Below are positions 1 through 59,424 of a stretch of DNA of 59,424 bases, piece after piece (position 1 is the stretch's first letter; the number at the start of each line of letters is the position of its first letter). The position numbers and the translations under genes are program-made. The stretch is taken from positions 1 through 59,424 of the forward strand of contig CAZNOK010000002.1 in the NCBI GenBank assembly GCA_964574605.1, in the 5' to 3' direction. The notes under the pieces were generated by a model. The model was given only the letters and a program-made list of their open reading frames with translations. It was not told where the DNA came from and searched no databases. The stretch comes from an uncultured Verrucomicrobiota bacterium (GTDB lineage Bacteria > Verrucomicrobiota > Verrucomicrobiia > Palsa-1439).

Positions 1-1
1 C

Positions 2-1129
2 GTCGGCAAAGGCCATTTCGGAGCGCGCCAGTTTGAAGGAGCTGATCCGAAGAATCTCGGGTTCGATGTCAATGTGGCTGGTTGTTCCATTGGCGCGCCG
101 GGCAGCTATTATGGCACACAGAATTTTACTCGTCCCAGAAATCCCAAAGCTAAAAAGCCCGACGCGGCCACCGTTAATGCCGTTCCCGGCTTGGAGAAAT
201 ACCACGGCAAAGACATCTTTCTGACCGAGGCGCTCACGCTGGAGGCCAATGCGCATGTCAGCGATGCCGTGAAGGCCGGCAAACCCTTCTTCCTTTATTT
301 CGCGCATTATGCGGTTCATGGACCGCACAATTCCGATCCGCGTTTTGCGGCGCACTACAAGGATTCCGGCAAACCTGAACAAGCACAGGCCTATGCCACG
401 CTGATCGAGGGCATGGACAAATCGCTCGGCGACCTGCTCAATCATCTCGACAAGCTCGGCGTCGCGGAAAACACCCTGATTTTCTTCCTGGGCGACAACG
501 GCACCGACGCGCCGCTCGGTAATCAGCACGAAGTTGCCTGCGCCGCCCCGTTGCGCGGCAAGAAAGGCGCCCACTACGAAGGCGGAATGCGAGTGCCGTT
601 CATCGCGACATGGGCAAAACCTGACAATTCTAACTCCCACCAGAAGCAATTGCCAATTCCCGCCGGTGCAATCCAAAGCCAGCAAGCTGCCGTGCAGGAT
701 TTGTTCCCGACGATTCTCGGCTTCACCGGCATGAAGACGCCGCGCAGCCATATCGTGGACGGCCTGAACCTTCGCACGTTGTTGACCGGCAAGCGCGACC
801 GTTCCCGAAAGGAACAGTTCCTCATGCATTATCCGCACGGACCGCATCGCAGCAGTTATTTTACCGTCTGGCGCGACGGCGACTGGAAAGTCATCTATCA
901 TGCGATACCCGACGCCCCCACCACTGGTGGGTTCGTCCAGTCAGACGGCAAGCATTACCAGCTTTTCAACCTCAAAGACGATCCGTTTGAGCAAAATGAC
1001 CTCGCCGCTTCCAAGCCCGATGAACTGCGACGGATGATGCGTGGCTTGATCACCGCCTTGGAGAAACACAACGCCCTCTATCCCGTGGACAAAGACGGCT
1101 CGACGCCGTTGAAACCGAAGTTGCCGTAG
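2..1129 (+). CDS. Sulfatase-family hydrolase, C-terminal part (5' end outside window)
   Basis: The reading frame is open from the window edge (VGKGHFGARQFEGADPKN...) into ORF 74..1129. Sulfatase-like segments are present: GKPFFLYFAHYAVHGPH, LIFFLGDNGTD, LRGKKGAHYEGGMRVPFI. Confidence 0.8.
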   Translation, partial: VGKGHFGARQFEGADPKNLGFDVNVAGCSIGAPGSYYGTQNFTRPRNPKAKKPDAATVNAVPGLEKYHGKDIFLTEALTLEANAHVSDAVKAGKPFFLYFAHYAVHGPHNSDPRFAAHYKDSGKPEQAQAYATLIEGMDKSLGDLLNHLDKLGVAENTLIFFLGDNGTDAPLGNQHEVACAAPLRGKKGAHYEGGMRVPFIATWAKPDNSNSHQKQLPIPAGAIQSQQAAVQDLFPTILGFTGMKTPRSHIVDGLNLRTLLTGKRDRSRKEQFLMHYPHGPHRSSYFTVWRDGDWKVIYHAIPDAPTTGGFVQSDGKHYQLFNLKDDPFEQNDLAASKPDELRRMMRGLITALEKHNALYPVDKDGSTPLKPKLP

Positions 1130-1219
1130 TTGACGCTCGCAGACAAAGATTTGCCGTTTGCGCGCAAGACGCAGGGCGAATCGCGTGAGAACTTCTTACA
1201 CGATGACGAAAGGAGCCAG

Positions 1220-2194
1220 ATGCATCCCCACATGACGAGGCGAGATTTTGTAAAGGAATCCATGTTGTTCACGGCAGGCGCAGCGTTGAGTTTGACGGGT
1301 CAAGCCTCAGCGGCAGACGCCAAACCCTCTGTCATCGTGAAGGAAACCATGCCGATGGGCAAGATCGGCAAGTTGTCCATCAGCCGAGTGATTCTCGGCG
1401 GCAACATCATGACGGCCTACTCGCACTCGCGCGGGTTGCGGTATGTGTCGGACTTGATGCGGCGGTATCACACGACGGAGAAGATCCTCGAAACGCTCCG
1501 TATCGCCGAGGAACATGGGATCAACACATTGGTCATCCCCGTCCGCCACATCAGCGATGCCCTGTTCCGCTACCGGCACGAAGTCGGCGGCAAGATGCAA
1601 TATCTTATTTATTCTTGCCCCAATCCGGCGGATCCCGAACATGAGTTGGACGGCTTCAAGGAGGCGATTGATAAGGGCGCCGACATGACCTACATCCACG
1701 GCGACCCCGGTTATCGGCTCATCAAGGCGGGCAAGGTGGACTCGTTCAAGCGGGCAGTGGAATACGCCAAGGACCATGAATTACCGGTGGGAGTCAGTGC
1801 GCATTACCTCGAAGTAATCGAGGCCTGCGAAAAAGCGAAACTGGAAGTGGATTTCTACGTGAAAACTTTTCACACTCACCAATATGGGAGCGCTCCGCGT
1901 GCAGGCGAGGCCGGCAGCCCCGGCAACGAGCGCAACGACGGCGCGTTCGACAACTCATGGTGTCGCGACCCGAAAGAAGTCGCCGACTACATGAAGAGCA
2001 TCAACAAACCGTGGATCGCCTTCAAAGTCATGGCTGCCGGCGCCATTCCGCCGCGTGCGGGGTTCACGCATGCCTTCTCCAACGGCGCGGATTTCGTGCT
2101 GGCCGGGATGTTCGACTGGCAAATCGCCGAAGATGTCGCGATTGCTAGGGAAGTGCTCGCCAACGTCAAGCGTCCCTATCCGTGGCGCGCATGA
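1220..2194 (+). CDS. Tat-signal periplasmic protein of unknown function (TIM-barrel-like guess)
   Basis: ATG at 1220 follows AGGAG at 1211-1215; an alternative ATG lies at 1232. Twin-arginine leader MTRRDFVKESMLFTAGAALSLTGQASA. I recognised no catalytic family. Confidence 0.55.
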   Translation: MHPHMTRRDFVKESMLFTAGAALSLTGQASAADAKPSVIVKETMPMGKIGKLSISRVILGGNIMTAYSHSRGLRYVSDLMRRYHTTEKILETLRIAEEHGINTLVIPVRHISDALFRYRHEVGGKMQYLIYSCPNPADPEHELDGFKEAIDKGADMTYIHGDPGYRLIKAGKVDSFKRAVEYAKDHELPVGVSAHYLEVIEACEKAKLEVDFYVKTFHTHQYGSAPRAGEAGSPGNERNDGAFDNSWCRDPKEVADYMKSINKPWIAFKVMAAGAIPPRAGFTHAFSNGADFVLAGMFDWQIAEDVAIAREVLANVKRPYPWRA

Positions 2195-2423
2195 AAACCA
2201 GCCTGAATCTGCTTTGCGCTGGTGTGCGTTTTGACGGCTGCCAGCGCCGAGTCCGACAAACTTCCGCCGCCTTCTTCCAAGCGGTTGTCGAGAACAGAAA
2301 CCCTGAGCCGGGCTTCGAGGAAGCTTTGGAAAACCAGAAAGGACTTGTAGCCGTCACCGACTCGATCGCACGCAATGGCTGGGTTGAAGTTGACTAACAA
2401 ACCTTCCCAACGAAAATGACATT

Positions 2424-3545
2424 ATGAATAACAACCACCTCACCACCCGTCGCGAGTTCGTCAAGACCGCCTCGGTGGCCCTTCTCGGCGCGTCGTTCGC
2501 TTCTTTGCGACTGCCGCGCGCCGAAGCGACGCCGTTGGACACATCGAAAATCAAGAACTACAGCCCGGACATGGAATACCGACGTTGCGGGAAGACCGGC
2601 TGGATGGTCTCTGCGGTCTGCATGGGCGGGCACTGGAAACGGATCAACCAGATCATCGGTGGCGCACCGATTGACGCGTATTCCGGCGATGTGTTTCGTC
2701 CAGATTTCACGCAAAACCGGTACGACGTGGTCACTCGGTTGATTGACCGCGGCATCAATTACATTGACGGGTGCAGCACGGATGAAGTTCACGCCTACGC
2801 CAACGCGCTCAAAGGCCGTCGCGATCAAATGTATTTGGGCTGCTCCTGGTATGAACGCGAGGCGCGTTTCCCGCAGTTCCGCACGGCAAAGGCGCTGCTG
2901 GACACGCTCGATGACGGCTTGAAACGATGCGGGCTGGAGTATGCGGACTTGTGGCGGATCATTTGTCTGACCGACGGTCGCAAGGATGCCGATGGCAAAT
3001 ATATCTTTCCGCACACCGAGACCGAGTCGGAGGAAATCGCCAAGGCCTTGGAGCAGGCCAAGCAGGCCGGCAAGATCCGGGCGGGCGGCGTCTCTTCCCA
3101 TGACCGTCCCTGGCTCGAATACATGATCACCACGTTCCCCAACCAGATTGAGGTCATCGTGGCGCCTTACACGACCAATACACGGGTCGTTCCCAAAAGC
3201 AGCTTCTTCGACGCCATTGTGAAGCACGATTGCGGTTGGTTCGGCATCAAGCCATTCTCCAGTAACGCCATCTTCAAGGGCGACGGTTCCCCGGACAGCC
3301 CACATGCGAACGAGGACAATCGAACGGCCCGCCTGGCGATTCGCCATGTTCTTTGCAATCCTGCCATAACGGCTCCGATCGCCGGGCTGGCAAGCGTGCA
3401 GCAGGTGGACAATGTGGCTCTGGCCGTGGCCGAGCGCCGCAAGCTGGACGGCGACGAACGGGCGGAACTCAAAGAAGCCAGTCTCTATGCGGCAGCCAAC
3501 CTGCCGAGCGACTACCAATGGTTGAAGAATTGGGACTACGTCTGA
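2424..3545 (+). CDS. Aldo/keto-reductase-family oxidoreductase with Tat signal
   Basis: Twin-arginine leader TTRREFVKTASVALLGASFASLRLPRAEA. The body is AKR-like (CMGGHW..., IDRGINYIDG, GKIRAGGVSSH). Confidence 0.7.
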   Translation: MNNNHLTTRREFVKTASVALLGASFASLRLPRAEATPLDTSKIKNYSPDMEYRRCGKTGWMVSAVCMGGHWKRINQIIGGAPIDAYSGDVFRPDFTQNRYDVVTRLIDRGINYIDGCSTDEVHAYANALKGRRDQMYLGCSWYEREARFPQFRTAKALLDTLDDGLKRCGLEYADLWRIICLTDGRKDADGKYIFPHTETESEEIAKALEQAKQAGKIRAGGVSSHDRPWLEYMITTFPNQIEVIVAPYTTNTRVVPKSSFFDAIVKHDCGWFGIKPFSSNAIFKGDGSPDSPHANEDNRTARLAIRHVLCNPAITAPIAGLASVQQVDNVALAVAERRKLDGDERAELKEASLYAAANLPSDYQWLKNWDYV

Positions 3546-3560
3546 CAAGTGCGTGTGATA

Positions 3561-5525
3561 ATGCAAACATCTCTATTGGTAGTGACATTCGCGCTGGCCG
3601 CTCTGCTCGGCGGGCCGGGCGTTTCTCAGGTGGCGGCCAGATCCTCCAACCTGCCGCCATTGATCGTGACCGATGACGCGCCTCGATTGAAAGGACCGCC
3701 CGCGACAGCCAGCGCGAAATCCAAGGACAAGAAATCTGCGGCGGACAACTCGTCCTGTTACATCTGCCACGTCAACCTCTTGGAGGATTCGTTTGCTCTG
3801 CGACACGAGGAGGCCGGCGTTGGCTGCGTGAACTGCCATGGGGATTCGCCTGCGCACGTCGCTGACGAGGCCAATCTCATTCCACCGGAAGTGATGTTCC
3901 CTTCGGATACCATCACGGCCGCCTGTGCCAAGTGCCACTCGACGCACAATGCCCCGGCAACCTCTGTGATTGCCCGGTGGAAAGAACGTTGTGCCGCTAG
4001 CGCCCAATCAGCACTCTGCACCGACTGTCACGGGAAGCATCGCTTCGCCAAGCGCACCATCGTCTGGGACAAGAAGACCGTCAAACTGCTCTCGGCGAGT
4101 GCTCGCGACGGGGCAACCGCCGGGGGTTCCGTTGCAGCGGCCTTCGGCAAGGCGTTGCGCGGCGGCAAGCAGGTGGCTAGTCGCGCCGAGTTCCGGCAGC
4201 GCCCGCTCACCGTCGAGTGCTGGGCCAGATTGAACAGCACGAAATCGTTCAACATCCTCGTCGCCAGCGATACCAAGGCGTCGGCGGAACATTGGGAACT
4301 GTATTCGTTTGTCGGCAGCGGCGTGTTGAGCCTGTATCAGCCGGGACGCGGCGGCAATGTCAGCGCGGACGTGAACATCTGCGACCGCAAGTGGCACTAT
4401 CTGGCGGCGATCATCGAGCCGGAACGTGTGCGGTTGTTCGCGGACGGCAAACTCGTGAAGGACGCGCCGGCCACACCGCTTGCCGGCGAGCCGAAGCCCG
4501 GCGATCTGGCGTTCGGCCAACTCGTCGAAGGCGGCATCGGCTGCGATGGCGCGGTGGACAACGTCCGTATCTCGGCCGGCGTGCGGGACATCAGCGCCAT
4601 GCCCGCCGGGCCGCTGACAAAAGACGCGACCACGCTCGGCTTGTGGGATTTTGATGACAAGCCGGCTGCAAGCGGCAAAGCTCCCGCCGCCACCGGATTG
4701 TTCGCCCGCGCCAACCTGACCGCGTGGTGCATCGTGCCGTTCGATGCGAAAAAGCGCGGCCCGGAAGAGCGGGCGCAAATGCTCGAAACACTCGGTTTCA
4801 AGAAATTTGCTTACGACTGGCGTCCGGAACATGTGTCGACGTTTGAGGCCGAGATTCTGGCGACGAAGAAACACGGCGTCGAGTTCACGGCGTTTTGGGG
4901 GATGAGCGAACCGATGTTCAAGCTTTTCGAGAAATACAATCTGAAGCCCCAGATATGGGTTATGCTGCCCCAGACGAATATGACGCAGGAGGCGCACGTG
5001 CAATTCGCAGTGCAGTGCATGTTGCCGGTGGTGGAGCGGACGAAACAACTCGGCTGCTCGCTTGCCTTCTACAACCACGGTGGCTGGGGCGGCGAACCGG
5101 AGAACCTGATCGCGGTGGTGAAACTGCTCCGCGAGCAACACGGCGCATCGCACGTCGGCATCGTCTATAATCTCCATCACGGTCACGATCATCTCGACCG
5201 GTTTCCGGCTGCGCTCGTCGCGATGAAGCCCTACCTGCTCTGCCTCAACCTCAACGGCATGACCAAGGACGGCGACAAGCACGGCATGAAAATCCTCCCG
5301 CTCGGCCAAGGCGATCTCGATTTGCAGTTACTGAAGACCATCCGCGACAGCGGTTATCGTGGTCCTATCGGCATCCTCAACCACACTGGCGAGGACGCCG
5401 AAGTGCGTCTCAAAGACAACCTCGATGGCCTCGACTGGCTGGTGGCGCAACTCGACGGCAAACCCGCCGGTCCGAAACCGCAGCCCCGTTCGTGGCGTCC
5501 GCCGTTGCCACCACAACCGAACTGA
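3561..5525 (+). CDS. Secreted fusion: tetrahaem cytochrome c + LamG (concanavalin-like) + xylose-isomerase-like TIM barrel
   Basis: Signal peptide MQTSLLVVTFALAALLGGPGVSQVAA (a GTG at 3549 is also possible). Four CXXCH motifs (CYICH, CVNCH, CAKCH, CTDCH) lie between nt 3756 and 4032. A LamG-like block follows (LTVECWARLNS...WHYLAAIIEPERVRLFADGKL...VDNVRISAG). The C-terminus resembles a sugar-phosphate isomerase/epimerase-type TIM barrel (GVEFTAFWG..., AFYNHGGWGGEPENL, IVYNLHHGHDHL). Confidence 0.75.
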   Translation: MQTSLLVVTFALAALLGGPGVSQVAARSSNLPPLIVTDDAPRLKGPPATASAKSKDKKSAADNSSCYICHVNLLEDSFALRHEEAGVGCVNCHGDSPAHVADEANLIPPEVMFPSDTITAACAKCHSTHNAPATSVIARWKERCAASAQSALCTDCHGKHRFAKRTIVWDKKTVKLLSASARDGATAGGSVAAAFGKALRGGKQVASRAEFRQRPLTVECWARLNSTKSFNILVASDTKASAEHWELYSFVGSGVLSLYQPGRGGNVSADVNICDRKWHYLAAIIEPERVRLFADGKLVKDAPATPLAGEPKPGDLAFGQLVEGGIGCDGAVDNVRISAGVRDISAMPAGPLTKDATTLGLWDFDDKPAASGKAPAATGLFARANLTAWCIVPFDAKKRGPEERAQMLETLGFKKFAYDWRPEHVSTFEAEILATKKHGVEFTAFWGMSEPMFKLFEKYNLKPQIWVMLPQTNMTQEAHVQFAVQCMLPVVERTKQLGCSLAFYNHGGWGGEPENLIAVVKLLREQHGASHVGIVYNLHHGHDHLDRFPAALVAMKPYLLCLNLNGMTKDGDKHGMKILPLGQGDLDLQLLKTIRDSGYRGPIGILNHTGEDAEVRLKDNLDGLDWLVAQLDGKPAGPKPQPRSWRPPLPPQPN

Positions 5526-5569
5526 CAGAGTCTTGCCAACCGCGTCACGGTTGGTAAACTGCCGGGCGC

Positions 5570-6334
5570 ATGAGTCGCGCCCCGTCATCGTCCATTGAAA
5601 CTGTTGCGCAGTCGCTCCAACTCGCGGAGTTGTTCGAGCCGCTGGAGGACGTACAGTTCTGGATCAAGGGTCGCGAAGGACGCTACTGCCGGATCAACCG
5701 CGCCTTTCTGTTGAACTACGCGCTCAGCGAACCGAGCCAAGTCATTGGCAGAACCGATTACGATCTTTCGCCGGCGTTTCTCGCCGACCAATTCCGCTTC
5801 GACGACGAACAGGTCCTCAACGGCCAGCGCGTCATCAACCGTATCGAACGCGTCGGCCAAGCCGGCCAGACCGCCTCGTGGAACGTGACCAACAAAATTC
5901 CCATCCGTGACGCGCACGGCCGCATCATCGGCACGGCGGGCACGACGCGACGGCTCGGCCCCGAGGCGCGGGAATTGGTTGGCGCGAGTGGGTTCGAAGC
6001 GGTGGTCGCGCACATCCTCGACCACTACTGCGGCCACATCTCCAACCGCCAACTGGCCGCGCTGGCGCACATGTCGGTCCGGGCATTCGAGCGGAAGTTC
6101 CACGACAACTTCCACGTCACACCCCAGCAATACATCCGCAAGCTGCGCGTGCGGATCGCCTGCCGCGCGTTGGTCTATACGGAGAAACCGCTGGCCGAAG
6201 TTGCGCTGGAGTGCGGCTTTGCCGACCAAAGCCATTTCGCGCGCGAGTTTCGTCACCAAACCCACCAGACGCCGCGCGAGTATCGCGAGCATTACCGGCA
6301 ACCAAGAAACCACACTCACCACACTACAAAATGA
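5570..6334 (+). CDS. AraC-family transcriptional regulator with N-terminal PAS-like sensor
   Basis: C-terminal AraC helix-turn-helix (FHVTPQQYIRKLRVRIACRALVYTEKPLAEVALECGFADQSHFAREFRHQTHQTPREYR). The N-terminus is PAS-like (VQFWIKGREGRYCRINRAFL...). Confidence 0.85.
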   Translation: MSRAPSSSIETVAQSLQLAELFEPLEDVQFWIKGREGRYCRINRAFLLNYALSEPSQVIGRTDYDLSPAFLADQFRFDDEQVLNGQRVINRIERVGQAGQTASWNVTNKIPIRDAHGRIIGTAGTTRRLGPEARELVGASGFEAVVAHILDHYCGHISNRQLAALAHMSVRAFERKFHDNFHVTPQQYIRKLRVRIACRALVYTEKPLAEVALECGFADQSHFAREFRHQTHQTPREYREHYRQPRNHTHHTTK

Positions 6335-8403
6335 AAACGACAAAACTCATCATTCTCACCACTCTGTGGCTCACCCCACTGACCGCGTTGCACGCCGCCG
6401 ACTTCAAGGCGGGCACCGCCATCATTGACATCACGCCGACGAATCTGCCGGTGCTCGTCAACGGCGGCATGCTCAGCCGTTCCGTGGACAAAATCAAGAC
6501 GCGCATCCACGCGCGCGCCATCGCGCTGGCCGACGGCAAGGAACAAATCGCCATCGTCGTCGCCGACAGTTGCATGATGGGACGCTCGTTGCTCGATGAA
6601 GCGAAAGAACTGGCGTCCAAGCGCACGGGCATCCCGACGAACCGCATGTTGATCTCCGCGACACACGCGCACAGCGTTCCCTCCTCGATGGGTTGCCTCG
6701 GCACCGATCCCGACCCTGCGTATGTGCCATTCCTCCGCAACAAACTCGTCGAAGCCATCGTAGCCGCTCAAGCTGCACTGGAACCAGCACGCGTCGGTTT
6801 CGCCACGGGCAACGCGGCGGAGTTCACCGCGCTCCGCCAGTGGATTCGACGCCCCGACCGTATCGCTATGGACCCGTTCAGCAACATGACAGTCCGCGCC
6901 AACATGCACGCGGGTCGGAACTGGGACGACGTGACCGGCGAAGCGGGGCCGGAAGACCCCGATCTCTCACTCATCTCGATCCAGACGCGCAACGGTCGCC
7001 CGCTCGCGGCACTGGCGAATTTCTCGATGCACTATTTCGGCGACAAAGACATCAGCGCGGATTATTACGGCTTGTTCTGCGAAGGGTTGAAACAGCGTAT
7101 TGCGCCCGAAAGCAAGTTTGTCGGCATCATGTCGCATGGTTGCAGCGGCGACATCTGGCGCCGCGACTACACTCGGCCGGAAAGCTGGAATGGCAAACTG
7201 ACGATTGACGAATACGCGAAGGGGTTGGTTGACATCGCGATGACCGCCTATCGAGGCATCCGTTACCGCGACGACGTTGACCTTGCGATGGCTGAGCGCC
7301 GGATGACCTTGAACTATCGTGTGCCCGACACGCAGCGTCTCGAATGGGCGCAACGCATCGTTGCCGCGATGGGTGACCGCCCGCCGAAGACGACCACGGA
7401 AGTCTATGCGCGCGAGCAAATCATCCTGCACGAGCGCCAGAAGACCGAGACTGTGACGCAGGCGTTGCGCATCGGCGACATCGGCATCGCCACCACATCG
7501 TGCGAGACCTACGCCATCACCGCCCTGAAAATCAAAGCCGCAAGTCCCCTGCCCCACAACATGGTCATCGAACTCGCCAATGGGGGCGACGGCTACATCC
7601 CGCCGCCGGAGCAGCACCTTTTCGGCGGCTACAACACATGGCCCGCGCGCTCTGCCGGTCTCGAAGTCATGGCCGAACCGAAAATCGTCGAGGCCGCCAT
7701 CGGCCTGCTGGAGAAAATCACCGGCAAACCGCGTCGCGAGTGGAAGCTCCCCGATGGCCCGGCTGCGCGCGCTATCCTCGCAGCCAAGCCGTTCGCTTAT
7801 TGGCGCTTGAACGAGTTCACCGGCCCGCACGCCGCCGACGCCACCGGCTACGGTCGCGATGCCGTCTATGAACCCGAGATCACCTACTACCTCGCAGGCC
7901 CGGGTCAACTCAATCGCGCCCCGCACTTCGTCGGCGGCCGGCTCCGCGCCCGACTTGACGATCTCGGCGACCGTTACTCCATCTCAATGTGGCTCTGGAA
8001 CGGGATGCCGAACGACGGACGTGACATCAGTGGCTGGCTTTTCTCCCACGACCACAACCTCGGCCTCAGCCCGCACGGCGATCACCTAGGCATTGGAGGC
8101 AAAAGCGGCAACACCGGCAAACTCATCTTCCTGCACGGCGACAGCGTTGCTGCCGGGAAGACTGTCATTCCTCGTTGGCAGTGGCAGCACGTCGTCCTCG
8201 TGAGTGACGGCCAAACTGTGCGTGTCTATCTCAACGGCCAGCTTGAAATCGAAATGAAGACTGCTGCGTCTGCAAGTGTTGGCGAATGTTTCTTCGGTGG
8301 TCGCAGCGACAACGATTCCAACTGGGAAGGTCGTCTCGACGACATCGCCGTCTTCGACCGCGCTCTCAGTGCACGCGATGTAACACGGTTGGTAATAAGA
8401 TGA
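6331..8403 (+). CDS. Secreted neutral-ceramidase-like hydrolase with C-terminal LamG domain
   Basis: ATG 6331 overlaps the AraC stop (ATGA). Signal peptide MKTTKLIILTTLWLTPLTALHA. Ceramidase-like N-terminus (AIIDITPTN...RIHARAIALADG...ISATHAHSVPS). LamG-like C-terminus (ISMWLWNG...WQHVVLVSDGQTVRVYLNGQL...GRLDDIAVFDRALSARDV). Confidence 0.55.
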   Translation: MKTTKLIILTTLWLTPLTALHAADFKAGTAIIDITPTNLPVLVNGGMLSRSVDKIKTRIHARAIALADGKEQIAIVVADSCMMGRSLLDEAKELASKRTGIPTNRMLISATHAHSVPSSMGCLGTDPDPAYVPFLRNKLVEAIVAAQAALEPARVGFATGNAAEFTALRQWIRRPDRIAMDPFSNMTVRANMHAGRNWDDVTGEAGPEDPDLSLISIQTRNGRPLAALANFSMHYFGDKDISADYYGLFCEGLKQRIAPESKFVGIMSHGCSGDIWRRDYTRPESWNGKLTIDEYAKGLVDIAMTAYRGIRYRDDVDLAMAERRMTLNYRVPDTQRLEWAQRIVAAMGDRPPKTTTEVYAREQIILHERQKTETVTQALRIGDIGIATTSCETYAITALKIKAASPLPHNMVIELANGGDGYIPPPEQHLFGGYNTWPARSAGLEVMAEPKIVEAAIGLLEKITGKPRREWKLPDGPAARAILAAKPFAYWRLNEFTGPHAADATGYGRDAVYEPEITYYLAGPGQLNRAPHFVGGRLRARLDDLGDRYSISMWLWNGMPNDGRDISGWLFSHDHNLGLSPHGDHLGIGGKSGNTGKLIFLHGDSVAAGKTVIPRWQWQHVVLVSDGQTVRVYLNGQLEIEMKTAASASVGECFFGGRSDNDSNWEGRLDDIAVFDRALSARDVTRLVIR

Positions 8404-10379
8404 TTCTCCGCGCTCTCGTAATTCTTACGGCGGTTCCTGTAGCCGCGTTGCATGCCGGGGACTTTGTCCTCACCGGGCAAGGTGTCGCCCCGCAACCAAT
8501 CGTCGTTTTCAAGGGTGCCCCACCGCCAACACGCGAGGCAGCGGTGACGCTCGCGGCTTACATTGAAAAAATCAGCGCTGCACGTTTGCCGGTAGTTGAT
8601 GGCGAACCGAGGCCGTTGCCGGAATGTGCCATCTGGGTGGGTTATCAACCGGCACTCAAGAAAGTGTTCCCGAAGCTCGACTTCGACTTCAAACATCCGG
8701 AAGAAATCCTCATCGCGGCGAATGAAAACCATCTTGTGATCGCTGGACGTGACCGTTGGGATTCCCAGCACCTGAGCGCGATGGGCAAAGCCGGCAAGCC
8801 GGTGTTCACACAACAGGAATACGGCACCGCCAATGCGGTTTACACCTTTCTCCACGACAAGCTGGATGTGCGTTGGCTGTGGCCGGGGGAATTGGGCGAA
8901 GACATCACCAGGCGCCAGACGATTCGTCTCGCTCCATTTGAGTATCGCTACCATCCGCTCATCCGTTCACGCGGCGGTGTGTTCCACTTCTCCGCGCTGC
9001 TCAACACGCGCGGCTACGGTCGTTCGCATGATTGGACACGCTTTCACCGCCTGCAACTGCACTCGCTTGACATGGAAGGCGGTCACGGCTTTAGCGACTG
9101 GTGGGATCGCTATCACACGACGCATCCGGACATCTTTGCCCTTCAGCCAGACGGCACGCGCAGCGGCTTTCCCAATCCGCGCACGGTCAAGCTTTGCGAG
9201 TCGAACCCCAAAGTCTGGGAGTTGTGGTTGAAAGGCGTCGAGGAACAACTCGCCAAGGACCCCACTCGCACCGTGTTCAATGGCTCGCCCAACGACGGCT
9301 GGATGAGCGGCCACTGCGTCTGCAAGCACTGCTGCGCATGGGATCATCCCGACGGCGAGCTACGCCTTTTCAACTGGAAGAAGCACAACGAGGAGCGCCC
9401 GGCGTTGAGCGACCGGGATGTCACCTTCGCCAATCGGCTCGGCGAACTTCTGCGGAAGCGTTATCCCGACAAGAATTACTACGTCCTGATGCTTTCCTAC
9501 GGCCATTCGCGCCCTGCGCCGATCGTGGCGCGTCCGGCGAATAACGTGATCATCTCCAGCGTGGCGAATTGTTTTTCGCTTTTTGATGGTGTGGACCGCG
9601 GCTCAACAAGCGGCACGATGTATCGGCAACAATTCGAGGGCTGGGCCAAGCTCGTCCCGCATCTCTTGTGGCGTCCCAACACAGGGAGTCCCGCCGGCTG
9701 GCAACAGGGATTGCCTGACGTGCAGATGACGCAAGTCGCCAAGACGTTTCGGTTCATCACCGAAAACAAATGCATCGGAATCTACATTGACAGCGTTTGG
9801 GAGCATTGGGCGACGCAAGGCCCGCAATACTACCTGATGGCACAGCTCGCATGGAACCCGCGGCAGGACGGCCAAGCTATCTTAAATGATTATTATGGTC
9901 GCGCATTCGGGCCGGCCGCAACCTCGATGAAGAACTACTTCCAAATGCTGGAACAGGCTCGGATGGCCCATGTCGAGAAACGCACCAACGAGGCCGGCGT
10001 CTTGAATCTGCCGCGCCTCTACACGAATGAACTCTTGGAGCAGGCCGACAAACAGTTGCGACAGGCAGAAGACAAAGTTGCAGGTGAGTCACCTCGCTAT
10101 CGTCAGCGAATACAGTTTGTGCGGGTCGGTCTGACGTGGACCCGTCTGGTTACTGAGAACATCCGGCTCATGGAGTCGTACTGGCGAAAGAAAGACGAAG
10201 CCCTCGCTGCAAAGGTGCGCATCAACTGGGCAGCGATGGAACAGTTGTGCAAGGACCAACCCTACGCCATCAACTGGGGTCCCTGTCGCCCCGGCACCGA
10301 ACGGATGCTTGGCCTGCATCCCGACCACCCGAACCCCAAATGGGAAAAGAGCAAACTCAACAACCTCGGTCTCAACTGA
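8400..10379 (+). CDS. Secreted DUF4838-like putative glycoside hydrolase
   Basis: ATGA overlap with the upstream stop at 8400-8403. Signal peptide MILRALVILTAVPVAALHA. DUF4838-style body recalled from memory (GHGFSDWWDRYHTTHPDIFALQPDGTR...VKLCESNPKVWELW). Confidence 0.5.
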   Translation: MILRALVILTAVPVAALHAGDFVLTGQGVAPQPIVVFKGAPPPTREAAVTLAAYIEKISAARLPVVDGEPRPLPECAIWVGYQPALKKVFPKLDFDFKHPEEILIAANENHLVIAGRDRWDSQHLSAMGKAGKPVFTQQEYGTANAVYTFLHDKLDVRWLWPGELGEDITRRQTIRLAPFEYRYHPLIRSRGGVFHFSALLNTRGYGRSHDWTRFHRLQLHSLDMEGGHGFSDWWDRYHTTHPDIFALQPDGTRSGFPNPRTVKLCESNPKVWELWLKGVEEQLAKDPTRTVFNGSPNDGWMSGHCVCKHCCAWDHPDGELRLFNWKKHNEERPALSDRDVTFANRLGELLRKRYPDKNYYVLMLSYGHSRPAPIVARPANNVIISSVANCFSLFDGVDRGSTSGTMYRQQFEGWAKLVPHLLWRPNTGSPAGWQQGLPDVQMTQVAKTFRFITENKCIGIYIDSVWEHWATQGPQYYLMAQLAWNPRQDGQAILNDYYGRAFGPAATSMKNYFQMLEQARMAHVEKRTNEAGVLNLPRLYTNELLEQADKQLRQAEDKVAGESPRYRQRIQFVRVGLTWTRLVTENIRLMESYWRKKDEALAAKVRINWAAMEQLCKDQPYAINWGPCRPGTERMLGLHPDHPNPKWEKSKLNNLGLN

Positions 10380-10395
10380 TTCTCTCTTCCAGCGT

Positions 10396-11706
10396 ATGAA
10401 ACAAATTCTCTCCCTCCCCCTCCTCGCTTCGCTGCTAGCAATCGAAGCCGTGACATCGCAAGGTCCGTCGGTTACCGACTATCCCTCGATTCAGGAAGCC
10501 ATCCGCGCAAACCCCGGCCGGATGGTCTATCTGCCAGCCGGCGATTATGATATTTCGGAAAGAATCCACATCGGACGGCAAGGCGGCGGATTGTTCGGCC
10601 CCGGTCGCATCCGGCAAAACAATCCGAAGCACCCGATCCTTGTCGTCGAGAACGCGACCAACGCCCAGATCCGCGATCTCACGTTGGTGCGGCCCGAAGG
10701 CAAGACCGACACGCAAAGCGAAGGCGTGCTGGCAATCAAGTGTCGCAATCTCGTATTGGAAAACCTGCAAGTGCTCGACAACCGCACTCGCACCGCGGCG
10801 ATTGAGTTCCGCGATTGTTACGCGAGCCAGATTCGCCATTGTCTGGTCCAGAATTATCAGTGCGTCTCGGAAGATGACCGGACGATGGATAAGGATTCGG
10901 GCTACGCCTTCAAGTGTCTCATCGGCACCGGTATCGTCCTCAAGGACAGCCGCGCCACGCTGGTTCAGGGCAACCGCGTCATCGAACAGAACCTGTTTCC
11001 GACGCCGGAGAACAAAACGAAGCTTGGCCTTGGCGATTTCACGAAGAAGAACGCCACGCATGGCCGGTTCATCTCCAAAAAGGCTTGGGACGCAGGCTAC
11101 ACCGACAACTGGCACCAAGCGACCGCCATCCACGTCGCTTGCCCGACGACCACGGATTACACACAAGTGATCGGCAATTACGTCGAGAACTCCGGACAAG
11201 GATTCGACATCCACGCCGACCACGTGATCATCGCCAACAACATCGTCAAGGACACCATGATCGGCATGAAAGCCATTCACGGCTCGCGCAACGTCATCGT
11301 CACCGGCAATCAGTTCTCACAAAACGACCTCTGGAGCATCGCGATGCAAGCCGCCCGGTCGTCGCGTCCCGCCGTGAACGTTGACGGCGGTTCGATCATC
11401 GCCAACAACATCATTTCTGATTTTGGCTACGGTCACGCCCACTGGATGCGAGCCGGCGACGACCACGGCATTCCGATTCGCTTCGAAGCCGGCCAGACGG
11501 AAAACAACCCGCCGCTCAAGCACGTTATCATCCAAGGCAACATCATCTACGATACCGGCCGCGATGCGCTCAAAGTCCTTCCGCCACGCTACAAGTATGC
11601 CGTCCACATTGCCACGGAAGGCATTGCTCCGCCGAAGGAACTGCATTTCTCCAACAACATCTTCCATCCCGGAACAGCGGGAATTTCAAACGTGGATATC
11701 AAATGA
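10396..11706 (+). CDS. Secreted right-handed parallel beta-helix repeat protein
   Basis: Signal peptide MKQILSLPLLASLLAIEAVTS. Repeated beta-helix rungs (NAQIRDLTLV, NLVLENLQVL, IRHCLVQN, VIIANNIVKD, VIVTGNQFSQN, IIQGNIIYD). Confidence 0.6.
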   Translation: MKQILSLPLLASLLAIEAVTSQGPSVTDYPSIQEAIRANPGRMVYLPAGDYDISERIHIGRQGGGLFGPGRIRQNNPKHPILVVENATNAQIRDLTLVRPEGKTDTQSEGVLAIKCRNLVLENLQVLDNRTRTAAIEFRDCYASQIRHCLVQNYQCVSEDDRTMDKDSGYAFKCLIGTGIVLKDSRATLVQGNRVIEQNLFPTPENKTKLGLGDFTKKNATHGRFISKKAWDAGYTDNWHQATAIHVACPTTTDYTQVIGNYVENSGQGFDIHADHVIIANNIVKDTMIGMKAIHGSRNVIVTGNQFSQNDLWSIAMQAARSSRPAVNVDGGSIIANNIISDFGYGHAHWMRAGDDHGIPIRFEAGQTENNPPLKHVIIQGNIIYDTGRDALKVLPPRYKYAVHIATEGIAPPKELHFSNNIFHPGTAGISNVDIK

Positions 11707-13136
11707 CAATCACGCGACGCTCTGCCGTAAAAACCCTTCTCGCCACGTTTGCCGGAGGCGTGGTGAATCCGTCCTTCGGAGCGGACATCCGCAACGCGCC
11801 CGAGGAAATAATCAAGACACAAGTCTGCGTGATCGGCGGCGGCAGCGGCGGGACGGGTGCGGCGCTCGCCGCCGCTCGCGCCGGTGCCAAGGTCGTCTTG
11901 CTGGAACGCGAATCCATCCTTGGCGGCACTGGCACCTGCGCATGGGTCTGCGTCTGGCGCCCGGTCATGGGTGCCAACGGCATTCCTCGCGACATCTACG
12001 CGGCGATGCAAGAGGATCCGTTGGGCACGTCGGGCACCAACTACGCATCGAGCGGAATGGCGGGACGCGAAAAAGGTGGCAAGTGGCTGCCAAAGAATTC
12101 CAGCTTGGTGTATGAACCCCGAGCATACGATTACGCCGTCCGCGAAATGATCGAGGCGACCGGCCAATGCCAAACGCTGCTGGCCACGACGTTTTGCCGG
12201 GCGCGGGTGGAAAACGACACGATCAAAGCCGTGGAGGCTTGGTTCGCCGGCAAACGATTGGTAATCGAGGCCGATGTCTTCATTGACTGCACAGCCGATG
12301 GCGATGTCTGCGCCGATGCCGGCTGCGAATACCGCATGGGCGAGGATCCCAAGTCGCGGCACAACGAACCGTCGGCGCCGGAGCAGGCCGAGATGTCGCT
12401 CAACTCGTTGACACTCTGTTACCGAATCACCGACACGGGGGTCCCGCAGAAACCGTATCTGCCGAAGGGCGTCAAGAGTGGTAGTTGTCCGCTCGGCGCG
12501 TGCTACGACAAAATGCCCAATGGCGATGTCGTGGTCAACGCCGTCAGCATGATTAAAGGCAACGTCATCCTGTGCATGGAGCACAGCCAGTTGATGCGCG
12601 AGGCCCAGCGCCGCGTGTACGCGCACTTCCATGCGATCCAGACGCAAGAGTCGAGCAAGAAGGGATGGAACACATGGACGATTTCCGGGGTCGCGCCGCG
12701 GATTGGCGTGCGCGAAACCCGTCGGATTCTCGGCGACTACGTGTTGACCGAGAACGACTGCCAAGTCGGTCTCGCCAAGCAACCGCACAAAGACGTGATC
12801 GCCATTGCCGACCACTCCATAGACATGCATGGTCGCCGGGGACGATTCTACCGGCTGGATGGCCCCTATGGAATCCCCTATCGCTGCCTGCTGCCAAAGG
12901 GCGTGCGGAACCTAATGATCGCCAGCCGCGCTGCCAGTTTCTCGCACATTGCCGCGTCGTCGTGCCGTTTGCAGCGCACGATGACTACCCTCGGCCAAGC
13001 TGCCGGCAACGCCGCCGCTCTGGCCGTCAAACATGACATGGATCTGCGCCACATTGATGTCGCCGACCTGCAAGCCAAACTGCGAACGCAAGGCGTGGAC
13101 ATCGCGGCGCCGGTCAGACCAACTTCTCCGGCTTGA
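11703..13136 (+). CDS. Tat-signal FAD-dependent oxidoreductase
   Basis: ATGA overlap with the upstream gene. Leader MTITRRSAVKTLLATFAGG. Dinucleotide-binding motif VCVIGGGSGGTGAALAAARAGAKVVLLERESILGGTGT. Confidence 0.75.
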   Translation: MTITRRSAVKTLLATFAGGVVNPSFGADIRNAPEEIIKTQVCVIGGGSGGTGAALAAARAGAKVVLLERESILGGTGTCAWVCVWRPVMGANGIPRDIYAAMQEDPLGTSGTNYASSGMAGREKGGKWLPKNSSLVYEPRAYDYAVREMIEATGQCQTLLATTFCRARVENDTIKAVEAWFAGKRLVIEADVFIDCTADGDVCADAGCEYRMGEDPKSRHNEPSAPEQAEMSLNSLTLCYRITDTGVPQKPYLPKGVKSGSCPLGACYDKMPNGDVVVNAVSMIKGNVILCMEHSQLMREAQRRVYAHFHAIQTQESSKKGWNTWTISGVAPRIGVRETRRILGDYVLTENDCQVGLAKQPHKDVIAIADHSIDMHGRRGRFYRLDGPYGIPYRCLLPKGVRNLMIASRAASFSHIAASSCRLQRTMTTLGQAAGNAAALAVKHDMDLRHIDVADLQAKLRTQGVDIAAPVRPTSPA

Positions 13137-13139
13137 GCG

Positions 13140-14354
13140 CTACGCAGACCGCATGCGGATGAACCACGTGACATCTTCGTCAAGCTCATAGGGGCGGTTA
13201 AGCTCGGCGGAAATTTCATCCACTGCACGCTTCACGCCCCACTTTGGGTTCTCGCCTAGCTCGATGTCGTGGCCGCAAAGCAGACCGCCATGTTTAACTT
13301 TTGGCAGCCAAGCACGGATATCCTCGATGCAGCCCTCATAGGTATGATCGCCATCGACGAATGCGAAGTCGAGAGACCGGTCGGGAACCTGAGCCGCGGC
13401 TTCGAGGGAAGGCGCGCGCATAATGGTGCGCCTTCCAGCGGCAAAGTCGGTGCGGCGGAAGGCATCCGCGTGCCAGCGGTCCCATGTGGCTTGTGAGGTA
13501 TGGGCGTAAGCGGCCGGGCTTTGTTCATAGCGTGAGTTCTTGGGCCATTGCAGCCAAGGGTCCACCATGCGAAGTCGTAGGTCGGGCCGGGCGGCTAATA
13601 AGTAGGCGGAGAGTTTGCCGCGGAGCACGCCGATCTCGGCACCAGATGGGTTGGTGACACCTCGGAGGTGTTTGAGGATGGCATCGCCGCGTCCGATGCG
13701 GGGCCGGAAATCCTCGACGGGGCAGGACCAGAATGCATAGAACCAGCGAAGCTGTTCGACAGGACGGCCGGCAATTCCGTGCATATGGCCAACGACGATG
13801 TTGTTGGCATCGGCTGGCTTCATGAGATGCTGAAAATCCAGCCAGTTGAACTCTTTTTGCAGCCAGCGTGCCGCGATGCCGAGTTGGACCCGCGCCGCAT
13901 TGAGTTGGGTTTGATCCTTGAATGGCGACTTAAGCGTTTTCAACAGGGCCTCTGCTCGCTCCAACAGTTTCCGGTGGTGTGTCCGGTTAAGGATGAAGAA
14001 GCCGCTGTTGAAGTACTCCTTCGGCGGAATCCCGACCCGCCGAGCATCCTGTATGACCCAACCGCGGTCCCAGAGATCGCCGACACAAACCAGTTCCGGC
14101 AGATTCGCGTATGCGCGGGGATCGAACTGCTTCAAGAAAATCGTGTCGGCATCGAAGTAGAGAATGTTTTCCACTTCGGGAAACTCCTCGAACATCCGGA
14201 ATTTCAGGTGGTGCGGGTGTTGGACGCCATGCCGCAGCGCCGCCTCGGGGCCGAGAATGTGAACCTCCAGCCCAGTGCGCTGCCGGCAGGAGTCGGCGGC
14301 GAGTGTCGCCAGTAGTTCATACTTTTCGCCAACGCCGATGGTTACCGCGATCAT
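13140..14354 (-). CDS. GT8-like glycosyltransferase fused to class I SAM-dependent methyltransferase (Methyltransf_24-like)
   Basis: ATG 14354 overlaps the GT9 stop (ATGA); an alternative ATG lies at 14366. N-terminal half has DxD-type ILYFDADTIF and NSGFFILN. C-terminal half has LDFAFVDGDHTYEGCIEDIRAWLPKVKHGGLLCGHD. Confidence 0.65.
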   Translation of the reverse strand: MIAVTIGVGEKYELLATLAADSCRQRTGLEVHILGPEAALRHGVQHPHHLKFRMFEEFPEVENILYFDADTIFLKQFDPRAYANLPELVCVGDLWDRGWVIQDARRVGIPPKEYFNSGFFILNRTHHRKLLERAEALLKTLKSPFKDQTQLNAARVQLGIAARWLQKEFNWLDFQHLMKPADANNIVVGHMHGIAGRPVEQLRWFYAFWSCPVEDFRPRIGRGDAILKHLRGVTNPSGAEIGVLRGKLSAYLLAARPDLRLRMVDPWLQWPKNSRYEQSPAAYAHTSQATWDRWHADAFRRTDFAAGRRTIMRAPSLEAAAQVPDRSLDFAFVDGDHTYEGCIEDIRAWLPKVKHGGLLCGHDIELGENPKWGVKRAVDEISAELNRPYELDEDVTWFIRMRSA

Positions 14355-15478
14355 GAGCTTGTCCATATCGCCTGACAGAATTCCCTTTCTTTTGAACTCA
14401 GATACTTGACCGCGCCGCCGGCGAAGTAGCACTCGATGCGGCGGATGACTTCCTCCGCACTAATCATATCCATGCAACGCGGCAATAGGCGCGGCCATTG
14501 CTCGCGCGGATAGGCCAGCGCGTTTTTCGGTGGCGCGCTGCTCCCGTTGCCGGGCAGCACGACATCCACGCATATCTTGTCCGGCTTGTCTTTCTCGTCG
14601 CCATCGCCCAGCGGCACGGCCCGCGACTTCCAACAACCGCCGTTATCGCAGCAGAACAGCGCGCCGTTGGTGTGGATGTATTGATGATGCGGATACGCTT
14701 CCCACTGCGCCGGTTCGCGTCCGCCGGCCACCACCACGCACGGGCGGTTCTTTGGCATCCCCGTCTTGGTCTCGACCGCCGCCGCAAGATGCATCATCAG
14801 CGTCACCGGGCAGAGCACGCCTTGGGCGTGATAGACCAGCCGCACCAGTTGCCGCAGATCGGTCTTGCCGCGAAAGTCGAGTGCGCCTTTCAGTGCTGGA
14901 TGCTCGTGGCCTTTCTCGCCGACTTGCACGAACAGAATCTTGCCCCGGAAATAGTCCACCACTTTCTGGAACCGCTCGTGCGACCACCATTTGATGGTGA
15001 AGTCCTTCTTGCCGCCGGCCACGACGATCCAGAATGGCACCGGCTCCTTGGTGATCTCCTGCACTTGCGACATCCATTGCTTTTCCGGCGGCGCAAGATG
15101 AATGTCGCCCTTGAACGGGCCGGGACGGATCGCGACGCTGAGTTTCGCGCTGAGGAACTGCGTGAACCCGTGGATGAAATGCCACGGCTCGGTGTTGCTG
15201 TGGTGAATCAACGGATACTCGCACTGGATGACCTCGTCCGCGATCTGTAGCCGCGAGGCGTCCTCGCGGCCCGGTTTAGCCCCGCCGCGAACAGGGTTCG
15301 CGGCTACAGGCTCAGCCAATGGTGTGATATACGGATTGTTCTCCCAGAGTTGCGGGCAGGGTGTGCGCACATCCGTGAGAAACTGTTTTGGGTGCGACAG
15401 GTGCAAGTCGCGCACCGCTGCCGTCAACATCACGATGTCGCCGGGCGACAGGAAATTTTTCAGGATGATTTTCCTCAT
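14351..15478 (-). CDS. Glycosyltransferase family 9 (heptosyltransferase-fold) protein
   Basis: N-terminus KIILKNFLSPGDIVMLTAAVRDLH. C-terminal GT9-type Cys/CM..I....V signature (FCCDNGGCW...CMDMISAEEVIRRI). Its ATG overlaps the stop of the upstream poly-Ser ORF (ATGA at 15475-15478). Confidence 0.75.
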   Translation of the reverse strand: MRKIILKNFLSPGDIVMLTAAVRDLHLSHPKQFLTDVRTPCPQLWENNPYITPLAEPVAANPVRGGAKPGREDASRLQIADEVIQCEYPLIHHSNTEPWHFIHGFTQFLSAKLSVAIRPGPFKGDIHLAPPEKQWMSQVQEITKEPVPFWIVVAGGKKDFTIKWWSHERFQKVVDYFRGKILFVQVGEKGHEHPALKGALDFRGKTDLRQLVRLVYHAQGVLCPVTLMMHLAAAVETKTGMPKNRPCVVVAGGREPAQWEAYPHHQYIHTNGALFCCDNGGCWKSRAVPLGDGDEKDKPDKICVDVVLPGNGSSAPPKNALAYPREQWPRLLPRCMDMISAEEVIRRIECYFAGGAVKYLSSKEREFCQAIWTSS

Positions 15479-16101
15479 GGCGGGCTGGAGCTGGAGGAAA
15501 CGCTCGACAAGCTCACGCTCGAAGAATTCGAAGACGCTGGAGGGCTGGAAGCACTGGAAGATGGCGGAAAAGTGGAGGAAGACGACGAACTATAGGAGCC
15601 GTCGGTAAAAGAACTGCTGGATGAACTCGATGACGGCGGAGCCGAAGACGAGGAGCAGCACGAAGATTGCGAAGAAGACAACGAAGCACTCGACAGGCTC
15701 GTGCTGGAGGAACCACTGCTGCTCGGTGGCGAGCTTGTCGAGCTGCTGCTTGGCGGTGAGCTTGCCGAACTGCTGCTGGAAACGGACAGGCTTGATGATG
15801 AACTGACGGACGAGACGCTACTGCTGGAACTCGGCGACGAACTGCTGCGACTGGAAGAACTGCTTGGCGGCGAACTACTGCTGCTGGAGGAACTGGAAGA
15901 CTGAGACGAGATGGAAGAACTGGAGGACTGGGAGGAGGACGACACGCTCGACAGGCTCGCGCTGGAACTACTGACCGGCGGTTGCCCGCCGGTATGCGAG
16001 AGCGGCGGCTTGCGCTTTTTGCGGGGATGACGCCGCAGGGTCCGGCGGCGTTCCGGCTTGCGCTCCTTCCGAGCTGCTTTCTTTTTTCGTCTCCGGTTCA
16101 C
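15475..16101 (-). CDS. Highly basic N-terminus + poly-Ser low-complexity protein (hypothetical)
   Basis: GTG start at 16101. Twenty of the first 31 residues are K/R (MNRRRKKKAARKERKPERRRTLRRHPRKKRK). About 160 residues of almost pure Ser with scattered P/Q/V/L follow. It has the same Ser-coding style as the linkers of the clearly coding 1110-aa gene. It is stop/start coupled to the GT9 gene. Low complexity keeps several frames open, so confidence is moderate. Confidence 0.5.
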   Translation of the reverse strand: MNRRRKKKAARKERKPERRRTLRRHPRKKRKPPLSHTGGQPPVSSSSASLSSVSSSSQSSSSSISSQSSSSSSSSSSPPSSSSSRSSSSPSSSSSVSSVSSSSSLSVSSSSSASSPPSSSSTSSPPSSSGSSSTSLSSASLSSSQSSCCSSSSAPPSSSSSSSSFTDGSYSSSSSSTFPPSSSASSPPASSNSSSVSLSSVSSSSSPP

Positions 16102-16105
16102 GGGT

Positions 16106-16174
16106 GTAGGGGCGGACTGCGTCCGCCCCTGTTGTCCGTCGCATTGCGGCGGGGCGCACGCAGTGCGCCCCTAC
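16106..16174. repeat. REP-like double-hairpin element (GTAGGGG...CCCCTAC), copy D
   Basis: The sequence is GTAGGGGCGGAC-TGC-GTCCGCCCC ... GGGGCGCAC-GCA-GTGCGCCCCTAC. It has two 9-bp-stem hairpins and inverted GTAGGGG/CCCCTAC ends. It is intergenic, between the stop at 16185 and the start at 16101. Confidence 0.75.
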
Positions 16175-16184
16175 CGCGCGCACC

Positions 16185-16805
16185 TCACGGCTGACAGACT
16201 GCCGTTACATCATCGCTGGTCAAGCCGACTTCGTTGTCGTTGACCACATAGATGCCGCGATATTTCCGGACCTCAGGCTTCCCCGCGACCAGTAAAGGGC
16301 GATTGTCCACATACGGCGATGCGGTGTCCCGCGCCAGAAACACAAAACCAGCATCGCCTTCGCGCTGGCAGTAGAGGTTCACGCCATCGGCCTTGCTCTT
16401 GTTGAAGGCAATCTCCACCGCTCCATGCGGCAGCGGATTGGCGACCAGCGTCGGCTGCGCCACCGTCATGTCGGTGGTGTCTTCCGCGCCGACGATGCCG
16501 AGTTGGATGCCGAGGGCTTCGGTGTAGTTGCGGTGCCCCTTGACCCGCTTCGCGAACTTGCGCACGTGCGCTTCCAGTTCCCGACGGGTGTCGTCCTTGT
16601 CCTTGGTCGCTTGCTTCGCTGCGACGTTGGCAGTTGCGGCAGTAGTGGTCTTGGTACGGATCGCAGTATTATCGTCGCCGATTTCCGTCAGATCATCGGC
16701 ACTGATCCCCAAGGTGGCCCCGATGGCCGTGGCTGCGGTTTTGAACCGGTCATGCCAACTGACCAGTTCCGCATCGCTCTTCGGCATATATGCGCCTTTT
16801 GCCAT
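16185..16805 (-). CDS. Hypothetical protein (helical N-terminal half, beta-rich FN3-like C-terminal half)
   Basis: Clean 206-aa ORF with ordinary composition, and every overlapping ORF is shorter with biased composition. No motif that I can name. Confidence 0.6.
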   Translation of the reverse strand: MAKGAYMPKSDAELVSWHDRFKTAATAIGATLGISADDLTEIGDDNTAIRTKTTTAATANVAAKQATKDKDDTRRELEAHVRKFAKRVKGHRNYTEALGIQLGIVGAEDTTDMTVAQPTLVANPLPHGAVEIAFNKSKADGVNLYCQREGDAGFVFLARDTASPYVDNRPLLVAGKPEVRKYRGIYVVNDNEVGLTSDDVTAVCQP

Positions 16806-16831
16806 GATGTAACCTTCTCCTTTCTAGGTGG

Positions 16832-23589: not shown

Positions 23590-25419
23590 ATGCAACTCCT
23601 CATCATTCCCCTCCTCGCTGCGGTTGCCACCTCCTTGCTGACCGGTGTCACGGTGGAAGACCTTGGCGAACCGGCGCGCGTCCGTACACTGGCGTTACGA
23701 CACATCACGCGCGACCCCGACGGCCACGACATCGCGTGGGCCGCGTATGAAGCTGAGGACAAGCATGCGATCGTCGGCGTGCGGCTCGACAACGGCGACG
23801 TGATTTGGCTGGAGACGACGCGTTTTGGCCGCAGTCACATCCAGACGACCAAAGCCGCTGACGGAAACCTCTACGCCTACACTGGCAATCCCGGCCGCTT
23901 TCTGAAGTACGACGCGGTGAAACGCGAACTCGTGACGCTTGGCGTGCCGGCCAAGCCCGCGTCCTACTGGATTGGCAGCGCGGTCGGGCCGGACGGGCGT
24001 TTCTACGTCGGCACGTATCCGCAGACGGCGCTGGTTCGTTGCGACCCGCGCACGGGCAAGGTGGACAGCCTGGGCCGGCTCTCCGACGATCCCAAGGAAT
24101 GCTACATCATCCATCCGGCCATCAGCGACGACAACGTCGTCTATTGTCCCGTCGGCCTTCATCACCGCGAGTTATGGGCCGTGGACGCCGTCACCGGCAA
24201 GAAGAAACAGATTTTGCCAGCGGGACTTACGAAAGCCCAAGGCGCGCCGAGCGTGTGGGTCGCGGACGACGGCCAAGTGTATGGTCGCGCCGGCGGCACG
24301 ACGTTTCTCTGCCGGCGCGACGGAATCACGGTCGGCAAACCAAAACCGCCGCGTCGCCCGCCCAATCCGTTGCAAACCGGCGACAAGGTCATCAGCAACA
24401 TCGGCGAGGATGGCCGGATTAAGATCACCGACACAACAGCCAAGGCCGTTAGTTTCCTTCAGACGCGCTTCGAGGGATCGCCCCGGCAAATTTTCAGCGT
24501 CGGTTGCGAGCGCGACGGTTGTATTTATGGCGGCACCGTTTTCCCGGCGTTCTCGTTCCGCTACGACCCGCGCACCGGCGACATGACCAACTTCGGTATC
24601 CTCACCCGCGGTCCGATTCAGGTTTATGACGTCGTAAATCATTCGAAGGGGCTTTTCCTCAGCAGCTACATGAACGCCAGCGTGGACTTCTTCGATCCGT
24701 CCAAGCCCATTCGCAAACCGGACAACCCGCGCCACGTCGTCACGCTGCCCGGCCAGGAACGTCCCGTGCAGTTGACGCTCGGCCCTGACGGCATGATCTA
24801 CACCGGCACATTCCCCTCCAAAGGACGGCTTGGCGGCGCGTTGCTGCGGGTGAATCCCGATGATTTCTCCCACAAGACATGGACCAACGTCATCACCAAC
24901 CAGAGCCTCCACCGGCTCGTGAGTCTGCCGAAAACGGGAGAACTGCTCATCACCACGAGCATCAGCGGCGGTTCCTCCGCGATTCCCACCGAGAAGGAAG
25001 CCTGCATTTTCCTCTGGAACTGCAAACAAGAGAAGGCCGTCTTCACAGCGCATCCGCTGCCCGGCACCAAGAGCTACAGTGCCGCCCTGCGCGCCGCCAA
25101 CGGACTCGTGTATGGTCTTGGAAGCGGAAACAAGTTCTACGTCTTCGATCCGGTCGCACGCAAAACCGTTTTCACCGGTGTTCTTCCCGTCAAGGGCCTG
25201 CACTATCCGGAACTTGCCGACGAACCATTCGGCCCGCGCGGCCTGATCTACGGACTCGGTGAGGATGCCATCATTGCCATTGACCCTACCGACCACAGCG
25301 TCAAGGTGGTCGCGCGCGACCCGTCGTTGAAACGCACCCACGGCTTCTGCATCGCGCGGGATGAAATGCTTTACTTCAGTTCCGGTTCGCGCTTGATGCG
25401 CTGCCGGCTTCCACGGTAA
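23590..25419 (+). CDS. Secreted beta-propeller repeat protein (function unknown)
   Basis: Start chosen at MQLLIIPLLAAVATSLLTG, which is signal-like. Repeated blade-like segments (DGNLYAYTG, DGRFYVGTY, DNVVYCPVG, DGQVYGRAG, DGCIYGGT, DGMIYTGTF, NGLVYGLG). Confidence 0.55.
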   Translation: MQLLIIPLLAAVATSLLTGVTVEDLGEPARVRTLALRHITRDPDGHDIAWAAYEAEDKHAIVGVRLDNGDVIWLETTRFGRSHIQTTKAADGNLYAYTGNPGRFLKYDAVKRELVTLGVPAKPASYWIGSAVGPDGRFYVGTYPQTALVRCDPRTGKVDSLGRLSDDPKECYIIHPAISDDNVVYCPVGLHHRELWAVDAVTGKKKQILPAGLTKAQGAPSVWVADDGQVYGRAGGTTFLCRRDGITVGKPKPPRRPPNPLQTGDKVISNIGEDGRIKITDTTAKAVSFLQTRFEGSPRQIFSVGCERDGCIYGGTVFPAFSFRYDPRTGDMTNFGILTRGPIQVYDVVNHSKGLFLSSYMNASVDFFDPSKPIRKPDNPRHVVTLPGQERPVQLTLGPDGMIYTGTFPSKGRLGGALLRVNPDDFSHKTWTNVITNQSLHRLVSLPKTGELLITTSISGGSSAIPTEKEACIFLWNCKQEKAVFTAHPLPGTKSYSAALRAANGLVYGLGSGNKFYVFDPVARKTVFTGVLPVKGLHYPELADEPFGPRGLIYGLGEDAIIAIDPTDHSVKVVARDPSLKRTHGFCIARDEMLYFSSGSRLMRCRLPR

Positions 25420-25429
25420 GAACAAACAA

Positions 25430-26452
25430 ATGAAACACAGCGTCATTCTTTCCCTCACGCTCCTGCTGACTGCCACGGCGAACGCTGCGCCACTCGATGC
25501 CATTCGTCATTGCCGGGATTTTATCCGCAAAGCGCAATTGGACGACGGCGCGTTCCGGGTCACGATCAAGGATGATGCCGTGCGTATCTGGCCGTACTTT
25601 GGTAATGTCGGCGCTTGCGCGCTTCTCGCGGCTCACAAACTTGAACCGCAGCCTGACGATCTTGATCGCGTCCGTCGCTGGCTCGATTGGTATGCCGCAC
25701 ACATGCGCAACGACGGCACGATTCTCGACTTCTACGGCACCACTCGATCATACGCTCCGTCACCGAAACGCGATTCGATTGACGTTTACCCGCCCACCTA
25801 TCTCGCCGCGTTGTGGCGTTATCATCAGACACAAGCGGGCGGCATTCCCGTTGACGAGATGAAACGGCGCGCGGAGTTGTCACTGCACGCCATCGAACTC
25901 GCGCTCGATCCGTCCGACAACCTCACTTGGTCTTCCGTCCCGCATCGCTACAAGTATCCGATGGACAACATTGACGTCTGCATCGGCCTGGTCGAGGGAG
26001 CGCGATTGTTTGAGGCGCTTGGCGCACGCGAGCAGGCGAAGCGGTGTCGAGAGATTGTTGGGCGGACAAGCGCTGCGATCGCGAAATTCTGGCGTGCCGA
26101 CAAAGGATATTTCGCATGGACCAAGGGGAACTCGCCCAAGACACGGACTTTTGAGAACCCCTACCCCGACGGCGTCGTCAACATCTATCTCGCCGCGCAT
26201 ATTGATCCACCACAACCACGGCTGTGGGAGAATCTGCGTAGCAAGTTTGGAGCAGCGCCACGCATCACACCCGACCTCTGGCTTGCTGCCGCCCGCCGTA
26301 GCGGAACACCGGAACAGATCAAGTTCTACACCGAAGCCGCCATCCAGCGGGCCAGCAGCGATACTCTCGACCTCCAAATCGCATCACGTCTTTTACTTGC
26401 GTTAGCCGGCCAAACGACTGAACCTACAATCATCCCTTTGCCGCTTCCATGA
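25430..26452 (+). CDS. Secreted hypothetical protein (alpha/alpha-toroid / prenyltransferase-like repeat guess)
   Basis: Signal peptide MKHSVILSLTLLLTATANA. CRDFIRKAQLDDGAFRV resembles terpenoid-cyclase/prenyltransferase-type repeats. This is a weak call. Confidence 0.4.
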   Translation: MKHSVILSLTLLLTATANAAPLDAIRHCRDFIRKAQLDDGAFRVTIKDDAVRIWPYFGNVGACALLAAHKLEPQPDDLDRVRRWLDWYAAHMRNDGTILDFYGTTRSYAPSPKRDSIDVYPPTYLAALWRYHQTQAGGIPVDEMKRRAELSLHAIELALDPSDNLTWSSVPHRYKYPMDNIDVCIGLVEGARLFEALGAREQAKRCREIVGRTSAAIAKFWRADKGYFAWTKGNSPKTRTFENPYPDGVVNIYLAAHIDPPQPRLWENLRSKFGAAPRITPDLWLAAARRSGTPEQIKFYTEAAIQRASSDTLDLQIASRLLLALAGQTTEPTIIPLPLP

Positions 26453-26483
26453 ACGCCAACGACAAAACGGTTGGAGATAAAAC

Positions 26484-27869
26484 ATGAAACTGTCTCTCTG
26501 TATTTTTCTGGTCGTCGCTCACGCGGCATTCGCTCAAACGTTGGATCGCAGCCTGTCATCGTTCGGCGTTGTCGGTGACGGCAAGGCGGACGACACGGTG
26601 GCGATGCAGAAGGCCGTGGACAGCGGCATCGGCTCGGTGCGGTTCCTGCGCGGCACCTACCGGCTCACGCGCACGGTGATCATCGAACTCGACAGGACCG
26701 GCTTCACCTCGCTCGTTGGCGATGGCACGGTGTCCATTGTGATGGCGGGTGCAGGTCCGGCGTTCAAGTTCGTCGGCACACACAAAGGAACGGCAGACCC
26801 GAAAAGCGTCAAGCCAAACGTCTGGGAGCGCCAACGCACACCGATGGTGGATGGCCTCGAAATCGTCGGCGCACACCCCGAAGCCGATGGCATTGAGGTA
26901 ACAGGGACGATGCAGTTGACGATTACGCGAGTGACCGTGCGCGAAGCGCGTCATGGCATCCACCTCACCACGCGCAATCGTAACGTCATCATCAGCGATT
27001 GCCACATCTACAACAACAGCGGCATCGGCGTGTTCTACGACAACGTTGATCTGCACCAGTCGAACATCATCGGCTGCCACATCAGTTACAACGCCGGCGG
27101 CGGGGTCGTGTCGCTCGGCGGCGGCGTGCGCAACCTGCAGATCGGTACGTGCGACATCGAAGCCAACATGTCCACCAACACTCCCCCGACCGCGAACGTC
27201 CTGCTCGATTGCACCGGCGGTTCCATCGCCGAGGTGGCGATTGTCGGTTGCACGTTGCAGCACACCGGCACCACCCCCGGCTCCGCCAACATTGTCTTCT
27301 TCGGCAAAGGCAAGGACGAGAAGACCCAGTGGGGCCATCTCACGATTGCCGACAACATCCTCAGCGACGTGCGCGTGAACATCCACGTCCGCCACGCGCG
27401 CGGTGTCGTCATCAGCGGCAACAGTTTCGGAGTCGCCTACGAGCACGATCTGTTGGTCGAGGACAGCAGCAACGTGGTCGTCGGCCCGAACAGCTTCGAC
27501 CGCAATCCGCGCTATTTTCTCGGCGAAGCGGCGAAGGCCAACGGCGGCATCATCTTCACCAACTGCGCGGACTGCACCTTGAGCGGCCTCCGCGTCAACG
27601 GCGTCCTGCGCAAACCCGCCGCCGTGCTGCTGGAGAAGTGCAGCGGCTTCAACGTTGGCAATTGCACCATCCTCGACAGCGATGGTCCCGGCCTGCTTCT
27701 TCGCGATGTCACCGGCAGCATGGTCACCGGCTGTTTGATCCGCGATAGCCGCGCGGAACGAAAACCGGCGCCGTCGTTGCGCATCGAAGGCGGGAAAGAC
27801 AACTCGATCACCAACAACTCGCTCGCACATGGAAGTGAATCGCCAGCGGCTCCCCCGAAGAAACCATGA
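26484..27869 (+). CDS. Secreted pectate-lyase-superfamily beta-helix protein (GH28-related N-terminal module)
   Basis: Signal peptide. FGVVGDGKADDTVAMQKAVDSG is the typical Pectate_lyase_3-type N-terminus. Multiple beta-helix rungs are present (VIISDCHIYNN, IIGCHISYN, LQIGTCDIE, VAIVGCTLQH, VISGNSF, TLSGLRVNG, NVGNCTILD). Confidence 0.7.
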   Translation: MKLSLCIFLVVAHAAFAQTLDRSLSSFGVVGDGKADDTVAMQKAVDSGIGSVRFLRGTYRLTRTVIIELDRTGFTSLVGDGTVSIVMAGAGPAFKFVGTHKGTADPKSVKPNVWERQRTPMVDGLEIVGAHPEADGIEVTGTMQLTITRVTVREARHGIHLTTRNRNVIISDCHIYNNSGIGVFYDNVDLHQSNIIGCHISYNAGGGVVSLGGGVRNLQIGTCDIEANMSTNTPPTANVLLDCTGGSIAEVAIVGCTLQHTGTTPGSANIVFFGKGKDEKTQWGHLTIADNILSDVRVNIHVRHARGVVISGNSFGVAYEHDLLVEDSSNVVVGPNSFDRNPRYFLGEAAKANGGIIFTNCADCTLSGLRVNGVLRKPAAVLLEKCSGFNVGNCTILDSDGPGLLLRDVTGSMVTGCLIRDSRAERKPAPSLRIEGGKDNSITNNSLAHGSESPAAPPKKP

Positions 27870-29461
27870 ACCTCAAGTTGCCGGTCATTTGTATCCTGAC
27901 TGTTTGTGCGCGGTTGCCGGCCGCCGAGTCCGGACTGATGCAGAACTTTGATGGCGACCTTTCTTTCACCGGAACAAAACCGGAACAATCGCAGGCCAGA
28001 TTACAGCAACTCATTGATGACGTCGCACGTGGCCCGGTGAAGACACTCATGTATTCCATCGGCGCGGGTTCTGACATTCTCTACTATCCGACCAAGGTCG
28101 CCAGCACTTGGGGTTGGCGTCACACAAAGTACAGCGACGATCCAAAATGGAAGACACGAATTGAGCGATGCCGCGCCGCGACAGAGGCGGGCCTCGATGC
28201 TCCGCGCATCGTCGGCCAGAGGGCGCGCGAACGTGGCCTGAAATTCTTTCCCTCCTATCGGATGAACGATGCCCATTTCACCAGCGATCCACTAAATTAT
28301 CCGCTCACCGGACGGTTTTGGATGGAACATCAAGACGCGACCATCGGCAAATCCCCCATCGCGGGTTACGACGGTTATCGGCATCTGCTCAACTTCGCGC
28401 GTGACGAGGTGCGAGCGTACCGACTCGCCGTGATCTTCGAAGCCTGCGACCGATACGCTGACCTGATGGACGGCTTCGAACTCGACTTCAACCGCTTCCA
28501 AGTGTTCTTTCCACCCGGAGAGGCGCAAAAGAACGCTCATTTGATCACCGACATGGTAAGACAAGTCCGTGAACGCCTCAACGCCATCGCTTCCAAGCAA
28601 GGCCGCTCAATGACGCTTGTGGTGCGCGTGCCGCCTGCAATGAAGAACTGCGCATGGTCCGGCCTCGATGTCAGCGAGTGGATGGCGAAGCGGCTGGTGG
28701 ACGTGGTAATCCCAGCACAAGTGATGACACTCGCACACGATATGCCTCTGGATGAGTTTGTGCGTCTTGCGAAGCCAGTCGGGATCCAAGTGGTTGGTTC
28801 GATATATGGTCGCGCTGGCTATAACTGGCCGTTCACTGACGACCACTGTATCGCTACCTATTCAAAGCCCGTCACACGCGATCCTGATACCGCGCAAGTT
28901 CACGGTGCGATGTTGAACCAGCAATACCTCGGTGCAATTGGTTTTCAGTTTTATAACTTCAACGTCATTGACCAGCCCCTCCTTTTCCGTGACCGCCGGT
29001 ACCAAGTCACACAAAGTTACTACCACGACTGCGAGGACAGCTACGAATACCGCAAACAACTACCGGTCAGTTTGAAGCCTAACGAACCGGCAACACTTCG
29101 TCTGCTCATCGGCGAGGACTTGGCAAAAGTGACCCCTGCTCCACGCTACGCCGCCCTGCGCCTCGGTCTTTATGGAGCCAACCGCGCCTATACCGGCGTG
29201 GCCATGACCGTTAACATCAACGGCCATCGTCTTCACAGCGGCGCCACCACCAAATATCTCGTCGTCACTACAGGCACAAGACACGGCAACGGCTCGCATC
29301 CGCCGCCCACGGAAGCTTACCTGCAATGGCCGGCTGCCGATCTGGGATGGTTGAACGCTGGCTGGAACACAGTCGAAGTGATTCTCACAGCCAACCCCAC
29401 AGGCAAACCACTGCAACTTGTCGAGGCGGAAGTCGGTGTCCTCACCAGCACAAGCCCATAA
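27866..29461 (+). CDS. Secreted hypothetical protein (TIM-barrel glycoside-hydrolase-like guess)
   Basis: ATGA overlap with the upstream gene. Signal peptide MNLKLPVICILTVCARLPAAES. No motif that I can name securely. Confidence 0.45.
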   Translation: MNLKLPVICILTVCARLPAAESGLMQNFDGDLSFTGTKPEQSQARLQQLIDDVARGPVKTLMYSIGAGSDILYYPTKVASTWGWRHTKYSDDPKWKTRIERCRAATEAGLDAPRIVGQRARERGLKFFPSYRMNDAHFTSDPLNYPLTGRFWMEHQDATIGKSPIAGYDGYRHLLNFARDEVRAYRLAVIFEACDRYADLMDGFELDFNRFQVFFPPGEAQKNAHLITDMVRQVRERLNAIASKQGRSMTLVVRVPPAMKNCAWSGLDVSEWMAKRLVDVVIPAQVMTLAHDMPLDEFVRLAKPVGIQVVGSIYGRAGYNWPFTDDHCIATYSKPVTRDPDTAQVHGAMLNQQYLGAIGFQFYNFNVIDQPLLFRDRRYQVTQSYYHDCEDSYEYRKQLPVSLKPNEPATLRLLIGEDLAKVTPAPRYAALRLGLYGANRAYTGVAMTVNINGHRLHSGATTKYLVVTTGTRHGNGSHPPPTEAYLQWPAADLGWLNAGWNTVEVILTANPTGKPLQLVEAEVGVLTSTSP

Positions 29462-29471
29462 CAGGAGAACC

Positions 29472-30890
29472 ATGAAAACGAACCGAAGAGATTTCATCAA
29501 GACAACCACCTTGACCGGCTTGGCTCTTGTCGGCGGCTGCGCGCCTCCGCAAGCGAAGAATGATGCCGCCGGGATGAGCACGCGGTTGCAGAAGGCCCAC
29601 GTCCAGCGGTTCAACATGTCGGGTTTCGCTGCGCCTCCGCTGGAAAGGATACGAGTTGCCATCATCGGCCTCGGCCAGCGCGGCCCGGCGCACCTGAACA
29701 TTCTGCGTCATATCGAAGGCGTCGAGATCAAAGCGCTCTGCGATATCCGCCCCGAAAAGGCGGCGGCGGCCACGAAACGTCTGGACGGCACACCGCACAA
29801 CCCGACGATCTTCACCGGCCTAGAAGATTGGAAGAAGGTTTGCGAGCGTGACGACGTTGACTTGGTCTATGTGACAACGCCTTGGTACCTGCACGCGGCG
29901 ATGTCCGTCTATGCCATGAACCACGGCAAACACGTGGCCTCCGAGGTGCCGGCAGCGGGGACCATCGAGGAGTGCTGGCAGTTGGTGGAGACCGCCGAGC
30001 GGACACGGAAGCATTGCATGATGATGGAGAACGACTGCTACATGGACTTTCAGATCATGACGCTGAACATGGCCCGGCAAGGGTTCTTCGGCGAGGTCGT
30101 GCACGCCGACTGCGCCTACAACACCAGCAAGATGAAGAACAACTTTAACAAAAACATGTACTGGGACATGTGGTGGCTCAAGCTGTACGGCTCGAAACGC
30201 GGGAACATCTATCCGACACACGGTCTCGGTCCGGTCGCGCAGGTGATGAACATCAACCGGGGCGACAAGTTCGAGTTCCTCGTGTCCGTCGAGAGCAACG
30301 ACTTCATGATGCAGGCAAAAGCGAAGGAGCTTGCTGCCACGGATGATTTCTTCAAGCCGTTTGCTGAAAAGACCTATCGCGGCAACATGAGTCTCACCAC
30401 CATCCGGACCACGATGGGACGCACCATCATGCTTCAGCACGATGCCACGTCGCCATCGCCGCACAACGTCATTCACGGCATCTACGGAACCAAAGGCGCT
30501 GCGCTCTACGATCCGCAGCCGCCGAGGCTTGCTACGGGCAACCACAAGTGGGTGTCCGAGCAGGAATACAAGGCATTAGTGGAAAAATACACGCCGACAA
30601 TCACTCGAAAGATGAGCGAACTCGCCGGCCAGATGAAAGCTGGTCATGGCGGCAGCGACCTGTTGGAGGACTGGCACCTGATTGCTTGCCTCCGCAACGG
30701 CCTGCCGCTCGATCAGGACGTTTACGATGCGGCAGCGTGGAGCGCGATTGTCCCGTTGAGCCAATGGTCGGTTCTCAACCGCTCGAATTCCATTGACGCG
30801 CCCGACTTCACCGTGGGAGCGTGGAAGACGAACAAGCCTAATATGGACATCAACCTCGAACGAGGAGCAAACACCAAAGTAGTGGTCTAA
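29472..30890 (+). CDS. Tat-signal Gfo/Idh/MocA oxidoreductase, GH109-like (NAD-dependent glycosidase family)
   Basis: AGGAG at 29463-29467 precedes the ATG at 29472. Leader MKTNRRDFIKTTTLTGLALVGGC. Rossmann motif RVAIIGLGQRGPAHL. The GH109-style core is VYVTTPWYLHAAMSVYAMNHGKHVASEVPAAGTIEECWQLVETAERTRKHCMMMENDCY. Confidence 0.8.
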   Translation: MKTNRRDFIKTTTLTGLALVGGCAPPQAKNDAAGMSTRLQKAHVQRFNMSGFAAPPLERIRVAIIGLGQRGPAHLNILRHIEGVEIKALCDIRPEKAAAATKRLDGTPHNPTIFTGLEDWKKVCERDDVDLVYVTTPWYLHAAMSVYAMNHGKHVASEVPAAGTIEECWQLVETAERTRKHCMMMENDCYMDFQIMTLNMARQGFFGEVVHADCAYNTSKMKNNFNKNMYWDMWWLKLYGSKRGNIYPTHGLGPVAQVMNINRGDKFEFLVSVESNDFMMQAKAKELAATDDFFKPFAEKTYRGNMSLTTIRTTMGRTIMLQHDATSPSPHNVIHGIYGTKGAALYDPQPPRLATGNHKWVSEQEYKALVEKYTPTITRKMSELAGQMKAGHGGSDLLEDWHLIACLRNGLPLDQDVYDAAAWSAIVPLSQWSVLNRSNSIDAPDFTVGAWKTNKPNMDINLERGANTKVVV

Positions 30891-30894
30891 CCTT

Positions 30895-32523
30895 ATGAAG
30901 CATGTCCTGGTTGCCCTGTTGTTGATTCCACTGACCGCGGTGCATGCTGACGGACGCACCATTCTGTTCGTGGATGACGAAGACGTGCTCTATCGCTCCG
31001 GCACGAGGAAGGACATCGCGCCGCTGCGGAAATTCGAGGGTAACCCGGTCGTCGCGCCAGACAAACCGTGGGAAGGCATGATTGGTTGGGTGAGCGTTTA
31101 TCGGAATCCCGCAACGGGGAAATGCCAGATGTGGTATCAGGCGTATAACGAGAAGCGCACCGAGGATAAACGCCTCAGATGTGTGGTTGCCTATGCGGAA
31201 TCTGCTGATGGGAAATCCTGGGTGAAGCCCAATCTGGGACTGTTCCCGTATTACGAGTGTGAGGAAACGAACATCGTGTTGATCGGCGCGCCGAATGCGT
31301 ACGGCGACCGCTACGGCAATTCGGTCCTTGTGGACTCTCGCGACACGGACCCGTCTCGGCGTTACAAGATGGTTTATTACGACTGGGAGCCGGATGATGA
31401 ACGAAACCTCGGGGCTGGCACGCACGTGGCGTTTTCACCAGACGGCATTCATTGGACCAAACACAAAGGCATTGTGCAAAAGACTTCGTTCGGAGCCAAA
31501 GGCAAACAAGTTCCTTTTGCCGGCGAGAGCGTCTATGTCGAAACCCCGGGAAAGAACGGCAAACCTCGCAGGAGCTGGCTGGTGCCGTTGTCCATGTCCG
31601 ACGCGCAGGACGTGTTCTATGATGACTTGAAGGGGTGTTATGTCAGCTACGGAAAGATGTGGATGCAGGGGCCGGATGGTGGCACGCATTGGAAGCATGG
31701 CATGGGTCGCGCGGAGAGCCGGGATTTTATCCACTGGTCGAAGCCGCAATTCATCCTCTGCGTGAACGACAACGATCCGCCGCAGATTGAGTTCCACACG
31801 TCGCCGGTGTTTCTTTACAACAGACAGTACTTCTCGCTGAATCAGATTCTCAACCGTTCCGCCGGCGTCATGGACATCGAGTTGATGAGCAGCCGGGACG
31901 GTTTCACGTGGAATCGTCCTTACGCCGGCATTCACTTTCTGGAGCGGGGCAAGGGCGCCGTCTTTGATGCGGCGACGCTGTTGAGCAACGGCACACCGTT
32001 CTTTGTCGGTGATGAGATTTGGTTCTATTACGGCGGCTATCGAGGCACAGCCATCGGGGGCGTCGGGCTCGATCAGCAGGTCATCGGCACGAAGGATTAC
32101 TTCAGCGGCATTGGGCTGGCGGTGATGAGAAAGGATCGCTTTGTTGCCGTGGTCCCCGATCCGAGAATCAGCCTGCGCAACAGCCTCAAGGTGTCGCGCG
32201 ACACCGTCGGCAAGGAAGCGCCGAAGCTCACGAAGCCAAACATCATCGGCCAAGTCACGTTGCGTCCGCTCGACTTGAGCAACGTCCGCACGATCACGAT
32301 CAACGCCGATGCCACAAAGGGCAAGATCGCTGTCGAGCTGCTGAACGAGGATGGATTCCGAGTGCGGGGGTTCTCCAAGGACGACGCCGTCCCGGTGACG
32401 GGCGATTCGCTTGCCGCCGTGGTCGCGTGGAAGGAGAAGAACCTCGGCCAGTTGAAGCCGGGCCGTTACATGCTGCGCGTCCACCTCGACAACGCCAAAC
32501 TCTTTGCCATCACACTCCAATGA
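30895..32523 (+). CDS. Secreted putative glycoside hydrolase (beta-propeller, GH32/43-clan-like guess), paralog 1
   Basis: Signal peptide MKHVLVALLLIPLTAVHA. The body aligns by eye with the next gene along its full length (ILFVDDEDVLYRSGT..., MWYQAY..., VVAYAES.DG..WVKP, AFSPDGIHW.K, RYMLRVHL..A.LFAITL). Confidence 0.5.
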   Translation: MKHVLVALLLIPLTAVHADGRTILFVDDEDVLYRSGTRKDIAPLRKFEGNPVVAPDKPWEGMIGWVSVYRNPATGKCQMWYQAYNEKRTEDKRLRCVVAYAESADGKSWVKPNLGLFPYYECEETNIVLIGAPNAYGDRYGNSVLVDSRDTDPSRRYKMVYYDWEPDDERNLGAGTHVAFSPDGIHWTKHKGIVQKTSFGAKGKQVPFAGESVYVETPGKNGKPRRSWLVPLSMSDAQDVFYDDLKGCYVSYGKMWMQGPDGGTHWKHGMGRAESRDFIHWSKPQFILCVNDNDPPQIEFHTSPVFLYNRQYFSLNQILNRSAGVMDIELMSSRDGFTWNRPYAGIHFLERGKGAVFDAATLLSNGTPFFVGDEIWFYYGGYRGTAIGGVGLDQQVIGTKDYFSGIGLAVMRKDRFVAVVPDPRISLRNSLKVSRDTVGKEAPKLTKPNIIGQVTLRPLDLSNVRTITINADATKGKIAVELLNEDGFRVRGFSKDDAVPVTGDSLAAVVAWKEKNLGQLKPGRYMLRVHLDNAKLFAITLQ

Positions 32524-34130
32524 CCTGCACACTATTCGCTGCGATTGGACTGATGGCGCAGACACTGCTGTTTGTGGACGACCACGAGGTTCTCTACCGG
32601 TCGGGCACGAAGAGAATTGTCCATCAGTTGGAGAAGTTCAAAGGTAATCCGGTCCTCACGCCCGACAACCCGGAACGTCCGTGGGAAAAGACCCTCGGCT
32701 GGGTCAGCGTCTATCGCGATCCGCAGACGGGGAAAATGCAGATGTGGTATCAGGCGTATTCGGGGAAGGGAGCGGAGGACAAACGGTTCAAATGCGTCGT
32801 CGCCTACGCCGAGTCCGACAACGGCATCACTTGGGTCAAACCGAAGCTGAAGCTGTTCCCCTACGAAACGCGCGGCTTCAACGTCAAGGAAAGCAACATC
32901 GTCCTCATCGGCGCGCCGAATGGCTACGGCGACCGTTATGCGAACTCGGTCGTGGTCAGTCCCGATGAGACTGACCCCGCGAAGAAATACAAGATGGCCT
33001 ACTACGACTGGAATGGCGGCGAGGGCGAGGCGGGTGTGGCCGGCCTCTGCGTGGCTTTCTCTCCCGACGGCATTCATTGGTCGAAACAGAATGGTGTGCT
33101 GATGAAGACAGGCTTCGGCGCCAAGACCATGCCGCCGCCCTTTGAGGATGAGAGCGTTTATTTTCATCTCAAGAACCCCGATGGCCGCGAGTGGCGGCAA
33201 TGGCGTTATCCGATGTCGCTCAGCGACGCGGTGGACGCGCTCTGGGATGCGCGGCTCAAACGCTACGTCATCTACGGCAAGATGTGGATTGGCGGCCCCG
33301 ATGGCGGCATCAACTGGAAACATGGCATGGGCCGCAGCGAGAGCGCGGATTTCCTTCACTGGTCGAAGCCGCAACTGCTGGCCTGCACAGATGAACATGA
33401 TCGCGCAAACCTCGAATTCCACACCTCGCCGGTTTTTGTTCACGAGGGCGTCTATTTCTCACTCAACCAGCTCTTCACTCGCGAGAATGGCACGATAGAC
33501 ATCGAGTTGATGACCAGCCGCGACGGCTTGCGTTGGAGTCGCACACGACAGATCGTGCTCGCGCGCGGCGGCAAGAAGTTCTTCGATGCCAGCTTTCTGG
33601 TGACGAATGGCAATCCCATCATGATGGGTGATGAGATCTGGTTCTACTACGCCGGCAACCGCGGTCTCGTGCGCTTTCCCAATCCCGACGAGAAAGACAT
33701 GCCGAAACGGGCCACGGGATACGGCAGCGGCATCGGCTTGGCCAAGATCAAACGCGATCGTTTCGTCGGCATCGCGCCCGATCCTCGCGCCGCGCTGCGG
33801 AATTGGAACCCCAATGACCCGAACAGGAAACCCGAGCCGCGCGCCAACACCATCGGCCAGATCACCCTGAAACTCCGCGATTTCACCGGCATAAGGACCG
33901 TCATCCTCAATGCGGATGCTTCGAAAGGCGAAGCGCGTCTCGAAATGCTGAACGAGGACGGTTATCGCTTGCGTGGTTTCACCAAGGACGATGCCGTGCC
34001 GATGAAAACCGACGCCCTCGCGCATGAGGCACGCTGGAGGGAAAAACAAATCAATGATCTGCCGCCCGGCCGTTACATGCTTCGCGTGCATCTGCAGCAG
34101 GCCGAGCTTTTCGCCATCACACTGAAATGA
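32520..34130 (+). CDS. Putative glycoside hydrolase, paralog 2 of 30895..32523
   Basis: ATG 32520 overlaps the upstream stop (ATGA). MTCTLFAAIGLMAQTLLFVDDHEVLYRSGT... The long ORF-track extension from 32019 lies inside the previous gene and is rejected. Confidence 0.5.
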   Translation: MTCTLFAAIGLMAQTLLFVDDHEVLYRSGTKRIVHQLEKFKGNPVLTPDNPERPWEKTLGWVSVYRDPQTGKMQMWYQAYSGKGAEDKRFKCVVAYAESDNGITWVKPKLKLFPYETRGFNVKESNIVLIGAPNGYGDRYANSVVVSPDETDPAKKYKMAYYDWNGGEGEAGVAGLCVAFSPDGIHWSKQNGVLMKTGFGAKTMPPPFEDESVYFHLKNPDGREWRQWRYPMSLSDAVDALWDARLKRYVIYGKMWIGGPDGGINWKHGMGRSESADFLHWSKPQLLACTDEHDRANLEFHTSPVFVHEGVYFSLNQLFTRENGTIDIELMTSRDGLRWSRTRQIVLARGGKKFFDASFLVTNGNPIMMGDEIWFYYAGNRGLVRFPNPDEKDMPKRATGYGSGIGLAKIKRDRFVGIAPDPRAALRNWNPNDPNRKPEPRANTIGQITLKLRDFTGIRTVILNADASKGEARLEMLNEDGYRLRGFTKDDAVPMKTDALAHEARWREKQINDLPPGRYMLRVHLQQAELFAITLK

Positions 34131-36577
34131 CACTCAGCGCAATCATCCTGTTGCTCGCGGCTGCGCCGCTCACCGTCGAGATGACACTTCATCCGAAGAT
34201 TGGGAAGCTTGCCTTCCGCGCGCCGGGCCGCGTGTTGATGTTGCGGGACGGACGTTTTGCCTGCGCGTCGAATGGGAAGTTCATGCTCAGCTCGGATGAA
34301 GGCAAGAACTGGCAGCCACTCGCCGAGATTCCACCCGGCCCCGGCCCGAAGGCGCAGAGCGGCATGTTGGTCGAGGACAACAACGGCGCGTTGGCGCTCA
34401 TCTACTCCGACAGCGCCGGCTTCAAGCTGGAGCGCACGCTGGACAACATGCCTCTGCCGGGTGCGCGACTGCAAATCTGGTGCACTCGCAGCGCCGACGG
34501 CGGCAAGACTTGGACGAACCATCAACGGCTCATCGAAGGCTATTGCGGAGCGTTCATCGGCGCGATCTGCACGCGCGAGAGCCGGTTGGTGGTGCCACTT
34601 CAGGAACTTCGCTACAGCCCGCCGCGCCATGTGACGATCGTGTTCGTGTCGGACGATGGCGGCAAGACGTGGCGAAACAGCAAGGACCTCGACATCGGCG
34701 GCAACGGGATGGAAGACGGCGGCTTCGAGGCCACTGTGGCGGAGCGGCGCGATGGTTCGCTGCTAATGCTGTTGCGCACCACACGAGAAAGTCTTTGGAT
34801 GAGCGAAAGCCGCGACGGCGGCCTAACGTGGACCGAGCCGAAACCGACAAACATCAAGGCGTCGAACTCGCCTGCGTTCCTGTTGTCGCTGCACAGCGGA
34901 CGGCTGGCGCTTGTCTGGAATCCGCTGCACCCTGACGGCAAACCCGACTGGCCGCGCCGTTTGAAACCGCGTTATGCCGAGAAGCCGGACAGCGTGTACC
35001 GCGAAGAGATGCTTCTTGCCTTCTCCAACGACGCCGGCAGGACATGGACGCCGCCCACGGTCATCGCGAAACAACCCGGCGGCAGGCTCCGTTACGCCTA
35101 CATGTTCGAGCGCCGCACCGGTGAAATCTGGCTTGCGCTCCGCGGCCAATGGCTGCAAATCAACGAGAGGGACTTCATCACGCCAGTCCGTTCCCCGTCG
35201 CAAACCGCCGACGCAACTCGGGTTGGTGCGACCATGCTACCGACGGAGATGGAACCGGTTCAGACACCGTTCACAATGCCTCAACCGACGCGTCCTCTTT
35301 TCCCCAAGCGAACTGTCAATATCCGCGACCACGGCGCTGTCGGCGACGGCAAGACGTTGTGCACGACAGCGATTGCGCGGGCGATTGAGTCGTGCGCAAA
35401 GGCGGGCGGCGGTCGCGTTCTCGTGCCGGCAGGAACCTGGCTGACCGGCGCGATTCATCTCCGAAGCAACATCGAGTTGCATCTGGAAAAGGATGCCGTG
35501 TTGCTGTTCAGCACCGACCCGAAGGATTACCTGCCCGTGGTATTCACGCGATGGGCTGGGTTTGAGTGCTACAACTACTCGCCGCTGATTTATGCGCGCG
35601 ACTGCAAGAACATCGCCGTCACTGGAGCCGGCAAACTCGCCGGACAAGGCCAGCCGTGGTGGGATTGGGTCAAACGTCAGGACGAGATGGCTGCGATTCT
35701 CTTGGATTATGGCCGACGCGGGGTGCCCGTCGCACAACGCATCTTCGGAAGTCCTGACAAGCCGCTGCGGCCACAGTTTATCTCGCCCATCAATTGCCGC
35801 AACGTGCTGATCGAAGGCGTCTCGCTCGACGCCGGGCCTTTCTGGACCATCCAGTGCGTGTACTGCGAGAACGTGATCGTTCGTGGCGTGACTGTCGAGA
35901 ACGCCGGTCCGCCAAGAGGTCCCAACAATGACGGCATCAACCTCGACTCCTGCCGGAACGCGCTGGTCGAGTATTGCACCTTGGACACCGGCGACGACTG
36001 CATCTGCCTGAAGTCCGGACTGAATGAAGACGGCTGGCGCGTGGGACGCCCCACTGAAAACGTCGTCATCCGTTACTGTCTCACCAAGCGCGGCCACGGC
36101 GGCGCGGTGATTGGCAGTGACATGTCGGGCAACGTCCGCCACGTGTTGGTTCAGGATTGTGTTTATGATGGGACGCTGTACGGGGTGCGCCTGAAGAGTG
36201 CACGCGGCCGCGGAGGCGTAGTCGAGGACGTTTCCGTCCAACGGATCACAATGAGGAACATCCTAGGCTCGGCGATCTTCATCAACACATTCTACAAGGC
36301 GTGGGCCGTCACGAACGAAGGCAAACCGCCTCTGTTTTGCAATGTCCGCATCCAAGACGTCACCTGTGAAGGGGCGCGCGCCGCCGTGGAAATCACAGGG
36401 CTGCCCGAACAACCCATCGAGAACGTGACCTTGCAGCGCCTCTCGATTTCCGCCAAGACCGGCCTGAGCGCAACCGATGTCCACGGGCTGATCTTGTCGA
36501 ACGTGAACATCAAGGCGGCCAGCGGCCCGCCCTTCCAGATGACGAACTGCCACGATGTGGCGCAAGACCACAAATGA
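34127..36577 (+). CDS. Fusion of BNR/Asp-box sialidase-like beta-propeller and GH28 (polygalacturonase-family) beta-helix
   Basis: Four Asp-boxes (SADGGKTW, SDDGGKTW, SRDGGLTW, SNDAGRTW) in the N-terminal half. GH28 signature set in the C-terminal half (NNDGINLDS, GDDCICLKSG, RGHGGAVIGS, RLKSARGRGG). ATGA overlap upstream. Confidence 0.75.
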   Translation: MTLSAIILLLAAAPLTVEMTLHPKIGKLAFRAPGRVLMLRDGRFACASNGKFMLSSDEGKNWQPLAEIPPGPGPKAQSGMLVEDNNGALALIYSDSAGFKLERTLDNMPLPGARLQIWCTRSADGGKTWTNHQRLIEGYCGAFIGAICTRESRLVVPLQELRYSPPRHVTIVFVSDDGGKTWRNSKDLDIGGNGMEDGGFEATVAERRDGSLLMLLRTTRESLWMSESRDGGLTWTEPKPTNIKASNSPAFLLSLHSGRLALVWNPLHPDGKPDWPRRLKPRYAEKPDSVYREEMLLAFSNDAGRTWTPPTVIAKQPGGRLRYAYMFERRTGEIWLALRGQWLQINERDFITPVRSPSQTADATRVGATMLPTEMEPVQTPFTMPQPTRPLFPKRTVNIRDHGAVGDGKTLCTTAIARAIESCAKAGGGRVLVPAGTWLTGAIHLRSNIELHLEKDAVLLFSTDPKDYLPVVFTRWAGFECYNYSPLIYARDCKNIAVTGAGKLAGQGQPWWDWVKRQDEMAAILLDYGRRGVPVAQRIFGSPDKPLRPQFISPINCRNVLIEGVSLDAGPFWTIQCVYCENVIVRGVTVENAGPPRGPNNDGINLDSCRNALVEYCTLDTGDDCICLKSGLNEDGWRVGRPTENVVIRYCLTKRGHGGAVIGSDMSGNVRHVLVQDCVYDGTLYGVRLKSARGRGGVVEDVSVQRITMRNILGSAIFINTFYKAWAVTNEGKPPLFCNVRIQDVTCEGARAAVEITGLPEQPIENVTLQRLSISAKTGLSATDVHGLILSNVNIKAASGPPFQMTNCHDVAQDHK

Positions 36578-37641
36578 CTCCAAGCCAACATGACCACGAG
36601 ATGCTGCCGGTGGAGATCGTGCTGCACCCATCATGGTGGCACGCGCACGCCGGCATCACGTTCGACGAAGACTTCTTCTACCACCCCGCCAAGCGCGTCG
36701 AAAGCGAACGGCGCATGGAATCGGTGCTCTACGAACGATTCGGCCAACACGGTCTCGGCGCGGACCGGGAGCGCGATTTGCCGGTCATCGGCGCGGTTCA
36801 CAATGCCGCCGGTTACTTGCTCTCGGAAATGCTCGGCTGCGAAGTCCGCTACCGGGCCGATGCTCCGCCCGATATTGTCCCCGCGAACCGCGACCGGCTC
36901 GACGTGGATCCCGAAACGCCATTCCGCAGCACCGCGTTCAAGCGATTCGAGCGGCTCCGCGACGCGATGAAGACCCGTCACGGTTATCTGCTCGGCGACA
37001 TCAACTGGTCCGGCGTCCTCAACATCGCGCTCGATTTGCGCGGGCAGGAGTTGTTCCTCGACTTGGCCGACGCACCGGAGCAAGTCGCGACAGCCTTCCG
37101 TAACATCGCATCGGTCATCGAACGGTTTGCCAACGGCATCGAAGCCGAGACCGGCAGCAACTCGATCTCCGTCAACCGCACCGTGCGTCATTTCCGACGG
37201 CCGGTCTATCTACACTCGGAATGTTCCAACACGATGATCTCGACGCAGGACTACGAGCGTTTCGTGTTGCCGGTGGACGCGGCGTGGAGCGAACAACACC
37301 GTCCTTTCGGCATCCATCATTGCGGCAAAGACCCGCACCGTTTCGCTGCGAGTTACGCGAAAGTGCCGCATCTCGATTTCCTTGACGTGGGTTGGGGCGG
37401 CGACGTTGCGGAAGTTCGCAAACATCTGCCGAACACCTTCCTCAATCTCCGCCTCGATCCGGTCGGCATCACTCGCATGACGCCGGAGGAGATTCGCACG
37501 ACGATTATTCGCCTGGTCGGTCAATCCGCAAAACCGTGGCTGACCGGCGTTTGCTGCATCAACATGGACAACACCGTCACCGACGCGCAGGTCGCGGCGA
37601 TTTTCGACACCGTCGAAGAACTGAGACGACAATCATCATGA
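36574..37641 (+). CDS. Uroporphyrinogen-decarboxylase (URO-D/MtaA-like) family protein
   Basis: ATGA overlap upstream. URO-D-family style C-terminal half (FGIHHCGKDPHRF...LDFLDVGWGGDVAEVRKHLP...LRLDPVGITRMTPEEIRTTI). Confidence 0.55.
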   Translation: MTPSQHDHEMLPVEIVLHPSWWHAHAGITFDEDFFYHPAKRVESERRMESVLYERFGQHGLGADRERDLPVIGAVHNAAGYLLSEMLGCEVRYRADAPPDIVPANRDRLDVDPETPFRSTAFKRFERLRDAMKTRHGYLLGDINWSGVLNIALDLRGQELFLDLADAPEQVATAFRNIASVIERFANGIEAETGSNSISVNRTVRHFRRPVYLHSECSNTMISTQDYERFVLPVDAAWSEQHRPFGIHHCGKDPHRFAASYAKVPHLDFLDVGWGGDVAEVRKHLPNTFLNLRLDPVGITRMTPEEIRTTIIRLVGQSAKPWLTGVCCINMDNTVTDAQVAAIFDTVEELRRQSS

Positions 37642-39326
37642 AAACCATGCTTCTGATTCTCGCGTTGCTGCCCGCACTTCACGCCGACGAATGGAACCCG
37701 CGCGAGCGGTTCCTCAAGTCATTGGTGAAAGACGTGCCGGCGATTCTGAAGAGCCAACACCGCGAGACGGGTCGCTTCGGCACGGAGCCGTGGATTTGCG
37801 GGGATCAGAACGTCATGTTCCCGCTTGCGGCGGCATGGGCGGTCAAGGACAAGTCGAACCCCTACTACCACGACCCGGTCGTGCTGGAGGCGATCATGAA
37901 AGGCGGCGACGCGCTCATCGCCGATCAAGACAACAACGGCATGTGGACATTCCGCAAGAAGGACAACTCGACGTGGGGCCAGACGTTGATGCCGTGGACA
38001 TACAGCCGCTGGATTCGGACGTTCCAACTTATCAAAGACGCGATGCCTGCTGAGCGGCGGCAACATTGGGAGAAAGGTCTGTTGCTCGGCTTCAACAACA
38101 TCTCGAAGAAGTGTTTGAACCACATCCACAACATCCCGACGCACCACGCGATGGCGCTCTATTGCGCCGGCGAATGTTTTGACCGCGACGATTGGAAACA
38201 ACAGGCGCGTTCGTTCATGGCCAAGGTCGTTGCGAAACAATCGCCCGGCGGCTGGTGGTCCGAGAACAAAGGACCGGTGGTTCTCTACAATTTCGTCTAT
38301 GTCGAAGCGTTGGGCGTCTATTACGCGATGTCACGCGACACGAGCGTGCTGGAGGCGTTGCGGCGAGCAGCGGCGTTTCACGCCACGTTCACCTACCCCG
38401 ACGGCAGCATGGTTGAAACGGTGGACGAGCGTAACCCGTATCATCCGGGCGTCGAATATGCCAACGTGGGTTTCAGCTTTACACCGGAGGGCCGCGGCTA
38501 CCTGCGGCGCCAGTACGAGTTGAACCATTGGTCTGTCAGCGCCGACGAAGCGGCGAGTCACCCACTCTACGGCCAGTCAGGACCAACTGTAGCCGAGCGC
38601 GATGGAGTGATGACTGTTGTCGGCAACAACGAGGCGCTCGTGCTGCGCAAGAAACCGTGGTTCATCTGCTTATCGGCATTTGTCTGCGAGCCGCCCAACA
38701 GCCGTTGGCACCAGGATCGCCAGAACTTCGTCAGCATTTTCCACGACCGCGCCGGGCTGATCGTGGGCGGCGGCAACACCAAGCTCCAGCCGTTCTGGAG
38801 CAACTTCACCGTTGGCGACACGTCGTTGCTCCGGCACAAGCCCGGCGACGAAAATCCCAAGTTCAAACCAAAGGGTAATCTGCTTCACACACCATTTGCC
38901 GCGCGCCTTCGCGCCGACAAGGCCGCGCCGGGCCTCGATCTGACCTACGGCAACGAAGAATGCCGCATCACCGTGCGTCCGCTGGACGACAAGCGCCTGA
39001 CGCTTGTGTGCGAGGCAAGCGCGTCCGCCGAAGGTCACATCACGTTCCTGCCACACTTGAAAGCGGAACTGAGAACTGCTGCCGGGAAAACCGTGAAGTT
39101 GGGCGAACAACCCATCGAGTGGACGACCAACGACATTGGCGCATGGTTCACTTACCGCGGAATCCGCGTCAGTGTTCCCACCGGCGCGCGGCTCCTGTGG
39201 CCGAAGAAACCACACAACCCATACCGAAAAGATGGCCGCAGCACACTGGAGGAAGCCCGTCTGGTGCTTTGCCTGCCGTTCTCGACCAACGTCACAAAGC
39301 ACGAGGTTGCGCTGGAGTGCCAGTAA
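37638..39326 (+). CDS. Secreted hypothetical protein (alpha/alpha-toroid guess)
   Basis: ATG 37638 overlaps the upstream stop (ATGA). Signal peptide MKTMLLILALLPALHA. The ORF-track extension from 37392 is rejected. Confidence 0.5.
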   Translation: MKTMLLILALLPALHADEWNPRERFLKSLVKDVPAILKSQHRETGRFGTEPWICGDQNVMFPLAAAWAVKDKSNPYYHDPVVLEAIMKGGDALIADQDNNGMWTFRKKDNSTWGQTLMPWTYSRWIRTFQLIKDAMPAERRQHWEKGLLLGFNNISKKCLNHIHNIPTHHAMALYCAGECFDRDDWKQQARSFMAKVVAKQSPGGWWSENKGPVVLYNFVYVEALGVYYAMSRDTSVLEALRRAAAFHATFTYPDGSMVETVDERNPYHPGVEYANVGFSFTPEGRGYLRRQYELNHWSVSADEAASHPLYGQSGPTVAERDGVMTVVGNNEALVLRKKPWFICLSAFVCEPPNSRWHQDRQNFVSIFHDRAGLIVGGGNTKLQPFWSNFTVGDTSLLRHKPGDENPKFKPKGNLLHTPFAARLRADKAAPGLDLTYGNEECRITVRPLDDKRLTLVCEASASAEGHITFLPHLKAELRTAAGKTVKLGEQPIEWTTNDIGAWFTYRGIRVSVPTGARLLWPKKPHNPYRKDGRSTLEEARLVLCLPFSTNVTKHEVALECQ

Positions 39327-39328
39327 TC

Positions 39329-41407
39329 TCAGCGCCGTTTCTTTCTGTCTCCGCGCTCGCGTTGCTTCGTCGCTACCCACTGGTCGCCCTGCTTCACAAA
39401 CTCACCCTCCTTCGATATCTGTTTCACCGGCATTCCACGGTCAAACCACCAGTGGTCCCTCTCCACCGTCTGGTCAAAGCGAATCCATTCCGTGATGAAT
39501 CCAGCCGCATCGAACGGTTCGCGACTGAGCAGCTTGCCCTCGCGGTCGTGATACTCGCGTTGCGTGAGCTTGCCGTTCTCGAACGTGAGCCGCCGGATCG
39601 CTTTGCCTTCGGCGTTGAGGTCGTGCCGGCGAATGAGCGCGGAACCCTGATACCATTCGCGGTGAATGACGCCGTCATGGAGATGGATAATCTCGCGGAC
39701 TGATTTTCCCTCCAACCAACGTTCGCTCGTCCACGAAAAATCCTTCGGCGCGTCACCCAGCACTTGCAGTTTCATGGTCTTCTCGACCCGCAACGGCAGC
39801 GACGGGTCGCTCTCCAAGCCCGACCACTCGACCGCCACGGCACGATACTCGCCGAGCTGTAGCTCGACGTTCGCGCCCACCGTCAACGGTTTCTCCGTGA
39901 TCTTCCGGCCGTCGCGAAGAATGTGATAACCGGCCGTTTCATAGTGTTCTTCGCCAGGGATAAGTTGGGTCGCGCGCAGATATGGACGGTCGGGTTTGCG
40001 AATGACAGTGACATAGACATCGGTTTGCCGCTGGCGCAACAGCGCGGGGTAATCTTCCCCGATGGTCTTGCGCATCGCTGATTGCGCGCCGGGGATTTGC
40101 CGCCATTGCGCATCGGTCAGGCAACGCGCTTCAAAGGAAGTCACCGGCATACCGGGATGCGCCGGACTTCGCTGGGTGTTGTGCAGGCAACGGGTCAAAC
40201 CCTCAAAGGTCGTCGAAGTTCTCCGCCGGTAGCCCACAACCTCGCGACGGAGAACAAGTGAGCCGGTTTCGGGAAAACCCGTGGTGGATTTCACACGCAG
40301 CACATCGTCTTTCGAGGCGCTCTCGATATAGGTCAGCGGGCCGTCCTTGAGGTCGTAGTTGGAGACAAAACATATCTTCGTGCCATCGGGGCTGCCTTTG
40401 GGATCGGCGTCGTAAATACCGGAATCGTCCTGCACCGTCGCCGGGTAACAGATGATGGAAAGCGGCTCAATGAAATGCCAGCCGTCGCCGTGGCGCAGGT
40501 CGGCGACGTTGTGGTCGCCGCACACGTAACGACCGCTGCGTCCACACGGGCTGATGTCGCCGACGCCGATGGACGCGAGGATGTGGACGCTGCTGGGGAA
40601 CGGTTCGTTCCATCGCCGGCCGCGCACAAGACCGTTGCCGAGCAGGAGAAATTCGCCGTTGCCGATCCAACTCATGTGGCACTGTTGCAGCGTCGGCACA
40701 GCCATGCGCTTGTTGCGTCCATCGAGGTCGTAGAACCAGCGCGTCGCGCCAAACGGCTCGCTCTTGTGGTCTTGGCGCGTAAAGAATACAGGATGGCGCG
40801 GATTCGGGAGCAGTTGGCTGCCAACCACCTCGCGCAATTCCTCTACCTTGCCGTCCGGCAGCGCGATGCAGACAGTGACAAACTCCGGCGTTTGCCTGCG
40901 AAATCGTTTCGCACCGAGGATCCAACGGTCGTCGTGCGTGGTTTCGCCGAGCATCTCCACGCCGGCTGCGATGGTTTTCGTTGTGCCCGTGTCGAGATCG
41001 AGCCAGCGGACTTCGACCACCTGTTCACGCTTGCCTCTTCCGTCGCCGGTGATGCGCACATAGAACAGCCAGTTGCGAAGCTTGGCCCAGCGCGGATTGA
41101 AACCGCGTTCGAGAAGCCGGTCCTCGTTCTTGAGCAAATCGTAGAGATGAACCTCGTCCGCTGCGTCGCCGTATCGGCCATTGAGCAACCCGTAGCGCGT
41201 GTAGCAGAGATACCGCCCGTCGGGACTCCAACATTGCGTGTTGTGATAATTCGCCCAATGACGAATCGCCGGCTCGTTGGTGATGCGCCAGACGCCGAGG
41301 TTGTTGCCGTTGTTCGGCGTCTGAAAGACCTCGCGCGCGACCGAAACGCTCACGCTGTAAGAAAGACACAAAGCAATCCCGCAGAGCAAATATGAGATCG
41401 TTTTCAC
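39329..41407 (-). CDS. TolB-like (PD40) beta-propeller protein with C-terminal MORN-variant/YwqK-like repeats
   Basis: GTG 41407 overlaps the upstream stop (GTGA) and yields VKTISYLLCGIALCLSYSVSVSVA, which is signal-like. ATG 41485 would overlap the upstream gene by 82 nt. PD40-type CWSPDGRYLCY and GSPDGTKICFVSN. The tail has repeats (REWYQGSALIRRHDLNAEGKAIRRLTFENGKLTQREYHDREGKLL). Confidence 0.55.
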   Translation of the reverse strand: MKTISYLLCGIALCLSYSVSVSVAREVFQTPNNGNNLGVWRITNEPAIRHWANYHNTQCWSPDGRYLCYTRYGLLNGRYGDAADEVHLYDLLKNEDRLLERGFNPRWAKLRNWLFYVRITGDGRGKREQVVEVRWLDLDTGTTKTIAAGVEMLGETTHDDRWILGAKRFRRQTPEFVTVCIALPDGKVEELREVVGSQLLPNPRHPVFFTRQDHKSEPFGATRWFYDLDGRNKRMAVPTLQQCHMSWIGNGEFLLLGNGLVRGRRWNEPFPSSVHILASIGVGDISPCGRSGRYVCGDHNVADLRHGDGWHFIEPLSIICYPATVQDDSGIYDADPKGSPDGTKICFVSNYDLKDGPLTYIESASKDDVLRVKSTTGFPETGSLVLRREVVGYRRRTSTTFEGLTRCLHNTQRSPAHPGMPVTSFEARCLTDAQWRQIPGAQSAMRKTIGEDYPALLRQRQTDVYVTVIRKPDRPYLRATQLIPGEEHYETAGYHILRDGRKITEKPLTVGANVELQLGEYRAVAVEWSGLESDPSLPLRVEKTMKLQVLGDAPKDFSWTSERWLEGKSVREIIHLHDGVIHREWYQGSALIRRHDLNAEGKAIRRLTFENGKLTQREYHDREGKLLSREPFDAAGFITEWIRFDQTVERDHWWFDRGMPVKQISKEGEFVKQGDQWVATKQRERGDRKKRR

Positions 41408-43017
41408 GGTTTCCGCGCATTGGCGGCAAGGCGGAAAAAGTTTTGCAGCAGACGTTTCCCGTGCGGATGCGCGTCGTCGTAACACTCCGGATGGAATTGC
41501 GTGCCGTAGACCGGTTTGCCGCGTCGCTTGAATGCCTGCATTTCACATTCCTCAGTCCGCGCCAGCAATTCAAAGTCCGGCGGCAGCGACTTGACCTTTC
41601 CGACGTGATACTCCTGAACCACAACGGTATCGGGCAACCCATCAAATAACGGGTCGCGTTTGAGAACTCGCACCGGCAGGAATCCCCACTCTTTGAATCG
41701 GCCGGGGTGATACTTCGGATGCGGGTCTTTCTCGCCCTCGCGCAACCGTCGCATCATCTCGGTATCTGTGCCGTGAGCAAGCGCGATGTGCTGGTGGCCG
41801 GCGCAAACGCCGATGACCGGAATGTTGCCTTCGCGAATGACCGCGAACAGATCTTGGCACAACGGCTTGACGCTCGGCGAGGTGGCGCCGGTCAACACGA
41901 TGGCCCGCAGATTGGGATTGGAAAAGTCTCCGCGCGTCAGTTCCGCGTGATGAACGACAATGCAAGGCTGGCGAGCCAATTCTTTCTCGATGCGACTGCG
42001 AAATTGCTCGATCTTGTCGGCGTGCGTCATTCCGCTGCTGCTGCCGCGGCGTGTGTTGGCGACGGCTTCCGGTCCCTCGATGTCCACCAGCATAACAAAC
42101 GGTTTCGTTTGCCGGCGCAGCACGCTCGGTTCCTGGCAGACCGCTCTGACCAGTTGCCGAATCCTTATGCGCGCTGCCGCTCGCGCCTTCGGCAATTCCC
42201 GCTCGGGATCAATGCCGGCCAGCCGGAAGAAGTTCTGCAGGATGCGTTGGCCGTCCGGATAGTTCTTGTTGAACCGCTCCGGCGCAAAGATCACGCCGTA
42301 GTGCGGGCGTTCGCGGTGACGGCAGACTTGCACGCGACATCCGTCGGTGCTGGCCAACACCTTGAACTCAGCCGGCAACGTTTTTACTTCCGAAGCGTGA
42401 TGCTGATAGATGGTGAAGGTTTCGCCCAAACCGTTGAACAACGGATCGCGTTCTGTCACCCGAACGGGAATGAAACCTGTTTCCTTGAAGTAGCCAGGCA
42501 GATACGACGGGTCGGGGTCGGTCTCGCCCGGTTTCAGTTTTCGCATGTTTCCGGTTTTGCCGCCGTAAGCCATCACCAAATGACCTTGCGCGCCGGCGAT
42601 GCACAACATCGGCGCGTTGCACGCTCGGATCAGCGCAAACAGATGCCTGTCCGCCGCCGCGCCGGCGGATTTCGTGCGCGGCCATACCAACACCGCTTTC
42701 AGATTGGGACGCGCCCAATCGCCGGGCGTCAACATCGAGGCGTGGAGCAACAGGCAGGGCAGCCCGGCAGTCTCCAACTCCAGACGGATTCGCACCGACT
42801 CCAGCGGATGCGCATTGGGCGGTCGGTCGCCGATTGATTTTCGGCGTTCGTCAGGATGTTCGGTGTCCAGCAGGCAAATCACGTCGTGGGTCGCCGCGCG
42901 CAAAGCCGCCACGCCGGGATAGATCTCTTCCAATGGCCGCGCCTTGCCGGCCTCCTGTGCCGGCGCATTCCACGCCAGCACCACACACAAAACCACCGAA
43001 CACCATAACGAGTTCAT
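41404..43017 (-). CDS. Secreted tandem class-I glutamine-amidotransferase-like (GATase1) protein; N-terminal copy degenerate
   Basis: Signal peptide MNSLWCSVVLCVVLAWNAPAQ. Two homologous halves. Half 2 keeps GVCAGHQHIALAHG and YGTQFHPE. Half 1 has CIAGAQGHLVMAYG and YGVIFAPE at the aligned positions. Confidence 0.7.
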   Translation of the reverse strand: MNSLWCSVVLCVVLAWNAPAQEAGKARPLEEIYPGVAALRAATHDVICLLDTEHPDERRKSIGDRPPNAHPLESVRIRLELETAGLPCLLLHASMLTPGDWARPNLKAVLVWPRTKSAGAAADRHLFALIRACNAPMLCIAGAQGHLVMAYGGKTGNMRKLKPGETDPDPSYLPGYFKETGFIPVRVTERDPLFNGLGETFTIYQHHASEVKTLPAEFKVLASTDGCRVQVCRHRERPHYGVIFAPERFNKNYPDGQRILQNFFRLAGIDPERELPKARAAARIRIRQLVRAVCQEPSVLRRQTKPFVMLVDIEGPEAVANTRRGSSSGMTHADKIEQFRSRIEKELARQPCIVVHHAELTRGDFSNPNLRAIVLTGATSPSVKPLCQDLFAVIREGNIPVIGVCAGHQHIALAHGTDTEMMRRLREGEKDPHPKYHPGRFKEWGFLPVRVLKRDPLFDGLPDTVVVQEYHVGKVKSLPPDFELLARTEECEMQAFKRRGKPVYGTQFHPECYDDAHPHGKRLLQNFFRLAANARKP

Positions 43018-43049
43018 GGCACATCAACCTCTCATTCTTGTTCTTGCAG

Positions 43050-46000
43050 CTATGGTTTGCTTACGCGCACATAACGACTCGCCGCATGGCGGGAGGCGAG
43101 GTCGCGCACGCGGATTTCCCAGACGCCGGGCTGGTCGTTGGAAGCAATGTCGAGCTTCAACTCCAACCGCCCGTTTTTCGCCCCGTAGTAACCGGTCCAT
43201 TCCTCGTCGCGGCCGCTCGCATCGCGAACCTCCACGCGCACCGGCACAACGGCGTTGAGCGGGCGTCGTTGCGAATTGACGACGGAAACCTGGCAGGCCA
43301 GTGACTGGCCGAGCGCCACTTTGTCGGCCGATTCGATGGCAATGCCGGCAATCGCTTCGTCAGTAACCATGAACACACGGCCTTCGCACGGGCCGAGTTG
43401 CGATTGAATCTGCAAGCGGCCACCCGTGTTGGCGGCGGGCACGGCGCGCCCGGCAATGAGGTCGTACACGAAACCGTGCGGTCGCTCCAGTGTAAGCGCG
43501 CTCTCCGAAGGCAAACCGTTTTCCATGACGAGTTCGAACTGGCCGACATAATCGCCAAACTCGCGCTTGTCGTTGACGACAAACAGATAGTCCGTCGTGC
43601 CGTAGGCGCGGCAGCGGGCGATCACATCGGGCGTGGAGGAATCGCTGTAACGGCGGTAGCGTTTGTCGAGCGCCTTGCGAAGCTCGGCGGCCTTCGCAAT
43701 CAGCGCGGCACGAGCCTGCTCCGCGTTGCGCGCGCGGTCGCCGCTCTGGACGACAATGTCCGCCTTGATCGCCGGGCAAAGACGCTCGTCGCCGACGATG
43801 ATGCCACCCTTTTTCTGAAACTCTTTCACCTTTGCGGCGACGGTCGCCGTAAGCACGTCGCAATCGAACATCACCAGCACGCGGAACCCATCGAGGCCGC
43901 GCTGCGCGATTGTCTCGTCAAAAACAATCTCCGGCTGCAACTGCGCCCACATCATCACATGATAACCGTCGCCGCCCCAGCCGCGTCCCCATCCGTACGT
44001 GCCGCGCCGGGCGAACATCTGCGAGGCGAAACTCTCCAGATACGCCACGTCGCTTTTGCGGTCGGGCACCTGCATCAAGGCCGGCCCGAGCGGTTCCACG
44101 ATTTCTTTGACCAACCGGCGCAGTTCGTGTTGCGTTTGCGGGTGCGTGTACCGGTACGAACTCTTGCTGCCCTCGACCGGCACGAGCGACTGCCAGCCGT
44201 GATACATGATGCCCTGAATCGGGCGCGCCATCTTCGTCCAGAACGCTTCCCGCAGATGCATCGGGGCAATGGTCGGGAATATCCTGTCCGGGTCGGTGTC
44301 CTCAAACACTGATTTGACCGCCTTCTTAATTTCGTCACCTTTCTTGGCCGGCATGGTCTGGTTGCGATACCAGATGATCTGAGTCATTTTCATCACCTGT
44401 TGCGGATGCGTTGCGCCGCGCGCCATGGCGAAGAGTTCATCCGTCGCCACACCGATGCGGATCGGGTCGGGATACGAATAGGTCCACTGCGAAATCGCGT
44501 CTGCCGCCCCGCCGCTGCCATAGACACTCGCCACGCGGACCGCCGGGTCGTGGAATGTCCAGAGATCGGTGCGTCCCGTGGACTTCAACCCGCGATGCAA
44601 CTCCGTGTTCAACACGTTCCAGCCGTCGCCAGTCTTCCAATACCACTGGCAGTACCGGTAAAGTGGATGATCGTCGGGGATCACACGGTCAGCGGGAAAA
44701 CCCTTCAAGTCCTGATATTTCACGCCTGACTTGGCGGTGACTTCGGCGGGAATATCCGCGCCGGTGGCCTTGCGGTAGGCGGCGCGGTCGTGATCGTGGT
44801 AGCACAGCCCGGCGCCGTCCCGCACCTCCGTGTGCAACAATGCCGCCTGCCATGCCGGGAACGCGCCATAGGTCTGCGCCATCGAGGCACCGATGTTGTA
44901 ACAAAATTTTTGCACTTCCGGGAACAGCCCGCACACTGCAGCTCGTTCCTCATTGCTCTTGCCCTTGCGGTCAATGCGACGGAACTCCTTCTTGCCGGCC
45001 GCCCAGCGACCGGGCGAAAGGCTGCTGCAAATGCCAAAGCCGTTCGCCAGCGCGATGTTCAGCATCCGTTTGTGCTCTGCCACCTGTTCAGGGTCATCGG
45101 CAAGAACCGGCTTGCCCGCTTGGAAAATCGAGCCGTTGTCAGCCCCCATCCCCAAACAATGCGTGAACCCAATCTGTTTCAACCGGGGCAGTTCCTTCAA
45201 CACGTTGCCCGCGCCGACACCCCACATCAACACCGCCATCCGTTGCGGCAACGGTCGCGACACGATGGTCACCGGAAATGATTCCTCGCTCGTGTACGGT
45301 TTGTCGCCCGCGATCCGGATGCTCGCCCGCACCTTGTATTCGCCGGGCCGCAACGTCGTGTCGAACGGGAACCCGACCGTGTGCATCGCGCCCGCGTCAA
45401 GTTCCGGTAATGTTCCGGTTTTCGCGGGAGCGCCTTCGAGCGCGAAACTGACGGTGGCGCCCTTGAGTTTTGTCCGCTGCAAGTTCGTGACGGCGAATTG
45501 CAGCGCGGCTCCTTTTTCCATGCGAACAAACACATTCCGCTCGGAAACGGCTCCGAACATCGCTGTGCGAAACTCCAGCACGCCATTGCAGATCCGGACC
45601 TGCGCGATGTAACCGGGGAAACCGTGATGAAGGCTCCCTACCCTGTCACCGATGTTGAGCGGATGCTTGCCCGCCACGATGCTGCCGCGATCCGGTTTCG
45701 TGCTGCCGCCGAACACTGCGCCATCGCGATAAAACCGGCCTTCGCCGGCCCCATTGTAAGTGAACGCGACGTGATACCACTTCCCGACTTCAAACTTCGC
45801 CGACTCCGAGCCGAACGACTCCGAACTGTCGCCGAACCCCAGCCGCATGACCAAGTGACGCGGTCCACCACCCTTGCCCGCTGCGCTCAATACGAACTGG
45901 TAGTCGGTATCGGCCACATATTTCTTGTCCAGCAACATCGCTTCTGGATAACCTTCCAATTCCTTCTTCGGCTTGATCCACATCTCAATCGTGAACGCGC

Positions 46001-46469
46001 CCTTCGGCGTCAACACCGGCTTGTTCGCGACGATGGCCGCGTGCTTCTTGTCCTCGAACGGATGGCCGCGATACGATTCCAGGCACGACCCGAACTTGCC
46101 GTCTTTCGCGATGACTGCTCCCTGAAGTTTCAGATGCAATTTGTTCGATGACGAATCATTTGTCTCCGCACCGACCCGGAACTGCCAGAGACCGATCACG
46201 TCCTTGCCGGTGGCGGATGCTCCCGTGTAAATGCCCTGCCACGGCTCGCTCAGTCGTGGCGCCGCCATCGCAGTCAGGGCAAGGAATAGGACAAGCAATT
46301 GTAGGGCAACCGCTCCGGTTGCCGCTGTTTTCCCCCGTGGCAAGCGAGGCGCTTGCCCTACAACACTCCCGGTAGGGCCGACCCGCCGGGTCACCCGCGG
46401 GCGTGAATCCCGTTGAAACGGTCGAGCCGGCGGCTCGCCCCTACCACTACGGATGGCGATCCGTTTCAT
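43050..46469 (-). CDS. Large secreted LamG-domain protein with glycoside-hydrolase-like TIM barrel and GATase1-like (GH42 trimerisation-type) module
   Basis: ATG 46469 lies 1 nt after the upstream stop. LamG block (FTIEMWIKPKK...WYHVAFTYNGAGEGRFYRDGAVFG...YIAQVRICNGV). C-terminal GFRVLVMFDCDVLTATVAAKVKEFQKKGGIIVG. The N-terminal 55 aa are encoded by two REP-like elements that precede the hydrophobic core AVALQLLVLFLALTAMAAP. Confidence 0.6.
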   Translation of the reverse strand: MKRIAIRSGRGEPPARPFQRDSRPRVTRRVGPTGSVVGQAPRLPRGKTAATGAVALQLLVLFLALTAMAAPRLSEPWQGIYTGASATGKDVIGLWQFRVGAETNDSSSNKLHLKLQGAVIAKDGKFGSCLESYRGHPFEDKKHAAIVANKPVLTPKGAFTIEMWIKPKKELEGYPEAMLLDKKYVADTDYQFVLSAAGKGGGPRHLVMRLGFGDSSESFGSESAKFEVGKWYHVAFTYNGAGEGRFYRDGAVFGGSTKPDRGSIVAGKHPLNIGDRVGSLHHGFPGYIAQVRICNGVLEFRTAMFGAVSERNVFVRMEKGAALQFAVTNLQRTKLKGATVSFALEGAPAKTGTLPELDAGAMHTVGFPFDTTLRPGEYKVRASIRIAGDKPYTSEESFPVTIVSRPLPQRMAVLMWGVGAGNVLKELPRLKQIGFTHCLGMGADNGSIFQAGKPVLADDPEQVAEHKRMLNIALANGFGICSSLSPGRWAAGKKEFRRIDRKGKSNEERAAVCGLFPEVQKFCYNIGASMAQTYGAFPAWQAALLHTEVRDGAGLCYHDHDRAAYRKATGADIPAEVTAKSGVKYQDLKGFPADRVIPDDHPLYRYCQWYWKTGDGWNVLNTELHRGLKSTGRTDLWTFHDPAVRVASVYGSGGAADAISQWTYSYPDPIRIGVATDELFAMARGATHPQQVMKMTQIIWYRNQTMPAKKGDEIKKAVKSVFEDTDPDRIFPTIAPMHLREAFWTKMARPIQGIMYHGWQSLVPVEGSKSSYRYTHPQTQHELRRLVKEIVEPLGPALMQVPDRKSDVAYLESFASQMFARRGTYGWGRGWGGDGYHVMMWAQLQPEIVFDETIAQRGLDGFRVLVMFDCDVLTATVAAKVKEFQKKGGIIVGDERLCPAIKADIVVQSGDRARNAEQARAALIAKAAELRKALDKRYRRYSDSSTPDVIARCRAYGTTDYLFVVNDKREFGDYVGQFELVMENGLPSESALTLERPHGFVYDLIAGRAVPAANTGGRLQIQSQLGPCEGRVFMVTDEAIAGIAIESADKVALGQSLACQVSVVNSQRRPLNAVVPVRVEVRDASGRDEEWTGYYGAKNGRLELKLDIASNDQPGVWEIRVRDLASRHAASRYVRVSKP
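46300..46362. repeat. REP-like double-hairpin element, copy C1 (TGTAGGGCAA...TTGCCCTACA)
   Basis: Inverted ends TGTAGGGCAA/TTGCCCTACA. Internal hairpins GGCAACC-GCTCC-GGTTGCC and GGCAAGCG-AGG-CGCTTGCC. It lies inside the 5' end of ORF 43050..46469. Confidence 0.75.
46371..46445 (-). repeat. REP-like double-hairpin element, copy C2
   Basis: The reverse complement starts GGTAGGGGCGAGCCGCCGGCTCG, identical to the first 23 nt of copies A and B. It ends GACCCG-C-CGGGTC...GGCCCTACC. Confidence 0.75.
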
Positions 46470-46470
46470 G

Positions 46471-47181
46471 TTACTTCCCAAGCTGCGCTTTGATGCTGGT
46501 GACAACCAGTTCCGCGAGCTTCTTCGAACCATCCGTGTGGAAATGGACGTTCTTCGGAAGCTGAATCTCGGCGAGATGCGCCGCGGCGTAAGCGTGCAGG
46601 TCGTCAATGGCGACGCCGTTTTCCTTCATGATCTTCGCCGCGACCTGATTGTATTCGACCTCGGCCCCTTTGATACGCCCATCACAACCGTCCGGCACCG
46701 GTGTGGTCGCGCACCAGATCAACTTCGCGCCGGTCTTCTTCATGCGCGCAACGAGTTCGCGAAGGTTCTTCTCGTAAACTGGCAACGGATTGACCTGTTT
46801 GCCTTTGTCGGGCGTGGCGAGTTTCTTGTTCGCGTCGAAATACTTCAAGTCGTGGAGGCCCCAGTTGAAATGAATCACGTCCCACTTCCCGGTGCCGAGC
46901 CACGAATCGAGTGATTCGAGTCCCTTCGTGGTGTCGCCGCAATTCGTCGGTGCGCGGTGGACATTGGCCACGCCCTTGAGAAGTTCGCGCACCGGCACCG
47001 TGTAGCCCATCGAGATCGAATCACCGATGAGCATCACGCGCGGCAACCCGGCAACATCCTCGACCTTCTCCAACGAAGGACTGGGTTTCTTGGGCCGGCT
47101 CGTCTTGGTGGACTTGGTGGCGGCGGTGACAGTGAGTGGCAACAACGCAACGATGGCGAGAGCGATAAGGTAACGTTTCAT
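46471..47181 (-). CDS. Secreted SGNH/GDSL-family hydrolase
   Basis: Signal peptide MKRYLIALAIVALLPLTVTAA. Block I is VMLIGDSISMGY. WDVIHFNWGLHDLK is also present. The C-terminus has DGSKKLAE, which I did not align to a catalytic block. Confidence 0.8.
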   Translation of the reverse strand: MKRYLIALAIVALLPLTVTAATKSTKTSRPKKPSPSLEKVEDVAGLPRVMLIGDSISMGYTVPVRELLKGVANVHRAPTNCGDTTKGLESLDSWLGTGKWDVIHFNWGLHDLKYFDANKKLATPDKGKQVNPLPVYEKNLRELVARMKKTGAKLIWCATTPVPDGCDGRIKGAEVEYNQVAAKIMKENGVAIDDLHAYAAAHLAEIQLPKNVHFHTDGSKKLAELVVTSIKAQLGK

Positions 47182-47428
47182 AGTGGCGCGAGATTGTCAC
47201 AACCCCGCCAGCAAGGCAAGCCGCGAAGCGTAGCGGATGCAGTTCAATCCTTTAAGCCGGAACGCCGTCGTCTCGACGGTTTCAGACCAGACTCCGACCG
47301 CCGGTACGGCGGCGCTCCTCTCGCTGACCGAAACAACGGAACGGTGCAACCCGTCACAACCTGACTCATCGTCTATGGACATAATTCGCATGCAGTGCTG
47401 AAATGACGCGAGCATGCAAGACAGGCAA

Positions 47429-48223
47429 TCAGTCTCGAAAAACGTATTCGCGATGGTAGGCCAAACATGCCGGGTCAGGTTCGGCAAGTTTGTCGGGCGG
47501 ACGAATCACCCTGCCCTCGAACTTCACGAAATTGTGCTTCAACGACAGTTGGGGAAGATAACGTTTGAGTCGTTTACTGAGCACCACACGATATTTCTCA
47601 TCGAGCGTGATCAAACCATCATCAAAGGCGGCATCGTGCAACGACGAGAGGCACAGCCCGTTGCGCGGATTGAGCCGGTCACTCGGAAAGTCGCGCCACG
47701 GTTTGATGTGGCTGGCCACCAACAACCGCGGCACGCAAATTCCGGTGATGCAACACCGAACACTGTAGGCATTGAGGATTGCTTGACGAAAGAACTGTTG
47801 GCCACGACGTGCGCACACAGTTGTTCGTACCTCGGTTGGCCCCGACGGTTGCACCAGTCGCACTCGGTCGCGTTGGAGGAAATCCACTTCACGGTCATCA
47901 GCGGTGGTAAAGAGATTGTGCAGCAATTGCTCGCTTTTGGGACCGAGCGTCGCCACGTTAGCTTGAAACTCGTCCCACACTGTCTTGTCCTGTCTGGATG
48001 CCTTCGACAATCCACGCACACCACGCGCCAGTTGCACGGGATCGAGCGAGGCGAAGTTGCACAGCTTCATCGCGAGACTGTTGGATGTGCGTCCCATCTT
48101 GCCGGCAACCTCAATGATAATCGGATTGCGTCCGTGCAGTTTCCCAAAGGGAAGCTTGCAATACAGATTGAGCGCCATCAGCAGGTGCTCACGTGTCCAT
48201 TTCACGTTAGTCGCTCTTGTCAT
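47429..48223 (-). CDS. HNH endonuclease (HNH_2-type, restriction-endonuclease-like)
   Basis: Start chosen at MTRATNVKW (ATG 48223). The HNH core is RCCITGICVPRLLVASHIKPWRDFPSDRLNPRNGLCLSSLHDAAFDDGLITLDEKYRVVLS. Composition is lower in GC than the neighbours. Confidence 0.75.
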   Translation of the reverse strand: MTRATNVKWTREHLLMALNLYCKLPFGKLHGRNPIIIEVAGKMGRTSNSLAMKLCNFASLDPVQLARGVRGLSKASRQDKTVWDEFQANVATLGPKSEQLLHNLFTTADDREVDFLQRDRVRLVQPSGPTEVRTTVCARRGQQFFRQAILNAYSVRCCITGICVPRLLVASHIKPWRDFPSDRLNPRNGLCLSSLHDAAFDDGLITLDEKYRVVLSKRLKRYLPQLSLKHNFVKFEGRVIRPPDKLAEPDPACLAYHREYVFRD

Positions 48224-48288
48224 GGGCCAAGTGTAGCGGTGTTGTTCTCTGAGACCAATCAGAAATATCATTTCAGCATTACCAGACG

Positions 48289-48444
48289 ATGAACAAGGAA
48301 CAAGAATACGATACCGAATTCCCCGACCCGGCAGCCGTTTTCGCGTGTGCGCTGTCGCTCTGGCAAGCATGCCACAAATGTGAGGCGGTGGAACCGTCTC
48401 TAAACCTTAGTGCAGCAAATCATAAGTTCGTTCCGAGTTTTTGA
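48289..48444 (+). pseudogene. N-terminal fragment of an unknown gene split by the IS630-family insertion
   Basis: ATG 48289 opens MNKEQEYDTEFPDPAAVFACALSLWQACHKCEAVEPSLNLS. The frame then reads into the IS end (AANHKFVPSF*) and stops at 48442-48444. It is not in the ORF track because it is shorter than 60 aa. Confidence 0.65.
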
Positions 48445-49670
48445 CGCGTGGGGTGGGCGGTGCAACGTTGCTCTCACCAAGGAGGAATTGACCAATGCCC
48501 CGAGGACCGAAGCCCATCTGTCGGGTCTGTCTCACGGCGCAGCAACGTCGCTGTCTCCAGCACCTGGCGCGGCAGACAACGGCGGCTTATGCGCGGGTCG
48601 TGCGCGCCAAGATCGTGCTGACCGCCGCCGAGCATCCGCTCTGGACCCATGCGGCCATCGCGCAGCAAGTGGGCTGCTCCGACCGCACGGTACGCAAGTG
48701 GCGCGCCCGCTGGCGCGACACCCATCTGTTGGCCGACCAAGCACGGGGTGGTTGTCCACGCCTTTTTTCCCTCGGCCCAGCGCGCACAACTGACTGCGCT
48801 GGCCGGCACGCTGCCGCGTGACTTTGGCAAACCGCTGTCGCGTTGGTCGGCGACTGAATTGGCGCGCGTCGCCCGCCAGCAACACATCGTCAAGCGGATC
48901 TCACCCGCGACGGTGCAGCGCTGGCTGAGAGCCGAGCGCATCAAACCGTGGCAATATCGGAGTTGGCAGCAGTCGCCGGATCCGAGGTTTTTGGAGAAGG
49001 CGCTGCCGATTCTGCGATTGTATGAACGCGCGCAAGCCTTGGCCCGGGCGGGCCATCTGGTGGTGTGCGTGGACGAGAAAACTTCGATTCAGGCACGCCA
49101 ACTGGAGGGCGGCGTCCGTCCGGCACGGCACGGCGGCACGCTGCGGGTAGGAGACCGCTATCGGCGGCGTGGCGCGCTGCAATTATTTGCGGCGTTGTCG
49201 GTGGCGGGTGGGGAAACGCTGGCGCGCTGTTACGCAACTAAACGCTTTGTCGAGTTTCAGAACTTTCTGCGAATGATGTTTGCGAGCGTGTGGTGTCGAG
49301 CGGTGCGCTGTCTGCACCTGATTCTGGACAATGGTTCCACGCATGCGCCGCGGCAACTGTCGGAGTGGATTGGCGGCTTGGAACTGGGTTTTGAGGTGCG
49401 GCTGCACTGGCTGCCCGTTCACGCCTCGTGGTTGGATCAGATTGAGATTGTGTTCAGCCAAGTACAAAGGAAAGTGCTGACTCCGAATCACTATCACAGC
49501 GTTGGTGACCTGGAGCGGACGCTGATGGCGCATTTCACGCAACGCAACCGAAGGCCCGTGCCGATTCAGTGGAGTTACACCGTGGAAAAACTGTTGCAGC
49601 GGCGCCGCCTCAGACAGCCGCTGTGTCTGGCGGTCTAAACAACTCGGAACGAATTTGAGATTTCATGTAC
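48410..49670 (+). mobile_element. IS630-family insertion sequence (about 1.26 kb)
   Basis: Imperfect terminal inverted repeats: left GTGCAGCAAATCATAAGTTCGTTCCGAGTT (from 48410); the reverse complement of the right end is GTACATGAAATCTCAAATTCGTTCCGAGTT (to 49670). Flanks are ...CCTTA | IS | TTAGTG..., consistent with a TA/TTA target duplication. It encodes a DDE transposase. Confidence 0.8.
48495..49638 (+). CDS. IS630-family DDE transposase, two frames joined at a T6 run (programmed +1 shift or 1-nt indel)
   Basis: AAGGAGGA RBS at 48478-48485. The orfA HTH part is 48495..48821 and the orfB part is 48649..49638. Removing one T of T6 (48763-48768) yields the continuous ...GGCPRLFPSAQRAQLTALA.... 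DDE residues are in VVCVDEKTSIQ, LILDNGSTH and ASWLDQIEIVF. Confidence 0.75.
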
Positions 49671-50218
49671 TTAGTGAAGCTTATCGCGGCATGGATCAAC
49701 TCATGCGTGAGATTATGCGGACTGCAACGGAGTTTGAAATCTGGGCTTGCGACCACATCCGATTCGACGCGCTAGAAGCTGTATGGCCATATTTGCTGGA
49801 AGACCGGTTTGGTAACGGCTGCTTAGCAGTGCTGTTGCCAACCGGGCTAACCGATTTCGACGAGACGGACTGTCTTCGTGTCGCTTTGCACCTGCATTTA
49901 CCAATCAGATTGGATGATAAACTCCGTCTCCCCATCTTCCTACGAGCACCGAATCCCGTCATCGGGTCCGCCTTTCGTGAAATTCAGATTCAGACGATGC
50001 GCAATTCAGCCGAAGATAACGAAGCAAGTCCGTTCACTTTCGGCGACGAACCTTTCGATGAGGAATTTGGACCGCCCTATTTCGTTCTGTATGGAATCGC
50101 CGAAGATGGACTTTTAGATTACATTACAGATCGACAGACTTACTCGCAGATTTTAAGTCTCGCACAAAAGCTTTTCCCCGGCGTGACATTTCCCAACGAA
50201 CCAATCGTTTCACAATAA
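49670..50218 (+). pseudogene. C-terminal fragment of the gene split by the IS (about 180 aa, unknown function)
   Basis: The frame of ORF 49655..50218 continues the 48289 frame exactly across the IS: ...SLNLS | (L S) EAYRGMDQLMREIMRTATEFEIWACDH.... Composition is lower in GC. No recognisable domain. Confidence 0.65.
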
Positions 50219-50378
50219 ACGCAAAGTTGCTCGGCCATCAGAATCCGTGGCCATTCGTGTGTATCTGTGGTTAATATCTCGCGGGTGGCCGGAACATTAC
50301 CGGAACTTGGTTGCAACGCTGGATTCTGGTACAAGTTCAGCACAAACAAACCCGTTCTATTGAAAGGAGAGTCTTATC

Positions 50379-51005
50379 ATGAACCTGTTCACGAAACTCA
50401 GTGTGTTGCTGGTGGTCGGAGTCGCTTGCGCCGGGTGCGCGGCCACCAATAAGGGCGCGGCTTGGAAGCCGTTGATGGACGGCAAGACGTTCAACGGCTG
50501 GCACCCGGTCGGCGACGGACAGTGGACCGTCGAGGACGGGGCGTTCGTTGGCCGGGCGAACAAGGAGAAACTCTACGGCCTGTTGGTGAGCGACAAGCAA
50601 TTCAAGGATTTCACGGTGCGGTTCAAGTTCAAGTCCCTCACCGGCGACAGCGGTTTTTACGTTCGCACGATCATCGAGCCGCCGGAGAAGGCGCACGGGT
50701 TGCAGGTGCAAGTCGGGCCACCCAACACCGGCACGGGCGGCATCTATGAGAGCTACGGACGGAAGTGGCTCCCGGCAAAGCCAGCCGCCGATTTTGAGAA
50801 AACATACCTCAAGCCCGACGATTGGAACGAGATGACCATTGCCGCGCACGGCGGCAACATTGTTGTTCATGTCAACGGCATCAAGGTCACCGAGTTGCAG
50901 AATGATCCGAGCCGGCCGGAAGGTCATTTCGCGATGCAGATGCACGCCGGTTGCGTCATGGAAGTCCGATTCAAAGACATCGAGATTCTTGAGGCCAAGC
51001 CGTGA
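50379..51005 (+). CDS. DUF1080 (3-keto-disaccharide hydrolase family) lipoprotein
   Basis: AGGAG at 50365-50369. Lipobox-like LLVVGVACAGC. DUF1080 pattern (WKPLMDGKTFNGWHPVGDGQWTVEDGAFVG, FTVRFKFK, GDSGFYVRT, EGHFAMQMHAG..VRFKDIEI). Confidence 0.8.
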   Translation: MNLFTKLSVLLVVGVACAGCAATNKGAAWKPLMDGKTFNGWHPVGDGQWTVEDGAFVGRANKEKLYGLLVSDKQFKDFTVRFKFKSLTGDSGFYVRTIIEPPEKAHGLQVQVGPPNTGTGGIYESYGRKWLPAKPAADFEKTYLKPDDWNEMTIAAHGGNIVVHVNGIKVTELQNDPSRPEGHFAMQMHAGCVMEVRFKDIEILEAKP

Positions 51006-51093
51006 AAACCACAGTTGTAGGTAGGGGCGAGCCGCCGGCTCGCCCGCATCACATCACCCCAACGGACGAGCCGGCGGCTCGTCCCTACCGTGC
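51001..51093 (+). repeat. REP-like element, copy A (93-nt unit including the GTGA gene junction)
   Basis: The core at 51021-51088 is GTAGGGGCGAGCC-GCC-GGCTCGCCC...GGACGAGCC-GGC-GGCTCGTCCCTAC. The full 93 nt match 51981-52073 with 8 substitutions and no indels in my manual alignment. Confidence 0.85.
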
Positions 51094-51985
51094 TCTCCTG
51101 CTTGCGAGTTTTGCGTTTCTTTGCGGCCAATGTCTTGCCGCCAAGCCGACAACCGTTGACCGGACAACATCGTTGCGCGGTTCCTACGGAACGTATGCCA
51201 GCACGCCGCGCGGCAAGGACGGACGCGCGGATGTCGGGCGGCTGGCCAAGGAGTTGGTGGACTTGCGCGTCAACACCTATCACTGGCTCGTCTGGCATGC
51301 AGCGACGGATTGGGATGACTTGAAGCTATTCCTGCCGCTGGCACGCAAGCACAGCATTCGCGTCTGGGTCTGCTTGGTTCCGCCGTCGGAGTCGCCGCCA
51401 AAGACGAAGAACTACTCGGAGCCGTTCCGATTGGATTACGAGCGTTGGGCTGTCGAAATCGCCAAGCTCAGCAAAGTGGAGCCGAATCTCGTGGCGTGGT
51501 CCATTGATGATTTCTCCCACAACCTCAAGGTGTTCACCCCGGAACATCTGGGCAAGACCCTCGGCGAGGCGCGCAAGATCAATCCGCGGCTGGCATTTGT
51601 GCCGTGCGTTTATTTCCCGAAGGCGTCGCAGGCGGGATTGGCAAAGGATTATCGCGGGTTGCTCGACGGCATCCTGTTTCCGTATCGCCACGAGTCGGCC
51701 AAGGCCAACCTGACCGATGCGAGTCTGGTTTGTGAAGAAGTCGGGAAAATCAAGGCTGCATGGGGCGCGAACTTCCCTGTCATCGTGGATGTTTATTCCA
51801 CGGCACACAGTCGCCTCGGCGCTTCGACTCCTGATTACGTGCGGCAGGTGATGACCGCAGGGTTCCGCTGCGCCGATGGCGTTCACATCTACACGCATCC
51901 GCGTCCCGGTTCGGAGAAGCACGCTGTCGCAATGCGACTGTTCCATGAATGGGCAGCCAACACACCAAGGAGCAAGTCACCGTGA
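51002..51985 (+). CDS. Secreted hypothetical TIM-barrel glycoside-hydrolase-like protein
   Basis: GTG 51002 overlaps the DUF1080 stop (GTGA). The first 30 codons are REP-encoded (VKTTVVGRGEPPARPHHITPTDEPAARPYR), followed by the hydrophobic ALLLASFAFLCGQCLAA. The body has no named motif (LVWHAATDWDDLKLFLPLARKHSIRVWVCLVPP...). Confidence 0.5.
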   Translation: MKTTVVGRGEPPARPHHITPTDEPAARPYRALLLASFAFLCGQCLAAKPTTVDRTTSLRGSYGTYASTPRGKDGRADVGRLAKELVDLRVNTYHWLVWHAATDWDDLKLFLPLARKHSIRVWVCLVPPSESPPKTKNYSEPFRLDYERWAVEIAKLSKVEPNLVAWSIDDFSHNLKVFTPEHLGKTLGEARKINPRLAFVPCVYFPKASQAGLAKDYRGLLDGILFPYRHESAKANLTDASLVCEEVGKIKAAWGANFPVIVDVYSTAHSRLGASTPDYVRQVMTAGFRCADGVHIYTHPRPGSEKHAVAMRLFHEWAANTPRSKSP

Positions 51986-52073
51986 AGACCAGAATTACAG
52001 GTAGGGGCGAGCCGCCGTCTCGCCCGCATCACATCGCCCCAACGGACGAGCCGGCGGCTCGTCCCTACCGCGC
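51981..52073 (+). repeat. REP-like element, copy B (93-nt unit including the GTGA gene junction)
   Basis: See copy A. The core is at 52001-52068. One substitution weakens hairpin 1 (GCCGCCGTCTCGCCC). Confidence 0.85.
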
Positions 52074-53955
52074 CGCCGCGGCGCTTACCGTGTGCTTGCT
52101 GGCCTTCAGCATTTTCGCATCTTCCTGCGCGAGACAAGTCGACAGCACAAATCTCACTTTGCCGGCGGACAAACGGCCGGAATGGTTGCGTCGCGATGGC
52201 ATCGTGATGGCGGGAAGCTGGGAGCCGTTGTTGTTCCGCGTGCGACGCGACGGCGCAGAAGGTTACACGCCGACACCGGAACAGCGCGCCGCCTACGCGC
52301 GCGAACACAGCCCGGAGATGGTGGCGAAGTTGAAATCGCTCGGCGTGAACTTCGTGATGATGCACTGCTACAAGGGCGGCGGGCTGGAGGCGGAACGCGA
52401 AAGCATGGCCGACGCGGTGAAGTTCGCCAAGCTCTGTCACGACGCCGGACTGCGCGTGGGTTGTTACACCTACAGCGGCGCCTTCATTTGGGAACTGTTC
52501 TTCAAGGAGATGCCACAAGCCAAGGACTGGGTCATCCTCAATCCCGATGCTTCGCCGCTCACCTACGGCAAGGCCGGATACCGCTACTTCTGGAACCACT
52601 GTCATCCCGACGCGCAGGCGTTCTACCGCAAGATTGTGCGGTTCGCCGTCGAAGATATCCGCACCGATCTCATCCACTTCGACAACTACACTATCGGCCC
52701 GGGCCATGACGCACATTCCGTCACCCGCTTCCGCGAGTATTTGCGCAAGACGTTTCCCGCATCGCTGCTGAACGTTGACATCGCCACCGTCATGCCGCCG
52801 GACCGCGCTTGCACCAACCTGCTCAGCCGCGCGTGGGCGGATTTTTGCTGCCAGTCCATTTCCGATTCGTTCCATGACATGACACGCTACGCGCGCTCGT
52901 TGCGCCCGGACATTCTCATGGAAACGAATCCTGCCGGCATCAGCCCAACAATCCGCTGGGCGGTGGATCATGGACGGTTGTTGCGCGGCGGCGAGGCGTT
53001 TTGGGATGAAGGACGCCGCCCCGGTCTTGTAAAAGACAAGCTGACAACGCGCATCCGCACGTTCAAGGCAGCGCGCGGCCTGAACAACTCGGCGTTTGTC
53101 TATACCCGCACTCCGCTCGAAACGGCCGAGTCCATGGCCTTCAATCTCGATTGTCTCGGTTGCGTCTGCTGGTTTGAATATGGCGAGCCATACGAGCATC
53201 CCGGCGACAAAACGCTCATGTCCCCTGCCCTGTTGCCGTTCGTAAACTTCTTCCACAAGCGGCGCGACTTGTTACGCGACGCCAACGTCGTGGCCGATGT
53301 CGGCGTGTTCCGAAGCTGGCCTTCGATACAGTTCGGCTCGCGTCAGACGGCGAAACTCACCGGTGAAGTCGAGGACTTGCTCATTGCGAACCGTTACGCA
53401 TTCCAGTTGGTGTTCGACACGCAACTTGAGGAACTCTCACGCTGGCCGGTGCTTGTGATGCCGGGCTGCGTGGCGTTGTCGGACGCGCAGGTGAAGGCAA
53501 TCCGCCGCTACGTCGCCAATGGCGGGCGGCTCTGTGTCATCGGCCCGCTGGCGACGCACAACGAGTGGATGTTGCCGCGCGAGAAACCCGCGCTCGACGA
53601 TTTACCGGCGGTTCGCGTGGACGAAAAAGGCGACTGGCTCGATGCGATCCGCCGCGCCTGCGGCGGCCAGTTTTCCCTTTCCATCACAACCGATTCGAAA
53701 GCTCTGTGTGCGGAACTCACCGAGCAACCTAATCGTCGCCTTGTGCATCTGGTGAATTACAACGCAGAAAATCCAGTGAAGGACGCCGTCGTTCGCGTCG
53801 TGCTTCCGAAAGGACGCGCGGCAAAGTCCGTCACACTCGCCAGCCCTGAGCACGCCGCCGACATCACAGTCCCGTTCAAGCAAGAAGGCGGCGTCGTGAC
53901 ATTCGCCGTACCAACGGTCGGCGTTTATGAAATCGCAGTTGTGTCATTCACATGA
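51982..53955 (+). CDS. Secreted putative glycoside hydrolase (TIM barrel + GATase1-like GH42-trimerisation-type module)
   Basis: GTG 51982 overlaps the upstream stop (GTGA). The N-terminus VKTRITGRGEPPSRPHHIAPTDEPAARPYR is REP-encoded, followed by AAAALTVCLLAFSIFASSCA. GVNFVMMHCYKGGG...LRVGCYTY and a C-terminal WPVLVMPGCVALSDAQVKAIRRYVANGGRLCVIG are also present. Confidence 0.45.
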   Translation: MKTRITGRGEPPSRPHHIAPTDEPAARPYRAAAALTVCLLAFSIFASSCARQVDSTNLTLPADKRPEWLRRDGIVMAGSWEPLLFRVRRDGAEGYTPTPEQRAAYAREHSPEMVAKLKSLGVNFVMMHCYKGGGLEAERESMADAVKFAKLCHDAGLRVGCYTYSGAFIWELFFKEMPQAKDWVILNPDASPLTYGKAGYRYFWNHCHPDAQAFYRKIVRFAVEDIRTDLIHFDNYTIGPGHDAHSVTRFREYLRKTFPASLLNVDIATVMPPDRACTNLLSRAWADFCCQSISDSFHDMTRYARSLRPDILMETNPAGISPTIRWAVDHGRLLRGGEAFWDEGRRPGLVKDKLTTRIRTFKAARGLNNSAFVYTRTPLETAESMAFNLDCLGCVCWFEYGEPYEHPGDKTLMSPALLPFVNFFHKRRDLLRDANVVADVGVFRSWPSIQFGSRQTAKLTGEVEDLLIANRYAFQLVFDTQLEELSRWPVLVMPGCVALSDAQVKAIRRYVANGGRLCVIGPLATHNEWMLPREKPALDDLPAVRVDEKGDWLDAIRRACGGQFSLSITTDSKALCAELTEQPNRRLVHLVNYNAENPVKDAVVRVVLPKGRAAKSVTLASPEHAADITVPFKQEGGVVTFAVPTVGVYEIAVVSFT

Positions 53956-56900
53956 TGAGATTCATTGCGTTCGTTTGTGGTGTCCTTCTTGCGGTTGCTG
54001 CCAACGGCGAACTCGTAGCGAAGCCCGTCCGCCAGACGACGCCGTTGGTCAGCAATGGCCGCGCACCGGTTATCCTCGCGCCCGCAAGCGCGGCTGCGGA
54101 AACGCTGCGCGCTGCGCTGGCGAGACGGCTTGGCGTAACGCCGCGTTTGGTGAGCCGGCCCGCCGAGGCCGCGCCGGGTCAGCAGACAGCGATCGCGCTC
54201 GGCAACATGCTCGACAACGAATTGCTCACGCGGCTGTATTGGAGCCATTACACCTACGAGGACGCACAATTCCCCGGCCCAGACGGTTACACGGTGCATA
54301 CGGTCTTCGACCCGTATCACTGGGCTGGCGGTCAGGATGTGATCGTACTCGGTGCGAGCCGGCCTGAACAACTCGACAAAGCAGTCGAGCGATTCCTCAG
54401 TCTGTTGCAAGGCAATGGATCTTCGACAGTCCTCCCCTACTCCATGATCGTCGAGCCGGCGAAACCTCTGACGCCGGCCACGCGCCGAAACGCCTTGGCA
54501 AGACCGGTGGACCCGTCGTTCGCCGGGTTCCGGGCCAACGCCGAGCAATACCTCAAGACCGGCGAGGAAACCTATGCGCAGCTTGCCATTACCGCGCTCG
54601 ACATCATGGTTGAGACTTATCGCAAGAACCCCAAGCGTCACACGCCGTGGCCGGAGGAGACCACATCGGGCGAGATATTCGCTGCATGGGATGCTTTTGA
54701 GGAGTGCCCGCTCATCAAGCCGGAACGTCGGGGTGATTATCTGGAGGCATTTTTGGCTTGGAGCCGCGATCTCACACGCCGCTCCTACGAGTATCGCGTC
54801 ATTGACGAGAAGTTCACGGTAACGTGGAACCACACGACGTTTGCGCTGCTGGGGCTGTATTTCTCCGGGCGCTACTTTGACCGGCACTACGGTCTGCCCG
54901 AGGCGAAAGAGTGGCTGCGAAAGTCGCGGCTCGGTTTCGCTGCACAGGCGCGCTCATGCAAACCACAAGAAGACGCCGACCATTATCTCACGGCGACGAT
55001 GCGGCACACCATCGAGTTTTCGCTGGCAGACTGGGACCTGCGTTTCTTCCAGAACGGCCTAATCAAACGTTACGCCGACTATGTGGTGGCGTGCGGCGAC
55101 ACCCGCCAATGGCCGGCAGGTTTCGGCGACAGCGGTTATTCGACGAGCGCGACGTTGGCCAAGGCGGCGTTGCCCGTCGCGTATTGGTGGACGCGCGATC
55201 CCGGTTACCGTTGGCTGCTCGAACAAACCGGCTGGAAAAACCCTTTCTGGCTCGATGTCGAGCCGCGCACGCCGGAGCGATTTGTCGGGCTAAACGTCTT
55301 CCCAATGGACCGCCAGATTTACGACGACACACAACGGCGTCCAACCTACTACGAGACGTTCGAACGGGCCGACGTACCGTTCGAGGAAGCGTGGGACAAG
55401 ATCAGTTTCCGCGAGAACTGGGAACCCGACGGGCAGTATCTACTCCTCGACGGATTGGGTCGCGGCAAGCACCTGCACTTCGATTGCAACGGCATCACGA
55501 CGTTTGTGCAGGACGGCGAACGATGGCTGATTGATCACGACTATCTCGTGCGCAACACGACCGAACACTCGATGTTATCCGTCCTGCGCGACGGTCGCTG
55601 CACAAAGCTCGTGCCGAGCTTGGCAGGGCTAGCCTCCAGCGAGGATCGCCACGGCATGGCCGCCACGCGCACCTACGTCAAGAACTACAACGGTGTTGAC
55701 TGGGACCGGCGCATCCTCTGGAACAAAGGCGCCTGGTTCCTAGTTCAGGACACGATCACCACACGCGAGCCCGGCGACTACGATCTTGATCTCACGTGGA
55801 AGACAATTGACTGCGGCAATCAGCGCGTAAACGAGAATGGACGGTTCACAGCCCAACGCCCACACTCCATTGAGAACCAAAGCGTGGCGGTAGTGGATGA
55901 TCCCCAAGCCTCCAACGGCAAGGCTGTGGTCATGTCGTCGCGTTCGGCAAAGTTGCTTTTCAACGTCGAATTACCGCGGGGCGAATACCAAGTGGGCGTC
56001 ATTGGCTACGGCGCGGGCACCGGCAGCGATTCGGTGTTTCTGAGCATGGACGGCGCTGAGAAGATCGGCGCAGGTCTGCCCATAGGAAGTTATGCGCGTT
56101 CGACCCGCACCGTGCGCTGCAACACGGCCGCCGATGGCCGGCACACGCTGCAAGTGACGTTACGCGAGAATCCGCCGGTTCGGATTGACCGGATCGAGTT
56201 TCGACGCGCCAACTCTCCACCCAAAGTGGTTTACGCCGCGCAAGCGGTGCCTGCTGTCACGAAACCCGTGGTTAGCGCCTTGCACATTAATTCCGTCGTG
56301 CCCGCGCGCGCCTGGGTGACCGATCACGTTCGCCAAGGAATCTCAGTGCCGGTCTCCGTCCTGCACCAACGGCAGTCAGCGCACCTGAAGGCGGGCGAGA
56401 GCAGAACGTTCTGCTCGTTGGTGTACGCGACCGGGCCGAAACATCCGGCCGAGTTCGACGTCGCGGCGGTGTGCGCGTCGGTGCGCACGCACACGCTTGC
56501 GTGGAGCGGCCTCGATGTCGCCGCGCTGAGCGGCACTCCAAGAACGATCGTCAAACAACCGTTCTCCGACTCGAAGCGAACCACAGCCACACCGCTTTGG
56601 AGCGTGACACTCACAACCAACTCGCCGGTGTTCCGGATCACACCCACCGAGACAGCGTTGCTCATTGCCTGCGGACAAGCTTCCTATGCCGTCAGCAGCA
56701 GCGGCAAACTTCTTTGGTCGTATCCAACCGCCGGCGTCGTTCGCGATGTTTCGATGGCTCGATTCGCCAAGAACGCTCCTCCCACCATTCTCGTGTCGAG
56801 CGCCGACACGTATCTCCACCAACTCGATCCTCTCGGCCATCTGAAGCGGAAAGACCGGATGACCGGCATCTACTTCAATCAGGACCACGGCGAACGACCG

Positions 56901-57632
56901 TGGGGACTCTATTGCACACGCGGCGTGGACGAGAACGGCGATGGCGTGGACGACATGATGGTGACAACCCTCGCCAGCATGGAAAGTCAGGGGTTGTCGC
57001 CGGATGCGAAGAAGCTCTGGCGCACCTTGTCGGCGTATCATGGTTGCATGGAGATCGCGGTGGAGGATTTGGATCGCGACGGCAAATCCGAGATCGTCAT
57101 CGCCAACAAGTATGGTGCGGTATTCGTCCTGCATCCCGATGGCAGCACCGCGTTGCGTTCATCCACGTCCATCGGCGATGTGACGTTCGGCCTCGGCGAT
57201 CTCAACGGCGATGGCAAGAAAGAGATTGTCCACGGCTCATCCACCGGCGATCTGATCGCGGTGGACCTTCGCAACAAGACCCTCTGGCGATTCGATAATT
57301 ACGGCTATCCTGTCGAGCGCATCCGTTGCGCCGACATCAACGGCAAGACGGAAGTCCTCATCGCGTCAGGCACTGGTTACGTTTACTGTCTCGACGCCAA
57401 CGGGAAGTTGCTCTGGCAGCAGCGACTCGGCTTGGCTGTGCACGATCTGGTTTTGGCTGGCAGCCTCATTATCGCCGGCACGGAGGACGGAGAAGTCCAC
57501 GCGCTAAATCCTGACGGGAAACTGTTGTGGTCACGATTTGTAGGCGCGCCCGTGATGAAACTCGCCTTGATCCCGTCGGCTGTGGTGGCTGGCCTTGGCG
57601 ATGGCCGACTGCTGGCGTTGCCTGTGAAGTGA
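53952..57632 (+). CDS. Large secreted protein: heparinase II/III-like region plus C-terminal FG-GAP/PQQ-like beta-propeller
   Basis: ATGA overlap upstream. Signal peptide MMRFIAFVCGVLLAVAANG. GKHLHFDCNGITTFVQDGERWLIDHDYLVRNTTEHS resembles the heparinase II/III C-terminal motif. The tail has repeats DLDRDGKSEIVIANKYGAVFVL, GDLNGDGKKEIVHGSSTGDLIAVD, GYVYCLDANGKLLW and GEVHALNPDGKLLW. Confidence 0.55.
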   Translation: MMRFIAFVCGVLLAVAANGELVAKPVRQTTPLVSNGRAPVILAPASAAAETLRAALARRLGVTPRLVSRPAEAAPGQQTAIALGNMLDNELLTRLYWSHYTYEDAQFPGPDGYTVHTVFDPYHWAGGQDVIVLGASRPEQLDKAVERFLSLLQGNGSSTVLPYSMIVEPAKPLTPATRRNALARPVDPSFAGFRANAEQYLKTGEETYAQLAITALDIMVETYRKNPKRHTPWPEETTSGEIFAAWDAFEECPLIKPERRGDYLEAFLAWSRDLTRRSYEYRVIDEKFTVTWNHTTFALLGLYFSGRYFDRHYGLPEAKEWLRKSRLGFAAQARSCKPQEDADHYLTATMRHTIEFSLADWDLRFFQNGLIKRYADYVVACGDTRQWPAGFGDSGYSTSATLAKAALPVAYWWTRDPGYRWLLEQTGWKNPFWLDVEPRTPERFVGLNVFPMDRQIYDDTQRRPTYYETFERADVPFEEAWDKISFRENWEPDGQYLLLDGLGRGKHLHFDCNGITTFVQDGERWLIDHDYLVRNTTEHSMLSVLRDGRCTKLVPSLAGLASSEDRHGMAATRTYVKNYNGVDWDRRILWNKGAWFLVQDTITTREPGDYDLDLTWKTIDCGNQRVNENGRFTAQRPHSIENQSVAVVDDPQASNGKAVVMSSRSAKLLFNVELPRGEYQVGVIGYGAGTGSDSVFLSMDGAEKIGAGLPIGSYARSTRTVRCNTAADGRHTLQVTLRENPPVRIDRIEFRRANSPPKVVYAAQAVPAVTKPVVSALHINSVVPARAWVTDHVRQGISVPVSVLHQRQSAHLKAGESRTFCSLVYATGPKHPAEFDVAAVCASVRTHTLAWSGLDVAALSGTPRTIVKQPFSDSKRTTATPLWSVTLTTNSPVFRITPTETALLIACGQASYAVSSSGKLLWSYPTAGVVRDVSMARFAKNAPPTILVSSADTYLHQLDPLGHLKRKDRMTGIYFNQDHGERPWGLYCTRGVDENGDGVDDMMVTTLASMESQGLSPDAKKLWRTLSAYHGCMEIAVEDLDRDGKSEIVIANKYGAVFVLHPDGSTALRSSTSIGDVTFGLGDLNGDGKKEIVHGSSTGDLIAVDLRNKTLWRFDNYGYPVERIRCADINGKTEVLIASGTGYVYCLDANGKLLWQQRLGLAVHDLVLAGSLIIAGTEDGEVHALNPDGKLLWSRFVGAPVMKLALIPSAVVAGLGDGRLLALPVK

Positions 57633-57646
57633 GTTCTTTTGCTTGT

Positions 57647-59422
57647 CTAAGGAACCACGGGAAGAACAAGCCTTGACGCACACTGCCCGCCGTGACGGAT
57701 AGTTTGGGTAGCGACTTCGAGTTTCGCATCGGCATTCTGATCGGCGGCGGTGTTGTGATTGCGGTCGTAGTTGGGGAAATCGCTGCTGGTAACGTCGAGG
57801 CGGATACGATGACCGGGCTGGAACTCGTTCGCAGTGGGGCGCAGCTTGATGCGATACTCAACGACTTCGCCGGGCTTGAGGAGTCGCGGTTTGTCGAGGC
57901 CATCACGATACCGCGCGCGCACCATGCCGGAGGCGATGTCGCGGTTTGTGCCATCGGGCGCAACGTCAATGAGCCTTGCGAAAAAGTCCGTGTCCGGCGC
58001 CGAGGAGGCAGCGTAGAGGACAACCTCCGGATACCCCGTGACCTCCAGCGGCATCGTGAGCGGTTCGGTTTGATACACGAGAATGTCCTCCCTCTTGGCG
58101 AGCGGCGTTTGATCGGAAGGCAAGGTGAACATGTTGGCGTCCCAAAGTGTCGGCACGGGATCACGCGGGTCATAGCGATAACGGTCGGCACCGGGTTTTT
58201 CCGTCGTTGTCAGCAGCCGCTTGTTGCTGGCGAGGAACCATTCCGCTTTTTGTGCGCGCTTTGGCGGCCATTCCTGTTCGTCACGCCATTGGTTTGCACC
58301 CATGACAAAGATGCGCACGGGGGCGTCCTTGTCCACGCCGTTGGCCTTGCCTTTCAGCCAGTAGTCGAACCAGCGGATTTCCGCCTGCGCAATGTCAAAC
58401 TCAGCCTCTGGACCAAAATCTATGTTCCCCACCTTGCGTCGTGGGGCGCCGGTATGGTTCCACGGGCCGATGATGAGGCGTTGGCCGGTGCGGGCGGCTT
58501 TCGTCCGACCCACGCGACACATCGTTTGATGAAACTCGATGCTGTCGTTGCAGTGGTCGAACCAACCGACGATGTCGAAGTTGGGGACGCTGATTTCCGG
58601 GCAGCCGTCCGTCAACCGCCACGGATCAAGATGAGGTTGCCGCAGCCACGCTTTCACACATTCTTCTTCCTCTTCGAAAACCATTTTCGGCAGATTCAGC
58701 CACGGCAGAAAATACAACAGACGATCGCGCTCGCCCTCCTTCCAGAGTTTGGCCGCGTCTGCTTTTGTCTTTGGACCTTCTGCGCCGGAGCGGAGTCGCA
58801 TATCGGGCGTCATGCCGCAGTAAAACCAGTTTAACCGTCGGCCCGGACGAATCGTGCCCGGTCCTTCGACCTGTGTCAGGCGCGGCGGAATCGTGCCGGC
58901 CGACATGGCCACGAGCGACGGCGGACGCAGCGGCGCAAGCCGCCATTGCAAAAACGCATTGTAAGAACGGCCAAACGTTCCGACCTTGCCGTTTGAGCCC
59001 GGCAACTTCGCGGCCCATTCGACGGTGTCGTAGCCGTCTTCGGCATCGTGGGTTTGGAAGCGGTAAAACGATTCCCATTTCCCGTCGGAGGCATAACGAC
59101 CGCGTGCGTCCTGCCGCACGACGATATAGCCCGCCTCCACATGAGGATCAGCTTTCTTGCGATCCTTGCTATACGGCGTGCGCAACACCAACACCGGATG
59201 CGGTCCGGGTTCTGAAGGACGGAACACATCGGCGCGCAGGATCACGCCGTCGCGCATCGGCACCGGCACATTGCGCTCCACATTCACTTCGGCGGCAAGC
59301 AGCGCGACGCCAAGCAGAAGTCCGATTCCGGTAGCCGCACCCTTTACGGCTGCGCAGGAGACGCAGGCATAAAGTCTGCGGCTACGGGTTCTGTGAGAAG
59401 CTTTTAGTTCTTGAAAACGCAT
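57647..59422 (-). CDS. CocE/NonD-family (S15 X-Pro dipeptidyl-peptidase-like) hydrolase
   Basis: The N-terminal catalytic region is typical of the family (VPVPMRDGVILRADVFRPSEPGPHPVLVLRTPYSKD, GYIVVRQDARGRYASDGKW, VGTFGRSYNAFLQW). A C-terminal jelly-roll domain follows. The ATG lies 2 nt from the window end. Confidence 0.8.
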   Translation of the reverse strand: MRFQELKASHRTRSRRLYACVSCAAVKGAATGIGLLLGVALLAAEVNVERNVPVPMRDGVILRADVFRPSEPGPHPVLVLRTPYSKDRKKADPHVEAGYIVVRQDARGRYASDGKWESFYRFQTHDAEDGYDTVEWAAKLPGSNGKVGTFGRSYNAFLQWRLAPLRPPSLVAMSAGTIPPRLTQVEGPGTIRPGRRLNWFYCGMTPDMRLRSGAEGPKTKADAAKLWKEGERDRLLYFLPWLNLPKMVFEEEEECVKAWLRQPHLDPWRLTDGCPEISVPNFDIVGWFDHCNDSIEFHQTMCRVGRTKAARTGQRLIIGPWNHTGAPRRKVGNIDFGPEAEFDIAQAEIRWFDYWLKGKANGVDKDAPVRIFVMGANQWRDEQEWPPKRAQKAEWFLASNKRLLTTTEKPGADRYRYDPRDPVPTLWDANMFTLPSDQTPLAKREDILVYQTEPLTMPLEVTGYPEVVLYAASSAPDTDFFARLIDVAPDGTNRDIASGMVRARYRDGLDKPRLLKPGEVVEYRIKLRPTANEFQPGHRIRLDVTSSDFPNYDRNHNTAADQNADAKLEVATQTIRHGGQCASRLVLPVVP

Positions 59423-59424
59423 AT

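Follow-up and report, generated by a model that had tools for sequence, protein, structure and literature searches.

The window analysed here, a stretch of 59,424 nucleotides from an uncultured Verrucomicrobiota bacterium, carries on its minus strand a compact trio of genes encoding a serine-rich protein with a basic N-terminus, a GT9-fold glycosyltransferase and a fusion of a GT8-like glycosyltransferase with a SAM-methyltransferase (GT8-MT; Table 1). The three ORFs are joined by two ATGA couplings, the stop codon TGA of the poly-Ser ORF (15477-15475) overlapping the ATG of the GT9 gene (15478-15476) and the GT9 stop codon TGA (14353-14351) overlapping the ATG of the GT8-MT ORF (14354-14352). 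Reading of the sequence bore out this arrangement, as well as the accumulation of Lys and Arg at the start of the poly-Ser ORF and its lack of a hydrophobic segment, all of which had been described in a first-pass annotation.

Table 1. Features of the poly-Ser/GT9/GT8-MT region and its neighbours, in coordinates of the window
Feature	Position	Strand	Remarks
GT8-like GT-A + Methyltransf_24 fusion	13140..14354	-	Putative second sugar transferase and glycan O-methyltransferase
Methyltransf_24 SAM-methyltransferase domain	~13263-13637	-	Pfam
GT8-like domain	~13899-14228	-	DxD motif 'FDADT'
GT9-fold (GT-B) glycosyltransferase, 375 aa	14351..15478	-	Putative initiating protein O-glycosyltransferase
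Poly-Ser protein gene, 208 aa	15475..16101	-	GTG start; putative acceptor substrate
Ser-rich tail of poly-Ser ORF	~15478-15972	-	70% Ser
Basic head of poly-Ser ORF	~16003-16101	-	K/R at 20 of the first 31 residues
Intergenic stretch, two GC-rich stem-loops	16102..16184	-	Immediately precedes the start codon of the poly-Ser ORF
206-aa protein	16185..16805	-	Always precedes the basic-head poly-Ser gene in the clade
CxxC...CxxCGC protein, 221 aa	16832..17497	-	C-terminal 7-aa repeats
305-aa ORF	17490..18407	-	Directly after the toxin gene; one N-terminal hydrophobic segment
Polymorphic-toxin-like protein, 1110 aa	18424..21756	-	Putative additional substrate
Three long poly-Ser linkers of the 1110-aa protein	20869-21081, 20218-20520, 19204-19587	-	

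In the poly-Ser ORF, a short Pro/Gly spacer lies between the basic head and the tail, and serine makes up 116 of all residues, encoded by all six Ser codons (AGC 28, TCC 27, TCG 23, AGT 19, TCT 13, TCA 6). The tail had been taken for nearly pure serine, but the measured share is about 70%. Whether the frame is conserved had been named as decisive, and both frame and basic head are kept in four relatives (L183, L184, L007 and L009), with substitutions biased towards synonymous changes: across the 22 codons of the head core, the window and L007 differ by eight synonymous codons and one non-synonymous codon. The start codon is ATG in all four relatives, compared with GTG in the window, and in L183 the ORF is listed as a gene in the JGI annotation. 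Judging from these sequences, the poly-Ser frame is translated and purifying selection acts on it. The small gene is facultative, being missing from L004/L005/L008 and L010, and no export signal is recognisable in the protein of the window. The stem-loop stretch preceding it has a predicted folding energy of -56.9 kcal/mol (RNAfold), and equally strong hairpins of unrelated sequence occupy the same site in the four relatives; they may terminate or attenuate transcription, or stabilise the mRNA.

Further upstream, the 206-aa protein found no family in Pfam, NCBIfam, PHROGs or PADLOC; it shares 85% identity with its counterpart in L007 and 49% with that in L009 (tblastn), and is present in L183 and L184 too. 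The repeat tail of the CxxC protein corresponds to a 21-nt tandem array (16850-17100), and the protein matches phrog_13558, which is of unknown function. As the domain of this protein is fused to GT9 in P0009 (540 aa) and the CxxC gene directly precedes GT9 in L010, this protein is likely an accessory component of the GT9 system, a fourth one that had been missed in the earlier reading. In the 1110-aa protein, Pfam detects two LamG domains and a C-terminal Ntox44 domain; there is also an N-terminal Ser run. Its poly-Ser stretches had been put forward as additional substrates, a role that fits the synteny of the protein in all close relatives; syntenic LamG/poly-Ser proteins lie upstream of GT9 in L004, L005/L008, L007, L009 and L010. 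The 305-aa ORF likewise drew no match from Pfam, NCBIfam, PHROGs and PADLOC; going by its position only, it may encode the cognate immunity protein. The GC content is low (0.50-0.54) across 17-19 kb.

All three enzyme domains scored above their Pfam cut-offs, as the first-pass annotation had anticipated. The GT9 gene product matches PF01075 (Glyco_transf_9) with 25.0 bits against a gathering cut-off of 22, the match covering residues 161-238 only. It belongs to a very large, unnamed and highly conserved subfamily with 55-83% identity across phyla, of which more than 4835 homologues share 60-83% identity with it; precomputed PF01075 assignments exist for homologues. An alignment of 49 sequences revealed an invariant S11-P12-G13-D14 motif, which aligns with 'SMGD' of WaaC and 'WVGD' of WaaF and places its Gly-Asp after strand beta1, together with invariant cysteines at C276/C277, C282, C303 and C335. 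The AF2 monomer model (pLDDT 86.5, pTM 0.88) starts with a strand (2-7), the GD motif and a helix (12-28).

In a Foldseek comparison of this model with the PDB, the best 30 matches were all GT9 enzymes or TibC (3tov, 1psw, 4rap, 4rb4, 6dfe, 2h1h), with E-values of 4e-9 to 2e-6 for 3tov, WaaF, TibC and WaaC. The link to TibC that had been suggested earlier gains some support from a four-Cys motif that the two enzymes may share. The Foldseek scores (TM 0.44-0.56 throughout) do not tell TibC and the LPS enzymes apart. At the sequence level, the core of the protein comes nearest to WaaF (hhalign probability 64%, 89 columns). TibC reached an overall probability of only 5%; in this alignment C282-W pairs with C342-W and C335 with C370, while the remaining two cysteines lie in loops, 3-4 residues off their TibC counterparts.

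The GT8-MT product matches PF01501 (Glyco_transf_8) with 33.8 bits (cut-off 24.3) at residues 47-156, 'YFDADTIF' being readable in the translation, and PF13578 (Methyltransf_24) with 65.6 bits (cut-off 26.3) over profile positions 2-105 of 105; the closest solved structure to the methyltransferase domain is a weak match, 6g7d (E 0.03). In the public gene call, the ORF starts at the ATG at 14366 and encodes 408 aa. The start at 14354, as read initially, is to be preferred because the MIAVTIG start alone is conserved in the relatives L009 and L010 and is ATGA-coupled again in L010. The same fusion adjoins GT9 in L009, L010, L012 and Caballeronia telluris (L036). In other loci, the GT9 domain itself often carries a fused GT2, Mannosyl_trans3, GT4 or SAM-methyltransferase domain, and these fusions with a second transferase and/or a methyltransferase mirror the separate GT8-MT of the window.

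To what extent GT9 genes of this subfamily sit beside serine-rich ORFs had been raised as a question for a neighbourhood survey, with consistent embedding in LPS or capsule loci as the opposite outcome. We compared 80 species-level GT9 genome loci (885 kb) with 80 control loci (856 kb) for poly-Ser tracts within 6 kb. A tract was found in 55/80 GT9 loci versus 1/80 controls (Fisher P 9e-22), the controls being non-GT9 loci of a different taxonomic mix that includes only 10 Verrucomicrobiota, those with no tract in 119 kb. The homologues were not consistently confined to LPS or capsule loci devoid of Ser-rich ORFs. The tracts numbered 74 versus 1, corresponding to an enrichment of about 70-fold, and restricting the comparison to loci of 12 kb or more gave 40/50 versus 1/47. 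The association extends over Verrucomicrobiota, Acidobacteriota, Gemmatimonadota, Armatimonadota, Eremiobacterota, Planctomycetota, Proteobacteria, Acidimicrobiia and Bacteroidota, and was seen in two of 12 IMG/VR viral contigs (L175 and L182), where GT9 is paired with poly-Ser structural-like proteins. Of 70 GT9 genes, 16-17 follow an ORF with a C-terminal poly-Ser tail whose end lies at -4 to +76 nt relative to the GT9 start. L055 and L057 show the reverse gene order, as in tibC-tibA. ATGA overlaps are commonplace in operons, and what exceeds chance here is the recurrence of the poly-Ser/GT9 pairing, not the overlaps alone.

The poly-Ser partners are mutually unrelated, the Ser tract being their only common feature. 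They comprise proteins with Tat/lipobox heads, a PqqD plus Gly-rich domain, a tyrosinase, an Rv2525c-like hydrolase domain, LamG/Ntox44 and a phage-fibre-like protein, and several consist of nothing beyond a targeting head and poly-Ser. About 30% of the GT9 loci have no poly-Ser within 6 kb, among them that of the cultured Polynucleobacter paneuropaeus (L189), whose GT9 neighbours resemble sugar-nucleotide and surface-glycan genes. An all-against-all comparison of the neighbours detected no recurrent LPS, capsule, export, polymerase-like or ADP-heptose pathway genes near GT9.

Taken with these data, we think it fairly probable that the region is a dedicated poly-Ser O-glycosylation module, in which cytoplasmic hyper-O-glycosylation is followed by extension and methyl capping. 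Acceptors would be the small poly-Ser protein and, in the LamG/Ntox44 protein, the poly-Ser linkers. A soluble, cytoplasmic GT9 enzyme, with Asp14 of the SPGD motif as the putative general base, would transfer the first sugar from a nucleotide sugar to many Ser hydroxyls, and a TibC-like Cys4 metal finger may stabilise it or help in oligomerisation. The GT8-like domain would then add a second hexose and the Methyltransf_24 domain would O-methylate the glycan, yielding an extended, densely glycosylated, mucin-like segment. In other lineages the product would be exported, in several cases by way of a Tat signal, in keeping with modification that precedes export. We infer serine as the acceptor, the identity of the sugars, the target of methylation and the physiological role of the module, and heptose as the donor is no more than an analogy.

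Among the closest known systems are the bacterial autotransporter heptosyltransferases (BAHT) TibC and AAH, which, like the enzyme of the window, are GT-B/GT9-related and cytoplasmic and share the GD catalytic motif. TibC is a proven Ser O-heptosyltransferase whose catalytic base, D110, lies in the N-terminal GD motif (PMC4358343); the WaaC counterpart is D13. BAHT enzymes hyperglycosylate many Ser residues of the protein encoded by an adjacent overlapping gene, and the same is presumed for the GT9 of the window. The TibC structures 4rap/4rb4 superimpose on our model with a Foldseek TM of up to 0.56, and both proteins carry four cysteines in C-lobe inserts that may correspond, those of the TibC iron finger being C339, C342, C358 and C370, with 'GCW' and 'C-x-x-[LM]-I-[ST]' contexts in common. 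In contrast, the flattened N-terminal beta-barrel of TibC (residues 1-97), which is required for activity, is absent from the GT9 of the window. TibC forms a dodecameric ring through a beta-hairpin thumb; the AF2 model of our enzyme is of a monomer. The acceptors differ as well: BAHT substrates are self-associating autotransporters with 19-residue, strand-loop-strand beta-helix repeats, whereas the putative acceptors of GT9 are disordered homopolymeric Ser tracts in proteins of many architectures, and no autotransporter domains were found in the poly-Ser proteins adjoining GT9. BAHT are known from enterobacterial and Burkholderia pathogens, whereas the subfamily described here spans many phyla and phages.

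The LPS core heptosyltransferases WaaC and WaaF and other canonical GT9 enzymes (3tov, 1psw, 2h1h) have the same fold and PF01075 in common with the GT9 of the window. The N-terminus of WaaC opens with the same beta1-GD-alpha1 arrangement, and the C-lobe motifs 'K-x-W' and 'G-x-MH-x-AAA' of WaaF align with our sequence. Canonical members, however, lack the Cys-rich insert, lie in waa/LPS clusters with ADP-heptose genes and are far less conserved across phyla than the subfamily of the window (55-68% identity between phyla); they appear to have no poly-Ser association, the controls compared here being non-GT9 loci. In the serine-rich-repeat glycoprotein (SRRP) systems of Gram-positive bacteria, the gene of a Ser-rich substrate likewise adjoins those of dedicated cytoplasmic glycosyltransferases, which modify it prior to export (PMC5207161, PMC7661464), and the stepwise extension of the glycan by further transferases resembles the proposed module. 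They differ in their GT4-type GtfA/GtfB enzymes, SecA2/SecY2 export, SASA-type dipeptide repeats and LPXTG anchor, none of which turned up here; a GtfA/GtfB pair and SecA2/SecY2/Asp genes were missing both from the window and from the recurrent GT9 neighbours. With regard to L175 and L182, capsid and tail-tube proteins of mycobacteriophages are reportedly glycosylated by phage-encoded glycosyltransferases. There, glycosyltransferase and methyltransferase genes lie near structural proteins with Ser/Thr-rich extensions, a likeness that is genomic only, with different enzyme families and hosts.

Other explanations of the locus have to be weighed. GT9 and GT8-MT could act on a non-protein glycan such as LPS core, capsule, EPS or a glycolipid, with poly-Ser genes co-travelling in surface, toxin or phage islands. 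Pfam and the source names class the enzyme with LPS heptosyltransferases, WaaF being its top core match, and several loci point the same way: L189, where ManC, an aldose epimerase and a methyltransferase are neighbours and poly-Ser is lacking, L001, located where a phage tail module ends, a frequent site of seroconversion genes, and L004 with an NDP-sugar epimerase downstream. We nevertheless consider this unlikely, as hitch-hiking hardly explains such an enrichment with unrelated partners in nine phyla, nor the tight coupling of poly-Ser tail ends to GT9 starts; in addition, clusters of LPS, capsule or export genes do not recur, and the family is found in Acidimicrobiia, which are not known to have LPS. 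Alternatively, the poly-Ser protein might be the primer or scaffold of a glycan polymer, comparable to glycogenin or a proteoglycan, its basic head anchoring it to an anionic surface or nucleic acid. GT8 is the family of self-priming glycogenin, methyl caps are known to terminate chains in O-antigen synthesis, partners made only of a targeting head and poly-Ser would suit this role, and extra glycosyltransferase domains are often fused to GT9. The data, however, are equally compatible with short glycans and polymers, neither polymerase-like nor export machinery recurs near GT9, and poly-Ser linkers within large enzymes and toxins suit decoration more than priming, making this explanation decidedly improbable.

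We give even less credence to a mainly phosphorylated tract, as in phosvitin or phosphophoryn, which would leave the GT9-like protein with another role. A large protein with FHA, Ser/Thr kinase and WD40 domains does adjoin GT9 in 16/80 loci, and the (DSS)n repeats in L014 and L021 resemble dentin phosphophoryn. The island of the window, though, contains no kinase, and the kinase neighbour occurs mostly in Chthoniobacterales and some Planctomycetes and may therefore reflect lineage synteny; the glycosyltransferase and methyltransferase fusions would also be left unexplained. That the poly-Ser ORF is not a gene at all, but a low-complexity, slippage-prone spacer open by chance, is very unlikely indeed. 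The exact 208-aa product is absent from a collection of 15 billion proteins, the gene caller picked the opposite strand in L184, and the ORF has neither an ATG start nor a clear ribosome-binding site. Against this, besides the conserved head and the ATG starts of the relatives, the mix of AGY and TCN codons is impossible by slippage, Ser coding is kept where the DNA is unalignable, and the design recurs across phyla.

Returning to poly-Ser O-glycosylation, our confidence is evenly divided on a wider reading, by which this GT9 subfamily, pan-bacterial and carried by phages as well, consists of TibC-related enzymes with a Cys4 finger that recognise the homopolymeric Ser tract itself and turn it into a mucin-like glycodomain. 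Such glycodomains would be found in small head-plus-tail carriers, Tat-exported lipoproteins, linkers of toxins and enzymes, and phage fibres. Two cultured carriers, Chthoniobacter flavus Ellin428 and Caballeronia telluris LMG 22936, make the system directly testable. Annotation would gain as well, as poly-Ser ORFs are now missed or called on the wrong strand and the enzyme is labelled 'LPS heptosyltransferase'. If confirmed, the module would stand as a new and general means of protein O-glycosylation beside the BAHT, SRRP and Pgl paradigms, which centre on pathogens, link TibC-type enzymes with a far larger, older family, and offer a simple tag-plus-enzyme pair for glycoengineering. That secreted enzymes, toxins and surface proteins of bacteria carry poly-Ser linkers and tails is an old observation, with neither a reason nor a modification known for these stretches. 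Here, we have probably uncovered a widespread, undescribed system that sugar-coats them across nine or more bacterial phyla as well as in phages; if true, poly-Ser tracts would be a genetically encoded glycosylation tag, which would explain the existence and persistence of these linkers.

For the neighbourhood survey one genome per species was retained, giving 80 GT9 loci (L007-L086) that span at least nine phyla, with identities of 55-81%, and a poly-Ser tract was defined as at least 17 Ser in 30 residues, searched for within about 6 kb of GT9. Tracts were present in 55 of the 80 loci (74 tracts in 885 kb), compared with one tract across 80 loci around an unrelated ABC ATPase (856 kb; mixed phyla, ten of them Verrucomicrobiota), a control used instead of an earlier one from the neighbouring FAD oxidoreductase that gave only four loci. 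The contrast amounted to 40/50 against 1/47 in loci of at least 12 kb and persisted at thresholds from 15 to 24 Ser per 30 (Fisher P 9e-22), and the recurrence of this GT9 subfamily near Ser tracts, raised as a question in the first-pass annotation, can therefore be affirmed. At the 73 loci with a placeable GT9 motif, 52 flanking tracts share the strand of GT9 and 7 run opposite to it; elsewhere in the window, over 47 kb, no tract occurs. Among the 70 locatable GT9 genes, 16-17 are preceded by an ORF that has poly-Ser as its C-terminal tail and terminates -4 to +76 nt from the GT9 start; the order is reversed in L055 and L057, where a poly-Ser protein with Tat signal follows GT9.

In the poly-Ser ORF of the window, K/R make up 20 of the first 31 residues and no stretch is hydrophobic; Ser accounts for 70% of the tail, which is about 165 residues long. 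We hold with high confidence, on four grounds, that it is a gene, and a non-coding artefact appears very unlikely. All six Ser codons are used in comparable numbers in the tail (AGC 28, TCC 27, TCG 23, AGT 19, TCT 13, TCA 6), a mix not obtainable by replication slippage and therefore implying that the amino acid itself is selected for. An ORF at the same position is carried by four relatives with GT9 enzymes 78-83% identical (L183, L184, L007, L009), each time with an ATG start and the common head M-x-RR-x-KK...ER[KR]PER[RK]R[TQ]LRRHP[RH]K[KR][RH]KP followed by poly-Ser. In a 22-codon core, window and L007 differ by eight synonymous codons and one non-synonymous codon, and most non-synonymous changes in the remaining pairs are K/R/H exchanges. 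The Ser-coding DNA is unalignable among the relatives, yet Ser coding and a similar length are kept; L183 and L009 have an inserted small globular domain ahead of the final short Ser run. Since phmmer found no match for the 44-aa basic head in 1.84 billion representatives, the head is traceable only by synteny. Read in reverse complement, poly-Ser DNA contains long open frames of 'LEELLEE' type, a systematic annotation artefact; JGI annotated the poly-Ser ORF in L183, and in L184 the public caller took such a spurious opposite-strand frame instead of the true gene.

Within the trio, the poly-Ser stop overlaps the GT9 start, and the GT9 stop overlaps the ATG of the third ORF, the GT8-like/methyltransferase fusion (GT8-MT). 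The domains that the first-pass annotation had named were all matched by Pfam profiles, Glyco_transf_9 in the second ORF (25 bits, cut-off 22) and Glyco_transf_8 (33.8 bits) plus Methyltransf_24 (65.6 bits) in the third. Its GT8-MT start is also preferred to the public gene call, because MIAVTIG is the sole possible start in L009 and is ATGA-coupled in L010. A promoter scan gave no sigma-70-like site in the stretch from 13 to 22.2 kb of the window, and terminator-like matches there did not exceed background level. The 206-aa gene, whose product always accompanies the basic head, is separated from the poly-Ser start codon by a stretch with two GC-rich stem-loops; at the same place, hairpins of unrelated sequence are equally strong in 4/4 relatives (-37 to -57 kcal/mol), and neither these nor those of the window have a U-tract. 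Such structures may control the poly-Ser/GT9 operon as an attenuator, as a terminator or by stabilising the mRNA.

Positions of features in the window and in other loci, and loci of partner proteins
Feature	Locus	Position	Strand	Remark
Poly-Ser ORF	window	GTG 16101 to TGA 15475	minus	208 aa
GT9 ORF	window	ATG 15478-15476; stop 14353-14351	minus	375 aa
GT8-MT	window	ATG 14354-14352	minus	public call opens at 14366, 12 nt upstream
Stem-loops	window	16102-16184	minus	
Hairpins	L183	4211-4303		
Hairpins	L007	5197-5312		
Hairpins	L009	5149-5266		
Hairpins	L184	4307-4395		
FAD oxidoreductase	window	11703-13136		
CxxC protein	window	16832-17497	minus	221 aa
Tandem array	window	16850-17100		21-nt (and 42-nt), degenerate
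CxxC gene	L010	2806-3099		directly upstream of GT9
ORF after toxin gene	window	17490-18407		305 aa; GC 0.50-0.54
Toxin-like protein	window	18424-21756		1110 aa
LEELLEE-type frames	window	15701-15904; 19310-19762; 20327-20545	plus	
LEELLEE-type frame	L184	4566-4943	minus	annotated by public caller
(DSS)n / SSSSSDSSDSS repeats	L014	3-212		
(DSS)n / SSSSSDSSDSS repeats	L021	3211-4488		
GT9 after Phage-tail_3 protein	L001	2552-6004		
Twin-arginine/lipobox head, poly-Ser only	L055, L056, L057, L075			
PqqD + Gly-rich domain partner	L046, L063, L067			
Tyrosinase partner	L085			
Rv2525c-like hydrolase domain partner	L024, L044			
LamG/RHS/Ntox toxin partners	window, L030 and others			
PPYPPF-repeat proteins	L036 (Caballeronia)			
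473-aa protein	L182 (viral contig)			354 Ser
Fibre-like protein	L175 (viral contig)			
FHA-kinase protein	L020, L022, L025-L027, L033, L035, L047, L050-L052, L071, L081 and others			

More than 4835 GT9 homologues were found at E < 1e-5, the best 120 being 61-83% identical, in Verrucomicrobiota, Polynucleobacter and many further lineages. The enzyme had no detectable sequence relative among PDB chains (single sequence and 49-sequence profile) and no tblastn match in GenBank phages or PLSDB plasmids, and a BFVD fold search returned generic phage GT9-like proteins only. Its AF2 model (pLDDT 86.5) has a GT-B fold, with Veillonella GT9 (3tov), WaaF, TibC and WaaC as best PDB matches. TM-scores of 0.44-0.56 across these matches, which include the comparison with TibC and WaaC/WaaF proposed in the first-pass annotation, do not discriminate LPS-acting from protein-acting enzymes. 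As a local hmmsearch of the GT9 profile against TibC, WaaC and WaaF gave marginal scores only, what supports the relationship to TibC is the fold, hhalign and a comparison of motifs by eye. The N-terminus (strand, invariant S-P-G-D14, helix) is WaaC-like and lacks the TibC-type beta-barrel; the C-lobe has an insert, not present in WaaC or WaaF, with invariant C276/C277, C282, C303 and C335. Over 197 hhalign columns, C282-W aligns with C342-W of TibC and C335 with C370, and the two other Cys sit 3-4 residues off C339 and C358. In TibC, four Cys bind Fe and are required for dodecamer assembly and activity on TibA (PMC4358343). The insert is a putative metal finger, probably shared with TibC, and we would class the subfamily as GT9, a relative and not a member of the bacterial autotransporter heptosyltransferases (BAHT).

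The accessory enzymes vary. The GT8-MT fusion also adjoins GT9 in L009, L010, L012 and Caballeronia telluris; the gene downstream of GT9 encodes a methyltransferase and GT4 in L001 and L004 and a methyltransferase alone in L183, and homologues show GT9 fused to GT2, Mannosyl_trans3, GT4, class I SAM methyltransferases or Methyltransf_24. Cultured carriers of the GT9 include Chthoniobacter flavus Ellin428 (L022; NZ_ABVL01000001.1, about 232.9-234.6 kb), which has a poly-Ser ORF, and Caballeronia telluris LMG 22936. The CxxC...CxxCGC protein, with phrog_13558 as sole family match, probably belongs to the system, because its domain is fused N-terminally to GT9 in the 540-aa metagenomic protein P0009 and its gene directly precedes GT9 in L010. 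Its C-terminal tail consists of 7-aa repeats of G-x-x-Q-x-x-G type encoded by a tandem array, and L005 and L184 have comparable arrays.

The polymorphic-toxin-like protein of the window begins MSSSSSSSS and carries two LamG domains and an Ntox44 C-terminus; L030 has an RHS version of like design, with N-terminal poly-Ser and LamG. The low-GC ORF after it gives a layout typical of a toxin-tip/immunity cassette. In L001, GT9 comes after a host-specificity-like Phage-tail_3 protein and a tandem pair of small ORFs, both of which combine a conserved domain of about 45 aa at the N-terminus with a poly-Ser tail; this arrangement suggests a prophage-borne version modifying tail components. The (DSS)n and SSSSSDSSDSS repeats of other GT9-linked partners resemble vertebrate dentin phosphophoryn. 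The window itself was rejected as a prophage on account of CAZyme and sulfatase genes in the flanks, and a defence-system reading was dropped since no NCBIfam, PHROGs or PADLOC model covers the GT9, the poly-Ser ORF or the 206-aa and 305-aa proteins. In the closest relatives (L087-L090), the FAD oxidoreductase gene that abuts the island here is found on different contigs and between unrelated flanks, so the position of the island is not fixed relative to its present neighbours.

We consider it rather probable that the trio and its partners perform a cytoplasmic O-glycosylation of poly-Ser tracts with extension and a methyl cap, a reading in which the genomic and structural facts are shown and we infer acceptor, donor and product. 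GT9 would glycosylate disordered Ser tracts at multiple sites in the cytoplasm, the GT8 domain would extend the glycan and Methyltransf_24 would add the O-methyl cap, yielding a mucin-like, extended, protease-resistant segment. The accessory domains fit such a short pathway of initiating GT9, extending transferase and methyltransferase, and several partners bear Tat signals, consistent with modification preceding export; the poly-Ser protein of the window bears no export signal, and the 1110-aa toxin neither an export signal nor a signal peptide.

That the enzymes serve a non-protein glycan pathway and just happen to lie beside poly-Ser genes is unlikely; in favour of it, about 30% of GT9 loci, Polynucleobacter included, are without nearby poly-Ser, and homologues, where named, are labelled 'ADP-heptose:LPS heptosyltransferase' or 'GT9 family protein'. 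More doubtful still is the poly-Ser protein as a primer or scaffold. The partner proteins are unrelated to one another, and because no homologous neighbour recurred in all-against-all clustering except a large FHA/kinase/WD40 protein, the Ser tract itself is the common denominator; on the same result we rejected an operon model with a fixed set of several genes and adopted one in which GT9 is combined with any poly-Ser protein. This FHA, Ser/Thr kinase and WD40-propeller protein (about 850-1520 aa) adjoins GT9 in 16/80 loci, mostly Chthoniobacterales and some Planctomycetes, and could phosphorylate the Ser tracts or simply reflect lineage synteny; that the tracts are phosphorylated instead of glycosylated is very improbable.

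Dedicated O-glycosylation of Ser-rich proteins, as the first-pass annotation proposed for the trio, is already known from BAHT and from the Gram-positive serine-rich-repeat glycoprotein (SRRP) system, and a full-text literature search found no description of the GT9/poly-Ser pairing. If true, the variant would be new and far more widespread than BAHT and SRRP, from which it would differ in its enzyme subfamily and in the homopolymeric nature of its acceptors.

Follow-up and report, generated by a model that had tools for sequence, protein, structure and literature searches.

A link with RAYT transposases has been described for GTAG-type REPs and their inverted dimers, the REPINs (Bertels and Rainey 2011, PMC3116915; Di Nocera et al. 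2013, PMC3733652). In its treatment of intragenic REPs, the second of these surveys describes in-frame dimers that encode 20-30 residues, most of them in the verrucomicrobium Opitutus terrae (~70 intragenic REPs), with an excess at N-termini. That treatment regards most N-terminal REPs of Pseudomonas putida, Citrobacter koseri and Stenotrophomonas maltophilia as annotation artefacts. The premise, adopted in a sequence-only reading of the present locus, that REPs are strictly intergenic is therefore out of date, as in-frame intragenic GTAG REPs, N-terminal ones included, were catalogued in 2013 (PMC3733652).

Two other groups of palindromic elements offer a comparison. The RPEs of Rickettsia (Ogata et al. 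2000, as cited in PMC3733652) are selfish palindromic repeats, found in frame within protein-coding genes, whose translation products are tolerated in linkers or at surface sites, and N-terminal RPE-1 insertions are reported there to be expressed in vivo. RPE-1 differs from the element studied here in being described as a longer palindromic insertion (PMC3733652). The likeness of RPEs to this element lies in their behaviour, in-frame insertion, and is a comparison by description only, with no family membership claimed. RPEs are not known outside Rickettsia, and they differ further in not being noted for signal-peptide n-region sites. The REP/BIME elements of E. coli act on mRNA as 3' stabilisers, and E. 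coli REPs at ~15 nt or less from a stop codon are said, after work ascribed to Liang, Rudd and Deutscher, 2015, to reduce expression of the upstream gene.

The window, the whole 59,424-nt stretch of DNA that was analysed, comes from a host whose nearest homologues point to Verrucomicrobia and includes two near-identical units at the starts of consecutive genes. The features of this segment are as follows.

50379..51005, forward strand: DUF1080 / 3-keto-disaccharide hydrolase gene (Pfam PF06439, E = 8e-36), whose TGA stop makes the first GTGA junction
51002..51985, forward strand: gene A, a putative secreted enzyme of an uncharacterised family (ORF list)
51020..51089, forward strand: REP dimer A, REPIN-like, an inverted repeat of GTAG palindromes with a predicted hairpin; boundaries from copies at unrelated loci
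51020-51046, forward strand: left arm of dimer A, GGTAGGGGCGAGCCGCCGGCTCGCCCG (inverted-repeat search)
51047-51062, forward strand: spacer of dimer A, 16 nt between the arms
51063-51089, forward strand: right arm of dimer A, CGGACGAGCCGGCGGCTCGTCCCTACC (inverted-repeat search)
51982..53955, forward strand: gene B, a GHL10-like glycoside hydrolase (ORF list, Pfam)
52000..52069, forward strand: REP dimer B, identical to dimer A at 68 of 70 positions, encoding GRGEPPSRPHHIAPTDEPAARPY(R) in gene B

When 50991-51110 was aligned with 51971-52090, 8 mismatches in 93 positions and no gaps were seen between 51001-51093 and 51981-52073, and a repeat search of the window recovered the same pair as a 94-nt repeat with 91% identity, so that the two 93-nt units first seen by eye were borne out. 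Identity is unevenly spread: the 70-nt core matches at 68/70 positions (97%) and the 20 nt to its left at 15/20 (75%), while similarity ends directly after CTACCG. The repeat element is thus the 70-nt core only, an inverted dimer of GTAG-headed palindromes with REPIN-like layout (GGTAGGGGCGAGCC..GGCTCGTCCCTACC). Its core motif, GAGCCGNCGGCTCG, has 11 matches in the window against 0.45 expected, which excludes a chance repeat. GTAGGGG, two palindromes and CTAC are present in both units as had been described, with the qualification that the first palindrome of unit B carries one mismatch (GGGCGAGCC-GCC-GTCTCGCCC).

The arms of the dimers are 27 nt each, 93% complementary and 16 nt apart. As the palindromes are complementary to each other, the minimum-free-energy fold is a single long hairpin in dimer A (-75.0 kcal/mol, z = -6.7) and in dimer B (-76.3 kcal/mol, z = -6.6), and not the two small hairpins proposed earlier. 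The hairpin starts 14-15 nt past the upstream stop codon, 18 nt past the start codon and 15-18 nt past the stop/start overlap. A hairpin of -75 kcal/mol placed 18 nt past a start codon should hinder ribosomes. An Rfam scan of 45500-53000 at permissive E-values returned no family, only sub-threshold chance matches to miRNA hairpins. Neither unit has a sigma-70-like or intrinsic-terminator-like site, and a promoter or terminator role was rejected.

At both junctions the TGA of cGTGAA closes the upstream ORF (50379..51005 and 51002..51985, respectively) and the GTG is in frame with the downstream ORF, in agreement with the sequence-only reading. The GTG of gene A (51002) overlaps the TGA of the DUF1080 gene (51003-51005) and is preceded at 7 nt by a GAGG Shine-Dalgarno-like motif (50991-50994), and the GTG of gene B (51982) overlaps the TGA of gene A (51983-51985) and is preceded at 9 nt by AAGGAG (51967-51972). 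Translation of both units gives the predicted peptide VKT..GRGEPP(A/S)RPHHI(T/A)PTDEPAARPYR followed by a hydrophobic stretch. The host n-region is VKTTVV (51002-51019) in gene A and VKTRIT (51982-51999) in gene B, and the hydrophobic cores are ALLLASFAFLCGQCLAA (~51092-51142) and AAAALTVCLLAFSIFASSCA (~52072-52131). By hand count the extended n-regions (30-57 residues) stay net positive. A Tat (twin-arginine) leader was rejected for genes A and B, there being no RR motif ahead of the hydrophobic cores. That the GTG is the only in-frame start holds for gene A, where no in-frame ATG, GTG or TTG lies between the element and the mature domain. It does not hold for gene B, which has ATG 51949 upstream and a GTG and a TTG inside the hydrophobic core, and for which two gene callers disagree (GTG 51982 in L112, ATG 51949 in L109). 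Gene A has no Pfam match.

Comparison with relatives places the element as an insertion. Homologues of gene A number more than 1000, are ~300-315 aa long and have ordinary signal peptides. Its orthologues L113 (78% aa identity) and L123 (85% nucleotide identity) carry no REP, and their 5' ends read AAGGAG/AAAGGAG, ATG and MRTRMT../MKTRMM.. before the hydrophobic core. Homologues of gene B have N-termini such as MKTRMTMTTLIL.. and MRTRITITAVIL.., and begin MKTRMT../MRTRIT.., matching VKTRIT of the window. The cores that follow the elements (ALLLASFAFLCGQCLAA; AAAALTVCLLAFSIFASS) align with the signal peptides of homologues. Dimer A with two more bases makes up the 24-codon insert GRGEPPARPHHITPTDEPAARPYR of gene A, and orthologues of genes A and B without the element lack exactly the 24 inserted codons. 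Since orthologue n-regions match the residues ahead of the element and these codons are absent, insertion between start codon and signal peptide, one of the options raised earlier, is favoured. The other option, a translated N-terminal extension, is compatible with it and probably also true, the insertion being observed and its translation deduced.

That the stop/start junction is brought along by the element, as had been proposed, is not supported. GGTAGG...CCTACC is all that copies at unrelated loci have in common, the CCGTGAA leader being absent from them, and the GTGA junction and the 'VKT...' codons are host-gene sequence and not part of the element. The DUF1080 orthologues in L115 and L116 likewise end in a GTGA/ATGA overlap with the next gene. 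That gene is gene B, and at the same n-region/core junction it carries a different REP dimer (..GCCGTGAACACC.. at the gene B start of L115). The relative L123 shares the dimer B insertion. Between the window and L123 the dimer is 97% conserved, against 75-84% for flanking coding DNA; the sole indel beside it is 6 nt, and the in-frame GTG within the gene B hydrophobic core is GTT in L123.

In architecture the element resembles GTAG REPs and REPINs, which have GTAG beside a 20-27 nt palindrome and an inverted dimer with spacer that forms one long hairpin, and which occur in several classes per genome, at high copy number and with no target-site duplication. GTAG-headed palindromes, an inverted dimer with a long fold and dispersed copies with unrelated flanks were all found here. 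Both arms of both units, like 14 further REP units in the window, show GTAG ahead of a stem of 7-11 bp that is closed by a short loop, mostly of 3 nt. One difference lies in location. The 'E' in REP stands for extragenic, whereas 6 of the 7 dimers in the window, which belong to at least four sequence classes, are within ORFs. Given the ~70 intragenic REPs of O. terrae, extragenic location is a habit and not a strict criterion. In PMC3733652 the supplement's table of intragenic REPs, which lists peptides, contains neither 'GCGAGCC' nor 'EPPARP', the arm here being GTAGGGGCGAGCCGCCGGCTCGCCC; in its discussion of N-terminal REPs, that survey differs from the present account in drawing no link to signal peptides and in treating many of them as misannotation.

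A stable stem-loop 14-15 nt past the upstream stop in a polycistronic setting is also a feature shared with E. coli REP/BIME, but the stem-loop here lies inside the reading frame of the next gene and not in a spacer. MITEs (Correia/NEMIS, RUP) are similarly small, non-autonomous and hairpin-forming, and sometimes co-transcribed or in frame. A MITE was rejected, as neither unit has IS-type terminal inverted repeats or a target-site duplication: the flanks GTTGTA/GG..CC/GTGCTC and ATTACA/GG..CC/GCGCCG (slashes mark the element ends) have no duplicated bases, and each element ends in GTAG/CTAC palindromes. An architecture of GTAG palindromes is a sign of Y1-transposase (REP) elements rather than of MITEs.

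The remaining dimers of the window, with the gene that hosts two of them, are the following.

43050..46469, reverse strand: gene C, a 1139-aa LamG-domain gene (ORF)
46299-46363 and 46373-46446, reverse strand: two REP dimers in gene C, in frame, past ATG 46469 (MKRIAIRS) and ahead of the hydrophobic core LLVLFLALTAMAAP
15245..15309, reverse strand: mid-gene, in-frame REP dimer of the conserved gene 14351..15478, belonging to a second sequence class (GTAGCCGCG...) and encoding VAANPVRGGAKPGREDASRLQ
59330..59386, reverse strand: REP dimer of the GTAGCCGCAG... class, in frame, past MRFQELKASHRT and ahead of the hydrophobic core GIGLLLGVALLAA
16104..16176, no strand assigned: intergenic REP dimer of the GTAGGGGCGGAC... 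class, the single ordinary extragenic copy in the window

Coding-embedded dimers therefore recur in four secreted-protein genes and one conserved cytoplasmic enzyme of the window. The coding frame is open through all six of them; each has one or two of its three frames open, giving a joint chance of ~0.01. In the dimers of genes A (51021) and B (52001), the two where this was checked, a second frame is also open. For the cytoplasmic enzyme encoded at 14351..15478, all nine aligned homologues lack ~20 residues at exactly the dimer site. Homologues of gene C all have short signal peptides (MKxx and a hydrophobic core) directly ahead of the motif CEPWQ, and start calls for gene C disagree between ATG 46268, past the repeats, and ATG 46469. 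Genes B and C both have in-frame GTG/TTG/ATG codons within or past the hydrophobic core. The host of the 59330..59386 dimer is an S15 / X-Pro dipeptidyl-peptidase gene (Pfam PF02129 and PF08530) with ATG 59422, a codon 2 nt from the window end, where an earlier start is possible.

Copies were also found well beyond the window. Among the GTDB matches listed, which do not include the window's own genome, the arm 22-mer occurs at more than 108 loci. In four lake metagenomes the depth over REP bins was 145-460 versus ~4-15 in the flanks (10-30x), with reads running from the REP into many different flanking sequences, and copies in L120 and L122 have a related spacer with unrelated flanks. Of the dimers found in other genomes, roughly half are clearly intergenic, and the element DNA occurs in both orientations. 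GCGAGCC-type dimers lie in frame in the MutL interdomain linker at three metagenome or MAG loci, and also in an asparagine synthase of other metagenomes, in an esterase and in a 1130-aa LamG protein. Dimers at the junction of n-region and hydrophobic core are found elsewhere in a DUF4139 protein (L024), an HlyD-family lipoprotein of Acidobacteria (L013) and an M23 peptidase (L082). All eight independent coding insertions of the element share the frame GR[GD]EPPARP. At the related locus L120 the same dimer precedes a secreted-protein ORF, and that frame is interrupted by a TAG; in-frame openness is hence not universal.

The sequencing runs found for the organism were all of DNA, and no empty-site allele was seen in the four lake metagenomes, whose contigs break or collapse at repeats; a joint in metagenome contigs that skips 994 was rejected as such an allele and attributed to assembly collapse between two copies. 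An exact-spacer scan of JGI metagenome contigs gave no match, the strain being present in four JGI samples whose contigs are evidently outside the collection. By tblastn, no RAYT or Y1 transposase was detected in the 59-kb window. The orthologue of gene B in the related MAG L117 adjoins a Y1_Tnp gene (PF01797) that is bordered by GTAGGGACGA / TCGTCCCTAC palindromes.

Taken together, these data probably reflect a non-autonomous mobile REP dimer that is tolerated, and likely translated, in the n-region, a dispensable part of cleavable signal peptides. Each unit consists of a host translation-start region, namely a Shine-Dalgarno motif, a GTG overlapping the upstream TGA and five more n-region codons, and of an inserted 70-nt mobile element. 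The latter is a member of the GTAG REP superfamily with REPIN layout, a non-autonomous kind of element that RAYT (Y1/HUH) transposases probably move; its family membership and copy number suggest mobility. Surviving copies would be those that landed in frame and stop-free in a dispensable protein stretch, between start codon and hydrophobic core. Ribosomes would most likely start at the ancestral GTG and read through the element, the n-region growing from ~6 to ~30 residues with its net charge still positive, and signal peptidase would cut off the extension and so leave the mature enzyme unchanged. The genes here are so tightly packed, with overlapping stops and starts, that the element has no intergenic DNA in which to settle. 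The mid-gene copies (15245-15309, the MutL linker and others) suggest that proteins tolerate such elements in translated form. The hairpin of ~-75 kcal/mol could also have a secondary, RNA-level effect and modulate translational coupling or mRNA decay.

Alternatively, the dimers could be untranslated intercistronic elements of the classical REP/BIME kind, serving as mRNA stabiliser, RNase barrier or coupling attenuator. The true starts would then lie downstream, at a near-cognate CTG or ATC in gene A and at GTG or TTG in the core in genes B and C, and the frame that stays open as far back as the GTGA junction would be a relic of the old start. The very stable hairpins are in keeping with such a role, as are the in-frame GTG and TTG in the gene B core, the TTG and ATG in that of gene C, the choice of ATG 46268 by a gene caller and the L120 dimer with its in-frame TAG; the literature, in the discussion of N-terminal REPs in PMC3733652, also deems most of them extragenic. 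Gene A, however, offers no canonical start in frame from the element to the mature domain, and starts inside the core would give signal peptides without a charged n-region, unlike those of every homologue. Shine-Dalgarno motifs precede the GTGA starts and none follows the elements, the alternative GTG of gene B is not conserved in L123, where the adjacent indel is 6 nt, and the copies in mid-gene positions indicate that translation through the element is feasible. The coding frame is also open through all six dimers in coding context (joint chance ~0.01). On the whole, untranslated elements are considered unlikely. Far less credible still is a selected N-terminal tag, in which the peptide GRGEPPARP...DEPAARPYR would have a targeting or regulatory function and would not derive from selfish DNA. 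The shared frame of the eight coding insertions and the 97% conservation of the dimer between the window and L123, against 75-84% in flanking coding DNA, would fit such a tag. Yet the same DNA is also intergenic and in both orientations, and the proteins that carry it, in linkers and leaders, are unrelated to one another. Sites of this type also harbour other REP classes, whose peptides are unrelated, and what is conserved is the DNA palindrome, as would be expected from transposase recognition or concerted evolution.

A separate question is whether genes A and B received their dimers by two transpositions, or whether a cassette of start codon, n-region and REP dimer was copied between them in an event (local duplication, gene conversion or REP-to-REP recombination) that would also have rebuilt the operon order. 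Copying is regarded as a tentative and somewhat improbable route, with several observations in its favour. The spacers are nearly identical, the 20-nt left flanks match at 75%, and the two units flank gene A as direct repeats. In L123 the dimer is present only in gene B, while gene A has an unrelated signal peptide and follows a sulfatase gene, which indicates that gene A of the window acquired a new 5' end. In L115 and L116 the DUF1080 gene is followed directly by gene B, without gene A. A 333-aa gene that follows the DUF1080 gene in L117 was considered as a gene A orthologue, which would have made the order DUF1080-A ancestral, and was rejected as unrelated in sequence. Against copying, identity is 97% inside the element, 75% in the left flank and at background on the right; the likeness on the left is largely that of any start with a stop overlap and M-K-T (as in ..GCCGTGAACACC.. 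of L115); and copies with a related spacer occur at the unrelated loci L120 and L122, as expected if dimers replicate whole.

The in-frame dimers described here are a fresh example of a documented REP habit and not a new kind of element or system, because in-frame REPs are already on record for Opitutus terrae and Rickettsia. What is new, in a modest way, is their repeated placement in signal peptides. Under the preferred reading of a tolerated, translated insert, a mobile palindrome persists despite the near absence of intergenic space, in coding sequence that is discarded (signal peptide) or flexible (MutL linker), which bears on the evolution of selfish DNA. The insertions also provide a natural experiment on the length and structure that can be tolerated in the n-region and in the first 20-90 nt of an mRNA for initiation and export. 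For annotation, a wrong start call in genes B and C removes the signal peptide or adds spurious residues, and the choice of start alters the predicted secretion of polysaccharide-degrading enzymes in abundant freshwater Verrucomicrobia.

A broader reading, doubtful as a whole, would join three propositions. In gene-dense Verrucomicrobia, and in some other phyla, translated REP dimers may have a preferred safe harbour in cleavable signal peptides, since an insert discarded with the leader would be of no cost to the mature protein. The hairpin 15-18 nt past the stop/start overlap might tune translational coupling, and recombination between the repeated leaders might exchange signal peptides and change the order of genes in operons. 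The operon order is DUF1080-A-B in the window and DUF1080-B or sulfatase-A-B in relatives, and the gene B junction is occupied by two different REP classes in different lineages.

The 93-nt segments 51001-51093 (unit A) and 51981-52073 (unit B) were near-identical, as the sequence-only reading had described them, with 8 mismatches and no gaps in an alignment of 50991-51110 with 51971-52090, and the pair was recovered independently by a repeat search at 91% identity. Both contain cGTGAA, in which TGA is the stop of the upstream ORF (the DUF1080 gene, 50379..51005, and gene A, a secreted enzyme of an uncharacterised family, 51002..51985) and GTG is in frame with the downstream ORF (gene A and gene B, a GHL10-like glycoside hydrolase, 51982..53955). 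Translation of both units gave VKT..GRGEPP(A/S)RPHHI(T/A)PTDEPAARPYR followed by a hydrophobic stretch, also as reported. Two palindromes were present in each unit as claimed, except that the first palindrome of unit B has one mismatch. Instead of the two separate hairpins that had been proposed, the palindromes of a unit pair with one another (27-nt arms, 93% complementary) and a single long hairpin is predicted, with folding energies of -75.0 and -76.3 kcal/mol for units A and B (z about -6.6; 0 of 200 shuffles as stable). Identity between the units is uneven, being 68/70 within GGTAGG...CCTACC, 15/20 in the 20 nt leftward, and at background level rightward.

In both units, each arm consists of a GTAG tetranucleotide and then a palindrome, and the two arms are inverted about a 16-nt spacer, an architecture matching that of GTAG-type REP elements and their dimers, REPINs. 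The GTAG and CGTC REP superfamilies were defined by Di Nocera, De Gregorio and Rocco in 2013 (PMC3733652), and the element here is a further GTAG REP dimer of an already known kind. No family matching the repeat was found in Rfam. The core motif has 11 matches in the window versus 0.45 expected, and a GTAG-plus-hairpin scan of the 59-kb window identified 7 dimers of at least 4 sequence classes.

REP dimers in the window
15245-15309, REP dimer
16104-16176, REP dimer
46299-46363, REP dimer
46373-46446, REP dimer
51020-51089, REP dimer (unit A)
52000-52069, REP dimer (unit B)
59330-59386, REP dimer

The 22-nt arm GTAGGGRCGAGCCGCCGGCTCG occurs at more than 108 loci in GTDB species-representative genomes, against ~0.3 expected by chance (21 specified bases, 596 Gb); the taxa among the matches listed are Verrucomicrobia, Chloroflexi/Anaerolineae, Acidobacteria, Omnitrophota, Brocadiales and Desulfobacca. 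Since REP families are usually lineage-specific, the identical arm in very distant phyla may reflect horizontal spread of a RAYT/REP pair (a RAYT being the Y1 transposase thought to move such elements) or convergence. The arm is mostly a self-contained GTAG...(C/G)TAC palindrome in Chloroflexi and forms inverted dimers in Verrucomicrobia. The strain of the window was found in four JGI lake or freshwater metagenomes at 99.7-100% identity, and two assemblies break off within the second copy. In Logan contigs from four public runs, depth was 145-460 in two REP bins versus ~4-15 in the flanks, and contigs leave the REP arms into many differing flanks, which marks the element as a dispersed repeat with many copies in that community.

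The sequence-only reading had considered both that the element carries its own GTGA stop/start junction and that it was inserted between the start codon and the signal peptide. When copies at unrelated loci (L120, L122, L024 and L073) were aligned to both units, only GGTAGGGGCGAGCC...GGCTCGTCCCTACC was in common, the spacers of L120 and L122 being related (GCGTCATTGCACCCCAAC and GCATCACGCCCCACTGAC) and their flanks unrelated. As these copies share the dimer alone and have no common flanks, the CCGTGAA..ACC.. leader is host sequence, and the first possibility fails. Insertion between the start codon and the hydrophobic core was upheld by relatives with ordinary signal peptides, which are found in the more than 1000 homologues of gene A (mostly 300-315 aa). 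Gene A of L113 (78% amino-acid identity) has AAGGAG, 8 nt and an ATG leading into MRTRMTITTLALAVAL.., and that of L123, a relative with 85% nucleotide identity, has AAAGGAG and then an ATG leading into MKTRMMIATMAMAVAL.., both without a REP. Homologues of gene B begin MKTRMTMTTLIL.., MKTKMIRIAMVL.. or MRTRITITAVIL.., and VKTRIT in the window is therefore the ancestral n-region; by this comparison, the 24 codons GRGEPPSRPHHIAPTDEPAARPYR in gene B are read as an insertion between that n-region and the hydrophobic core. The GTGA overlap is likewise ancestral: in L115 and L116, whose gene B is the closest to that of the window (89% and 86% amino-acid identity), the DUF1080 gene terminates in ..GCCGTGAA.. 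or ..GCCATGAA.. and shares these bases with the start of the gene that follows. The units are thus, very probably, REP dimers inserted into host leaders.

The gene order is DUF1080-A-B in the window (50379-53955), DUF1080-B in L115 and L116, and sulfatase-A-B in L123. Several homologues (the P0125, P0132, P0145 and P0146 group) are single A-B fusion proteins of ~905-933 aa, which at the junctions examined (P0125 and P0132) lack the signal peptide of gene B. As gene A and its L123 orthologue have unrelated 5' ends, signal peptide included, and the two units form direct repeats on either side of gene A in the window, the gene order of the window may have been built by recombination or conversion between REP-bearing leaders.

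Further in-frame insertions were found in the window.

Other genes of the window with in-frame REP dimers
43050..46469, minus strand, gene C (1139-aa LamG-domain protein): MKRIAIRS, 49 residues from two REP dimers, then LLVLFLALTAMAAP
window's end, S15 peptidase gene: MRFQELKASHRT, REP dimer, then GIGLLLGVALLAA
15245-15309, mid-gene dimer in a conserved enzyme of cytoplasmic type: encodes ~20 residues, VAANPVRGGAKPGREDASRLQ

Homologues of gene C have MKxx and a hydrophobic core immediately ahead of the motif CEPWQ. Exactly the ~20 residues VAANPVRGGAKPGREDASRLQ are absent in 9/9 aligned homologues of the enzyme, and this dimer must be translated if its gene works. The same enzyme (14351-15478, minus strand) has a second insertion of ~25 residues (..NGSSAPPKNALAYPREQWPRL.., residues about 305-330), absent in most homologues of the alignment and lacking obvious REP structure.

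Outside the window, the junction of n-region and hydrophobic core in gene B is occupied in L115 and L116 by another REP dimer, TGTAGCCGCGGCG...GCGTGGCTACAG, also in frame, and L123 has the window's dimer in gene B and none in gene A. REP dimers also separate the start codon from the hydrophobic core in a DUF4139 protein (L024, of the GCGAGCC type found in genes A and B), an acidobacterial HlyD-family lipoprotein (L013, second arm of a different class) and an M23 peptidase (L082). Mid-gene dimers of the GCGAGCC type occur in the interdomain linker of MutL (L121, L125 and L104), an asparagine synthase (L067), an esterase (L118 and L126) and a 1130-aa LamG protein (L124). In other genomes, intergenic dimers make up about half. 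The sequence-only reading had regarded a position at the 5' end of coding regions as unusual for REPs; this does not hold. In-frame intragenic GTAG REPs, most of them in the verrucomicrobium Opitutus terrae, were listed in the 2013 study, where cases at N-termini outnumber those at C-termini, with the caution that many of the former may be misannotations (PMC3733652). Rickettsia RPEs, as cited there, are the classic in-frame palindromic insertions, some of them expressed. No paper linking REPs with signal peptides was found in a literature search, and the recurrent placement at the junction of n-region and hydrophobic core, backed by orthologues, is a modest addition to known REPs.

Whether the ribosome starts before or after the element was judged from several features. 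For translation, Shine-Dalgarno-like motifs lie 5' of both GTG codons (GAGG, 7 nt from 51002; AAGGAG, 9 nt from 51982), and none was found 3' of either element. The claim that GTG is the only in-frame start stands for gene A, which has no in-frame ATG, GTG or TTG from the element to the mature domain, and falls for gene B, which also has ATG 51949 upstream and GTG and TTG within the hydrophobic core; that GTG is GTT in L123. The coding frame is open in 6/6 coding-context dimers of the window, each with one or two of three frames open, giving a joint chance of ~0.01. The frame GR[GD]EPPARP is used in 8/8 independent coding insertions of the GCGAGCC-type dimer, and in those of genes A and B, at least, a second frame is open as well. 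Between the window and L123, identity is 98% in the block of Shine-Dalgarno motif, leader and dimer, 84% at the 3' end of gene A and 75% in the hydrophobic core, with a single adjacent indel of 6 nt. Insertions start 18-42 nt beyond the start codon, never less (distances derived by hand), which would leave the initiation site unstructured. Against translation stand the high stability of the hairpin and the alternative starts of genes B and C, and one gene caller put the start of gene C 3' of the repeats. L120 is a counter-example: the same dimer (149-216) lies just 5' of a 525-codon secreted-protein ORF, the 5' end of the element has a TAG in the frame of that ORF, and upstream of the hydrophobic core this frame offers a single canonical start, a TTG in the spacer of the dimer. 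The start was either destroyed or relocated, or else a non-canonical start is used. With moderate confidence, the units are predicted to be translated and to belong to a signal peptide that works.

In the proposed mechanism, a GTAG REP dimer that is non-autonomous and presumably mobilised by a Y1 transposase of the RAYT type would insert in the 5' coding end of genes without an intergenic spacer, and the copies retained by selection would be limited to those in frame, free of stops and in dispensable sequence. Translation would start at the ancestral GTG and read on through the element, lengthening the n-region from ~6 to ~30 residues (57 in gene C) with net charge still positive, and signal peptidase would remove the extended n-region. 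No RAYT-like gene was found in the window. On a 578-kb Verrucomicrobia contig of a related MAG (L117, 9330-9880), a 150-aa Y1_Tnp (PF01797) gene directly 5' of a gene B orthologue lies between inverted GTAG palindromes, ..CCCGTAGGGACGA.. and ..TCGTCCCTACGGG.., and looks like a RAYT flanked by REPs (a 'REPtron').

Other repeats and a mobile element were also present in the window. An IS630-like insertion sequence (48406-49674; transposase ORF 48649..49638 with DDE_3 and HTH_32 domains) has 37-nt terminal inverted repeats (48406-48442 and 49638-49674, 78% complementary), with an HNH-endonuclease-like gene (47429..48370, minus strand) on one side and the DUF1080-A-B operon on the other. At 16828-17098, a 21-nt unit (e.g. 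CCAATTGCCCGGAACCTCCAG) is repeated in tandem at least 10 times within overlapping long ORFs on both strands, and the array would encode a 7-residue repeat. Long low-complexity stretches at 15480-16100 and 19230-20960 consist of GAACTGGA(A/T)GA-type 9-nt and 27-nt periodic repeats, which would read as acidic sequence rich in Leu, Glu and Asp on one strand and as Ser-rich sequence on the opposite strand. The adjacent paralogous genes at 31066-32524 and 32679-34131 share blocks that are 70-80% identical in nucleotides and offset throughout by ~1613-1625 nt; they are a tandem gene duplication.
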